A program made the translations under genes and the position numbers. Positions 1 to 64,000 of a DNA stretch of 64,000 bases are shown piece after piece; positions within the stretch are counted from its first letter, which is position 1, and every line of letters starts with the position of its first letter. Under the pieces are notes generated by a model. That model had not been told where the DNA came from. It did not search any database and saw nothing but the letters and a program-made list of their open reading frames with translations. The DNA comes from Phyllobates terribilis (taxonomy: Eukaryota). The DNA is taken from contig NW_027362762.1 of NCBI RefSeq assembly GCF_046119375.1, positions 154,318,001-154,382,000 on the forward strand. The letters are read 5' to 3'.

Positions 1-17
1 TATGCGGTGAGCTAGAT

Positions 18-876
18 ATGTATTCTTTGACTGGCAAACAGAGAGCTGCTGTCATGTTGGGACAATTGACGGGTGCTGCAGAGCGGGAAGTTGAAACCTG
101 GCCAGCCGCAGACCAGGAATCGGTATCCATCATCTTTCAGAGACTGCAAACTGTGTTTGAAAACCGCACTGAGACAGATCTCCGGATGAGGTTCTACCAC
201 TGTGTCCAGAAACCTGAGGACAGTGTCCGGGACTGCGCCTGGCGCTTACAGGAAGCCCTGCGGGCCCTGAAACAGGTTAGTCCAGCCAGCATACAGAATG
301 AAAATAAAATGCTGACGGAACAGTTCATCCGGGGGTTGAGGTCCCAGGAAGAGAGCAGAACTGTACAGTGGTGGGCCCTAGATCATCCAGATACCACCTT
401 TGACACCCTTATGGACACGACTATAAAGGGTCTGCAACCCCTGGAAACATCAGATACTGCTATCGAGCGTTACCAGGGTGTGGCCACCTCAGTGCCTGCA
501 GCACCCACTGCTCCTTCATTAACGGCTGAAACAAAGATGCAAACCGTGCCCCCCTAGCAAGCTGGACAGCCTGCGCTCTGAAGCGAGCCAGTTAAGTAAA
601 ACCCTGGCCACTGTCCTGAGCACCCTGCAGCTACAGGAGGAGCCCGAGCCAGAAGGAAGGATACTACTCGCCGACAGCCCTGAGGATGTCCCCTGGATGA
701 GAAGGAGGACAACGCCGCCCCGGAGGAGGACAATGCCACCCCGTGGGAGGACCAACGACCAACGTCACCCTCCAGGAGAATTCATCTGCTACCGCTGCCA
801 GAAGGCAGGCCGCACAGTGCGGAACTGTCCTTTAAACAAGCAAACCCTGGGGCCGAGGGCCGACACCCAGGAGTAA
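18..876 (+). pseudogene. gag: Gypsy gag (5'-truncated by the window, premature stop at 555-557, degenerate CCHC knuckle CYRCQKAGRTVRNC)
   Basis: Aligns by eye with the intact gag at 3273-4256 (QLTGAAEREVETWP vs QLIGAAQREVKSWP; LQEALRALKQ; LTEQFI). Confidence 0.85.
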
Positions 877-889
877 ATCAAGCAGGCCC
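831..889 (+). promoter_or_regulatory. Predicted -1 ribosomal frameshift signal (TTTAAAC plus H-type pseudoknot), host element
   Basis: Slippery heptamer 831-837; 8-nt spacer; S1 846-851/866-871; S2 857-861/885-889; pol is in the -1 frame relative to gag. Confidence 0.7.
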
Positions 890-911
890 ATCAAACTGGT
901 ACCATCGGTTC

Positions 912-1698
912 ATGGGAGGAAGACCTTTCCTGTCCATTGTGCTGGACGGCATCGCGACACCTGCCCTGCTGGACACTGGATCTCAGGTAACCATCATGCC
1001 AGATGTCCTCTACAAAAGGTTCTGGTCCATAGACGAACTTCGCCCGCCAGCTCCAAACCTTTCCGTGTATGCCTCCAATGGCGTTCCCCTTAACCTAGTC
1101 GGGGTTAAGGATGTGGCAGTAAAGGTGGGAAGAGTGGAACTGAAGGACCAGGGACTAATTGTAGTAGAGACTAATCCTGATGATACAGACTTGTATATGG
1201 TACTTGGCACAAATATTGTCGGTAACTGAGAGAAGTGTTTTTGCTCCAACAGATGGCCGACACTGCAAAACCAGGGCAGAGGAGGGTGCTCCAGAAAGAG
1301 ATCCGAGCCCTTATGTACCAGCAACAGGTAAAGCTAACAGGTGGTGAAATTGGTAATGTACGGGTGACTGACCCGATAAACCTTTTGATCCCCCCGATGA
1401 GTGAGATGCTTATTTGGTGTAGAGCAGCAATAGGTCTCAAAGGATGGAGCTAACAGGCGGTAGTAGAGCCCCTTAGCTCGGAGCATAGACCTACACTCTT
1501 GACTGCCAGAGGGGTAGTGGATGTACGCAATGGGAGGGTGCCCGTACGCCTCCTAAACTATGGAGAGGATGAGGTTAAACTGTACACAGTAGATAACAAC
1601 TCCATACACACGGCGGAGTCCTTAACCTCACCAGACGAGGTGGAGGATAATGACCCGGGAACCCAGGTGGAGGATTGGTATCAACAGCTCCATGTTGG
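912..1698 (+). pseudogene. pol: Host pol, N-terminal part: aspartic protease and linker, interrupted at 1699 by the nested element
   Basis: LDTGSQVT motif. Removing the insert joins CATGTTGG to GACAGACACC and restores HVGTDTTPAHQKQ. Confidence 0.9.
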
Positions 1699-2758
1699 TG
1701 ACGTGCCCCCTGGGCCACTGCTGTAGTGCGGCGCGCGTGCGCGCGGGGGATACCCAGAGCCGGATCCGATGGGGGTAGTAGTCTTCGTGTGGCGGTGACC
1801 CGGTCCGCGCCCAGGGTGGTCAAACTGAGTGGCGGTTATTGGTATGATGGTATTAGTGTCCGACTACGCCACCCGTTGAATGCGGTTATGAAACCGCCGC
1901 TGCAGGGCAGTCCGCTGAGGCCAGTGGTACGGATGTGCAGCGTGGATGGTATAACCCCCAACGGGAGGGGTATGGCCTCAGGGCAGAGGATGAGGTTGAT
2001 GTTGGGAGTGATGGTGTGGATGTCCCAGCACTAATGGTGCGACAAGGAAGCACGGAGACGCGAGGGTACAGTTCAGGGTCTTTACTGATGGTACAAGGCA
2101 AATTCCCCCGGGAGTACTGGCTAGTAGTTGGGGCCTGGTTAGTCTGCGAGTAAGCCGGAGCTCCCCTGGCCAGGTGGAGTTGTAGGCCTTCCCGTTAGTC
2201 TGTACCCTTCCTGGCTACCCTGCTTTCGGCGGTTACAAGTAGCCCACGTCCCTGGGTATACCGTGTGGTGCTCACCCGTATGGCTGGTGACCTGGGGCCT
2301 CCTGTTAGCCTCCGCTCCGGAATGGCGGTGCTGGTCCCTTCGTTGTGACTGAGCCTCCGGGCTTTTAGGGCCAGAGGACCTGGAATCCCCTGCCGGATGG
2401 ATTCTGCTGCTGGGTATATCTTAGTCCCCACAGCCTCGGACTCCTGTGTCCGGTTTTAGTACCTTCTCCCAGGGCGAGCTCTGCACAGCTCCAGCCCCTG
2501 GCGCTTCTCCTTGGCTCCTACAGAGCTCCTGATGTCTCTCTGTCCCTGTTTCTGCGTGTCCAGACCAGACTCCGTCTCTGTCTGGAACTCCTCTCTCCTA
2601 ACCCTGCCTCAGCCCCAGTTTATGTAGGGGAAGTTCTTCCCCTCCCAGGACTGGGCAGTAGGTGTGGCATGCTTAGGATTCCTGCCCAGGAGACCTCCCA
2701 CCTGCTCACAGACGTAATATTGCTATTACTGTGGAAACCAGACCCCTGGGGTGCCACA
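1699..2758 (-). repeat. 3' LTR of the nested element
   Basis: Near-identical to 4688-5747 (about 8 substitutions by eye). Confidence 0.95.
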
Positions 2759-2939
2759 TTCCCCCCTAGTGAAATTTAGTACTCCCGGACTAAACATGAA
2801 AAACATAACAGGGTATAAACAATAACAATTAAATACATGAGATGGTCACGGCGTGTCCGTAACCGGGAAGCAATAAGGGTGTCCATTTCACCAAAGAACA
2901 GGGAGCCGTAACCAGGTAGGGGGTCTGTCCTGCCCCGAG

Positions 2940-3290
2940 TCTTTAACAGTCTGTAGTCCACTATTATCAGTCCTTGTGCCGCCAGTTCGACTTTACCGAT
3001 CTTAATGGTCACCTTTTTGAATCCCACCTGCGGCACGGGCTGACCATTGCTGGCGATGATACTCAGGTCGTCATCTGGGTAGCGGGTTATGTCCGAATCA
3101 TTCCAGTACTGCTTGAAGAGCACGTACGGGATGGTGGTGACCTGTTACCCAGTGTCTAGTAGGGCACTCATAGGAATGCCATCCAGTACCACAGGCAAGA
3201 TTGGACGTCCCCCTACGTATTTATCATGCCAGTTTGATGGGCCTGATGGTCTTATGCCTGGGGGTTGGCCCTCTACCCCAGGTTGTGCCC
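2940..3290 (-). pseudogene. Protease remnant with a nonsense codon directly after the catalytic LDTG
   Basis: ORF 3145-3417 ends LLDTG*; homology to the host protease continues in ORF 2776-3123 (ASNGQP..KVELAAQGLIIV). Confidence 0.85.
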
Positions 3291-3297
3291 GTTTAAA
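3239..3297 (-). promoter_or_regulatory. Predicted -1 ribosomal frameshift signal, nested element
   Basis: TTTAAAC, 8-nt spacer, CCTGGGG/CCCCAGG stem, GGGCC/GGCCC second stem; protease ORF is -1 to gag. Confidence 0.7.
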
Positions 3298-4256
3298 TGA
3301 CAGTACCTTGCCACATGTCCGGGTTGATTGCAGCGGCGGCAAATAGGTCGTCCGTCCTCGTTGTATCGATCGCTGGGTCTTCCTCTGGCCGGTGGGGTCC
3401 TCCTTGGTCGGCGCCACGGGATGTCCTCCGGTCCGGATGCCAGCTCGATCTTCCCTGCAGTAGAAACCTGTAAAGACTGCACAGTTCGGGTTAGCGCGGC
3501 AACGCTTTTAGTTAGCTCTTGGACCTGATGGTGCAGGTCTGTAGCTGGGTCATTGTTTAAAGCCTGCGCATCAGCTCCCACAGGCCCTGCAGACAAGGGC
3601 GCCGTCTCCTGGTGATAAGTGATAGCAGGGCGCCTGTGGGTCACAGCGCCACCTGGTGCCGGTTCTCGGAGCACCCGGATGGCTCTGTCCTTGAACTGTA
3701 CAAAGTCCAGGTCAGGGTCCTGTAAGGCCATTGCCCGCAACTGGGTTCGGTGGGCATTGCACAGTAGACCCTCAATGAATTGTTCAGTTAACAGCTTATC
3801 TTCATTTCCCACGCTGTCAGGGTCTGCCTGCTTAATGGCTCTCAGGGCCTCTTGTAGGTTTAGAGCATAGTCTCTTATACTCTCATGTGCCCGTTGTTTG
3901 CACCCATAAAATCTTAGTTTTATTTCGGCTGAGGTGCGGGTGTCAAATGTGTCTTTCAGCCGGGTTAGTATGTCTCTGACAGTCCTCTTCCTCCCAGGTG
4001 GCCAGGACTTTACCTCCCTTTGGGCTGCCCCGATTAATTGGGCCACCAGGATGCTCACTTTTTGCGCCTCCGTGAGGGGATACACCTGGAAGAGGCTATC
4101 CAGCCTTTCTCTGAAGTCATTTAGGGTATGTGACTCCCCTGAGTACTGGGGTAGCCAGGCTGCCCCCGGGATATAGGGCATGGTGAAAGGCATGACCGCA
4201 GCAGCGGTGGCGCTGGCGGTGGCTGTGGCAGTGAAGCTCTCCTCCGTATCCGACAT
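3273..4256 (-). CDS. gag: Intact Gypsy Gag (327 aa, PNMA-like capsid plus CCHC knuckle CRRCNQPGHVARYC)
   Basis: Uninterrupted ORF downstream of the PBS; canonical CX2CX4HX4C. Confidence 0.88.
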   Translation of the reverse strand: MSDTEESFTATATASATAAAVMPFTMPYIPGAAWLPQYSGESHTLNDFRERLDSLFQVYPLTEAQKVSILVAQLIGAAQREVKSWPPGRKRTVRDILTRLKDTFDTRTSAEIKLRFYGCKQRAHESIRDYALNLQEALRAIKQADPDSVGNEDKLLTEQFIEGLLCNAHRTQLRAMALQDPDLDFVQFKDRAIRVLREPAPGGAVTHRRPAITYHQETAPLSAGPVGADAQALNNDPATDLHHQVQELTKSVAALTRTVQSLQVSTAGKIELASGPEDIPWRRPRRTPPARGRPSDRYNEDGRPICRRCNQPGHVARYCHLNGHNLG

Positions 4257-4664
4257 CCTCCTCCCCCCTAGTGGACCGTGGCCTACCTTGCGATGATCCT
4301 CTTCCGTAGGCCGCGGCTCCGCAGTGGATCGTCAGGGTTGAGGACCTTCCGTCGCGCTCCTGTGACGTCGGCGTCTGCTGGGCTCCTTCCAGGACCTTAC
4401 GCAACGTCCGGACGTGAGGCGTGGCTTCAGTTCTCGCAGGCTTTCGGAGTCCACGCCCCTCTTCTTCCCGCGCGGCGCCCTCAAGATGGCGTCCAATGGC
4501 GGGAAAACTCCACGGATGGCGGGAAGAAGGCAGAAGATGGCGTCGGATGGCGGGAATCGGCTCCAGATGGCGGGAAACGACTCCGGACGGCGGGAAACTT
4601 CACCACAGGTAAGTATAAAAGTCTCTTTTTTCAGGCACGCAGTACCCGGTGGTTGCGGGCACGT

Positions 4665-4683
4665 AATCCTGCCGACTACGCCA
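4665..4683 (-). promoter_or_regulatory. Primer-binding site for tRNA-Ser
   Basis: Plus strand AATCCTGCCGACTACGCCA matches the 3' end of vertebrate tRNA-Ser(AGA/TGA)+CCA as I recall it; lies 4 nt inside the LTR boundary. Confidence 0.85.
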
Positions 4684-4687
4684 AAGT

Positions 4688-5747
4688 TGACGCGCCCCCT
4701 GGGCCACTGCTGTAGTGCGGCGCGCATGCGCGCGGGGGATACCCGGAGCCGGATCCGATGGGGGTAGTAGTCTTCGTGTGGCGGTGACCCGGTCCGCGCC
4801 CAGGGTGGTCAAACTGAGTGGCGGTTATTGGTATGATGGTATTAGTGTCCGACTACGCCACCCGTTGAATGCGGTTATGAAACCGCCGCTGCAGGGCAGT
4901 CCGCTGAGGCCGGTGGTACGGATGTGCAGCGTGGATGGTATAACTCCCAACGGGAGGGGTATGGCCTCAGGGCAGAGGATGAGGTTGATGTTGGGAGTGA
5001 TGGTGTGGATGTCCCAGCACTAATGGTGCGACAAGGAAGCACGGAGATGCGAGGGTACAGTTCAGGGTCTTTACTGATGGTACAAGGCAAATTCCCCCGG
5101 GAGTACTGGCTAGTAGTTGGGGCCTGATTAGTCTGCGAGTAAGCCGGAGCTCCCCTGGCCAGGTGGAGTTGTAGGCCTTCCCGTTAGTCTGTACCCTTCC
5201 TGGCTACCCTGCTTTCGGCGGTTACAAGTAGCCCACGTCCCTGGGTATACCGTGTGGTGCTCACCCGTATGGCTGGTGACCTGGGGCCTCCTGTTAGCCT
5301 CCGCTCCGGAATGGCGGTGCTGGTCCCTTCGTTGTGACTGAGCCTCCGGGCTTTTAGGGCCAGAGGACCTGGAATCCCCTGCCGGATGGATTCTGCTGCT
5401 GGGTATATCTTAGTCCCCACAGCCTCGGACTCCTGTGTCCGGTTTTAGTACCTTCTCCCAGGGCGAGCTCTGCACAGCTCCAGCCCCTGGCGCTTCTCCT
5501 TGGCTCCTACAGAGCTCCTGATGTCTCTCTGTCCCTGTTTCTGCGTGTCCAGACCAGACTCCGTCTCTGTCTGGAACTCCTCTCTCCTAACCCTGCCTCA
5601 GCCCCAGTTTATGTAGGGGAAGTTCTTCCCCTCCCAGGACTGGGCAGGAGGTGTGGCATGCTTAGGATTCCTGCCCAGGAGACCTCCCACCTGCTCACAG
5701 ACGTAATATTGCTATTACTGTGGAAACCAGACCCCTGGGGTGCCACA
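4688..5747 (-). repeat. 5' LTR of the nested element
   Basis: Adjacent to the PBS; near-identical to 1699-2758. Confidence 0.95.
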
Positions 5748-5751
5748 TTGG

Positions 5752-8700
5752 GACAGACACCACTCCTGCCCATCAGAAACAGCGTGTACACCGGGTGGTA
5801 CAGGAATACGAGCAGGTATTCAGTAAACACCCACTTGACTTTGGGAGGATTAAAGGGATACAACACCATATACCCACAGGTGACCATCCATCCATCAAAG
5901 AACGTTACAGCCCCATACCACCAGCACACTACCAGAAGGCGAAGGAGATGTTGCACAACATGAAGAAGGCAGGGGTAGTAAGGGATAGCTGTAGTCCCTG
6001 GGCAGCTCTCCTGGTCCTAGTCAGGAAAAAGGATGGAGGCATGAGAATGTGTGTAGATTACAGACAGGTAAATCGCATAACACACAAAGAATGCATACCC
6101 TTTGCCTCGTATAGAGGAATCCCTGGCTGCATTAAAGTCTGCAAATTACTTCTCCACCCTTGACCTTTCTAGTGGGTACTAGCAAGTAGCTGTTGCTGAA
6201 GAGGATCGGGAGAAGACGGCCTTTACTACCCCGATGGGACTCTGCGAGTTCAACAGTATGCCGTTCGGACTCTGCAACGCCCCTGGAACGTTCCAGAGAT
6301 TGATGGAGTGCTGCCTGGGACACCGCAACTTCGAGACTGTACTGCTATACCTGGATGACATGATAGTGTACACCAAAACGTACGAGGACCATTTGAAGCA
6401 CCTGGCAGAGGTATTTGAGTCGCTGTCCCGGTATGGGATGAAGCTGAAGCCCTCCAAGTGCCACCTGCTCAAGCGAAAGGTACAGTACCTGGGGCACATC
6501 GTCAGTCCAGAAGGAGTAACACCGGATCCGGAGAAGGTCACTGCCATCCTGAAATGGCCGGAGCCGAAGAGCCTCAAGGAGGTACGTCAGTTCCTGGGAC
6601 TAGTCGGGTATTACCGGAGGTTTGTGAAGGACTATACCAAGAAAGCGGCGCCTTTGCAAGATCTCCTGGTAGGACAGTCCAGGAGAGGCAGAAACCCCCC
6701 GTTCCAGTGGGGTAAGGAGCAAGCTGAATCCTTTTGAGGTGATGAAGGAGATCCTGACCTGCGAAGAGATCCTAGCCTACCCTGACTACAGCCAACCGTT
6801 CCTGCTGTACACTGATGCCAGCAACGAGGGATAAGGAGCTGTGTTAAGTCAGAAGCAGAATGGCCGAGAGAAGGTTATCACCTATGCAAGCAGGAAGCTC
6901 CGCCCGACCGAGAGGAACCCAGAGAACTATAGCAGCTTCAAGTTGGAGTTCCTGGCCCTGGTCTGGGCCATCACCGAGCGGTTCAAGCACTACCTAGCCT
7001 CCAGTAAGTTCACTGCCTACACTGATAATAACCCCTTGACTCATCTGGAAACAGCCAAGTTAGGAGCCATGGAACAACGATGGATGGCTCGGCTGTCAAA
7101 CTACCAGTTCACCATTAAGTACCGGGCAGGCCGCAAGAATGCCGATGCCCTGTCCAGGATGCCTCACCAGTCGGACACTGAAGAAGAAGTGGATGACCTG
7201 GAAGAGATTGAGCTACCTGCCTTCCACAGAAATGGGATGGTCCACGAGCAGCGCACCTCCAGGAGGTATCGTGGTAGGACACTAAACCCTTTGCCTCACC
7301 ACAGTTGGAAGGAGACCCAGGACAGCGACCCGGTTGTCAGCCGTATCAAAGAACTGATAACCCAGGAAGGTTCCTCCCTGGAGAAGGACGCATCTCCGCA
7401 AGCCAAGCAACTATGGAATGAGAGAAGCCGGCTGTTCATCTATAGAGAGAAGCTGTGCCGAAGGTATGTCAACCCCAGGACCCATGAGATGGTATGGCAG
7501 ATCGTAGTGCCGAGGACGGACATCCAGATGGTGTTGGAGGCCTACCATGATCAAGCGGGGCACTTTGGCTGGAAGAAGCTAGAAACCCTGCTGAAAGGTC
7601 GGTTTTATTGGGTTGGAATGCGCAGTTCCATAGAGAGATGGTGCTGGGATTGTGGACCCTGTAGCCTCAGAAGAAAAGACTACAACAGCCAGAAGGCACC
7701 CCTGAAACCCATCAAGACAAGATCGTTGCCCTGGATAATGTCAAGCTGTCACCCAGCAGGTCAGGATATTCCTATGCCCTGACCATGGTGGATCACTACT
7801 CCCGGTTCCTGGTGGTCCCCCCTGTCAAGGATCTGACGGCAGAAACTGCGGCGAAGATGTTTCAGGCATACTTCTGCAGGCCCCATGGATACCCAGAGCA
7901 GGTGCTGACAGATCAAGGCACTGCCTTCGATGCCGAATTGTTCAAGGAGTTTTGCCATCTGCACGGGTGTAAGAAGATCCGGACTACACCGTACCACCCC
8001 CAAACCAATGGGTTATGTGAGAAGATGAATAACATTGTCATCGACCTGTTGAAGACCTTACTGCTAGAAGAAAGAAACCAGTGGCCAGACAAGCTACCTG
8101 AACTGGTAGATCTGTACAACCACATACCTGTGAGTTCCACCAATTGTACTCCAGCATATCTCATGCAAGCAAGACCCGGAAAGTTGCCCATGGACCTGGA
8201 GCTTGGTGTAGTAGAACCCGAATCAGATATGTCCACTGAAGACTGGGACACGACGCGACAGGAACAATACAGGAGAGTACAAGTCTGTGTCGAAGACAGT
8301 CTGAATAGGGTAAGCGACAAGCAGGAAGCACAGTACAACAAGAGTGCACAAGCAGAACCCTTTACACCTGGAGACGTTGTGCTAAAGAGAAAAAGAAAAA
8401 AACACAAACTTGATGACCAGTGGGAGAGGGAACCCTACACGGTGTTAAATTCAAGATTTGATAACCGGAAGACCTGTTTAATTACCAAGGACTGAGGAAG
8501 AACGACTGCAACGGTATCTAGAGACCATCTGAAGTTCTGTCCAGGTCTGCTAAAGCCCCAGGAAGAAGTGCCTCTCATCGTACCGGAGGAGCCTAAAGAA
8601 GCAGTAATACATACTGAATTAGGAGATTTCCCGGCAGATTGGCCCCAGCTTTGGAGGAGCAGTGATAATACCTGTGATCCACTTCTACCAACAGCCAGAA

Positions 8701-8976
8701 GACCCTCCACAGCAAGTAGAACCTGTAGGTGCCCCAGAAGAGCCTGCTCAGGAAGAATCCCCGGAAGAAGGATCCCTGGTTGGAGCAGAGCAAGAAGGCC
8801 CAGCCAATGGTACACTTGCCAGTCCCGTAGAGACTTTAAGGCAGTCTTGCAGTCCCTCCACACCTAGAACTGACAGAATGGGAGGTAGTTCAAATACTAG
8901 TGCCTCACGCATCCCAGTACTACGTAGGTCAACACAAAGCACGCAAGGTCAGACCCCTGTCAGATACAGAGAGTAG
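5752..8976 (+). pseudogene. pol: Host pol continuation: RT, RNase H, integrase (fragmented)
   Basis: ORF pieces 5720-6163, 6234-6737, 6841-7782, 7785-8495 with PWAALLVLVRKKDG, MPFGLCNAPGTFQ, YLDD, HHCC zinc finger and DDE motifs; in-frame stops (e.g. TAG near 6180) and frameshifts. Confidence 0.93.
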
Positions 8977-9549
8977 GAAGAGAAACTCTGATAGTATAAA
9001 TAGTTGCCCCTTGGGGAATGTTGTTCTTGTGTAATTTTCATGTATGTATTTATTGACTTATTTTTGCCTTGCAATGGACAATTTAGGTGACATGGACACT
9101 TTTCTTGTTGCATTTAGTTACCCGTAAGGGTATATATAAAGGACTCTGTGGCTGAGGACTGTGTGCAGCCCAAAAACTGTTTATTTGTCCATAGTTGCAC
9201 TCCCTGGAGTGCCCCTTTTAGGTAACCACTGACCAAAAACCTGTTTGGCGTGGCGGAAGACGTGGTCCAACTCCGGATCACCTATGCCCTGCAGCCACGC
9301 CCAGGGTTTACGGACAGGTCCCTCAAGCTACCATGTACTTTGCAGTGAAATGGACACCATGTTAGGGTACTCACTGACAATTGCTCAAGAACTTTAACTA
9401 TTGTACATATATTGATTATTTATTATGTTTTTGTTATCTGTAACGTTCAAGCAAAGTGCCTCCCGTAAAGGGAAGAAAAGTTGTTATTGTTAACCTGTTT
9501 TTGAAAAAAATGCTTCAGTCCAGGAGTACTGAGTTTTACTAGGGGGGAA

Positions 9550-9945
9550 TGTGGCGCCCTGCTGTGCATTGGTGTCACAGAACCCAGAAGGGTGCATGGA
9601 TGGACTTCTCCACAAGAGGCCCTCACACATTCACACACCTCCACCCTACCACCTCAGACCAGCAGAGGGAGCCCGTTAGGGATATATATAGGGAGGGTGG
9701 AGGCTGGCAGCTCAGTGAAGTCAGTGTTCAAAGACAGAGATGAACACAGCTCAGAGTTGAGCAGAGAGCGTGCTGACGCTCAGAAAGCAGTGAAGAGGCA
9801 GCGAGCTGGCTGCGGTGCTTAGGCGAGCCAAGGCCTACAGCAAGTGTGAAGGCCTAGTGAGGGCCTTGAGTGGGCCGAAGGCGAGGGGAGAAGGAAGAAG
9901 TAGTGAGGGGGCAGAGGAGCATACCAGGCTCACCCCGAGATACAT
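9550..9945 (+). repeat. 3' LTR of the host Gypsy element, truncated after ~400 bp at a microsatellite
   Basis: Starts TGTGGCGCCC directly after the PPT; related complete LTRs in the window are 1060-1263 bp. Confidence 0.8.
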
Positions 9946-9985
9946 AGAGAGAGATATATATATATAGATAGATAGATAGATAGAT
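9946..9985. repeat. Compound (GA)n(TA)n(GATA)n microsatellite
   Basis: Seen directly. Confidence 0.9.
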
Positions 9986-11810
9986 AGTAACATACCTGGC
10001 GGCGTCCTTGCATGGTGGTCCATCTCCCACTGTGCAAGAGCGCGCACTTGATCTCCAGTCCAGAATGTCTCTCTGGCTTCCCTCCTTGCTGTCTGTCTGT
10101 TTTGGCTGCATAGGGCGACGCCCGCTGAACTTCCTGTTTCTTGTACCTGCTGCGGACACGCCCCTGTTGCACCTTCAGCCTATTGCTGTCCATCTTTGGG
10201 TATTTATACCACCTTCTTCCTCAAGATGGCGCCTGAGCATTGTGTCCTGTCAGTTGGCGTTTTGTCTCTGACGTGCCAGGTCCTATCCTGTTTTCCTGCC
10301 TGTTCTCCAGTTCTGTGTCTGAACTGTGGTCTGTTCTTGTGAACACGCTTCGAGCCTGTTCTTTCGCCTTCTAGGGGCTGTATTCCTAGATCTGCCTGTC
10401 TGTGCCTTGCGGTATCTGTTCCCATCTGAACAGAGTCCTGTTTGTGTCCCAGCCTTGCTGTATTTGTTCCCGTTCCTCTGTTCCCAGTTGTCTGTGCCTT
10501 GCGGTATCTGTTCCCGTCTGAACAGAGTCCTGTTTGTGTCCCAGCCTTGCTGTATTTGTTCCCGTTCCTCTGTTCCCAGTTGTCTGTGCCTCGTTTCTAC
10601 TTTAGCCTTTTCTCCCTTTTCCCTCTGTCTGTTTTCTGCGCCTTTCTGCAGAGTCTGAACTTGCTCCTAAATTCCTTCTCGTCGTCTCTGTACCTCTGTT
10701 GTGAATTTAGTGTACGCTCGCTACTTCTTTGCAAGTACTTTGTGTGCTTCTGGTTCTGCCTTTCCTTCTCTGTCTGTTCTTTGTGAACAGAGTCCTATCT
10801 CCTTGCCTTGTCTCGTTTGCCGCTCTGCGGTTCCCGCTCTGCTCCTGCCTTGTTTGCCGCTCTGCGGTTCCCGCTCTGCTCCTGCCTTGTTTGCCGCTCT
10901 CCGGTTTCCGCTCTGCTCCTGCCTTGTTTACCGCTCTGCGGTTTCCTCTCTGCTCCTGCTTAGCTTGCCGCTCTTGCGGTTTCTGCTCTGCTCTTGCCTT
11001 GTTTGCCGCTCTGCGGTTCCCACTCTGCTCCTGCCTTGTTTGCCGCTCTGCGGTTTCCACTCTGCTCCTGCCTTGTTGCCGCTCTGCGGTTTCCGCTCTG
11101 CTCCTGCCTTCTTAGCCGCTCTGCGGTTTCCGCTCTGCTCCTGCCTTGTTTACCGCTCTGCGGTTTCCGCTCTGCTCCTGCCTTGTTTACCGCTCTTGCA
11201 GTTTCCACTCTGCTCTTGCCTTGCTTGCCGCTCCTGCGGTTTCTGCTCTGCTTCTGCTCGTTGCTCCGGCAGCCCCGTCCGGCTCTGCATCTGCTCGCTG
11301 CTCCGGCAGTCCTGTCCTGCTCTGCTTGTGCTCGCTGCTCCGGCAGTCCCGTCCTGCTCTGCTCTTGCCCACCGCTTCGGGCGTTCCCTCTCTGCTGTGT
11401 TTGGCTACCGCATCTGTGGTTCTGTTTCTGTGTCCCAGTCTGTACTGGGCCTTGTCCTCTCTGAGCTCCAGCCCATCCTTTCTGCCAGTACCTCCCTGCC
11501 TGCATACTCGCCTGTATCCACCCGTCTGCATACCTGCCGTGTTCGCTTATATCCACCAGTCTGAGCCAGCCTAACCTGCCTGTTCCAGTAATCCCTGTGT
11601 GGGTCAACCCCCGTGTCCGGAGTTTGACCTGGAGTAGCACCTGGTCCCTCTGCCTGGTTTCTCCCTGGTGCACTGGCGTCGTATGCCGTAGTGCCACCTT
11701 GGTCGGATCGGCCAGATACTTAGTCACGCCCCTCCAGGCACTCTCCGGTTCATGGTCCAGTGGAACCACTTCTCCCGCACACGCCAGTCAGTCCGGGCGT
11801 GTGCATAACA
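9986..11810 (+). repeat. 5' LTR (1825 bp) with TATA-like TATTTATA at 10201, a 92-bp internal duplication and a 37-bp minisatellite
   Basis: Direct repeat of 13653-15870; the first base is A instead of T. Confidence 0.92.
10818..11240 (+). repeat. 37-bp minisatellite CCGCTCTGCGGTTYCCGCTCTGCTCCTGCCTTGTTTG in the 5' LTR
   Basis: Tandem units seen directly. Confidence 0.9.
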
Positions 11811-11952
11811 GCATGCTCAGGCCATGGTTCCCGTTGAGCCCCACGGCCTTCGCTCTCTGAGAAGTTTTCCAGCGAATACATGCATTAAAAGTAAATAAAT
11901 AATTTTTTTTTTTTTCTCAGCTGAGTTCCAGGCGAATTACGCACCCGTCCAG

Positions 11953-14013
11953 ATGGATCTATCTGCTCTCGTTCCTGCGGATCCGCCACGTTACTATGGG
12001 GATCCAAGACAAAGTCGTGCATTTGTGGAGCAATGCATGCTACACTTCAAGTTCTACCCTCTATGTTTTCCCACCGATCGGGTTAAGGTGGCATTCGTTA
12101 TGTCTTACCTGGCGGGTGATGCCTTGGAATGGATCAACCCCCTATATGAAACACAGGATCCGATCCTCCTGGACCTAATGGCCTTCCTGGTGGCCTTTCT
12201 AATGGTCTTCGATGATCCTAACCCGGAGGCTCCTGCTGAAGCTTCACCTCCCAATATCCCGGAGCAGCCCCGATGGGTTATGTGTGTGGGTAGCGCAATA
12301 GTCCTCCAGCCCAATGAGACTACTGCCCACCCAGAATCCTCACAGGGTGACTACGCTTTCCGGAATACTTCTCCCAACCTCAAGAGGCAGTCCAGACGTG
12401 CTAGACGTAGAGGCAAGCCGTCACGCCAGGGTCTGTCCTCCCTGAGACCTCCTGACCCCAACCTTGAAGTCCCTACTGAAGCTTCATCTCCCTGTATCCC
12501 GGAGAAGCCCCAACGGGTAATGTGCGTGGGTAGTGCTCCGGTTCTCCTGCCCGAAGAGACTTCTGCCCATCCAGACTCCACACAGGAGAACTTCCTGCAC
12601 CCGGCATCAGATGCTTCACCCACTTTAACCGGTGTGTATGTCCAAGGATGCTCCAAAGCTGTGGTTACCTCTGAGTCTGTGCACCTCTACTACCTGGCGG
12701 AGGACCCCCTGTTGCCTCCTGAATCCTCCGGGATACCACTCGATGACAAATGGAGAGAGACTTCTCTACACTCGTTACTCGATACTTTGTCCGCTTCGTC
12801 CTGTGAGCCTGACAATGGGTACCCCAAAGTGGTAGTTACCCCCGAGTCTCTACACCCCTCCGACCAGGCGGAGGACCTCCAGTTGTCTCCAGAACCCTTC
12901 GGGGTGCCACCTGGTGGTGAATGGACAGAGACTTTCCTATATCCTGGATCTGATACCTCGCTTGCTTCGTCCAGTGATTCCGACCTTGTGTACTCTGAAG
13001 CAGAGGTTACCCATGAGTCTCTACACCCCTCTGACCAGGCGGAGGACCTCCAGCTGTCTCCAGAACCCTTCAGGGTGCCACCTGGTGTTGAATGGACTGA
13101 GACTTTCCTATATTCGGTACCCCATACCTTGCCTGCTTCCTCCAGTGAGTCCGACCTAGTGTACTCTGAAGCAGATGTTTTCTCTGAGCCTCTGCACTCT
13201 TCTGACCCGGCGGAGGACCTCCAGTTGTTTCCTGAATTCTCCGGGGTACCACCAGATAACAAAGAGACAGTGACTTTTCCTCATTATGTACCTGATAACC
13301 CGTCTGTTTCTTCCTGTGAGCTTGACAATATGTACCTCGAAGCAGAGATTACCCCCAAGTCTCTGTCCCCCTCCAACCCGGTGAAGGACTTCCAGTTGTC
13401 TCCTGTACCCTCTGGGGTGCCACCTGAAAATATGTGGAGAGAGACTCCCTTGTGTGCTGTTCCTGGTACTCCACCCATTTCGTCTGTTGCTAAGGATGGC
13501 TGGATAGGAGGTAGCATCCTAGCTAACCAGATGAGATCAATTTTTCCTGTGGACAGTGGAAGTGATCTCCTTGAAGTGAACGACTGGTCCTCGAATTCCC
13601 TGCGGAAGATTCTGGCAGGCCTGAAGAAGAGGGGGCGTAAGGGGGGGGGTACTGTAACATACCTGGCGGAGTCCTTGCATGGTGGTCCATCTCCCACTGT
13701 GCAAGAGCGCGCACTTGATCTCCAGTCCAGAATGTCTCTCTGGCTTCCCTCCTTGCTGTCTGTTTGTCTGTTTTGGCTGCATAGGGCGACGCCCGCTGAA
13801 CTTCCTGTTTCTTGTACCTGCTGCGGACACGCCCCTGTTGCACCTTCAGCCTATTGCTGTCCATCTTTGGGTATTTATACCACCTTCTTCCTCAAGATGG
13901 CGCCTGAGCTTTGTGTCCTGTCAGTTGGCGTTTTGTCTCTGACGTGCCAGGTCCTATCCTGTTTTCCTGCCTGTTCTCCAGTTCTGTGTCTGAACTGTGG
14001 TCTGTTCTTGTGA
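11953..14013 (+). CDS. 686-aa ORF: sushi-type Gag capsid N-terminal domain (LDOC1/RTL-like), duplicated linker, five 57-aa acidic Pro/Ser repeats, read-through into the 3' LTR
   Basis: PPRYYGDPRQSRAFVEQC..KVAFVMSYLAGDALEW..FDDP aligns by eye with residues ~38-117 of the Gag at 52068; repeat anchors at 12700, 12871, 13042, 13213 and 13384 (171-bp period); no stop over 2061 nt. Confidence 0.7.
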   Translation: MDLSALVPADPPRYYGDPRQSRAFVEQCMLHFKFYPLCFPTDRVKVAFVMSYLAGDALEWINPLYETQDPILLDLMAFLVAFLMVFDDPNPEAPAEASPPNIPEQPRWVMCVGSAIVLQPNETTAHPESSQGDYAFRNTSPNLKRQSRRARRRGKPSRQGLSSLRPPDPNLEVPTEASSPCIPEKPQRVMCVGSAPVLLPEETSAHPDSTQENFLHPASDASPTLTGVYVQGCSKAVVTSESVHLYYLAEDPLLPPESSGIPLDDKWRETSLHSLLDTLSASSCEPDNGYPKVVVTPESLHPSDQAEDLQLSPEPFGVPPGGEWTETFLYPGSDTSLASSSDSDLVYSEAEVTHESLHPSDQAEDLQLSPEPFRVPPGVEWTETFLYSVPHTLPASSSESDLVYSEADVFSEPLHSSDPAEDLQLFPEFSGVPPDNKETVTFPHYVPDNPSVSSCELDNMYLEAEITPKSLSPSNPVKDFQLSPVPSGVPPENMWRETPLCAVPGTPPISSVAKDGWIGGSILANQMRSIFPVDSGSDLLEVNDWSSNSLRKILAGLKKRGRKGGGTVTYLAESLHGGPSPTVQERALDLQSRMSLWLPSLLSVCLFWLHRATPAELPVSCTCCGHAPVAPSAYCCPSLGIYTTFFLKMAPELCVLSVGVLSLTCQVLSCFPACSPVLCLNCGLFL

Positions 14014-15870
14014 ACACGCTTCGAGCCTGTTCTTTCGCCTTCTAGGGGCTGTATTCCTAGATCTGCCTGTCTGTGCCTTGCGGTATCTGTTCCCGTCTGA
14101 ACAGAGTCCTGTTTGTGTCCCAGCCTTGCTGTATTTGTTCCCGTTCCTCTGTTCCCAGTTGTCTGTGCCTCGTTTCTACTTTAGCCTTTTCTCCCTTTTC
14201 CCTCTGTCTGTTTTCTGCGCCTTTCTGCAGAGTCTGAACTTGCTCCTAAATTCCTTCTCGTCGTCTCTGTACCTCTGTTGTGAATTTAGTGTACGCTCGC
14301 TACTTCTTTGCAAGTACTTTGTGTGCTTCTGGTTCTGCCTTTCCTTCTCTGTCTGTTCTTTGTGAACAGAGTCCTATCTCCTTGCCTTGTCTCGTTTGCC
14401 GCTCTGCGGTTCCCGCTCTGCTCCTGCCTTGTTTGCCGCTCTGCGGTTTCCGCTCTGCTCCTGCCTTGTTTGCCGCTCTGCGGTTTCCGCTCTGCTCCTG
14501 CCTTGTTTGCCGCTCTGCGGTTCCCGCTCTGCTCCTGCCTTGTTTGCCGCTCTGCGGTTCCCGCTCTGCTCCTGCCTTGTTTGCCGCTCTGCGGTTCCCG
14601 CTCTGCTCCTGCCTTGTTGCCGCTCTGCGGTTCCCGCTCTGCTCCTGCCTTGTTTGCCGCTCTGCGGTTCCCGCTCTGCTCCTGCCTTGTTTGCCGCTCT
14701 GCGGTTCCCGCTCTGCTCCTGCCTTGTTTGCCGCTCTGCGGTTCCCGCTCTGCTCCTGCCTTGTTTGCCGCTCTGCGGTTCCCGCTCTGCTCCTGCCTTG
14801 TTTGCCGCTCTGCGGTTCCCGCTCTGCTCCTGCCTTGTTTGCCGCTCTGCGGTTTCCGCTCTGCTCCTGCCTTGTTTACCGCTCTGCGGTTTCCTCTCTG
14901 CTCCTGCTTAGCTTGCCGCTCTTGCGGTTTCTGCTCTGCTCTTGCCTTGTTTGCCGCTCTGCGGTTTCCGCTCTGCTCCTGCCTTGTTTGCCGCTCTGCG
15001 GTTTCCGCTCTGCTCCTGCCTTGTTTACCGCTCTGCGGTTTCCGCTCTGCTCCTGCCTTGTTTACCGCTCTGCGGTTTCCGCTCTGCTCCTGCCTTGTTT
15101 ACCGCTCTGCGGTTTCCGCTCTGCTCCTGCCTTGTTTACCGCTCTGTGGTTTCCGCTCTGCTCCTGCCTTGTTTGCCGCTCTGCGGTTTCCGCTCTGCTG
15201 CGGCCTTCTTAGCCGCTCTGCGGTTTCCGCTCTGCTCCTGCCTTGTTTACCGCTCTTGCGGTTTCCACTCTGCTCTTGCCTTGCTTGCCGCTCCTGCGGT
15301 TTCTGCTCTGCTTCTGCTCGCTGCTCCGGCAGCCCCGTCCGGCTCTGCATCTGCTCGCTGCTCCGGCAGTCCTGTCCTGCTCTGCTTGTGCTCGCTGCTC
15401 CGACAGTCCCGTCCTGCTCTGCTCTTGCCCACCGCTTCGGGCGTTCCCTCTCTGCTGTGTTTGGCTACCGCATCTGCGGTTCTGTTTCTGTGTCCCAGTC
15501 TGTACTGGGCCTTGTCCTCTCTGAGCTCCAGCCCATCCTTTCTGCCAGTACCTCCCTGCCTGCATACTCGCCTGTATCCACCCGTCTGCATACCTGCCGT
15601 GTTCGCTTATATCCACCAGTCTGAGCCAGCCTAACCTGCCTGTTCCAGTAATCCCTGTGTGGGACAACCCCCGTGTCCGGAGTTTGACCTGGAGTAGCAC
15701 CTGGTCCCTCTGCCCGGTTTCTCCCTGGTGCACTGGCGTCGTATGCCGTCGTGCCACCTTGGTCGGATCGGCCAGATACTTAGTCACGCCCCTCCAGGCA
15801 CTCTCCGGTTCATGGTCCAGTGGAACCACTTCTCCCGCACACGCCAGTCAGTCCGGGCGTGTGCATAACA
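13653..15870 (+). repeat. 3' LTR (2218 bp) with an expanded 37-bp minisatellite
   Basis: Follows the PPT; ends GTGCATAACA like the 5' LTR. Confidence 0.92.
14398..15310 (+). repeat. Same 37-bp minisatellite, longer array in the 3' LTR
   Basis: Tandem units seen directly; the 37-residue period in the ORF translations confirms unit length. Confidence 0.92.
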
Positions 15871-15879
15871 TATATATAT

Positions 15880-17303
15880 TAGTACAGACCAAAAGTTTGG
15901 ACACACCTTCTCATTTAAAGATTTTTCTGTATTTTCATGACTATGAAAATTGTACATTCACACTGAAGGCATCAAAACTATGAATCAACACATGTGGAAT
16001 TATATACTTAACAAAAAAGTGTGAAACAACTGAAAATATGTCTTATATTCTGGGTTCTTCAAAGTAGTCACCTTTTGCTTTGATGACTGCTTTGCACACT
16101 CTTGGCATTCTCTTGATGAGCTTCAAGAGGTAGTCACCAGAAATGGGCTTCCAACAATCTTAAAGGAGTTCCCAGAGATGCTTAGCACTTGTTGGCCCTT
16201 TTGCCTACACTCTGCGGTCCAGCTCACCCCAAACGATCTCGATTGGGTTCAGGTCTGGTGACTGTGGAGGCCAGGTCATCTGGCGTAGCACTCCATCACT
16301 CCCCTTCTTGGTCAGATAGCCCTTACACAGCCTGGAGGTGTGTTTGGGGTCATTGTCCTGTTGAAAAATAAATGATGGTCCAACTAAACGCAAACCGGAT
16401 GGAATAGCATGCCACTGCAAGATGCTGTGGTAGCCATGCTGGTTAAGTATGCCTTCAATTTTGAATAAATCCCCAACAGTGTCACCAGCAAAGCACCCCC
16501 ACACCATCACACCTCCTCCTCCATGCTTCACGGTGGGAACCAGGCATGTAGAGTCCATCCGTTCACCTTTTCTGCGTTGCACAAAGACACGGTGGTTGGA
16601 ACCAAAGATCTCAAATTTGGACTCATCAGACCAAAGCACAGATTTCTACTGGTCTAATGTCCATTCCTTGTGTTCTTTAGCCCAAACAAGTCTCTTCTGC
16701 TTGTTGCCTGTCCTTAGCAGTGGTTTCCTAACAGCTATTTTACCATGAAGGCCTGCTGCACAAAGTCTCCTCTTAACAGTTGTTGTAGAGATGTGTCTGC
16801 TGCTAGAATTCTGTGTGGCATTGACCTGGTCTCTAATCTGAGCTGCTGTTAACCTGCGATTTCTGAGGCTGGTGACTCGGATAAACTTATCCTCAGAAGC
16901 AGAGGTGACTCTTGGTCTTCCTTTCCTGAGGCAGTCCTCATATGAGCCAGTTTCTTTGTAGCGCTTGATGGTTTTTGCAACTGCACTTCAGGACACTTTC
17001 AAAGTTTTCCCAATTTTTTGCACTGACTGACCTTCATTTCTTAAAGTAATGATGGCCACTCATTTTTCTTTACTTAGCTGCTTTTTTCTTGTCATTATAC
17101 AAATTCTAACAGTCTATTCAGTAGGACTATCAGCTGTGTATCCACCTGACTTCTGCACAACACAGCTGATGGTCCCAACCCCATTTATAACGCAAGAAAC
17201 CCCACTTATTAAACCTGACAGGGCACACCTGTGAAGTGAAAACCATTTCCGGTGACTACCTCTTGAAGCTCATCAAGAGAATGCCAAGAGTGTGCAAAGC
17301 AGT
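15880..17303 (-). mobile_element. Tc1-family DNA transposon with long inverted repeats; right end truncated
   Basis: Left end TAGTACAGACCAAAAGTTTGGACACACC; 17238-17303 is the inverted copy of ~16086-16150 and stops abruptly; DD34E transposase on the minus strand. Confidence 0.92.
16043..17095 (-). pseudogene. Tc1 transposase with internal stops
   Basis: WSDESK, KHGGG, QQDNDPKH, WPPQSPDLNPIE motifs; TGA at codon 12 and TAG at 16205-16207. Confidence 0.93.
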
Positions 17304-18595
17304 TAGTGTCATTTTGTATTAAATTTGGAAAAACCACTTCTCATATTAGTTGTGTTGAGATTTGTATGTTGTTTTGTTTATTGAAAACAGCTGAAAGTTT
17401 GTACATTTTCCTAAAAAAAAACTCATTTGAAGTGGGGTTGAAGCATTTTGAATGCTGATGGTGGTGCACATTATAATGGGGTGCAATCTGGCTCTGGGCC
17501 ACCCCGGAGCCTCAGGCCCTGGGTGGTAGCACAGATTGCCCTCATTATAATCCGCCTATGCTCCCGAATCCCCCATATACATGAACGCTCGGATTTATCG
17601 GTTCTATATGGAAAGAGCAGCATAATCCACTGCCAGATTTGCCTTCCAGAGGCTTATCTATCTGTGGGACAAAATGCTAGAACAAATAATATCCAACTAC
17701 CCAGTTCTTATCTCACCTGACAACCTGACGTCTCCTGTCATGGAAGATGGTCAACTGATCTTGCTGAAACCGACGGGTTCAGATTGCTTTCATCTAATGT
17801 GAATTTGAGTCCGAAAGGGAATTTGTGATTTAAAAAGGACCTATTTTCATCAGATTTTTGTGTTAAATGTATTTTTTTAATGTTTGTCAATGTTTTTCTA
17901 TTCCATATCATAATCCGTAATGAAATAAAAATGAGAGCCTGCAATTTCCATACTGGCCACTGGGACTTTTTATAGACTCACATGTACATAGCCATAATGA
18001 GCAGACCCTATCTTTTGTATTGAAGTATATAATGAGACTTTGCAAAGCAGGGGCGGACATATCATTGGTGCAACTTGTGCAGCCGCACAGGGGCAGGGAG
18101 GCCTCATTTTCAACTCCAAGGCAGCTGGAATTTTGCTTTATGATGAGCTATTGTTATTGCAAAGAGCCCATATATTGTGCTTGCGCAAGGGTCCTCTTCG
18201 GTCAGTGTCTGCTGTGTTATCAGCTATGTATAGAGGTGTTATCTGTCACTGTTATTCTGCCTTTGCTGATAAGGAAACTGCTGTAAACTCTTCATTAAAG
18301 TACAAATAGTTTGAGTTAAAAATAGCCCCAGTGGCCTGTGTTTCAAGATTACTCATTTTATATGTTATTAAAAAAAGCCATTGCCAAAAATAAAAAAAAA
18401 ATACAGGTGACACTAAAACCTGATTTCAACAATAGGACATTTTCTGATGTCACTTTCCCTTTAAGTCTTCATTCACTCTTTTAAGGAGTATAGAGTAAAA
18501 TATATATTTTTTTTTTTGTGAGGACAAAAATCGCATCAGAAATCTAAATTTGTGATTTCCTGTTTGCTTTCTATCACCTCATTTCATTAGGTCAC

Positions 18596-19192
18596 TGTAA
18601 TGCTGGTGGGTGTGGACCCGCTGCGCCACGGGTAGGGCTTACCCTAGAGGGGTGAGACTAATGGTCGACCGGGTCTTCACTAGGGCTTCTGTTGGTGAGC
18701 ATAGGCTGGGCTGCCAGTAGACACCAGGTATCACTCCAGGGCAGTCCTTGGGACAGCAGCAGCTGACCGGAGGATCAAAGACTCGAGTATGAGGTACAGG
18801 ACGGCGAAACTGATGCATAGTCAGACGGTTGGAGGTCAGGGCAAGCAGCACGGGTTCACTGTTCAAAGCCGGGGTCAGGAGTGGATATGTCAAGCAAAGA
18901 ATACAAAGGTGCACGTGAACCAGGTACTAGCAGGCTAGGAACCAATGTTCAGGCTAGGAATGGAGGTTGGAGTTGCCTGATATATCACCTGCTAGCAGGT
19001 GATAGGCTGGGGAAGCAAATTTCTGCAGGGCAGGGTGGATATAAATTCCTGCAGAGTTTGGCTGCACCCCCCCTTGTGACTCACAACCAGCACAAGGCTG
19101 CTCAGAGTGGTGATCAGGTACTAGGTGCAGCAGAGCGAAACACACGGTGAGTAGGCCAGTGCTTAGAAGGTGTGCGAGTGGCTGGCGTGACA
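18596..19192. mobile_element. Probable solo LTR (~600 bp)
   Basis: TGTAATGC..GCGTGACA termini; GC-rich island in AT-rich DNA; TSD only partial (GTCAC/TTCAT). Confidence 0.45.
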
Positions 19193-21659
19193 TTCATTAT
19201 TTTCAGAGTGGAGAGGTTAGTGCGTCTTACAAAAATTACTATTTTTACTATTTTGCTTTTTGCACAAGTGTAAAGGAAGAAGACATGACATGAGAGTATT
19301 TTCCGCATTCTTTTCTGTTGCTGTCAAAGAGTGAAACGGCATTTGCTTTCCATTTTTAGCTATGCTATTAACCATTGTTTCACTAAATGTTATTACATTG
19401 GATATTTAAGGTTTTTTTGGTTAGTAAAAATAGACGCAGAAGCTTGATGAGGCCATACAGTCCTTTTTACTTGGCCTGTGAGAAGTTCTAGATATGTGTC
19501 TAAAGGAAAATTTGTAACAAATTAATTCACATATAGATTCACTGTAGTTCAGTCTTCTCAAAATTTGTGAAAACTGCCCCAAATATTATAAAACGATAAA
19601 AGAAGTAATACTGACCTAATCAATTTCCAACGCTTCCGAGATCTGGCACCAATCTCTATACTTTCTGCTCCATCTAAATAGACATGTGACCGCTGTGGCC
19701 AGTGATTATCTGCAGTGGTCACAAATCTGACTCTAGACAAAGCAGCGATAATAAGTTTATATAGTAAAAACAGAGCGTTACATAGGGTAATAACATCAAG
19801 ATATAAGAGAGAAAGGTTCACACCTTTTAATCCGTTGTGATAAGTCATTCGATCTGGGTGCACAAGATTGTTTGGGATCTTAGTTTTTTTGTATTGGTGG
19901 AATTCCCAGCAGATGGACCCCAATGGGTCATACATTAAGCAACTATTCTGTGAATACATGATAAATGTATATTTTATTTTCATGCAGAAAAGCTTCTTCA
20001 AACTTAGTTTGGACAATAGTTAATAGCATGACCAGAAGGTCTTTTTGATCACTGTGGCTAGATAATTTTGGTTATTTCAACAGATTTTTACTAGGGAATT
20101 CCATCTGTCCCTGCTTGTTACAATTAAAGATGATCAGATGAAATGTTGAAATTTCTTTTTCTTAGATTTTGACCATTGTATATTTAGATTAAAGGTGTTA
20201 TACATTTCTACTTAAAAGTAATAGTAATTGAGATAAATAAAAAGAAAATTGCTCTGTCACTAATCCCTGGTGATTGTTTCACAATTTATTTACATAGTGC
20301 AGGTTAATTCTAGTTTTTATAGCCATTTTTTTTTACCCCAAATGTCAAAGATCGCAGCCAGGGTGTCGTATCTCAACCCACCCACTGTTATCATTTGGAG
20401 CGAACAGCTCTTTGCAGCTCCCTCTTGTCCGGACAATTAGACGATTGGCCGACGATTAATGTAGGAGGCTGTTTTCACTAATAGGCTGGTTATCGGGAAT
20501 CTAACAGTGAGCGTATGGTATATACACCTCCGATCCCCACGTCTGGAATATGTGTAGATACCCCAGGTACGGTCACAGCTAGCTCCACGATAACCCAAGT
20601 ACTACTCGCTGCCACACCAGTCATTTTTTATGTGCAGGCTGACTGGACCCCAGAGATCAAACATGACATGGCTGTAGTCTGTTATCTGGCCAATATGGAT
20701 TTCAGGTTTATAGGCAGGTGTCACAGTTATGAAAAATGCATATTCTTCTCCTATTAGCCCTGAAGCTGAAAATGTATGTCCCGTCACTATCGAATTTATA
20801 AAAACTTCAATATTTTCTTTCAGAGACATACGTCTGGGGCTGGCTATTGTAGCATTTCCCTTGCAGGAAACCTCAGTGTCACTTAAATTAAAGATGCATT
20901 TCCTGGGGACAAACAGGCTTCCATTTTGCTATTTATGTGTAAACCCATGTACCCTATTGTCCAACCCTCTGAAAATACTTCTCCTGTCTCAATTACCTGT
21001 TCAAACTATAACTCTTTGTCTAAGCACAAAAGACATCCTCATTGGTATTGCTGGGGTCTTTTGTCCAACATGCTCCTGCATGTTAATTAAGATTCCTGCT
21101 CCCTAATGCCCATTGTACTAGTCTGAGTCTAGGAGATTCAAACTGTCAGTTGCTTTTTTGCCACTGGAAAATCTGTGTGAGAAGGTAGGAGGGAGGTCGG
21201 GGTGAATGCCCCTCTCTAGTGTGACTTCAGAGATTTTAATATTTTCTATGACACTAAATCTGATTTTTTTTTCATGTTATTTGGTCTTTCTGTAACATCC
21301 ACTATTTAACTTTGTTAAATAAGCCATGCAAAAACTGTAGCAAAACCGCAATGTCTGCAGTCCAAGGCTAGGTTTCTCAAGAAAATATAGTCATTATTTT
21401 GTTTTCATTTTCCAAAATTGAGGCAAAACTGCAGTATTTTATTTGCAATGTTGAGAAATCAGAGCAAAAACTCTGCACTATTTTTTGCAATTTCAGGAAA
21501 TCAGAGCAAAAAAACACAAGAAGTGACCCCAACCTAAGTAAATAAAGTTCCACTCATTGGTGTCCTTTATATAAAATAATACATAGATAAAACCAACATC
21601 AACTGCAGTGGACGTCTGAGTGTGCTGTTCATCTGGAGGATTAAACCATTATTAGCAAC

Positions 21660-21830
21660 ATAAGTATATAGAATTTTGGTGCTTTATTGGGATAAAACTG
21701 CAACACATTTCAATTCCAAACTCAAGAATCTTCCTCAGGTATAAAAATACATCTTTCAATTTCAAATATAAACCATCTAATCAATAACACGTGTTTAAGG
21801 GTATTTGCCCCTCTTCAGTACAAAGCCAGA
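21660..21830 (-). mobile_element. Penelope-like pseudo-LTR remnant with two degenerate hammerhead-like motifs
   Basis: Minus strand CTGAAGAG-GGG..CCC-TTAAACACGTGTT and CTGAGGAA-GATTC..GAATT-GAAATGTGTT followed by AATAAA. Confidence 0.45.
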
Positions 21831-22064
21831 GGTGAGAGGAAATCCTCTACTTAGGAACAAAATATATCTCTTGCAGTATTACACTAACGAGTGTCTTTCC
21901 CCTTCTTTTCCCTCTTTCTATATAAAATTATACACCCCATGGTGGCACAATGACCAAAATACTAGTTACTGGTAGCCTGTACTTCGATTAGCTCAAATGA
22001 AAACATACCAGGATTAGTGATTTTATTTTCGTTTTCCTGTCTTCTCCTTAGTAAGTCATGAATG

Positions 22065-23327
22065 TGTGGCGCCCCTGCGGGTTCAGTCGTCACAGAGGTA
22101 CTGCATCTCAACCAGAGGTGTGGTGCCTCACTCTCAGGTAAGGATGGAGTACTGCCCAGGACCCAAACACCTGCATCCAACACTACACTACTCCAGGCCA
22201 GCAGGAGGGGCAAGATGCATTGCTGCGCTGCTGAGCCCTGTCCCTGGCTGGAGTGGGGGGAACCAAGAGAGGGGGAACCAAGAGAGGGGGAACCATGTAG
22301 TGGGTGTGGGTGGAGGAAGCAGTTCAGGGGAGCACTGGAGAAGGAGGGTATAAAAAGAGAAGCCATCTTGTCAGAGAGTGAGAACAGTCAGAGAGAACAG
22401 AACAGTCAGAGAGTTCAGTCAGAGGAGGAGAGTGAAAGGAGCAGGAGCTCTGCAGGAGCTCTGCTCAGGAGGGAGAAAGGCTCCAGAAGGAAAGAGTGGA
22501 TCCTAGGGGTACAGGGAGTGCTGGAGGCCACCCGTATGCCCGAATCTACCGGGAGTGGAAGGATCAGGCCGCAAAGAGGACCGGCCCCTAACTAGTGAGA
22601 ATTGCAATATGCAACTAGAAACCGGAGGCTTCTACATTTCCAGGGTGTGGTTGCCACAGCCGCAATTAATCACCAAAAAAGTAGCCACACAAGATCCAGG
22701 GAACTCCAGGTTGCCCGCCAAGATCTGCGGTTACCGGCTTGGGACACTGTTTGCGAGGCGCAGGGCAGGAGGGTGAGAGTCAGCGCAGGAAGACGACCAG
22801 GAGGAACACACAGAAAGGGGTCCCGCTAACTGCTCTGGAATTACCTGAGGGTTTGCTGAAACCCCTCCCTGAGTAAATACTGGATGATGTGGGTGGTTAT
22901 GAACTGCAGTTGTAACCAGGAGCAACGTGATAATCGTGAGTAAAACCCTGAAGACTGCACCCCAATGTCTGTGAATTACTGCTGCGCCATCATCCCCTGC
23001 ACTACACTGCACAACCACAGTTACAGCAACATCTATTAAGTCCCCACTACTCTGCCCTGGAGCTAAGCTCTACCTGTGGAGAGCTAAACCAACCCTGCTG
23101 CATTAACAACAGCTCCAGAGGACCTGCTCCGCAGCGGCGGCGGCTCCCTTTAGCCGCATGCCACAGGTGGCGTCACAAACATTATCTATAAAAACTATAA
23201 TTCCCTTTTCTTTCTTCTCCTTTTATTGACCGCCCTGGGTCACGGACCGGGTCATCGCCACTGTGGCATGTCCCCTAGCAACGACCGGCCCGGCTACCGA
23301 GTACCCCACGGCCCTGGGGGCGCGTCA
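22065..23327 (+). mobile_element. Solo LTR (1263 bp) of the Gypsy family seen at 1-9945
   Basis: TGTGGCGCCC..GGCGCGTCA; TSD AATG at 22061-22064 and 23328-23331. Confidence 0.92.
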
Positions 23328-24818
23328 AATGTCACAGTTAAAGTAAGTAAATGCTACTCGCAAAAGCAGTGTGACCTCTCCATAGTTTGCAGATTACAAT
23401 GTGCTTATAGTTATATACAACCCTCTCGAACTTGGCATTAGAAGACCTGGAATAGAGTTCTATGACTTTCCTGTCATCTCTCCAACTGCACTTCCAGTTC
23501 GTGCTTCTCCTTTTCTCCGCTCATCCCAAAGTGAGTGTATAGTGATATCTAGTTAATACCTTCCTCTTCACATTACCCTATGACTTTATGAGGGAGAGGC
23601 GGAATATCAGTGGAATGCGCATGTATTTGCCAGTGTATTTAACTCAGCTTTGGGTATGGCTTTGGCACTGACTTATGTAGACGTGTGCCTTCCAAGTCCA
23701 TGTAAACTCTGTATCTGACTAGTATTGTTTTTCCAAGTGGAAAAGAACTTCTATATACCATCTGTTTTTGTGAATACTTTCTTCAAATATTAGTGCCGGA
23801 ATCATGCTATGTTTTACTTAGTTCTGAAGATATTACTCTGCAGAGCCCTTTAATGTATCTAAAACTTTACACTGGGAGTATTTCCCAACTTACATCTCCG
23901 GTGTAAGACATTGTATAGATATGCAGCTATTCCATACAGCCAGAAAAAAAATAAGCTAATGTAGGCCTCCTTGATGTGTGCCAAAAGAACAGTTTTTTTT
24001 TTTTTTTACATATGGGCTAATAGTGCTATATGGATACACTGGGTACAGTTCATACATGAAGGATTTCATTGGGAGCCACATAATATATTGGTTTAAATGT
24101 TAACTGGCCTAATGGGTGAAGATAACTTATCACCTATCCAAAGGGAGCACTGAGACTGCATGAAAGTGACCACTTCTATCCCCATCTAGAACGGAGTAGC
24201 AGTCATGCTGGACCGCAGCTCCATTCATTCTCTATGGGGCTGGCAAGTGCTGTGCTAATTTTTTTCCAGCTGCTACATAGTGAATGGAGCAACGGACAGC
24301 CATACACTTTGCTTCATCTAAATGATGACCCTTCATCGTTCTATTAGTCCAAGATTAACATGGGAATGGTTCATCAGTGCCATTTTGAGAGTGGAAAACT
24401 CCAAAGGTCCATTGCTCTTTTTGGATCAAAGTGAAACAGAAAAACATTATGCTTTACTGCCATCACCACTAGTTGCATACTTTCCAAGATTTAGAATTCC
24501 AAATTCAGACACATAGGCCATGCCTGGTGAGACATCATTAATTTTTATGAGTGTGGCAGAAAATGCATTCTCTTGGTTCATCAATTAATATAGAGTAGTG
24601 TGGGTCAAAGGTTAATGCAGCAAAAATAAGAATGCTACATCCTGGATCGCTGGGCTATTGTAGCATATCTGTCATCAAATGACTCATCACAATCTATGGA
24701 AAAAAAGGGCTTTAGGTCTGCAATAGATACTGAGATCATTTCATTTTTTTTTACTTAAAAGCATTATTCAGCTAAATGTAAAGAAAACAATGTTAAATTA
24801 TTATAAAATGTGATATAA

Positions 24819-25780
24819 AGGGTTGGTCCTTTCTAAATATTTATCTTTACCCCCTAACCACTTTTGTAATTAGCTTTATTATATAATGCCGCACACTTTT
24901 TCCTATCTAATCCTTAAAATGTGTTTTTTTACTTCACTTCCTGTGCCAGTTCTTTTGGAGAGGATTCTCAAACAGGATGTCACAGGAGACTGGGGCTGCA
25001 CTCACTTTCCTGCAGGGTCTATGGTCCCTCCTGGAACAGAATGTAATCAGGGGTATCGTTGCAGTTACTTACTACAATTTCTTCCATCGCTGTCCTCTGG
25101 ATCAATGGTGATAGACGCTGTGGGAGAGGTGAGTGCAGCGCCGGCTCTCTGCTTGTATCTCCACTGTCAAATCTTCTAACTTTGAAAGAAGACATCAGGG
25201 GTGGAAATAGAAGCCGTGAGTGACATCAGCACTGCTCCACAGGTTCTAGCACCACCCTCAAATGAATTGTCATAGGGGGTAGTGATAGAAGCTGTGAGTG
25301 ACAACAGCGCTGCCCTTTGATAAGCTGTGGGGCAGCACTGATGTCACTCACTACTTGTATCTCCACCCCTGATGGCATCTTCTTTCATATTTAGAAACAG
25401 CAGCATCAAAGATAGAAGCAGAGGCCTGCGCTGATCTCACAGTCCCACAGATTCTATCAAAATGGATCCAGGACATTTTAGTGGGCTACGATGGAAGAAA
25501 CTGTAGTTAGTTACAGAGGCACCGCCCCCCAATGACGTCCTGTTCCGGGAGGGGCAATAGACGCTGCAAGGAGGTGAGTGCAGTCTCGGTCTCCTGTGAT
25601 GTACCGTTTGAGACTCCTCTCAAACAAAATATCATAGGAAGTAAAGAGTGAAAAAACACATTTAGGCAATAGCTGTATAGGAATAAGTGTAGGGTATTTT
25701 ATAATAAAACTAATTACAAAAGTGATTATAGTGTAAAAATAGATATTTAGGAAGGACATTTTAGGTACCGGACAAACCCT
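24819..25780. mobile_element. Fold-back MITE, T2/Kolobok type
   Basis: AGGGTTGGTCC..GGACAAACCCT termini with TTAA-like flanks; internal arms are inverted (GATGTCACAGGAGACTGGGGCTGCACTCAC vs GTGAGTGCAGTCTCGGTCTCCTGTGATGT). Confidence 0.7.
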
Positions 25781-26581
25781 TTGACTATTTCTTAAATAAA
25801 CATGTTTTCGGGTAAGCAAGGATTGTGACTATTACAATTTCCACAGAAATTCGTACTCATCTTTACCAAATTTCATCAGCGAATGATACATTCCTGACTC
25901 TTATGTCTCTTCCTAACCAGGCAAAATTGCAATTCAGATCTTCAAAAAAAGTGACAAACGTATGGGAATTAATATAATTTGACATTAATTGCCACCTTGT
26001 TTGTTGTAAACCACCTTTCCCGGGATGCAATGTAACAAAATGGCTAAGAAATGGCCACAGGTGATTGGGAGTATCTTTTCAAGAGAAGAGAGTACAAATA
26101 AAGATCATAAATTTATAGTAAAAAGCACGAATAACCAAAACAATACTGTTATCAATATATTGCCATGTAAAATAAAACAAGGGTAAAAACTGGCAAAGCA
26201 AAAAGAAAGTTCCATAAACTATAGTAAAATACAATAATAAAGAATCTACTTATATGAGAATGAGACTGAATTAAACAATAAGATAATTTTAGGGCTCATT
26301 CAGTTCTCTTCATACAAATTCTTTATTTTTCCAGTAGTGTCAAGGACGACACTGGGGAGATCATGCAGATACCACCGCTGCCACTAATATGTCATGGATA
26401 ACAGCCGGGGGGGCCGCGCAGATCCCACCACTATTACCAGTTTATCAGGGGATGCAACTCCACTGTCTTTAATCGTCAGGGCAACTACGCAACTGAGTGA
26501 TGGACGAGCCTGCAGCTGCTTCCATTACTAGCCCGCTATTGGGGAACTCACAGTGAGTGTATGGTATACACACCTCCGATT

Positions 26582-26591
26582 CATATATATT

Positions 26592-26640
<49 letters not shown>
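26582..26640. repeat. (TA)n microsatellite
   Basis: Seen directly. Confidence 0.95.
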
Positions 26641-26644
<4 letters not shown>

Positions 26645-27363
26645 TCAATAAGTAATGCCTCCTATTTTTTTTTTCCTTTTAATTGGCAAGAAATTCAAAT
26701 GTAATTACATAGGTTGAAAACCACAACATTAACGATTAATTTGTCACTTTTCAATATAATCTCCATCCATTTCCACAGTCTTGGTCCACCGTTTAACAAG
26801 GGCATGTATTCCAGCATGGTAAAAAGCATTCTTGGGACCCACCGTGCACAAACTTTTCTGTATCCCAGTTGTCCAATAATTTTCATCACACTGCCTTTAC
26901 TGAGGCAGATAATGCCACACAATTCATCTGCAGTCACCCGGCGGTCACCACGAATGATGTCATCGACTCGCTGAATGTTGCTTGGAGTCACTGCGGTTAC
27001 TGGCCTGCCACTCCGCATTTTGTCAGCCAACGGTGATGGCCCTTCAGCTGTGTTACAGCGACGAACCCATCGTCTAACAGTACTGACATCCACTGTTGCA
27101 TCACCGGACACATTTTTCAGTCTCTCATGAATTCGAATGGGCGTTTCACCTTCTGCATGCAAGAATTCAATCACAGAACGTTGTCTAATACGAACATCGA
27201 TGTCAGCCATTTTGCAAACGGATACAGTCCTGCCACCTGTTGGTGCAGGAAGTTGCAATTGCTGTGGATTGGAGAAGAAGGTTTGAGGAATTGTGCCAAA
27301 TTCGAATATTTAACATAACTACCTTAAAAAAATAGGAGGCATTACTTATTGACTGACCCTCGT
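26641..27363 (-). mobile_element. Internally deleted mariner (CGAGGG-type TIR, possibly irritans-like)
   Basis: TIR TCAGTCAATAAGTAATGCCTCCTATTTTT and its inverse ending ..GACTGACCCTCGT; N-terminal transposase up to WVPRML. Confidence 0.9.
26695..27210 (-). CDS. Truncated mariner transposase: DNA-binding HTH domains plus WVPR linker, catalytic domain deleted (open frame, ~171 aa)
   Basis: RQRSVIEFL..IHERLKNV..TVRRW..RSGRP..DRRVT..LGYRKVCARWVPRML; the native C-terminus GIHALVKRW..DGDYIEK sits out of frame. Confidence 0.6.
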   Translation of the reverse strand: MADIDVRIRQRSVIEFLHAEGETPIRIHERLKNVSGDATVDVSTVRRWVRRCNTAEGPSPLADKMRSGRPVTAVTPSNIQRVDDIIRGDRRVTADELCGIICLSKGSVMKIIGQLGYRKVCARWVPRMLFTMLEYMPLLNGGPRLWKWMEIILKSDKLIVNVVVFNLCNYI

Positions 27364-29584
27364 GTGTATACTTATATGTGTGTGTGTGTATGTATGTATA
27401 TATATATATAATATATGTGTGTGTGTGTGTCAACTCCACAATAACAAAATGAACTACTAGCTGCCACCCCACCAATCATTTACACAGGCCGATTGGACAC
27501 CCGTTAAAGGTAGAGTATGGCTTCAGTGATGCGGTTTACAGCGCAAGAGGAACAGAGCTATTAAATTTTGTATATTTAATCCTGAAAGGTAGGCAGTGTT
27601 TATAAAAAATATACAAATGGGAACAAAACAATACGGTATATACAATTACATACTACAAAAAAGAATAACAAAAGAAAATTACTAAATCTGATGTTGCAGG
27701 ATGCCCACATACCTCCCCACAGTGAGCTCATATGGGGGCTGGTTGTGGGATGTGCTAGGTCTGTTAGAATGTTATGACATCCCTAACTTTCAGGATATCT
27801 TGTCCCCTGGAGGTCCCAGGCAGTATATATTGTCATCATGTTTCTTATTGCGATTTTACCTGTCTATAGAGATGAAACATGGCATGAATAGCACCATTGT
27901 TCGGACCAATATTATGTTGGAGTTATTAGTTTCTCTCTTACCCAGCTATAAATAATCCCATATATTCAATGTGAGGGTGATGTGTCCCTTCTCTGGAGAT
28001 GTCTTATGGATTTTAATTTTCCTCTATGACAAGTAGTAAGTGCATTTAGTCACTTTTGTTTCATTTGTGTTTGATGTGGAAAAGCTCTAAGGCTTATACA
28101 CTGGGCTGTACCATGTGCATGGAAATGGTGCAGTACAGGTCTTTGTGCATCTCCATAGTAATCTACATGTGCTGATTTTAGGCTCTTTAATATGCCAGAG
28201 GTTTGTAGATATTTACCTTAGAAGCACTGTGTCCCAATTTATACAGCAGAAATGTTATTAATTTTTTAATTAATCTGAGCTATACAGAGGTACAGTAAAC
28301 ACCCAAGAACCTCTATGGGAGCCCTATTCCAGCTTCCTACAAAACATGGCTATGCATGCGACCTAGGTCCACACATTAATTTCTTGTGATGTGAATTCAG
28401 AGTAAATGCCTGTGCTTTATTTGATCATGTCTATTATTTTCTAAGGACAGATATGGCTTTCTGTGATGTGACTGGGAGATTTTGTCCCTGAGCTCTGTTT
28501 ATACTTCTCTTAATAATTTTCCATCAGGTTTCAATTTCCCTTTCAATCAGAATAGCAGAGTATGATACATTATTTTATATAGAAAAATATATATCGAATC
28601 CAGACAGGCCCAGTATAGTTGTATGAGATTCATAAGGATTAGTGTTGAGCGAGCTCGGTACTCGCCTGAGCATCTCACTACTCGGGATGTTCGGCGAGAA
28701 CCGAGCATTTCCGGGTTACTCGGGCAGGAGCTCGGGTCTCCGCCCTGCACATTTCGCGCTCTTTACAGAGCCAATGAACATGCAGGGATTGCCACCAAGT
28801 CACTGGAATGCCGCAGCCATGTTGTTTGTGGGCATTACAGTGATTGGCTGGCCGCACAGCGTCACCTCGAGTATTTAAAACCGGGCGCCGCCATCTTGGA
28901 CATAGTTGCTTTGGATCAAACAGTGTAGGGTCAGTGCTGCTGAGTTAGGGTGAGATATATAGTGCGAAATAGGTAGTGTAGGGTCTCTAAAGCCTGCCAA
29001 ATCAAACAAACTAATATCCATCCCAGATATCAGGCAGGCAGGCTGTATAGGAGACGCAGTGGTTATACCAGCAAACGCTGCATTACAGTCCTGTGTGCTC
29101 CTGTTGGTCAAATTGCTAGACTTATCCCCCGGTCTCAGGGGCCAGGAAAAATCCTTTTTATTTTCATCTAAATCCTGTATTTATTTAATTTTCCTCAGTC
29201 AGAGTGTACAAATACGCGTCTTATTAACCTATTGGTATCCCCCCCCCCCCCCCAAAAAAAAAAAAAATTGAGTGTGTCTGTGACTGTTCAGACACCAATA
29301 TATCTGTTTAAAAGAGTCTGGTGTAGGCCAGAGAAATAGAACTGTGGTTTTGCAGTTCCACGGGTCAAATCTCTGTATTATCCAGCTTTTGGCACTTTTT
29401 GCCGTAAAAAAAAACTGTAATAGTGTCTCCCTGACTGGTCAGACAACAATTTATCTGTTTTAAAAGAGTCTGGTGTAGGCCAGAAAAATAGAACTGTGGT
29501 TTTCCTCTTCCACGGTTCTAATCTCCTTTTTATTACCCTTTTTCCATTGATAGTCTGAGTGTAAGCTATTTTACTTCATGTACA

Positions 29585-31671
29585 ATGGGCAAGGCGCGTG
29601 GCAAGGGACATGGAACTGGACGTTCTGGTGATGGTGCGTGTAGAGGACGGGGCTGTGGCCAAGGTGAAAATGTGCCACAACCAATAGCCACATCTTCTCG
29701 CTCCCACTTCTTGACCGAATTACTAGGGAACCACACTACAACACCAGTATTGCGAACTGATCAGTGTGAACAGGTTATTAATTGGATAGCAGATAATACT
29801 TCCAGTTACCTGGGCACCACCACCTCCGGTCTGTCTTCCACATGGTCAAGTTTTAGTAGCCGTGAGTCTCGACCGCATACTCCTCCTCACACTGATGCTC
29901 CTTCCTCCCACCATGCCGAGTGTCGTCAGACAGCAACTGATCACACACTTGGACACTCTGAAGAGCTGTTCACTGGTCCATTTCCATATTTGTGCCCCTC
30001 GCCTGCTCCACTTGAAGTGGTGGAAGAGGAGATCCCATGTAGCGACGCCCAAATATTTGAACAGCCACGGCCACAGGAAGTCGACGCTGGCAATTTGTTA
30101 CAAGAGGTGGATGATGACGAGACACAATTGCCACGAAGTGAGGAGGAGGATCGTGGTGCGCATGATCTCGTAACTGACCCAACGTGGCAGGAGGACATGC
30201 AGAGCGAGGCCAGCAGCACACAGGGTGAGGGAGGCAGAGTACCCCAACAGGCAGGAAGAAGCAGTGTGGTGGCCGCACACAGAAGGCGGGCAACAGTTCC
30301 CCGTAACACCAACATGAGGGACGTTGCCAGTACAACCGGTAGGTCTTCCAGAGTCTGAAATTTTTTTAAAGACTCTGCTGATAACCCCAAAAAGGCCATT
30401 TGTACCACCTGCCATGCCAGCATCTGCAGGGGTGAGAAAACTACCAGCCTGACCACCACCAGCATGATCAGGCACATGGCAGCAAAGCACCCGACTTTGT
30501 GGGGCGACCCCAGGGTCCACGACCAGTGTCAGCGCGTGACACCACTGCTTCTTCCGCTGTTGTGCGTGTGATAGCACCCCCTGTTGTGCGTGCAAGGCAA
30601 TCCCCTGTCCATACTGCATGCAAAGATGCCCCCTCCTCTCAGTCTTCACTTGTTATGGCAGTTTCTCAAGAAACAGCATCAACGTCCACTTCCCACCGCA
30701 GCGTTCAATTGTCCATATCCCAGAGCTTTGAACGAAAGTGCAAATTCGCAGCCAACGCCCCACAGCCACCGTCCTAAATTCGCACATTTCACGACTGCTT
30801 GCGTTGGAAATGCTGCCTTTTTGGCTGGTGGAGACGGAATCCTTCCGCAACCTTGTGGTGGTGGCTGTCCCTCGGTACTCGGTCCCCAGCCGACACTATT
30901 TTGCCTGGTGTGCCATCCCCGCACTACACAAGCACGTGTCCCAAAACATCTGCTATGCCCTCAACAACGCAGTTACTGGGAGAGTCCACCTGACAACGGA
31001 CACGTGGACAAGTGCTTGTGGCCAGGGACGGTACATATCCCTGACGGCACACTGGGTAAACATAGTGGAAGCCAGGACCCAGTCGGACCTTGGGACGGAA
31101 CACATCCTCCCCACACTGAGGATTGCGGGTCCTATGTCATGTCAGTCAGAGTTGCCCCCACAGTGTACAGCTCCTGCGCATCATGCTCCTCCTCATGTTC
31201 AGCCTCCATCACAGATCTCACCACATCAATTACAAGCTGGAAGCACTGCAGTACTGCCTCAGCCAAGCGGCAACAGGCTGTGCTGAAACTCATAAGCTTA
31301 GGTGATAAACCTCACACTGCTTGTGAGTTGTGGACAGCTGGGAAAGAGCAGGAAGATCTGTGGCTGAGACCACTGAACCTACATCCAGGCATGGTCGTGT
31401 GTGACAATGGCCGTAACCTGGTGGCGGCTCTGAGGCGAGGCGAGATCACACACGTACCATACCTGGCTCATGTGCTTAACCTCGTGGGTCAGCGCTTTCT
31501 TAAATCGTACCCCGAGTTGCCAGATCTGCTCGTCAAAGTACGCCACCTGTCAGCTCATTTTCGGAAGTCGGCTACAGCTTCCGCCGCCCTTGCTGTGTTG
31601 CAGCAGCGTTTGCAGCCTCCGGCACACCGACTGGTGTGTGATGTCCCCACACGTTGGAACTCTACCTTCCA
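29585..31671 (+). pseudogene. hAT transposase with BED zinc finger; stop, frameshifts and loss of the C-terminus after TRWNS
   Basis: BED CTTCHA..MIRHMAAKHP (~30400-30490); LTTDTWTS; VVCDNGRN; AHVLNL; TRWNSTFH; Trp-to-TGA at 30356. Confidence 0.92.
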
Positions 31672-32582
31672 CATCTCTTCCTGCACCCTCCACGTCTCTT
31701 CCAAGAGTCATTAAAACTGTCTTGTTAAACCACTCTGAACTCCACAGCTCTTCCAAGGGGCATTGAAATGTTGTTTTTAATTAACTCTAACCTCCACGAC
31801 TCTTCCAACGGGCATTGCATTTCCTCCTAATTTTAGTCAGCTTTTGCTTTTCAATGCATAGGCAAACACTAAGGGAGACCCACTCTCCAATAATGGGTAG
31901 AAGGTTTTTAGTATGCTGTAATCCACGTCTGTTTCAAGGGGCATTGCAGTTCCTCATAATTTTTGGAAAGCCTTCCATTCACTGCTTAGGCCAACAGTGC
32001 ACAGGAGACACAGTTGCTATAAATGGAAAAAACTGTTTAGTTAAGGCCCTCTGACCTCCATGTCACTTCCAAGGGGCATTGGAGTGCCTCGAAATTTTTG
32101 GTAGGCATTGCCCTATAACTGTGTAGCCGAACCGCTCCTTTTGGTACAGAAACATATCCTACAAGACATGTGTGGTTGACTGGCCTGATATTGATATGAA
32201 TGGTCCCTGTTCCTCCTGCTCTTTCTCCTTTGCCACCACCTCATCCATCATTCATCACCTGAAGCTTTGTTTTAATGGGAGTCATAGAACTGGGATAGTA
32301 GCAGGAAAACATCCAGCAATCCTCGGAGGAGGTACAATATGCGCCAAAACGCTGACCACCTCAGGCCTAGCCGCTACTACATACTTACGCTTGCATTCCA
32401 AGAAAACAAAGCAGATGCTAACTTCTATCATCATCATCATGCTCCTCACCTTTGCACTCTCAACTCCCCTGATGGAGAAGCCAGGGCCCACCGGAGGAGT
32501 CTGGTTCTCTGGTGGGCTCGTCCAATGCTGCCCTAAAGCAGGCCAGGCTAAGAAAAGTGTGGGCGAAGTTGACAGGAGAAAT

Positions 32583-32735
32583 AGGGGCGGCTGGGGACCG
32601 TTTATGGACACCCGGCCGCGGGGCGGCTGGGGACCGAATATGGACACCCGGCCGCCCCCTGGCGGCTGGGGACCGAGCGTGGACACCCGGCCACCGGGCG
32701 GCTGGGGACTGAGTATGGATACCTCGCTGCCGAAG
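32583..32735 (+). repeat. Four GC-rich 36-39 bp tandem units (GGCGGCTGGGGACCG..TGGACACCCGGCC) inside the hAT
   Basis: Seen directly. Confidence 0.85.
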
Positions 32736-33963
32736 CAGCCATGAGGTAGTGGCCAGCTTCGGCCTCCTCCAAACTAAAAAGCCCCATTTCAGGTGCAAGC
32801 TAGCAGTATGGTATTGCAGTCTGGGGGTGGGTGGGTGGCAGGCTGCATACTTGCGCTTGCATTGCAAGGAATGGGGGAGGTACAATTGAACACTGCCCTG
32901 GGACAAGGAATTGCATGGGGTTAGTTGCAAGTCTGCATCTTCTGATGCGGCAAGGATCACTTCTGATGGGCACACTTTTAGGCAGTGACCTGGGTGTCAG
33001 AGATGCGTCCAGGGGTCTTCCCCATGCTGTTCCCATGTCTTTTCAGCACTGTATGCATGTGTCACACAGCACATGGCCAGATAAGATTGTAAAATGTTAA
33101 AATGACATTTCCCAGTGAATGCATTTGTCACGGTTGAAAGCAATACAAAAGTGCAAAAATGCATAAAAAATGCTACTTGTGAACATAGCCCAAGGTGTGG
33201 AGGAGTATTTTTGTTTTTGGTTATTTATTTTACCTTATACACAAGTCTTTGCCCTGGAAAGGAAGTTCCTTAACATATTTCACAGGAAAACCGTTTCAGT
33301 TTCGTTTTTGAACGTTTTATTCTGAGCCCGTAAAAGTGGCTTAAAACCTCTGACCACGTTGTTGACAGCAGTGACATGGGGGTCAGAAATGCTTCCTGGG
33401 GCGATCCCCATGCTGTCCCCATGTCATTTGAACACTGTCACTATAGTTTTGGGCACTTTTTAGGCTTTCTACAGACTGCTGGGGGTGTCGCCGCAAAAAT
33501 GCTCGGGTCTCCCATAGACTAACATTGGGCTCGTTGCTCGGCTTGAGCACCCGAGTATCACGGTGAGCTCGGCCCGAGCTTCGAGCACCCGAGCATTTTA
33601 GTGCTCACTCAACACTAATAAGGATCCATTACATGACAGATCATAAAGAAAGCAATTCATTACATCTTTCAGTGTCACGTTCCCATTTATTGATGACTGT
33701 GCATTACCACTGTCATTTATTGCACTGGTTGTGTTTTTCTCTCTTCACAATTTGGCAGTTTCCAGCACCTCTTCTTTCACCTCTACCTACTACACAGCTT
33801 AAAATCCACCATTAGTAGTGCCTGTATGAAAGTCAAAAGTGCAAGCAAGAGAGTGTGGAAGTTTCAGACAATATCTGTGTGTGCCCCTGCCTAGAATTAT
33901 GTTAAGAGTGACCTATGGATAATTGGCTATGAGGAGACTTCAAGTCTGAAGTAATTACATTAA

Positions 33964-34336
33964 AGTGGTTGTCCAGTGAAAACACATTATCCTACAGATA
34001 GGTGATAATTATTGATAAGTGTGGGTCCAATGATCCACACTTGATCATCAGAACACGGAACTTTTATCCAAGTTAGAAAGAAGTGAAAATGTGCATGGTC
34101 GCCCACTGCTCCTTTCATTGTCTACAGGGCTATCGAGAGCCATGCTGAGATTTTTCAGGCAGTACCATATAGCAGATGGACCGACCGGCTGCTCCATTCT
34201 AATGGGGATAAAAGTGCCCCATTGGAAATAGATTCCCCATTTTCCCGGTAAGTCCAGATGTCTGTGATCAGACTGGTAAAAGGTTATCGTCTATCACAGG
34301 GATAGGTGATAACTTGTTTTCACCAGATAATCCCCT
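33964..34336. mobile_element. T2-type MITE
   Basis: TTAA-AGTGGTTGTCC start; GATAGGTGATAA subterminal motifs; ..GATAATCCCCT end. Confidence 0.55.
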
Positions 34337-34481
34337 CTCAGCTTCGTGGGAGACTTACTTGCCCTGTTTCGCGTGTGACAACCCCCACACATATTAGATG
34401 AAATTCAGCCGAACCTGTTTTTTATAGGATCGGCTGACCATCTGACCTGTATGGGGCCTCCTAACTCTCCCTGATAAATAT

Positions 34482-35450
34482 TGTTAGCGGTGAGAAGGAA
34501 CGTGTCATTGTAATTTTGAAGGCTAATCCTTGTGTTTTCAGAGGAGAAAAGATGAGGGGGGCCAAGCTGAGCGCTCTTGTATGTGTAAGGAAGTGGACAA
34601 GAGAGAAGGGTACAGTTGAAGTTGATGCCTAGCTGAGTAATTGTAAGTGAACACAGCCATCTGCTGGTCAAAGGCAAAAGCGAAAGTAAGGGAAGAATTA
34701 CAGAAACTAATAGTGGGAACCTAATTACAGACAGGAAGAGTTTGAAAATGACACCAGGTCAGGTAACACCTGTGTCGCAGTCACTAATTATAAAAAGTCT
34801 GGTTGGGCCGAGAAGAGGCAGTTGGTGCCAGAACCTGTACCACGACAGGTTGTGTGGCTGCTAGGTGTGCTTATAGCCCCCATCACCACAGAAAGGTCCA
34901 AGAGAGATCAGAGGCTGGAGAAAGCCTGAGCTGTGAAGAAGATTTGTACCCCGTTCCAGGTGGAAATCTGTACCCAGTGCCAGTTGAAGATCCATAAGCA
35001 GAGCCAGTAGAAGACTGTGACCAGATCCGAACCAGGACACGATCTGGCTGTAGCAGAGGAGCGTTCCTGTGGGTCAATACTTCCAGTGCTGATGTATGTT
35101 ACAGGGTGTGGGCTGGGGCTGTGCTTCAAGGAACGGATTCGGCCAGTCGACGAGCACACTGTATACCCAGTGACTCGTATATCTAGGACTTGTTGCCTAG
35201 CGGGAAATACCGGTGACCCTCGCTAGGACCAATCTAACGATCAGAGGTGTTTACAAAGACTACGATGGGGTAGGGCCTAGAACTGAGAATGACACCTGTG
35301 AAGATAAGACATAAAGGCATTAACAGTTGTTTAACTGCTAGATAACAAGAAAAATGTATGTAATAGAACATTGCATAGATATTGTATTTAGTTGTACTGC
35401 TGTGTCATATTATGCTGCATTGACCCTGTTACTGTAATCCGCCATATAGT
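34482..35450 (+). mobile_element. LTR-like fragment; right boundary uncertain
   Basis: TGTTAG start; TATAAAAAG followed by purine-rich leader-like sequence; no TSD found. Confidence 0.3.
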
Positions 35451-36137
35451 GATTATGTGTGTGTGTGTGTAATATATATATATATATATATACACTGTAT
35501 TTAGAAATAGATATTCCTTTTTGTGTTGGTTATATAAATATTGTTGGTTAAGTACCACCGTCTCCTCATTGTCTGCGCTGTTGCATCTAAGTAACCTGCT
35601 TACATATGGGGGAGATGAGAGATGGCTCTTTTGTAAGGCCAGCCTAAAGGGAACCTGTCAAGTCAAAAAATGTCTGGTTTATCTGTATGTCAATAGTGTT
35701 CTAAAGCTGCCCGGCGCCTGCACTGAAATACCGGCTGCCAGGTGGAAATGAACTTTATTCCTCCCAGCAGCCTCCGGCTTTCAGTCATAGAGACACGGCT
35801 TCAGTCACAGCTCAGTACATAGTGAGCGACGTCTGTAACCACACCCTGGCACTGACTGACAGCCAGCTCAGCAGTGTATCTGTGCACTGCGTCTTTTTTG
35901 CGGGGAAACTCCTGTTTAATGTAGGAGAGTTTGTGTCCTCTGATCCACCAATGAGCTAATTCAATAACTCTACTTGATAATGGAAAAAGATATATATTTG
36001 TACCATGTTAGCCAGTAGATAGAAATCTACAAAATCTTCTATCTACTTTATAATAACATCTTACCTCCATTTTTAAGGTGCCTTCCTTGAATCAATGGTA
36101 TAATTGACTCAGACTATTTGATAAATAATAACATTTA

Positions 36138-37012
36138 GGCTGTGTTCACACGTTGCAGAAATGAAGCAGAAAATTTCTGCAGCATTTCTGCATCTCCCTG
36201 GCAGAAAAAAACGCATGCAGATTGTGCATGCGTTTTTCCTGCGGAATACATGCGGATTCACATGTGTTTCCGCATGTGGATTGACAAGCGCTTTCCAGGC
36301 GATTTTAGCATCACTTGGAAAGTGCTTGACAACTAGGTCACACTATATAAATCCATGCAACCGGCATGGATTTATATAGTGTGACCCGAGAGAGTGGTAA
36401 AAATAAAAAATAAATGTATACTTTACCCTCTGATGGCCCGCGCTGTCCTGCTCACTACGTTCTCCCTCGCCGGCAACTTTGAATTGAAAGACCTGCCAAC
36501 GTCAGCATCACGTGACCTGTCACATGACTCTGACGTCAGCGCAGGTCCTTCAACTCACTGCAAAGTGCCGGGAACCGAGCAGGAGCGCTGCGCAGGCCGA
36601 CAGAAGGTAAGTATACATTTATTTTTTATTTTTTTTCTTGTTTTTACAGCTTTTTTAATGGTACCTGGGTGTGGAGGAGACTCTCCTCCCCTCCACACCC
36701 GGGTACCATCCGCACATTAGAACGCGCCAATAGCGCAAGTACAAATGCAGTCTTGCGGAATTGGCGCGTTCTAATGCAAGTCAATGGCGGCGAAAACGCC
36801 ACGTTTACGCAAAATTAATTGACATGCTGCGGATTTTTGAGCGCAGAGTTTACGCTGCGGAAAAATCCGCATCATGGGCACAGCACATGCGGATTTCAAT
36901 TGGGGAACATTGCTGCCCTTCTACCATGCGTTTTTAATACGTTTCTGCGGCGTTTACGCAACTGCAAAAGCGCCGCGGAAACGCATTAAAAACGCATCGT
37001 GTGAACTCAGCC
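36138..37012. mobile_element. PIF/Harbinger-type MITE (875 bp)
   Basis: TIR GGCTGTGTTCACACG / inverse GGCTGAGTTCACACG; 3-bp TSD TTA on both sides. Confidence 0.88.
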
Positions 37013-37886
37013 TTACAGCTTTAAAACATAGATATTACCTTGCAGTTAGGTCCATGGCCTATAAAAACCATAACATTTTTACTTGGTTATTTTCTAACAC
37101 TGCTATGGGTCTGGACCACCATCGGCAAACTAGACTGTGGCATGTAGCCTAATGAATTCCTGATCCTCACCCTTAACCTCTGATCGGAGTTTTGGTCTTT
37201 TCTGCTTGGGAATTCCCAGTTTGCAGCCCCTGTACAATATCAAGTTTCTGATTGGCAGTTTGTCAGGTCACAGGAATAGCACAACTGATGACAGTTGTAT
37301 ATGTAGATGCAGTACTTTATTGTTTTCCTGATTGTATGTGTTACTGAATGTTATTGCTACATAAATTGCTGATTAATATAATTTTTTGCAAGAAGTATAG
37401 AAAACAAGCTCTCGCTACCTTGAAACTGTCAAGAAGCCAGCTAGCTGCTGATTGATGGGAAATTATAGTCTAACTATAGTTTATGTCCAGTGTTAATTCA
37501 CATCCAGCTCATTCACTCATGAATATCTGAAGGTTTTTAAGACTTGAACATCTACCATGTTTCAGGGTCTTTGCTTTATATCCGACCAAGGACGAAATCT
37601 ACATGGAATTGGTACAGTATATTCCCTTAATTTCTGCATTAGTTACTGTTATCCACTCCAGTTTCTTCCCATACTTTAAAAACATACCTAAAATAATTGA
37701 TCACCTATAACATTGACCAGAGAGTGTCAGAGACTGGAAAATTTCAAGTTATAAAAAAGAAAGACAAAGGCCAATATAATTTATGACTGTGTATGTGTGT
37801 ATATGTATATTATATAAAATATTGATAGGCAGCGGCTTTCACGACAGTGCGGTAATGAGGCAGTGACCCAAGATAGTTCAACTTAA

Positions 37887-39707
37887 CCCCTTAACAACTG
37901 TCGATACGCATTAAAATGACGGCCATTAAGGGGCCTTATTCCCTCATTGCTGTTTTAATACGGCAATCGGGAATAAGGCTGTAGCGCACCCCAGAGTCGG
38001 AAAATCTCCATGGTCTCAGCTACCGAGGGTAGCTGAGACCCTGGAGAACATGATTAGGGCCGGATTTTCCGGTCCCCGATCACAAAAAAAAAAACTGTGC
38101 CCACTGTTGCAATCATTTCTCTCTCTTCTGACATGATATACATTTTAGAGGAGAGAAAATGATGTCCCCCGAACCACCCCGGTACCTCTACCATCCCCCG
38201 ATCCTCAGTGTCATCTTCCTATAAAAAAAAGATCTGCTGGCCAGTACCTGGCAACAGTAGGGAATTTTTCCCATTGGTTCCTTTTGATCACTGTGATAGA
38301 CCCTATCACAGTGATCAAAAGCTAAAAATTATTAAATTATTAAATCAAATCCCATTTGTCACCCCCTTAGTAAAATAAAAATGATAAAATCATTTTTTTT
38401 TCATTCTTTGCCTTTAGGGGTAGGAGTAGGGTTAGGGTTGTGTTGGGGTTACGTTTGGGGTAAGGGTTGTGTTAGAGTTAGGCTGTGTGCCCATGATGCG
38501 TATTTAATGTGTTTTTGGTGCGGAGATTTCCGCAGCGTAAACACATGGTAAGCCTTCTGCCATGGTCATGCAATTCCGCACTTTCAATGCCCATGCTGCG
38601 GATTTTTCCACAGCGTTTATGCTGCGCTCAAAAATCCGCAGCATGTCCATTAATTTTGCGGAAGTGCTGCGTTTTCGCCGCCATTGACTTGCATTAGAAC
38701 ACGCCAATTCTGCAAGACTGCATCTGTACTTGCGTAATTGGCGCGTTCTAATGTGCGGAAGGTACCCGAGTGTGGCGAAGAGAAGACTATCCTCCAGACC
38801 CGGGTATCATAGAAACTGTAAAAAAAAAATAAAAAATAAAGATTATATTCACCTTCTGGCGGCCCGCGCTGCGCTCCTTCTCCTTTGCCGGCACATCGCG
38901 TTGGACTGTAGGACCTGCGGTGACGTCAGTCATGTGACTGTAGGTCCTTCAGTACAGGGCATCGCGATATCCCGGCAGCCAGGAACGAGCTCAGCAGCAC
39001 ACCCCGTGCCATCGGATGGTAAGTATCAAGGTTTATTTTTTTTATTTTAAACCATTCTAAAGGTCACACTATATAAATCCATGCTGTTTGCATGGATTTA
39101 TATAGTGTGACCTAGTTGTCACACTAGGTGTCACCTGATGAAGGTGGCCTTGTCCACCGAAACGCGTTGTGTGTTAATAAATCAGTTATTTTCATTTAAT
39201 TTTTATCCTGTTATTGGCACTCTGATACCGCTATTCACATTCACTAATTGTTTTTTCCCCCTCGTTGGGGTGCGGTAGAGCTGCCTCTATTTACCTGTTC
39301 ATCCACCTGTGGGATGAAGATAATTAAGTAGTCACTACCTTGGTTTCCAAGCTGTGCTGCCCTAACCCCTCCGGAACGCTGCCGGGAGTGGTGGTGAAGC
39401 TGGGCGTCCTTCTTAGCGGTAAGCGCAACTAACCTGATCACGTGACCCACTATCGCGAGATCAGGATCTGTGAACGCCACTGAAAGTAGATGACAGCCAC
39501 GAACGGAGCGGAGCTTGTGGAGCTTTACACTGGGGTTGTGCAGGGGTGCACAATTCCATAAGGTTAGTAGCCATTCCCACACCCTCCTGCAAATTTTAAT
39601 ACTGAGTCACCCATTACGCCCTGTTCTCTCTTCTTTTTTTTTTTACATAAAGAATTGTAAAGTTTGGCCTGGTCATTAAGGTCAAAATTGGCTCGGTCAG
39701 TAAGGGG
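37887..39707. mobile_element. Non-autonomous piggyBac-type element carrying a Harbinger-MITE fragment and a Penelope-like fragment
   Basis: TTAA|CCCCTTA..TAAGGGG|TTAA termini; 38481-39125 is an inverted homolog of ~36310-36910. Confidence 0.75.
39131..39172 (+). ncRNA. Minimal type-I hammerhead ribozyme-like motif
   Basis: CTGATGA 39135-39141; stem II GGTGG/CCACC; GAAAC-GC-GTT with palindrome AACGCGTT; stem I only 3 bp (CAC/GTG). Confidence 0.5.
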
Positions 39708-40199
39708 TTAAATGTCTTTATTTTACCAATTAACAAAAAGAATGTCAAAACGTTATCATCCAGTTCGCAGTCGGATCGTTCATATCAGTCCATTGCTGTG
39801 GCACCATTGTATAACTTATGAGTACGGTAATGGCTTTACTCTCTGGCTCTGGTCTGTGTTCATTCTCACATAGACAGCCATATACAGAGCCTCCTGCTCT
39901 GTTGCTTGCAGAGCGTCACTGACACACCAACCCTTACCTGAAAGTTTAAATGGGAATCGTGTACATGAGCCACTTCCAAGACCCGGACTGGAGGGAGAGA
40001 TCCGTCCCACTACCTTCCTATTGATCGCTCCAAAAATAAAAGTGAATGTCAGGTTTTCCTAAATCTGACTTGGTCAATTAGTTTGACCAAGTCCACACTC
40101 ACTTTTACGTTGCATTGTAACCACAGCTGCATCTGTAATTACAACGCTCTCCAGCGGGTTCAGTATGTTTCTATGCACATACTGGAGGACACATAACAA

Positions 40200-41450
40200 C
40201 CCTCCTATATGACTCCCCTCACTGCCTCAAATACCCCCCTTCTGTTAAAACTTGGGGGGTTGAACACTTGTTACCATAGAGGGTGCCCGTGACAGGGTAG
40301 CCGCATTTCTTTGTGACTTCGCAGCTCGATGTTCCACCGAAAAACTAAAGGTTTGTAATGATCAAAACCATCTGGTGACCCGAGCATTCCTCTTCTTGGC
40401 ATTTTTCATGCAGACCAGGGATAAATGATGCGCTACTAAACGGAACTGTTGCCCCAGTAAGTAATAACGTAGGGACTCCAAGGCCCATTTAATCACCAAG
40501 CCCTCCTTCTCCACTACGTTATAATTTTTCTCTGGCGGGGTAAGATTCCTACTCAAATAGGTGACTGGATGTTCTTCTCCGTTAACCTCCTGCGAATCGC
40601 TCCTAAGACTACTTCAGAGAGATCTGTTTGAACAATAAAACTGTTCCTAAAGTTGGGGCTGTCCGCACAGCCCCAACTTCATGGACTGGAATGCTTCCTC
40701 CACCTGAGGGTTCAACTGAACCATGACCGATTTTCTTTCCTTTAAAAGATCGGTCAAAGGTGCTGATCTCCCGGCTAAATTAGGTATAAATTGTCGGTAA
40801 TGCCCAATGATGCCGAGGAAAATACTCTTACCTGTTTTGTAGTAATAGGCCAGGGCCAGTTTTGAATGACCTTGATTTTGTTTATTTCTGAAAATTGAAT
40901 GAAGTGTCAAAATTTGACCTTCATCCAATGCCCTAAATTTTGACACTTCATTCAATTTTTGGAAATTGTTACTAAATCGTAGCGATCCATCTGGCGTTGG
41001 AATCAGTACAATGGGACTAGCCCACTCACTCCTGGACTCAATAACTCCTAGCTGGAGCATTTGTTTTACCTCAGCCACAATGGCTTGTTTCCTGTATGGT
41101 TTCGTAAGTACCCTTACCTGAGGCTTGGCGATAATTTCATGGTGGATCACATTTGTACGGCCCGGCAGTTCCGAGAATACGTCCATATTCTGCTGCACTG
41201 ATTTCCGAGTCTCCCATCTCTGCTGTTTAGAGATCGTTGCTGATCTTTACCTTATTCCAGGCTTCCTCCTGGGCTGGTGTCGGAGTCGCGTCGGTAACCA
41301 TACAGTACATCCCTGGTCTTTCCATGCTTTTACAGATTTACATGATATAGTTACTCGAGTTTTCTTTTCCCGGGCTGATATACCATGTAATTCATCTCCC
41401 CAACCTTTTTTCGGACTTCATATGGCCCTTGCCACTTGGCCATGAATTTA
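40200..41450 (-). mobile_element. Heavily deleted Gypsy pol remnant (RT N-terminus and RNase H pieces, PPT near 40232-40245)
   Basis: VFSELPGRT..SEWASPIVLIP; EKNYNVVEKEGLVIKWALESLRYYLLG; AGAAGGGGGGTATT-TGAG on the minus strand. Confidence 0.8.
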
Positions 41451-41522
41451 CTTTCTGCGGTGAGCACCAGGGGATGGGACATTAGCTAGAATGCTATTCC
41501 ACCCATTCTAGCTATTGTCTCA

Positions 41523-41562
41523 TCCTCTGATGAGGCCACTTTTGTGGTGAAACATGTTGGGG
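41523..41562 (+). ncRNA. Minimal type-I hammerhead ribozyme-like motif in a Penelope-like remnant
   Basis: CTGATGA 41527-41533; stem II GCCAC/GTGGT; GAAAC-AT-GTT with palindrome AACATGTT; stem I TCCT/GGGG. Confidence 0.5.
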
Positions 41563-42467
41563 AACATGTGCTTTAAAATAATTGTCCTATCTTGCAAAAT
41601 TGGGTTGACACCCCAGGGAGTCACCACTTGATACCCTAGTCAATCACCACTATACTTAATTGTAATCATATAGGCAGTATAGGGCCAAAATGTATAAATA
41701 TCTATGTACCCCGCTATTTTAAATAGTAATAAAAGTTACTTTTAGGGCTTGTTAGTGAGGTTATTTTGGGGGAGTTTTCCCAAAATGGTTTGAATATAAT
41801 TAAATATATATCCCTCCCAAGTTCACAATGTGGTCCCCTAATATGTATTTCAAACAGTCATTATAATGAAGCTGAGTATTTCCTATGTACTAAATGGAGG
41901 GAATAGCTAGAGACACAGGACATTTGTAATGCAAGGCTCCAGCCCCTAATTTAGCCCACTGTCCATGCACAAACAGCAATTTTTAAATAGTCCAATTTAG
42001 GCCGTTCTGGAAACCCAAGTCAGGGTCAAGCATATAAAAGCTGGGTTGCACAAAAGAAAGTTGTTCATATGTGGGGGCCTGCCTATGCTGGTTGTGATCT
42101 ATAATTCATTTCTCCTTTCCTCAGTGAAACAAGATAACTGTAGATGGAAAAGTTTAGGTATTTCTGTTATTTCTCCCATTTTGTTTTTTTACTTTTTTGC
42201 ATATTTGTGTGTCGTATTATTTTTACCTTTTTATATCTTTTCTTGTAAGCAATGTATTTTTATATTAAATCTTAAATCTTTAATAAGTTTGATCCTTGTA
42301 TGCTGTAAAGAATCAAATCCATAACCTTTCAGAGAGTGTGTGGCCTTTTTTATGTTTGTCAGACAGTAGGATATTTTCGGGACTGATCACCCTATGGGTT
42401 TGATGAATAGTGGCAGCATGTTGTGTAGCCGGGGTGTGTGGAATGTGTCAGGGTGTGATTTATGTCA

Positions 42468-42885
42468 CAGTGGTGGCGAACCTATGGCACGTGAGCCAGA
42501 GGGGGCACACCGAGCCCTCTCTGTGTGGGAACGCGCGCCACCTCCTCACCACTAGCTTGCCATCCCCCTCATCAGTAGCACCGCTCCAGTAGAAACTCTC
42601 CTGTGCATGCACGACGTTCCATCAGGCTGTGCGACGTCCCATCAGGCCGCTCGTGTGGTGAGGGTGGCGGCGCTAGTGCTGAGGGGCATGGCTCAGGAGA
42701 GTTTTGGTGGCGCTAGTGATAAGAAGATGGTGTGCATGCCCTCAGGTAGGACTGTGATATATGAAGACACCAAAGCAGCAGGGGAACGGGCAGAGGTGAA
42801 TAGTTTTTTTTTCTTTTAATGTGGGGCCATTATACTGTATGGAGCACTATGTAGGGCCATTATACTGTATGGAGCAACATGTGGG
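42468..42885 (+). mobile_element. hAT-type MITE fragment ending in 31-bp minisatellite units
   Basis: CAGTGGTGGCGAACCTATGGC terminus; GTGGGGCCATTATACTGTATGGAG units at 42820-42885. Confidence 0.45.
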
Positions 42886-42887
42886 GC

Positions 42888-44900
42888 TATTATTATTATC
42901 ATTATTATTATTAATTATTATAGCGCCATTTATTCCATGGCGCTTTACATGTGAAAAAGGGGTATACATAGCAAAAACAATTACAATAATCTTGAACAAA
43001 ACGTGACAGGGACTGGTACAGGAGGAGTGAGGACCCTGCCCGCGAGGGCTCACAATCTACAAGGGATGGGTGAGGATACAGTAGGTGAGGGTAGGGCTGG
43101 TCATGGAGCGGTATGGTAGAGCGATGGTTAATGCAGGTTATAGGCTTGTCGGAAGAGGTGGGTCTTCAGGTTCCTTTTGAAGGTTTCCACGGTCGGCGAG
43201 AGTCTGATATGTTGAAGTAGAGAGTTCCAGAGTAGGGGGATGCACGAGAGAAATCTTGTATGCGATTGTGGGAGGAGGAGATAACAGGGGAGTAGAGAAT
43301 AAGATCTTGTGAGGATCGGAGGTTGCGTGCGGGTATGTACCGGGAGACTAGGTCAGAGATATATGGAGGAGACAGGTTGTGAATGGCTTTGTATGCCATG
43401 GTTAGGGTTATGAACTGGAGTCTCTGGGCAATAGGGAGCCATTGAAGAGATTGACAGAGAGGAAAGGCTGAGAAATAGCGGGGGGGCAGGTGGATTAGTC
43501 GGGCAGCAGAGTTTAGGAAAGATTGGAGGGATGTGAGAGTGTTAGAAGGGAGGCCACAGAGCAGGAGGTTGCAGTAGTCGAGGCAGGAGATGATGAGGTC
43601 ATGCACTAGTGTTTTTGCAGATCCATGGTTGAACAATGTGTGGATCCGGGAGATATTTTTAAGTTGGAGTCGGCAGAAAGTGGAAAGGGCTTGGATATGT
43701 GGTTTGAAGGAGAGGTCAGAGTCCAGGGTTACCCCAAGGCAGCGAACTTGAGGGACTGGTGAGAGTGGACAGCCATTGACGTTGATAAAAATAGGTCAGT
43801 TGGGGGGGTTGAATGAGATGGCGGAAAGATGATGAATTCTGTTTTGTCCATGTTAAGTTTTAGAAATCTAGCAGAGAAGTAGGATGAAATAGTGGACAAA
43901 CATTTTGGGATTTTGGTTAGTAGGGAGGCGATATCGGGTCCAGAGAGGTAGATATGTGTGTCGTCGGCATAGAGGTTATAATGAAAACCATGAGACTCTA
44001 TGAGCTGTCCCAGGCCTAAGGTGTAGATGGAGAAGAGTAGGGGTCCTAGAACTGAACCTTAGGGGACACCGACAGATAGGGGGTGAGATGAGGAGATGGT
44101 GTGAGAGTGGGAGACACTGAATGTCAGGTCTGTTAAGTATGAGGAGATCCAGGATAGGGCCAAGTCTGTGATGCCGAGAGACGAGCGAGTCTGTAGTAAG
44201 AGGGAATAGTCCACTGTGTCGAAGGCAGATGACAGGTCCAGGAGGAGGAGGACAGAGTAGTGTTGCTTGGATTTGGCGGTTAGTAGGTCGTTGGTGACTT
44301 TAGTCAGTTTCAGTAGAATGATGCGGTTGGAAACCAGATTGTAGGCAGTCGAAGAGGGAGCAGGAGGAGAGGTGGGAGGACAATTTAGAATGGACGTGTT
44401 GTTCCAGTAGTTTTGAGGCATAGGGGAGAAGTGATATGGGGCGATAGCTAGTCAGCGAAGATGGGTCATGGGAGGGCTTTTTGAGGATGGGTGTGATCGA
44501 GGCATGTTTGCATTCCATAGAGCTCCTGTTAGAGGGACTGGGGAAGCGGGGGCTGGGCAGATGGGTATAAGGTTAGAAGGGCTACGAGAGTTTGGGATAG
44601 ATCGTGGGTAGGAGGTGGAAGTGATTGTAGGGATGTGGTGCGGAGGGCCAAGATTTGGAGAGATGTCACCGGCAGTGAGGAGGAGCAGTGAAAGTGTTAG
44701 TAGGTGGGAGCAGGAGAGGGCATGAGGTGGCTGTCTGTGTTTGGAGACACAGGATTGAAAGTTGAGGAATAGTTCTGAGGAGGAGGTGAGATGGGGAGGA
44801 TGGAGGGAGAGATGAATAGTTCATTACTAGGTGTAGGGAATAGGGGTGGTTGGAAAAGGTGAAGGATTAAGGGGATGAGAGTGAAAACAAAGACCAACAT
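42888..44900 (-). mobile_element. L2-clade LINE, decayed, endonuclease deleted, (AAT)n 3' tail
   Basis: KHASITPILKKP..YRPISLLP, LLLDLSSAFDTVD, GVPQGSVLGP, YADD, LDYCNLLLCGLP..LQWLPI; tail at 42888-42920. Confidence 0.92.
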
Positions 44901-45064
44901 TGTTTACTGTGACTTAGTATCCAGTTACCTTCAGTTCACTTTAGGTTCAATTCAGGATTAATTCATATTTTTTACACTTAAGCAATGGACACACTTAAGG
45001 TGATGGACACAGACTAAAATCTAATAGACTCCTAGTTCACAATATATTTGCTACAGAATGCATT

Positions 45065-46254
45065 TGTAGCACCCTGAGGATTCGGCTGCTACAGGGGTAT
45101 TGCACCTCAACCCAGAGGTGTGATATTCCACTCCCGGGTAAGGATGGAGTGTGGAACTGAGCTTGGTAGGCTGCATGCACTACACACATCCCATTTCCGA
45201 GGAGCGGACCGACGGTACTCCCACTTAGAAATGTGCAGGTACGACCGAGTCTGTTCCTGGCTGGAGTGGGAGGGGGGTGGTACATCCCAAGTAGTGTAGG
45301 GGCAGATAGGGGGAGCAGCCTGGGTAAAGATAGGAGCTCATTGGGTGCTGGTCACCTGAGCTCACACATAGAGGGTGTATAAAAGGAGGGCACCAACTAA
45401 GATCAGGGTCAGATGCAGAGAACAAGTCAGCAAGCAGAGGAGAAGAGAGACCCAGAGTGAGAGAGGAGAAGAGGGACCCAGAGGGGGAAACAGAAAAGAG
45501 GACTCCAAGAACCCAAATTAAATCCCCGGGTGAAGAGTCGGCACAGGGTACCGGATCCCAAACTGGCGGGGGCAGAAAACACACCCTAGCCAGAGACCGG
45601 AGGCCGTGGGCAGCATCTGCCACGGCCACCCATCACATCCACCCCGAAGGCACACCACATGAAGGGTCAGGGAACCCAAGGCCAAGGGTGTCCCAACAGA
45701 AGGCCCGAGGGAGCTGGACCTAGGTGGATCACTGGTGGGGACGGCCAGAGAACGGGACAGAAGGAGAGCTCAGGGCCACGCTCCGGACTTGTTTGGGGGT
45801 TGGCTGGATCCAGGACCTGGTGGACGCAGCACGGCTCGGGTGGTCACTCGAAGCTGGAGTGACCAGTACAACATCTGCAGTAAGTAAACACCCTTAACTG
45901 CACAACCCGACTCTATCTTCATTGCCGTCTGCACTGCACCACCACAACCCCCATCCTCTGCACCTGTCCCCCCTGAGGCTATACCCCTCCCGTTGGGGGT
46001 TATCCCACCAAGCTGCGCACCCACCATCAGCCTCAGCGGACCCTGCTGCAGCGGCGGCCACAGTGACCGCATCACAACGGGTGGCGTAGTCGACACAAAA
46101 GAACTCTTAATAACATCTGTAGGACTGCCACATAACACTGAGTTTGACGCCCTGGGCACGGGCCGGGTCACAGCCGCTCGGAGACTACAACCCCCCATCT
46201 GATCCGGTGCCGGGTATTCCCCTCAAAAAAGAATATGTCCCAGGGGGCGCGTCA
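45065..46254 (+). mobile_element. Solo LTR (1190 bp) related to the nested element's LTR
   Basis: TGTAGCACCC..GGCGCGTCA; TSD CATT at 45061-45064 and 46255-46258; U5 matches the reverse complement of 1699-1980. Confidence 0.92.
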
Positions 46255-46499
46255 CATTCAGCTGTGAACCAGAGGGGAGTGGTCTGTGCTCATCTTGACC
46301 AGCTGATTAAGGCTGAACCACATGCTGGATATTCAAAGGCTAAGTAAGCAAGATCATAAATGAAAGTGGGGGTAGCTAGTGTTACTTGAAAAACATACAA
46401 TTAGTATATGGGCAGAGATGTAGAGAGAAATCTGCATGGAAATCAGGATGGGAAGGCTGAGTCACGTACCATTAGTATATAGGGGCAGAGAGGTAGAGA

Positions 46500-47095
46500 G
46501 AAATCTGCATGGATCTGCATTATACTGTATGGAGCGCTATGTGGGGTCATTATACTGTTTGGCACACTATGTGGGGCCATTATGCTGTATGGAGGACTAT
46601 GTGGGGCCCATTATACTGTATAGAGAACTTTTTGTGCCTATTATACTGTATGGAGGACTGTGGGGATTATAATTGGAGAATCATACTGTGTTGGGGTCAC
46701 CATTCTTTGTCGATGAGCTTGAGGGGGGTACAGTAGGGTCATCATACTGTACGTGTGGAGGGTACTGTTGAGGAATTCACTGTGGAGGTATCATACTGTG
46801 TTTGGGGGCACTTTTGTTTGCATCACACTTCATTATCTATTTTATTCAAGGTTTTTTATTGTTTGTTATAATATATTTAAATTAGGCCATTGGACCATAT
46901 GCTTTTTCTGCTCTTACATAACATATTATATTATTCCAATATCATTCCAAAAGTTAATCGTTTGATAATCATAGAATAGCCAAGGAAAAACTTCCTCAAT
47001 TGTAGATATTTTTTTTAATAAATATCAAGGTTGGCCCGCCACTTTGTCCAAGCTTTTCATTTTGGCCCTCTGTGTATTTGAGTTTGACATCCCTG
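46500..47095. mobile_element. hAT MITE fragment with 31-bp minisatellite (one TIR retained)
   Basis: Ends GAGTTTGACATCCCTG, the inverse of the 48043 terminus; same minisatellite. Confidence 0.7.
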
Positions 47096-48042
47096 GTTTA
47101 AAGGGTTATTCTCATCATGATAAAGGGTTACAACTGCAAAGAGGTTGTAAAAAAAAAAAAAAAAAAATGTAAATTTTACTTTTGATTAAAAATACTCTCC
47201 ATTCTGATGAACAGACCTCCACTGCAATCGGAGGCTGGTATCTTAGGCTTGGAGTGCAGTGCTTACTCCAAGCTCTTTGCTATAGACTCTATAGCGCGCT
47301 AATGTATGAGTTGTTTTTTTAAACTAAAACCTCAGTATTCAGGTTAAATTACCGTGTTGGCAATAAATAAGTGGGTTTTGGATTGCAGTATAGGCACTCT
47401 GTCTCTAAAAGGTTCACCATCACTGGCCTAGAACAAAGGTTGAGTGTTGGATTGAGTGAGAGGAGATAAATTAACCCTTGCAGGCGCACCCTACATCACA
47501 TACTGAGAAGTGTGTATGTGATGAAGATGAAACACATAAATAAACCAGAGCACATGAAATATAGTAGTAAAATAGCACAATTTGCTGTCTGCTCAGCGCA
47601 GTCTTCCAGCATAAGCCTGCAGCTGTTGAATACTCCAATAAGAACCAATCATTGAGCATATCTGCTGCAACCGGCTTAAAGTGCTCATGCACCTTCAAAA
47701 ACTATCCATCAACTATCACTCCCAATTTCCCAATATACATGAATGCCCAATTTGACCGATCGTTCATATTCTCTCTATGGGGAGAGTAGAATAAGCCACT
47801 GAAAGACTCACCTGCCTACAGAACAAAAGGAAGAGCCAAAAATGTAAACTGCCAAATCCTTATCTGCCTCAGCAATTGGTTGAATTCAGGACGCCCCATA
47901 TATATTAGATAATCTGCATCGTCTGATTCCACCGGAATCAGTGGATTTCACAAACGAATGTGTTTGGAGGCCTTCAGTGTTTATCTAAATGACCAAAGAC
48001 CAACCAGAGGGTTAAAAAAAAAACATTTTAAAGGATCTAGGG

Positions 48043-48875
48043 CAGGGATGTCAAACTCAAACACACAGAGATCCAAAATTAAAAACTTGGACTAAGTCAT
48101 GGGCCAATTAGTATACAGTATAATGGTCCCCGCAAAGTCCTCCATACAGAATAATGGTCCCCACATAGTCCTACATACAGAATAATGGTCCCGTCCCCAC
48201 ATAGTCCTCCATACCGAATAATGGTCCCCACATAGTCCTCCATACAGAATAAAGAGCCCCACATAGTCCTCCATACAGAATAATGGGCACCATATAATCC
48301 TCCATACAGAATAATGGGCACCATATAATCCTCCATACAGAATAATGGGCACCATATAATCCTCCATACAGAATAATGGGCACCATATAATCCTCCATAC
48401 AGAATAATGGGCACCATATAATCCTCCATACAGAATAATGGGCTCCACATAGTCCTCCATACAGAATAATGGGCACCATATAATCCTCCATACAGAATAA
48501 TGGGCTCCACATAGTCCTCCATACAGAATAATGGGCACCACATAATCTTCCATACAGAATAATGGGCTCCACATAGTCCTCCATACAGAATAATGGGCAC
48601 CACATAATCTTCCATACAGAATAATGGGCTCCACATAGTCCTCCATACAGAATTATGGGTCCCACCTAGTTCTCCATACTGGATAATGGGCCCCATATAG
48701 TCTTACATACAGTATTATGGGCACCACATAGTCCTCCAAACATATTAATGGGCCCGACATAGTCCTCCATACAAAATAATGGCCCAACATAGGGGTGGTG
48801 GTACTGGTGTCGCGGACCAAATTATACCACCCTGCGGGCCAGATTTGGCCCACGGGCCAGTGTTTGACATGTATG
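48043..48875. mobile_element. hAT MITE carrying a ~20-copy 31-bp minisatellite
   Basis: CAGGGATGTCAAAC..GTTTGACATGTATG; 8-bp TSD ATCTAGGG at 48035-48042 and 48876-48883. Confidence 0.9.
48110..48790. repeat. 31-bp minisatellite CCATACAGAATAATGGGCACCATATAATCCT
   Basis: Seen directly; 31-residue periodicity in three frames. Confidence 0.92.
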
Positions 48876-50240
48876 ATCTAGGGGATCCAGTAACATGCTG
48901 CTGGCCTAGTCTCCAGGTACTTGGTATTCTACTCCTGGCCAACACTCTTCTCTCTGCTGCACTCTTCTATCCCTAGGTGGCACACTTGGTCCGGCAGCCA
49001 TCTTCCTAAAGGGCCAGCACCCACTGACTGCCCCTTATTGCAGCCAATCACCATTTGTGCCTGAAACTATGTACACTTGATATTTATGGTTCAATTGTCA
49101 GCAGTCCAAAATGCTGCTTGACCCCATTGAATAAACTGCTAGTTACACGTCAGGCTCTGATCACACTGCGATGATGTCAATTCTGGTGTTTGCTGGTAAT
49201 AATAGGGAGGGACGCAGACTGAACCTTTCTTGTATTAAAAACATTATAACCCTCAATGAATATAATCTACTACTGATATAGAACATCACCTTACTGCATT
49301 GCGCCCCACTTTACCAAACGAGATGCACCCACAAGATTCCACCATATCCCTTGTATTATTCCTCTAAGTGGCTAATCTGGGCTGTTTCTGTGAAGCATGT
49401 AGGAAGCCAAGTGATGTAAATCCCAGCTGTTCTGCACTAGGTGAAGTATCTGGATCAGAAGACCACACACATTCAACAGGTCATTTTCTTATCATCTGTT
49501 TTCAAGCAACATATTTGATGAGGGATTCTTCAGTCATCTTAACTGTTTCTGTTCATTTGAAAGTCACAAGGGCTTATTGGTACCATTATAGCAGTATACA
49601 GTACATATTGTTGCACCTTGTTGTTGGTTGTGTTCCCACAATGAGTATTTGCTGACTTTTTGATGTTGTAGATTTTCTGCACCGGTTAGCTTAATTAGGA
49701 ATACCAAAAACGGAAAATGTGCCAAGACAAAAAATCATTGAGACATAATAAAATATATTTTTATATTACATACAAACATAAAAACATGTAATAAAATCCC
49801 AAAATACAAACAGATTGGTGGGTGAGCAGCGCTGGTGGGAGCCCGCTGATATATAATTACACAGTTAACTGGTGACATACATAGGCATATATAGAATGTA
49901 ATGGTATCAATAAAATAAAACATACAATTTATAGTCACCTGACAGCTATGACCATATGTCAATGGGCATAGATAAATTACATCTAATATCACCCACAGAT
50001 GCATGCAACATGATATATCAAAATACCCTGTAAGAGATCAGACAGTATAGACTTGAGTACCATAGTTACAGGGAAAAATGGTAAAATGCATGAATATGTA
50101 TATCAAAAGTTACTTGCATTCATTGAATGGAAGGTATGATCTATGAATTGTTACCCTAGAATTCTAGTTCTATACAATGGACACAGAGTGATTGAATACA
50201 GAGCCATTTAACAGATGTATATAGATAGATATATCAGAAA

Positions 50241-50583
50241 GAAAATAGCTGTCTACAAATATGTCAAGGGCTGTCACATTGTAGAAGGATCATCTTTATT
50301 CTCATTTGCACAAGGAAAGACTAGAAGCAATGGGATGAAACTAAATGGGATGAGACACAGATTAGATATTAGAAAAAACTTTTTGACAGTTAGGGTGATT
50401 AATGAGTGGAACAGGCTGCCACGAGAGGTGGTGAATTCCCCTTCAATGGACGTCTTCAAACAGAGGCTGGACAGACATCTGTTTGAGATGATTTAGTGAA
50501 TCCTGCTTTGAGCAGGGGGTTGGACCAGATGACCCAGGAGGTCCCCTCCAACTCTACCATTCTGTGATTCTGTGATTCTGTGA
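50241..50583 (+). mobile_element. CR1 LINE 3' fragment with (ATTCTGTG)n tail
   Basis: TRSNGMKL..RLDIRKNFLTVRVINEWNRLPREVV; GGTTGGACCAGATGACC..GGTCCC..ATTCTGTGATTCTGTG. Confidence 0.93.
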
Positions 50584-50752
50584 AAGTGCAGAGTATAAGT
50601 GATTACCATTTGCATTTTCTGCAGAGTTTACCCTGTAACTACTTGGGTCTAAACCACCTGATATGTTACAGTGTCTTTTGATATATCATGGTACATGCAA
50701 GTGACAGCCCGACATACCCCTGCTATCCATAGAGCGGCTGAGATGTTGAGTG

Positions 50753-51597
50753 ACATCTCAGCCACCCTATGGATAGCAGGGGCGTGTTTGGCTGTCAGTG
50801 CTGTGAGTGACAGCTCAGCCACCCTATGGATAGCAGGGGCAGGTTGGTCTGTCAGTGCTGTGAGTGACAGCTCAGCCACCCTATGGATAGCAGGGGCGTG
50901 TTGGTCTGTCAGTGCTGTGAATGACAGCTCAGCCACCCTGGGGATACCAGGGGCGTGTTGGTCTGTCAGTGCTGTGAGTGACAGCTCAGCCACCCTATGG
51001 ATAGCAGGGGCGTCTTGGGCTGTCAGTGCTGTGAGTGACAGCTCCGCCACCCTATGGATAGCAGGGGCATGTTGGGATGTCAGTGCTGTGAGTGACAGCT
51101 CAGCCACCCTATGGATAGCAGGGGCATGTTGGGCTGTCAGTGCTGTGAGTGACAGCTCAGCCACCCTATGGATAGCAGGGGCGTCATGGGCTGTCAGTGC
51201 TGTGAGTGACAGCTCTGCCACCCTATGGATAGCAGGGGCGTGTTGGTCTGTCAGTGCTGTGAATGACAGCTCAGCCACCCTATGGATAGCAGGGGCGTGT
51301 TGGTCTGTCAGTGCTGTGAGTGACAGCTCAGCCACCCTATGGATAGCAGGGGCATGTTCGGCTGTCAGTGCTGTGAGTGACAGCTCAGCCACCCTACGGA
51401 TAGCAGGGGCGTGTTGGTCTGTCAGTGCTGTGAATGACAGCTCCGCCACCCTATGGATAGCAGGGGAGTGTTGGGCAGTCAGTGCTGTGAGTGACAGCTC
51501 AGCCACCCTATGGATGGCAGGGGCATGTTGGGCTGTCAGTGCTGTGAGTGACAGCTCAGCCACCCTATGGATAGCAGGGGCATGTTGGGCTGTCAGT
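50753..51597. repeat. 57-bp satellite array, left block
   Basis: Unit GACAGCTCAGCCACCCTATGGATAGCAGGGGCRTGTTGGKCTGTCAGTGCTGTGAGT. Confidence 0.97.
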
Positions 51598-52067
51598 TGT
51601 TAGAACCTTGCTCTTAGGTCTTTTTTCCTTTGCTGGTCACATGACCTTGTTGGCCTATTTAATCCTGCTCCGCCCTTCTGGCTTTGCTGGACTTCATTGT
51701 ATATCTACTTTCTAGCTAGCCTGTGCTCTGTGTCTTGCTCTGTTAGTTTGCTTTGTCTACTGACCTCTATGTTCTATATATTTTGTTTGTTCGTCTGTCT
51801 GCTACTATTTCTGTTAGGAGGTGTCCCATATTCCTCCCAGTCCTTAGTACTTGTAGGGATTCCTTCCCCACATCTATAGGTCTCCGTACAGACTAGCTTA
51901 GGACTTTAGCAGGTCTGATCGCAGGATCAGGTCCCCTGTTACATCGTAGGGATTAAGCTGAGTTCTATCGTAGGGACAGATCTCCTCTCTTTCCTTAGCT
52001 CTGGTAGCAGAACATAACAGTAAGTCCAGCCAGCAAATTCTCTAAGGAAAGATTTTTCTGTTCCATC

Positions 52068-55000
52068 ATGGTGTCGGTTCAGGATTTGGTTCATCGCCTG
52101 CAGGGACTCTCTCTGGAGGTGGCCGAGCTCCGTCAGCACGTGAGTAACTGTCCTGGAGCACATTTCTTGGAGCCTAAGGTATGTTTGCCGGATTTATTTT
52201 TTGGTGAACACCGAGAATTTTTTTCATTTAAAAATGCTTGCTTATTGTATTTTCGTTTGAGACCTAAGTCCTCTGGGGATGAATCCCAGCGCGTAGGGTT
52301 CATAATGTCACTTTTGCGCAAAGAGCCTCAGGAGTGGGCCTTTTCTTTGCAACCTAGTGATTCATGCTTCAGATCAGTGGATAGTTTTTTTTCTGCTTTG
52401 GGACTATTATATGATGATCCTGACCGTGTCGCATCAGCTGAGACTGAGTTGAGACGTTTAAAACAAGGATCAGGTAATGTGGAAAAATATTGTACTCATT
52501 TCCGTCGTTGGTCTACTCAAACAGGGTGGAACGATTCTGCTCTGAAAAGTCTATTTCTTGCTGGGCTCAGTGAAAGGGTTAAAGACCTGCTAATTGCTTA
52601 TCCTACACCTGAAGATTTGCAACAGGCTATGCAATTAGCTATACGGGTGGATAGAAGACTGCGTGCAAGGGTTAATGAGAGCAAATCCTCTTCTATGTCA
52701 GTTTCTGGTTATGAGAATGTGTGTACTAACAGTGGTGAACCGATGGAGATTGGATCGGTGGCACCTCGCTCTCAAGAAAAAGATCGTCGATTTTCTGAAG
52801 GCTTGTGTTTCTATTGCGGAAAATCTGGTCATTTGATTAAAGGCTGTGAGCTTCGTATGAAGAAAGAAAAAAAAATGGTCAGTCACGCCCGTATTGCCTG
52901 TTTAAATTCCAAGGGTATATTTTTAGCTGCTTCCACGATTGCTCAGAAAAAATTAATGGAATTTCGGGTGTTTGTTGATTGCGGGTCTACTCTGAATGTA
53001 ATTGATGGGGGATTCGTGGAAAGACTCAATTTGAAACCTGAACCTTTATCATCCCCCATTGCTGTGGTTTCTGTGGATGGTTCCCCTTTGAAGAATATTA
53101 CTCTCAAGGTCTGTGAATTTCCTCTCACTATTAATGGTGTTCACCATGAGAAATTGGATTTGGTAGTGTTGAATAACTTGCCTTCTCCAGTAATATTGGG
53201 ATTGCCCTGGTTAAAATTTCACAATCCTGTACTGGATTGGTCTACCAGTGAAATTAAATCCTGGAGCCATAAATGTTATGACAAGTGTTGTAACGGGCGT
53301 ATTGCAGCTTTGGATAGGGGAGAATTGCCTGTTCCTATTCAGGATTTTTGGAGAGTTTTTTCTGAGAAGGAGTCGCAGGTTTTGCCTCCCCATAGAGACT
53401 ATGATTGTTCTATTGAATTTGTCCCTGGAGCGACTCTTCCTAAAAGTCGTTTATTTAACCTTACTATTCCTGAGAGGAAGGCTTTGGAGGAATACATACA
53501 GACAAGTTTGGCCGCCGGTCACATTAGGCCCTCTAAGTCTCCTGTGGCGGTTGGATTTTTTTTTGTAAAAAAAAAGGACGGCGGTTTACGTCCTTGTCTG
53601 GATTTTCGTGAGATTAACAAAATTACTGTACGCAATCCTTACCCACTGCCATTGATTCCTGATCTGTTTAACCAGTTAATGGGGGCCAAGTGGTTCTCTA
53701 AAATTGACCTTAAGGGGGCATACAATCTGTTGCGCATGAAGGAGGGTGATGAATGGAAGACTGCTTTTAACACTCCTGTGGGTCATTTTGAGAATCTGGT
53801 TATGCCTTTTGGTCTTACTAATGCTCCTGCATTTTTTCAGAATCTGATTAATGACATCCTTAGACCTTTGATCGGTAAAAATGTGGTTGTGTATTTGGAT
53901 GACATTTTGATTTATTCGCCAGATCTGGAGTCTCATTGGCGGAGCGTGCGTGAGGTATTACAGTTATTAATGGACAATTCGCTTTTTGCTAAGCTGGAGA
54001 AATGTGAGTTCGCTGTACAGAGAATTAGTTTTTTGGGCTACATTATCTCCAGCAAAGGTTTTGAGATGGATCCGGTTAAGGTTCAGGCTGTGCAGGAATG
54101 GCCTAGGCCTATTGGTTTGAAATCGATACAGAGGTTTTTGGGTTTCGCCAATTACTACAGAAAATTCATAAAAAAATTTTCTAGTATTGTCAAACCTCTG
54201 ACTGATCTCACCAGGAAAGGTGCTGATGCGGTTCAGTGGTCTTCTGAGGCCATTGAAGCTTTTGTGTATCTCAAGGAGAGGTTCACCTCTGCTCCCATCC
54301 TTATGCAGCCTGATGTTACTAGGCCGTTTTTGGTTGAGGTTGATGCTTCCTCTGTGGGGGTTGGCGCAGTATTGTCTCAGGATAATGGGGATGGATTACA
54401 TCCCTGTGCCTTTTTTTCAAAAAAATTTTCGGAGACTGAACTGAATTACGATATTGGTAATCGGGAATTATTGGCTATTAAACTCGCATTTGAACACTGG
54501 CGCCACTTCTTGGAAGGTGCGGAATTTCCCGTTCAGGTTCTTACGGATCATAAAAATCTGATATATCTTGATGCTGCCAAGCGCCTGAATGCCCGTCAGG
54601 CTAGGTGGGCACTGTTTTTCTCGCGGTTTAATTTCTCCGTTACTTACATCCCTGGTACTAAGAATGTTAAGGCGGATGCCTTGTCTCGCAGTTTTTCTCC
54701 CATAGTCGGTGCTGAGAAAGAGGAGAACATTTTACAAGAAGGTGTTGTGATAGCTGCTTTGGACTCTGTTTTGGAAAATGAGATTCTTAAAGCACAGGAG
54801 AATGCCCCTTCTAACACTCCTCATGGGAGGTTGTTTGTGCCTGGGACCTTTAGGAGTGATTTGCTTGTTGAGTGTCACGAATCTCGGTTGGCAGGTCATC
54901 CCGGAATCTCTGAGACCAAGAGACTGGTGGGTCGCAGTTTTTGGTGGCCTGGATGGCAGAAGGAAGTCATTAAGTGGGTGCGTCAATGTACTATATGTGC

Positions 55001-55372
55001 TAGATCTAAGTCCTCACATACTCCTGCTGCGGGGTTGCTTTGTCCTTTGGAGGTTCCCAGTGCTCCTTGGACACATTTGGCTATGGACTTTATAACTGAC
55101 CTTCCCCCCTCTGAGGGTTTTACTGTCATCTGGGTGGTCGTGGACCGTTTTAGCAAGATGTGTCACTTGGTTCCTTTCGTCAAACTGCCCTGCGCTAAAA
55201 CTCTCGCTAAGGCCTTTGTCAAGGAAATTGTCAGACTTCATGGCGTTCCTACTGACATTGTTTCTGATAGGGGTCCTCAGTTCGTGGCTCGTTTTTGGCG
55301 TGCCTTTTGTGATAGGTTGGGAGTTCATTTGTCGTTCTCGTCCGGATATCATCTTGAATCTAATGGCCAGAC
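52068..55372 (+). CDS. gag-pol: Gag-Pol polyprotein part 1 (capsid, CCHC knuckle, protease, RT, RNase H, integrase N-terminus and core up to NGQT)
   Basis: CFYCGKSGHLIKGC; FVDCGS; YLDD; VDASSVG; HHCC; MDFITDLP; VSDRGPQF; no stops. Confidence 0.93.
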
Positions 55373-55777
55373 CAGGGGCGGAACTACCGCCCGTGCAGCC
55401 GGTTCATTGAACGGGGGCCCCGAGGGAGAGGGGGCCCCTCCAGCCTCCAGCAGGGCCGCCATCAGGGCATGACTGCCCTGACTCCAGTATGGGGCCCGGC
55501 CGGTAGGGGCCCCCTCGGGGGCCCCCCTCTTGTGCGTCTCTCTCCGGGGCCCCATGCTATGCGCCGGGTCCGGGACATTTCAGCGCTGAGCTGCGCTGTT
55601 GCAGCAGCGCCTTGATGATTCCCCTGACTTCCGGTCATGTGACGGTGCCGTCACATGGCCGGAAGTCAGGAGAACCTGCTGTCAGCGATTTGGACGAGCG
55701 CCAGGATTCTGCAGGGATCGCATGGGGGTAAGTATAACAAGTTTTATTTTTTTTAAAATACAATTAACTAGGAGTGG

Positions 55778-55923
55778 NNNNNNNNNNNNNNNNNNNNNNN
55801 NNNNNNNNNNNNNNNNNNNNNNNNNNNNNNNNNNNNNNNNNNNNNNNNNNNNNNNNNNNNNNNNNNNNNNNNNNNNNNNNNNNNNNNNNNNNNNNNNNNN
55901 NNNNNNNNNNNNNNNNNNNNNNN
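55778..55923. other. Assembly gap (run of N)
   Basis: Seen directly. Confidence 0.99.
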
Positions 55924-56335
55924 TGTGTGTGTGGGGGGGGAGATGGGAGATGCACATGTGTGTGTGTGGGGGGGGGGGAGATGGGAGATGCACATGTGTG
56001 TGTGGGGGGGAGATGGGAGATGCACATGTGTGTGGTGGGGGGAGATGGGAGATGCACATGTGTGTGGGGGGGGGAGATGGGAGATGCACATGTGGTGGAG
56101 GGGGATGAGATGGGAGATGCACATGTGGTGGAGGGGGATGAGAGAGGGGCACATGTGGGGGAGGGGGATGAGAGAGGGGCACATGTGGGGGAGGGGGATG
56201 AGAGAGGGGCACATGTGGGGGAGGGGGATGAGAGAGGGGCACATGTGGGGGAGGGGGATGAGAGAGGGGCACATGTGGGGGAGGGGGATGAGAGAGGGGC
56301 ACATGTGGGGGAGGGGGATGAGAGAGGGGCACATA
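55924..56335. repeat. G-rich minisatellite (GGGAGATGCACATGTG.. grading into 30-bp GAGGGGGATGAGAGAGGGGCACATGTGGGG)
   Basis: Seen directly. Confidence 0.9.
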
Positions 56336-56799
56336 ACGAATGTGGGGTGGGGGAGAGTAAATGATAAATGATGATGGGGTGGGGAGAGCACGGACATGAT
56401 ATAATGAATTGGGGCAGGGGGTGCATGTAAATATTGAATGCGGGGAGCAGGAAGTATAGAGTAGGGGGCGTTGCGGATGCAGGAGTGTGACTGGTAACAA
56501 ATTGGCGGAAAGAGTAGAGGTTCTAATTAAATTATATATTAAGTGCCTATTTACAGTTAATGGGGGCACAGTGGTGGATTACAATTTATATTTGGAATGG
56601 TAGGTTGCCTAATAACTAACCATATATTGATGGTGGATGCACGTCTGTATTCAGCTGCGTAATGTAGAAGTTGGGGAATGTGCTCTAGATAACTGTGTTA
56701 TTTTATGCAGAGACGAGTGATGGCGGTCTGTGCTGGATGAAGGAGAAAAGCGAAGATGAAGGACTTCACCTAGAGACGTCACCGGTGAGTCAGTCTATT

Positions 56800-57250
56800 A
56801 CATGTACACTGTGTATAATGTCACTGGTGATCACTGTATTACCTGTACACTGACACTATATACAGAGCTCCTGTGTATAATGTCACTGGTGATCACTGTA
56901 TTACCTGTACACTGACACTATATACAGAGCTCCTGTGTATAATTTCACTGGTGATCACTGTATTACCTGTACACTGACACTATATACAGAGCTCCTGTGT
57001 ATAATGTCACTGGTGATCCCTGTATTACCTGTACACTGACACTATATACAGAGCTCCTGTGTATAATGTCACTGATGATCACTGTATTACCTGTACACTA
57101 TATACAGAGCTCCTGTGTATAATGTCACTGTATTACCTGTACACTGACACTATATACAGAGCTCCTGTGTATAATTTCACTGGTGATCACTAGATTACCT
57201 GGACACTTACGTTATACATACCATGTATAGAGCTCCCGTGTATAATGACA
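56800..57250. repeat. 62-bp minisatellite (TGTACACTGACACTATATACAGAGCTCCTGTGTATAATGTCACTGGTGATCACTGTATTACC)
   Basis: Units start at 56821, 56883, 56945 and onward. Confidence 0.92.
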
Positions 57251-57759
57251 CTTATGGTAATATTAGTAATGTGGTGGTAATATTAGTAATGTAGTGGTAA
57301 TATGTGGTCTGGTCATGGTGTGGCAGTTTTTCTCCCTTCTGTGTGGTATTATTCGGTCACTATGTTGTGGTAATATGTGGTCTGGTCATGGTGTGGCGGT
57401 ATTCCCTGTATGTGGTATTATTGGTCATTTAAAAAAAAAATGTATATGACACATTCCCTTAAAGAAAACTAAATAAAAATATATCTAAAAAGAGTATTGG
57501 ATATTTTAAGAAAATTTTAATAGGTTAGAGTAGGGCCCGCCCAGAAGAGTCTACCTTATCGTGGTGGCGGCTTTAAAAATCTTTTGGCCAAAACAAAAGC
57601 TGATGGCTATGTATGTGGCGCCGTCACATGGCCGAACGTCAGGAGAACCTGGTGGCAGCGACGTGGACGAGCGCCAGGATTCTGCAGGGATTGCATGGGG
57701 GTAAGTATAACAAGTTTTATTTTTTTTAAATACAATTAATTAACTAGGAGTGGGGGGAA

Positions 57760-58150
57760 TCAGAGATGCACATGGGGGGGGGATGAGAGATGCACATGGG
57801 GGGGGATGAGAGATGCACATGGGGGGGGGTGAGAGATGCACATGGGGGGGGATGAGAGATGCACATGGGGGGGGATGAGAGATGCACATGGGGGGGATGA
57901 GAGATGCACATGGGGGGGATGAGAGATGCACATGGGGGGGATGAGAGATGCACATGGGGGGGATGAGAGATGCACATGGGGGGGATGAGAGATGCACGGA
58001 GGGGGATGAGAGATGCACATGGGGGGGATGAGAGATGCACATGGGGGGGATGAGAGATGCACATGGGGGGGATAAGAGATGCACGGGGGGTGAGAGCTGC
58101 ACATGGGTGGGATGAGAGCTGCACATGGGGGGGTGAGAGATGCACATGGG
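57760..58150. repeat. ~22-23 bp G-rich minisatellite GGGGGGGATGAGAGATGCACAT
   Basis: Seen directly. Confidence 0.9.
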
Positions 58151-58255
58151 GGGTTATGTTTACATAACTTTGTTGCCTTATGAAGGGCAGGGGGGGCCCC
58201 CCAAAATTTCTTGCACAGGGGCCCACTACAGTCTGTGTCCGCCCCTGGGCCAGAC

Positions 58256-59018
58256 AGAAAGGAAAAACCAGGATGTTGAGCAGTTCTTGCGTTGTTTTGT
58301 GGCAGACAATCAAGAGGGGTGGTCTGAGTTTCTGCCACTTGCTGAATTTGCTCTGAACAATCATACATCTTCTTCTGCTGGTTGTTCACCTTTTTTTTGT
58401 TGTTCTGGGAGACATCCGTCGTTTGGGTCGTTCTCCAAGTTGGGATCTGCCGTGCCTGAGGAGGAGAATTTTTCCGGTGATTTGGAGAGAGTTTGGACGG
58501 ATGTGCGTGGTAATCTTCAGGAGGCCAACAGAAAATCTAAAGACTACTTTGATAGGAAACGACAGGAGGTTTTGTTCGCTGTTGGTGACATGGTTTGGTT
58601 GTCCTCTAGGAATCTGCGGTTGAGGATTCCTTCTAAGAAATTGGGTCCCAAGTTTGTAGGGCCCTTTAAGGTGCTTCAGGTTGTCAACCAATCTGCTGTT
58701 AGGTTGGAGGTTCCTACCTCCTGGAGAATTAATCCGGTATTTCATGTCTCTCTGTTGAAAAAAGCTGTTGTATCGGATTGTGACGCCTCTGCCTCTGTTC
58801 CTCCGGTGGTGGAGGACGGGGAATATGAAATTTCTCGCATCCTTAACTCTAGACGGTATAGAGGTAGTTTGCAGTATCTTGTGGCCTGGAAAGGTTTCGG
58901 TCCCGAGGATAACTCTTGGGTGAGGTCGGATGATGTTTCCGCGTCCAGACTTATCAGAGCGTTTCACAGGAGATTTCCTGATAAGCCTGGTCCTAGGGGA
59001 TCCGGAGGATCCTCTTAG
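58256..59018 (+). CDS. pol: Gag-Pol part 2 (integrase catalytic Glu, GPY/F region, chromodomain)
   Basis: ERKNQDVEQ..GPKFVGPFKV..YEISRILNSRRYRGSLQYLVAWKGFGPEDNSW; joins part 1 in frame (3305+763=4068 nt). Confidence 0.92.
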
Positions 59019-59452
59019 AAGGGGGGGTACTGTTAGAACCTTGCTCTTAGGTCTTTTTTCCTTTGCTGGTCACATGACCTTGTTGGCCTATTTAATCCTG
59101 CTCCGCCCTTCTGGCTTTGCTGGACTTCATTGTATATCTACTTTCTAGCTAGCCTGTGCTCTGTGTCTTGCTCTGTTAGTTTGCTTTGTCTACTGACCTC
59201 TATGTTCTATATATTTTGTTTGTTCGTCTGTCTGCTACTATTTCTGTTAGGAGGTGTCCCATATTCCTCCCAGTCCTTAGTACTTATAGGGATTCCTTCC
59301 CCACATCTATAGGTCTCCGTACAGACTAGCTTAGGACTTTAGCAGGTCTGATCGCAGGATCAGGTCCCCTGTTACATCGTAGGGATTAAGCTGAGTTCTA
59401 TCGTAGGGACAGATCTCCTCTCTTTCCTTAGCTCTGGTAACAGAACATAACA

Positions 59453-62128
59453 TCAGTGCTGTGAGTGACAGCTCAGCCACCCTATGGATAGCAGGGGCAT
59501 GTTGGGCTGTCAGTGCTGTCAGTGACAGCTCAGCCACCCTATGGATAGCAGGGGCGTCTTGGGCTGTCAGTGCTGTGAGTGACAGCTCCGCCACCCTATG
59601 GATAGCAGGGACATGTTGGGCTGTCAGTGCTGTGACAGCTCAGCCACCCTATGGATAGCAGGGGCATGTTGGGCTGTGAGTGCTGTGAGTGACAGCTCAG
59701 CCACCCTATGGATAGCAGGGGCGTCATGGGCTGTCAGTGCTGTGAGTGACAGCTCCGCCACCCTATGGATAGCAGGGGCGTCTTGGGCTGTCAGTGCTGT
59801 GAGTGACAGCTCAGCCACCCTATGGATAGCAGGGGTGTGTTGGTCTGTCAGTGCTGTGAATGACAGCTCAGCCACCCTATGGATAGCAGGGGCGTGTTAG
59901 GCTGTCAGTGCTGTGAGTGACAGCTCAGCTACCCTATGGATAGCAGGGGCGTCTTGGGCTGTCAGTGCTGTGAGTGACAGCTCAGCCACCCTATGGATAG
60001 CAGGGGTGTGTTGGTCTGTCAGTGCTGTGAATGACAGCTCAGCCACCCTATGGATAGCAGGGGCATGTTGGTCTGTCAGTGCTGTGAATGACAGCTCAGC
60101 CACCCTATGGATAGCAAGGGCGTGTTTGGCTGTCAGTGCTGTGAGTGACAGCTCAGCCACCCTATGGATAGCAGGGGCAGGTTGGTCTGTCAGTGCTGTG
60201 AGTGACAGCTCAGCCACCCTATGGATAGCAGGGGCGTGTTGGTCTGTCAGTGCTGTGAGTGACAGCTCAGCCACCCTATGGATAGCAGGGGCGTCTTGGG
60301 CTGTCAGTGCTGTGAGTGACAGCTCCGCCACCCTATGGATAGCAGGGGCATGTTGGGCTGTCAGTGCTGTGAGTGACAGCTCAGCCACCCTATGGATAGC
60401 AGGGGCATGTTGGGCTGTCAGTGCTGTGAGTGACAGCTCAGCCACCCTATGGATAGCAGGGGCGTCATGGGCTGTCAGTGCTGTGAGTGACAGCTCCGCC
60501 ACCCTATGGATAGCAGGGGCGTCTTGGGCTGTCAGTGCTGTGAGTGACAGCTCAGCCACCCTATGGATAGCAGGGGCGTGTTGGTCTGTCAGTGCTGTGA
60601 ATGACAGCTCAGCCACCCTATGGATAGCAGGGGTGTGTTGGGCTGTCAGTGCTGTGAATGACAGCTCAGCCACCCTATGGATAGCAGGGGTGTGTTGGGC
60701 TGTCAGTGCTGTGAATGACAGCTCAGCCACCCTATGGATAGCAGGGGCGTGTTGGGCTGTCAGTGCTGTGAGTGACATCTCAGCCACCCTATGGATAGCA
60801 GGGGCGTGTTGGTCTGTTAGTGCTGTGAATGACAGCTCAGCCACCCTATGGATAGCAGGGGCGTGTTGGTCTGTCAGTGCTGTGAGTGACAGCTCAGCCA
60901 CCCTATGGATAGCAGGGGCATGTTGGGCTGTCAGTGCTGTGAGTGACAGCTCAGCCACCCTACGGATAGCAGGGGCGTGTTGGTCTGTCAGTGCTGTGAA
61001 TGACAGCTCCGCCACCCTATGGATAGCAGGGGAGTGTTGGGCTGTCAGTGCTGTGAGTGACAGCTCAGCCACCCTATGGATGGCAGGGGCATGTTGGGCT
61101 GTCAGTGCTGTGAGTGACAGCTCAGCCACCCTATGGATAGCAGGGGCATGTTGGGCTGTCAGTGCTGTCAGTGACAGCTCAGCCACCCTATGGATAGCAG
61201 GGGCGTCTTGGGCTGTCAGTGCTGTGAGTGACAGCTCCGCCACCCTATGGATAGCAGGGACATGTTGGGCTGTCAGTGCTGTGACAGCTCAGCCACCCTA
61301 TGGATAGCAGGGGCATGTTGGGCTGTGAGTGCTGTGAGTGACAGCTCAGCCACCCTATGGATAGCAGGGGCGTCATGGGCTGTCAGTGCTGTGAGTGACA
61401 GCTCCGCCACCCTATGGATAGCAGGGGCGTCTTGGGCTGTCAGTGCTGTGAGTGACAGCTCAGCCACCCTATGTATAGCAGGGGTGTGTTGGTCTGTCAG
61501 TGCTGTGAATGACAGCTCAGCCACCCTATGGATAGCAGGGGCGTGTTGGGCTGTCAGTGCTGTGAGTGACAGCTCAGCTACCCTATGGATAGCAGGGGCG
61601 TCTTGGGCTGTCAGTGCTGTGAGTGACAGCTCAGCCACCCTATGGATAGCAGGGGTGTGTTGGTCTGTCAGTGCTGTGAATGACAGCTCAGCCACCCTAT
61701 GGATAGCAGGGGCATGTTGGTCTGTCAGTGCTGTGAATGACAGCTCAGCCACCCTATGGATAGCAAGGGCGTGTTTGGCTGTCAGTGCTGTGAGTGACAG
61801 CTCAGCCACCCTATGGATAGCAGGGGCAGGTTGGTCTGTCAGTGCTGTGAGTGACAGCTCAGCCACCCTATGGATAGCAGGGGCATGTTCGGCTGTCAGT
61901 GCTGTGAGTGACAGCTCAGCCACCCTACGGATAGCAGGGGCGTGTTGGTCTGTCAGTGCTGTGAATGACAGCTCCGCCACCCTATGGATAGCAGGGGAGT
62001 GTTGGGCAGTCAGTGCTGTGAGTGACAGCTCAGCCACCCTATGGATGGCAGGGGCATGTTGGGCTGTCAGTGCTGTGAGTGACAGCTCAGCCACCCTATG
62101 GATAGCAGGGGCATGTTGGGCTGTCAGT
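59453..62128. repeat. 57-bp satellite array, middle block (~47 units)
   Basis: Same unit as 50753-51597. Confidence 0.97.
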
Positions 62129-64000
62129 TGTTAGAACCTTGCTCTTAGGTCTTTTTTCCTTTGCTGGTCACATGACCTTGTTGGCCTATTTAATCCTGCT
62201 CCGCCCTTCTGGCTTTGCTGGACTTCATTGTATATCTACTTTCTAGCTAGCCTGTGCTCTGTGTCTTGCTCTGTTAGTTTGCTTTGTCTACTGACCTCTA
62301 TGTTCTATATATTTTGTTTGTTCGTCTGTCTGCTACTATTTCTGTTAGGAGGTGTCCCATATTCCTCCCAGTCCTTAGTACTTGTAGGGATTCCTTCCCC
62401 ACATCTATAGGTCTCCGTACAGACTAGCTTAGGACTTTAGCAGGTCTGATCGCAGGATCAGGTCCCCTGTTACATCGTAGGGATTAAGCTGAGTTCTATC
62501 GTAGGGACAGATCTCCTCTCTTTCCTTAGCTCTGGTAGCAGAACATAACAGTAAGTCCAGCCAGCAAATTCTCTAAGGAAAGATTTTTCTGTTCCATCAT
62601 GGTGTCGGTTCAGGATTTGGTTCATCGCCTGCAGGGACTCTCTCTGGAGGTGGCCGAGCTCCGTCAGCACGTGAGTAACTGTCCTGGAGCACATTTCTTG
62701 GAGCCTAAGGTATGTTTGCCGGATTTATTTTTTGGTGAACACCGAGAATTTTTTTCATTTAAAAATGCTTGCTTATTGTATTTTCGTTTGAGACCTAAGT
62801 CCTCTGGGGATGAATCCCAGCGCGTAGGGTTCATAATGTCACTTTTGCGCAAAGAGCCTCAGGAGTGGGCCTTTTCTTTGCAACCTAGTGATTCATGCTT
62901 CAGATCAGTGGATAGTTTTTTTTCTGCTTTGGGACTATTATATGATGATCCTGACCGTGTCGAATCAGCTGAGACTGAGTTGAGACGTTTAAAACAAGGA
63001 TCAGGTAATGTGGAAAAATATTGTACTCATTTCCGTCGTTGGTCTACTCAAACAGGGTGGAACGATTCTGCTCTGAAAAGTCTATTTCTTGCTGGGCTCA
63101 GTGAAAGGGTTAAAGACCTGCTAATTGCTTATCCTACACCTGAAGATTTGCAACAGGCTATGCAATTAGCTATACGGGTGGATAGAAGACTGCGTGCAAG
63201 GGTTAATGAGAGCAAATCCTCTTCTATGTCAGTTTCTGGTTATGAGAATGTGTGTACTAACAGTGGTGAACCGATGGAGATTGGATCGGTGGCACCTCGC
63301 TCTCAAGAAAAAGATCGTCGATTTTCTGAAGGCTTGTGTTTCTATTGCGGAAAATCTGGTCATTTGATTAAAGGCTGTGAGCTTCGTATGAAGAAAGAAA
63401 AAAAAATGGTCAGTCACGCCCGTATTGCCTGTTTAAATTCCAAGGGTATATTTTTAGCTGCTTCCACGATTGCTCAGAAAAAATTAATGGAATTTCGGGT
63501 GTTTGTTGATTGCGGGTCTACTCTGAATGTAATTGATGGGGGATTCGTGGAAAGACTCAATTTGAAACCTGAACCTTTATCATCCCCCATTGCTGTGGTT
63601 TCTGTGGATGGTTCCCCTTTGAAGAATATTACTCTCAAGGTCTGTGAATTTCCTCTCACTATTAATGGTGTTCACCATGAGAAATTGGATTTGGTAGTGT
63701 TGAATAACTTGCCTTCTCCAGTAATATTGGGATTGCCCTGGTTAAAATTTCACAATCCTGTACTGGATTGGTCTACCAGTGAAATTAAATCCTGGAGCCA
63801 TAAATGTTATGACAAGTGTTGTAACGGGCGTATTGCAGCTTTGGATAGGGGAGAATTGCCTGTTCCTATTCAGGATTTTTGGAGAGTTTTTTCTGAGAAG
63901 GAGTCGCAGGTTTTGCCTCCCCATAGAGACTATGATTGTTCTATTGAATTTGTCCCTGGAGCGACTCTTCCTAAAAGTCGTTTATTTAACCTTACTATTC
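62129..64000 (+). mobile_element. Second copy of the chromovirus (5' LTR 62129-62550, gag-pol from 62599), running off the window
   Basis: Nearly identical to 51598-53469 at an offset of 10,531 bp; same preceding TCAGT junction. Confidence 0.96.
62599..64000 (+). CDS. gag-pol: Gag-Pol of the second copy (partial, open to the window end)
   Basis: Matches the 52068 ORF apart from at least one change (GCA to GAA near 62962). Confidence 0.9.
   Translation, partial: MVSVQDLVHRLQGLSLEVAELRQHVSNCPGAHFLEPKVCLPDLFFGEHREFFSFKNACLLYFRLRPKSSGDESQRVGFIMSLLRKEPQEWAFSLQPSDSCFRSVDSFFSALGLLYDDPDRVESAETELRRLKQGSGNVEKYCTHFRRWSTQTGWNDSALKSLFLAGLSERVKDLLIAYPTPEDLQQAMQLAIRVDRRLRARVNESKSSSMSVSGYENVCTNSGEPMEIGSVAPRSQEKDRRFSEGLCFYCGKSGHLIKGCELRMKKEKKMVSHARIACLNSKGIFLAASTIAQKKLMEFRVFVDCGSTLNVIDGGFVERLNLKPEPLSSPIAVVSVDGSPLKNITLKVCEFPLTINGVHHEKLDLVVLNNLPSPVILGLPWLKFHNPVLDWSTSEIKSWSHKCYDKCCNGRIAALDRGELPVPIQDFWRVFSEKESQVLPPHRDYDCSIEFVPGATLPKSRLFNLTI

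Follow-up and report, generated by a model that had tools for sequence, protein, structure and literature searches.

Non-autonomous LTR elements usually encode either nothing or a whole Gag. The plant TR-GAG elements are non-autonomous and recently active, have LTRs, a primer-binding site (PBS), a polypurine tract (PPT) and a 5-bp TSD, and encode a Gag precursor from one gag-derived ORF within less than 4 kb (PMC4350172). The Tf1/sushi group of Ty3/gypsy chromoviruses is known for its self-priming mode, and has TG..CA LTRs, 5-bp TSDs, a sushi-type Gag N-lobe and a Pol whose chromodomain end runs into the PPT (PMC6317226). In mammals, RTL8 and LDOC1 of the sushi lineage encode a capsid N-lobe without the C-lobe (PMC11684626, PMC10516033), several RTL genes have long disordered extensions, and the cut that gave the half-capsid genes is believed to have happened shortly after they were born (PMC10516033). 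RTL8, which consists of the N-lobe only, binds the N-lobe of PEG10, enters particles and lowers their number (PMC11684626), and the Ty3 N-lobe binds both itself and the C-lobe (PMC2878294). Ty1 p22/p18 is also an element-encoded truncated capsid, but it consists of part of the C-lobe, and an autonomous element produces it by using an internal start (PMC11684626).

The element that we studied lies in the window, i.e., the whole 64,000-nt stretch of DNA that was analysed. Its self-priming PBS, TG..CA LTRs, 5-bp TSDs and sushi-type N-lobe are those of the Tf1/sushi lineage, of which it is a member, and it has a degenerate remnant of the chromodomain end that runs into the PPT; unlike the described elements of that group, it is non-autonomous, being without a functional protease, RT, RNase H, integrase, C-lobe and knuckle. 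As in TR-GAG, we found LTRs, a PBS, a PPT, TSDs and a single ORF. However, the element is 5.9 kb long and resides in an animal genome, and in place of a whole capsid plus nucleocapsid it encodes the N-lobe only, fused to Pol remnants and repeats. Its domain cut is that of RTL8 and LDOC1, but these are fixed host genes, whereas the studied family is mobile, with about 9,000 copies and with selection apparently acting at transposition. The earlier note had named Ty1 p22/p18 as a parallel; since p22/p18 is a C-lobe fragment and the ORF matches the Gag N-lobe, this parallel does not hold, and RTL8 is the proper analogue. The listings of open-access papers that we searched showed no description of such a family, though repeat libraries or supplements may catalogue it without this reading. 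Here a very successful non-autonomous element keeps the capsid N-lobe only, in a genome that preserves intermediates between Gag-Pol and the present form; the half-capsid cut can spread and stay open inside a mobile element.

Anatomy and abundance of the element

The window copy is 5,885 bp long and is inserted in a microsatellite, with the flanks TAGAT/TATAT; all its features described here are on the plus strand. The 5' LTR (9986/7..11810) begins with A rather than T, and contains a TATA-like box (10201..10208) and a long U5 in which units of 92 bp and 37 bp are repeated in tandem. It differs from the 3' LTR (13653..15870) by 17 mismatches in 1,715 aligned bases, tandem-array length differences aside. 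The PBS (11811..11823) is of the self-priming type, being complementary to the element's own R region, where a 10-bp duplex (-18.8 kcal/mol) can form with the predicted transcript start and self-primer (10231..10240). The PPT (13623..13652) has a G run of variable length, and is near-identical to that of two autonomous elements, L159 and L160.

The ORF (11953..14013) has 686 codons (686 aa) and zero internal stops, while the remaining five frames of this internal region have 11-49 stops each, in agreement with the single stop-free frame described in the earlier note. It begins with the capsid N-terminal lobe (aa 1-90, 11953..12222), followed by a linker (12214..12591) that contains two copies of a 46-aa block (12214-12351 and 12454-12591) as well as an Arg-rich stretch (12382-12429); the latter goes back to the portion of Gag behind the capsid and occurs in the listed proteins of all eight subfamily clusters. 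Next come 4.5-5 units of a 57-aa acidic Pro/Ser-rich repeat (12658..13464), a degenerate chromodomain plus Pol C-terminus (aa 505-573, 13465..13671) reading through the PPT, and an LTR-encoded tail (13653..14013) whose length and frame vary between copies. Both the linker duplication (aa 88 and aa 168; 77% DNA identity) and the five repeat positions at 171-bp spacing (12700, 12871, 13042, 13213 and 13384) were given correctly before; the 171-bp array of the window copy has 4.5 copies with 75% matches and 0% indels. However, "5 x 57" and "686" apply to the window copy only, because the repeat number and the position of the stop in the LTR vary among copies. In Pfam, the ORF matches DUF4939 alone (aa 11-86, E 5.9e-9), with no match to protease, RT, integrase, zinc knuckle or Retrotrans_gag. 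The earlier description of the element as pol-less stands for the protease, RT and integrase domains, but not for Pol as a whole, because aa 505-573 are a degenerate Pol chromodomain.

Exact-pattern searches of the 10.6-Gb genome returned 5,463 matches for a 25-mer, 9,317 for the PBS and 9,546 for the PPT-LTR junction, versus 0 and 22 matches for the PBS and junction controls, respectively; the family has about 9,300-9,500 copies. We sampled 60 of the first 61 25-mer sites listed on one contig (C1), leaving out one tandem partner, and added the window copy to form a set of 61 copies. The pol-less interior is identical in kind in 60 of the 60 sampled copies, and protease, RT, RNase H and integrase are absent from all of them as well as from the window copy. 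The PBS-pairing 10-mer is found in 56 of the 61 3' LTRs, and 5-bp TSDs flank 54 of the 57 measurable copies, whose LTRs differ by a median of 0.15% and are identical in nine cases. The frame is open to the PPT in 55 of the 61 copies, hence the check for stops or frameshifts in most other copies came out negative. The number of repeat units ranges from 4 to 9, the ORF stops at +2, +27, +226 (28 of the 55), +289, +358 or other positions past the LTR start, and the chromodomain remnant is deleted in 31 of the 60 copies. Subfamilies differ by up to 96 in 700 nt, and the older ones by 15-25%. Four of the 60 sampled copies carry two tandem in-frame N-lobes, and the junction motif has 236 matches in the genome, so that at least 236 copies have the doubled lobe; in a structure model of the doubled form, only lobe 1 is predicted with confidence (pLDDT about 96, versus about 68 for the other; pTM 0.56).

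Several further variations were noted. In the doubled-lobe subfamily (L060, L064, L073 and L035; G000:C1) the two lobes have diverged, and the single-lobe subfamilies look like mosaics of both. Copies arranged head to tail, at a distance of about 4 kb and with LTRs in common, are frequent (G000:C1:86492389-86504727 and C11:323165306-323170283). Subfamilies with an A inside the PPT G run (window 13623-13652; clusters 3, 4 and 6) enter the LTR in a fixed frame, and the pure-G subfamilies slip.

Identity and descent of the ORF

Searching 1.84 billion proteins with the ORF product using HMMER, we obtained 917 matches at E<=0.001, and the 150 matches listed all cover only residues ~2-125; five of the seven top matches looked up were named, coming from frogs and a caecilian, which makes an amphibian the probable host. 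Two word-index protein searches returned no match at E<=0.001, unlike the full HMMER search. The domain found by Pfam, DUF4939, is what we take to be the LDOC1/RTL8 family. AlphaFold, run on 120 sequences, gave a mean pLDDT of 88.6 for the N-lobe. The proposed check of the N-terminus by HMM and AlphaFold came out in favour of a capsid lobe. In a structural search with the N-lobe model, capsid lobes occupy ranks 1-33, and the Ty3 CA-NTD (6r22) aligns over 74 residues with a Z of 7.5 and an rmsd of 2.3, although the Z values are middling and include C-lobes, so that structure alone cannot separate an N-lobe from a C-lobe. Foldseek found no match at E<=0.001, its best rows being capsid lobes. At the sequence level, the domain aligns to aa 77-164 of the full Gag of a sister family, ending at the lobe boundary, with 53% identity; the match to Ty3 covers aa 35-100 at an E-value of 0.78. 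A match to the sushi-type Gag at window position 52068 had been claimed before, and it holds (29% identity over 86 aa, E 4e-9), but the motif there reads LEPKVCLP, not PEPKVCLP. On sequence grounds, we assign the N-terminal domain as the capsid N-lobe. Its last helix (window 12160-12210) is more hydrophobic than that of the sister Gag, with two basic residues replaced in this subfamily.

The Gag-start pattern occurs at 50 sites in the genome, and the 30 that we fetched include full Gags and an older subfamily (LTR divergence 3-7.5% over 11 copies). In this subfamily, a single frame begins at the Gag start, takes in the N-lobe and, with the C-lobe missing, a degenerate nucleocapsid, and then reads on by way of a protease that lacks the catalytic motif, the RT leader, 2-4 repeats and the chromodomain into the PPT. 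The vestigial Gag start is in frame with the N-lobe in the older copies L152, L153 and L154. When an older copy, with X at its stops, was compared with the sister element by BLASTP, the E-values were 9e-29 for Gag, 4e-22 for Pol 1-219 and 8e-7 for the chromodomain. In the window ORF, aa 505-581 match the sister-family Pol chromodomain with an E-value of 1e-6, a score reached by 0 of 300 shuffles, while Pfam found no match in this remnant. The sister-family Pol likewise reads through the PPT into the LTR. The older intermediates, the chromodomain match and the read-through of the sister Pol together indicate that the ORF is a Gag-Pol polyprotein shortened stepwise in frame, losing the C-lobe first and then the nucleocapsid, protease and RT remnants, with the read-through inherited. 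The meaning attached earlier to the read-through tail is not sustained, as the tail is inherited from Pol and is frame-shifted between subfamilies.

L152, L153, L155, L102, L103 and L168-L171 represent intermediates of the reduction, in which degenerate remnants of the nucleocapsid, the protease and the RT leader share a single frame. The more diverged L124/L157 and L150/L156 have the Gag start and the N-lobe, with an apparent in-frame loss of the C-lobe in L150; they may be earlier or independent truncations. We rejected three other readings: the ORF is collinear with Gag-Pol, and not a third ORF that an autonomous parent had in addition; a conserved membrane-anchor tail is at odds with the frame shifts between subfamilies about 35 codons into the LTR; and derivation of the 171-bp unit from the RT-RNase H junction failed, since 71 and 128 of 300 shuffles scored as well and the DNA comparison was at shuffle level.

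Selection on the frame and the N-lobe

The frame from the ATG to the PPT anchor is retained in 58 of the 61 copies. All five shared indels in the non-repeat part of the ORF (+279, -195, +3, +6 and a deletion in cluster 3) are in frame, and the sole shared frameshifts between the ATG and the LTR among the 61 copies are in the G run of the PPT. In the 140-nt leader, four of the four shared indels are 1 nt long and frame-breaking, and the LTR tail has several of 1-2 nt. We infer a chance of about 0.004 for five in-frame indels out of five, a figure that is less strict if some of them were repeat-guided. The N-lobe is retained through every deletion.

Within the N-lobe, the pN/pS of the 61 copies is 0.31 for shared versus 0.92 for private changes (Fisher p 0.012), and shared and private changes show no contrast in the rest of the ORF (p 0.79). 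In the 11 older copies, the values for the N-lobe are 0.37 and 0.89 (p 0.05), and the other Gag/Pol remnants give non-significant values of 0.41-0.62. The contrast is weaker in an enlarged set of 87 N-lobes (0.41 versus 0.66, p 0.12). Over the whole tree, omega is 0.67 for the N-lobe (87 sequences), 0.96 for the linker (83) and 0.75 for the dead chromodomain remnant (49). After correction for transition bias, the N-lobe omega is 0.57-0.62 for shared changes (p 0.002-0.008) and 0.92-1.0 for private ones. Shared amino-acid changes in the N-lobe avoid sites that are conserved across 119 homologues (rho -0.39, p 0.0004), whereas shared synonymous changes do not (rho 0.03); private changes show a less clear tendency of the same kind (rho -0.18), and the shared and private sets are not significantly different (Fisher p 0.82). 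Synonymous changes are shared at 48 in 81 N-lobe codons versus 28 in 53 linker codons. These data indicate moderate purifying selection on the N-lobe between subfamilies, with an omega of about 0.6.

The repeats and the linker look near neutral. The dN/dS between the five window repeats is 0.76, within the range of the shifted control frames (0.67 and 0.90), there is no third-position excess, and in simulations repeats remained stop-free with a chance of 0.06-0.14 at tree lengths of 0.5-0.8. The selection on a protein that the earlier note proposed is supported for the frame and the N-lobe, but at the amino-acid level it is not supported for the repeats. The 11 older copies contain 13 private stops and several frameshifts. 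Our reading is that selection during transposition preserves the frame and, to a moderate degree, the N-lobe, while inserted copies decay neutrally without selection by the host.

Expression, candidate helpers and possible roles of the half-capsid

Modern copies have an upstream ORF of 19-25 codons at the old Gag start; it begins in a strong context and ends 47-64 nt before the main ATG (seven copies examined), and in the window it has 24 codons (11824..11898). The U5 carries 2-11 further ATGs per copy, 288 in total in 56 non-independent copies, about half the 611 expected from shuffling. Just upstream of the ORF, all 61 copies have a CAG or TAG preceded by 12-14 pyrimidines in 14 positions, a splice-acceptor-like tract ending in YAG (11903..11920 in the window). 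A scan of the copies for donors, with approximate weights, found no conserved strong splice donor. Re-initiation and splicing are both possible routes to the main ORF.

Among 11 + 15 + 30 candidates, collected from PBS variants, unpaired PPT/PBS sites and Gag-start patterns, none was an autonomous element with the same LTR. A sister family, with which the element has its PBS/R design and PPT end in common, counts at least 126 copies of Gag that are 98-100% identical, and its Gag contains both Retrotrans_gag and the knuckle in Pfam. Nine of 20 members fetched from the best matches have a Pol frame of over 1,090 codons, and the LTR pairs differ by 0.2-1.6% (14 measurable). Two sister junction patterns have 4,187 and 5,823 matches in the genome, the second being associated with integrase/chromodomain sequence, in the frame listed, in at least nine of 12 loci. 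These young autonomous sister families are candidate helpers.

The explanation that we place first, though it falls a little short of being probable, is that the half-capsid of this young non-autonomous Tf1/sushi element is likely translated and co-assembles with the helper capsid in a way that favours packaging of the element's own RNA. It is supported by the copy number and youth of the family, by the preservation of the frame, by the selection on the N-lobe together with its retention and in-frame duplication, by the presence of young autonomous sister families with a similar PBS, R and PPT, and by the capsid binding of the isolated N-lobes of RTL8 (PMC11684626) and Ty3 (PMC2878294). The element would borrow protease, RT and integrase from a sister family, would prime reverse transcription by pairing its PBS with its own R region, and would express the ORF either through ribosomes that re-initiate downstream of the short upstream ORF or through splicing at the acceptor-like site. 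The N-lobe would bind the helper capsid and so enter helper particles, the Arg-rich stretch may bind RNA in place of the lost knuckle, and the repeats may form a disordered spacer of variable length, with selection working through transposition rather than the host. Co-assembly for the element's own benefit is ranked first because such a protein is of use to a parasite only when it favours the parasite's own RNA. Several observations count against this explanation, namely, that RTL8 lowers particle yield rather than helping cargo, that mini-Ty1 and mini-Ty3 transpose without any protein of their own (PMC4974528), that the U5 ATGs and the upstream ORF, with no strong donor, disfavour translation of the ORF, that the selection signal in the N-lobe is moderate (p 0.12 in the 87-lobe set; whole-tree omega 0.67, versus 0.75 for the dead chromodomain; private changes leaning the same way as shared ones), and that none of the candidates proved to be an autonomous element carrying this LTR. 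A more specific form of co-assembly, possible but doubtful, is that this vertebrate parasite evolved the half-capsid as a "boarding pass", consisting of an N-lobe that is sometimes doubled, a basic RNA-binding patch and a tunable disordered tail, which enters helper particles and biases them towards the RNA of the parasite. If this is true, the RTL8/LDOC1 design arises and is selected inside mobile elements before host domestication. One genome contains thousands of copies together with candidate helpers, so that the effect of a half-capsid on particle assembly, be it help or hindrance, can be tested directly.

A somewhat unlikely alternative is that the frame stays open because translation protects or routes the genomic RNA, e.g., against nonsense-mediated decay, the protein itself having no partner and the N-lobe region persisting through overlap with an RNA packaging signal or as harmless folding. 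The near-neutral evolution of the linker, repeats and chromodomain remnant fits this, as do the C-terminus, which is arbitrary yet nearly always at or past the PPT, and the location of the Ty1 packaging sequences in the 5' part of the RNA (PMC4974528). However, it is non-synonymous and not synonymous change that is reduced in the N-lobe, the changes track conservation in the capsid family, and an entire N-lobe has been duplicated in frame.

It is less likely that the protein is an RTL8-like decoy, which, once inside helper particles, would reduce how many form or how well they work, and so restrain the spread of the helper or the total load. The domain cut is the same as in RTL8, a protein that decreases particle numbers and binds to the N-lobe of PEG10 (PMC11684626), and the C-lobe needed for lattice contacts is absent. 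On the other hand, the success of a parasite depends on helper particles, therefore a pure inhibitor should be lost from it, and this helper-dependent family, at about 9,000 copies, exceeds both sister junction classes (4,187 and 5,823) while being at least as young.

We consider it quite improbable that the ORF is an untranslated relic, open owing to youth, recombination between repeat units and few master copies. The median LTR divergence of 0.15%, the automatic preservation of frame by 171-bp changes, the uncoupling of the original Gag start from the ORF and the non-negligible simulated chance of stop-free repeats (0.06-0.14) all agree with a relic. Against it, the diverged subfamilies (96 in 700 nt; the older at 15-25%) have, among the 61 copies sampled, no stop or frameshift in common ahead of the PPT, the adjoining 140-nt leader has fixed four frameshifting indels, and the N-lobe omega is below 1. 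Early host domestication of a half-capsid gene, which the earlier note had offered as one possibility, is very improbable despite the LDOC1/RTL8-like architecture and the disordered tails of RTL genes (PMC10516033), because the about 9,000 dispersed copies decay neutrally one by one (private omega 0.92-1.0; 13 private stops plus frameshifts in 11 older copies), and the window copy has full LTRs and lies among other transposons.

As for the rest of the window, a second sushi-type element (51559-59451) comprises Gag-Pol (52068) and a separated integrase-chromodomain piece (58140), has a PBS complementary to its own LTR and lies inside a 57-bp satellite; nesting between its relatives and the studied family occurs either way round (L039 and L113). 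Another Gypsy lineage is represented by a PNMA-like Gag with a zinc knuckle at 3273-4256 on the minus strand (Pfam E 4e-6) and by fragmented pol ORFs at 6234-8495 on the plus strand. Directly after the 3' LTR, the segment 15881-17303 has 66-nt inverted arms at 16086 and 17238, and resembles a Tc1/mariner end.
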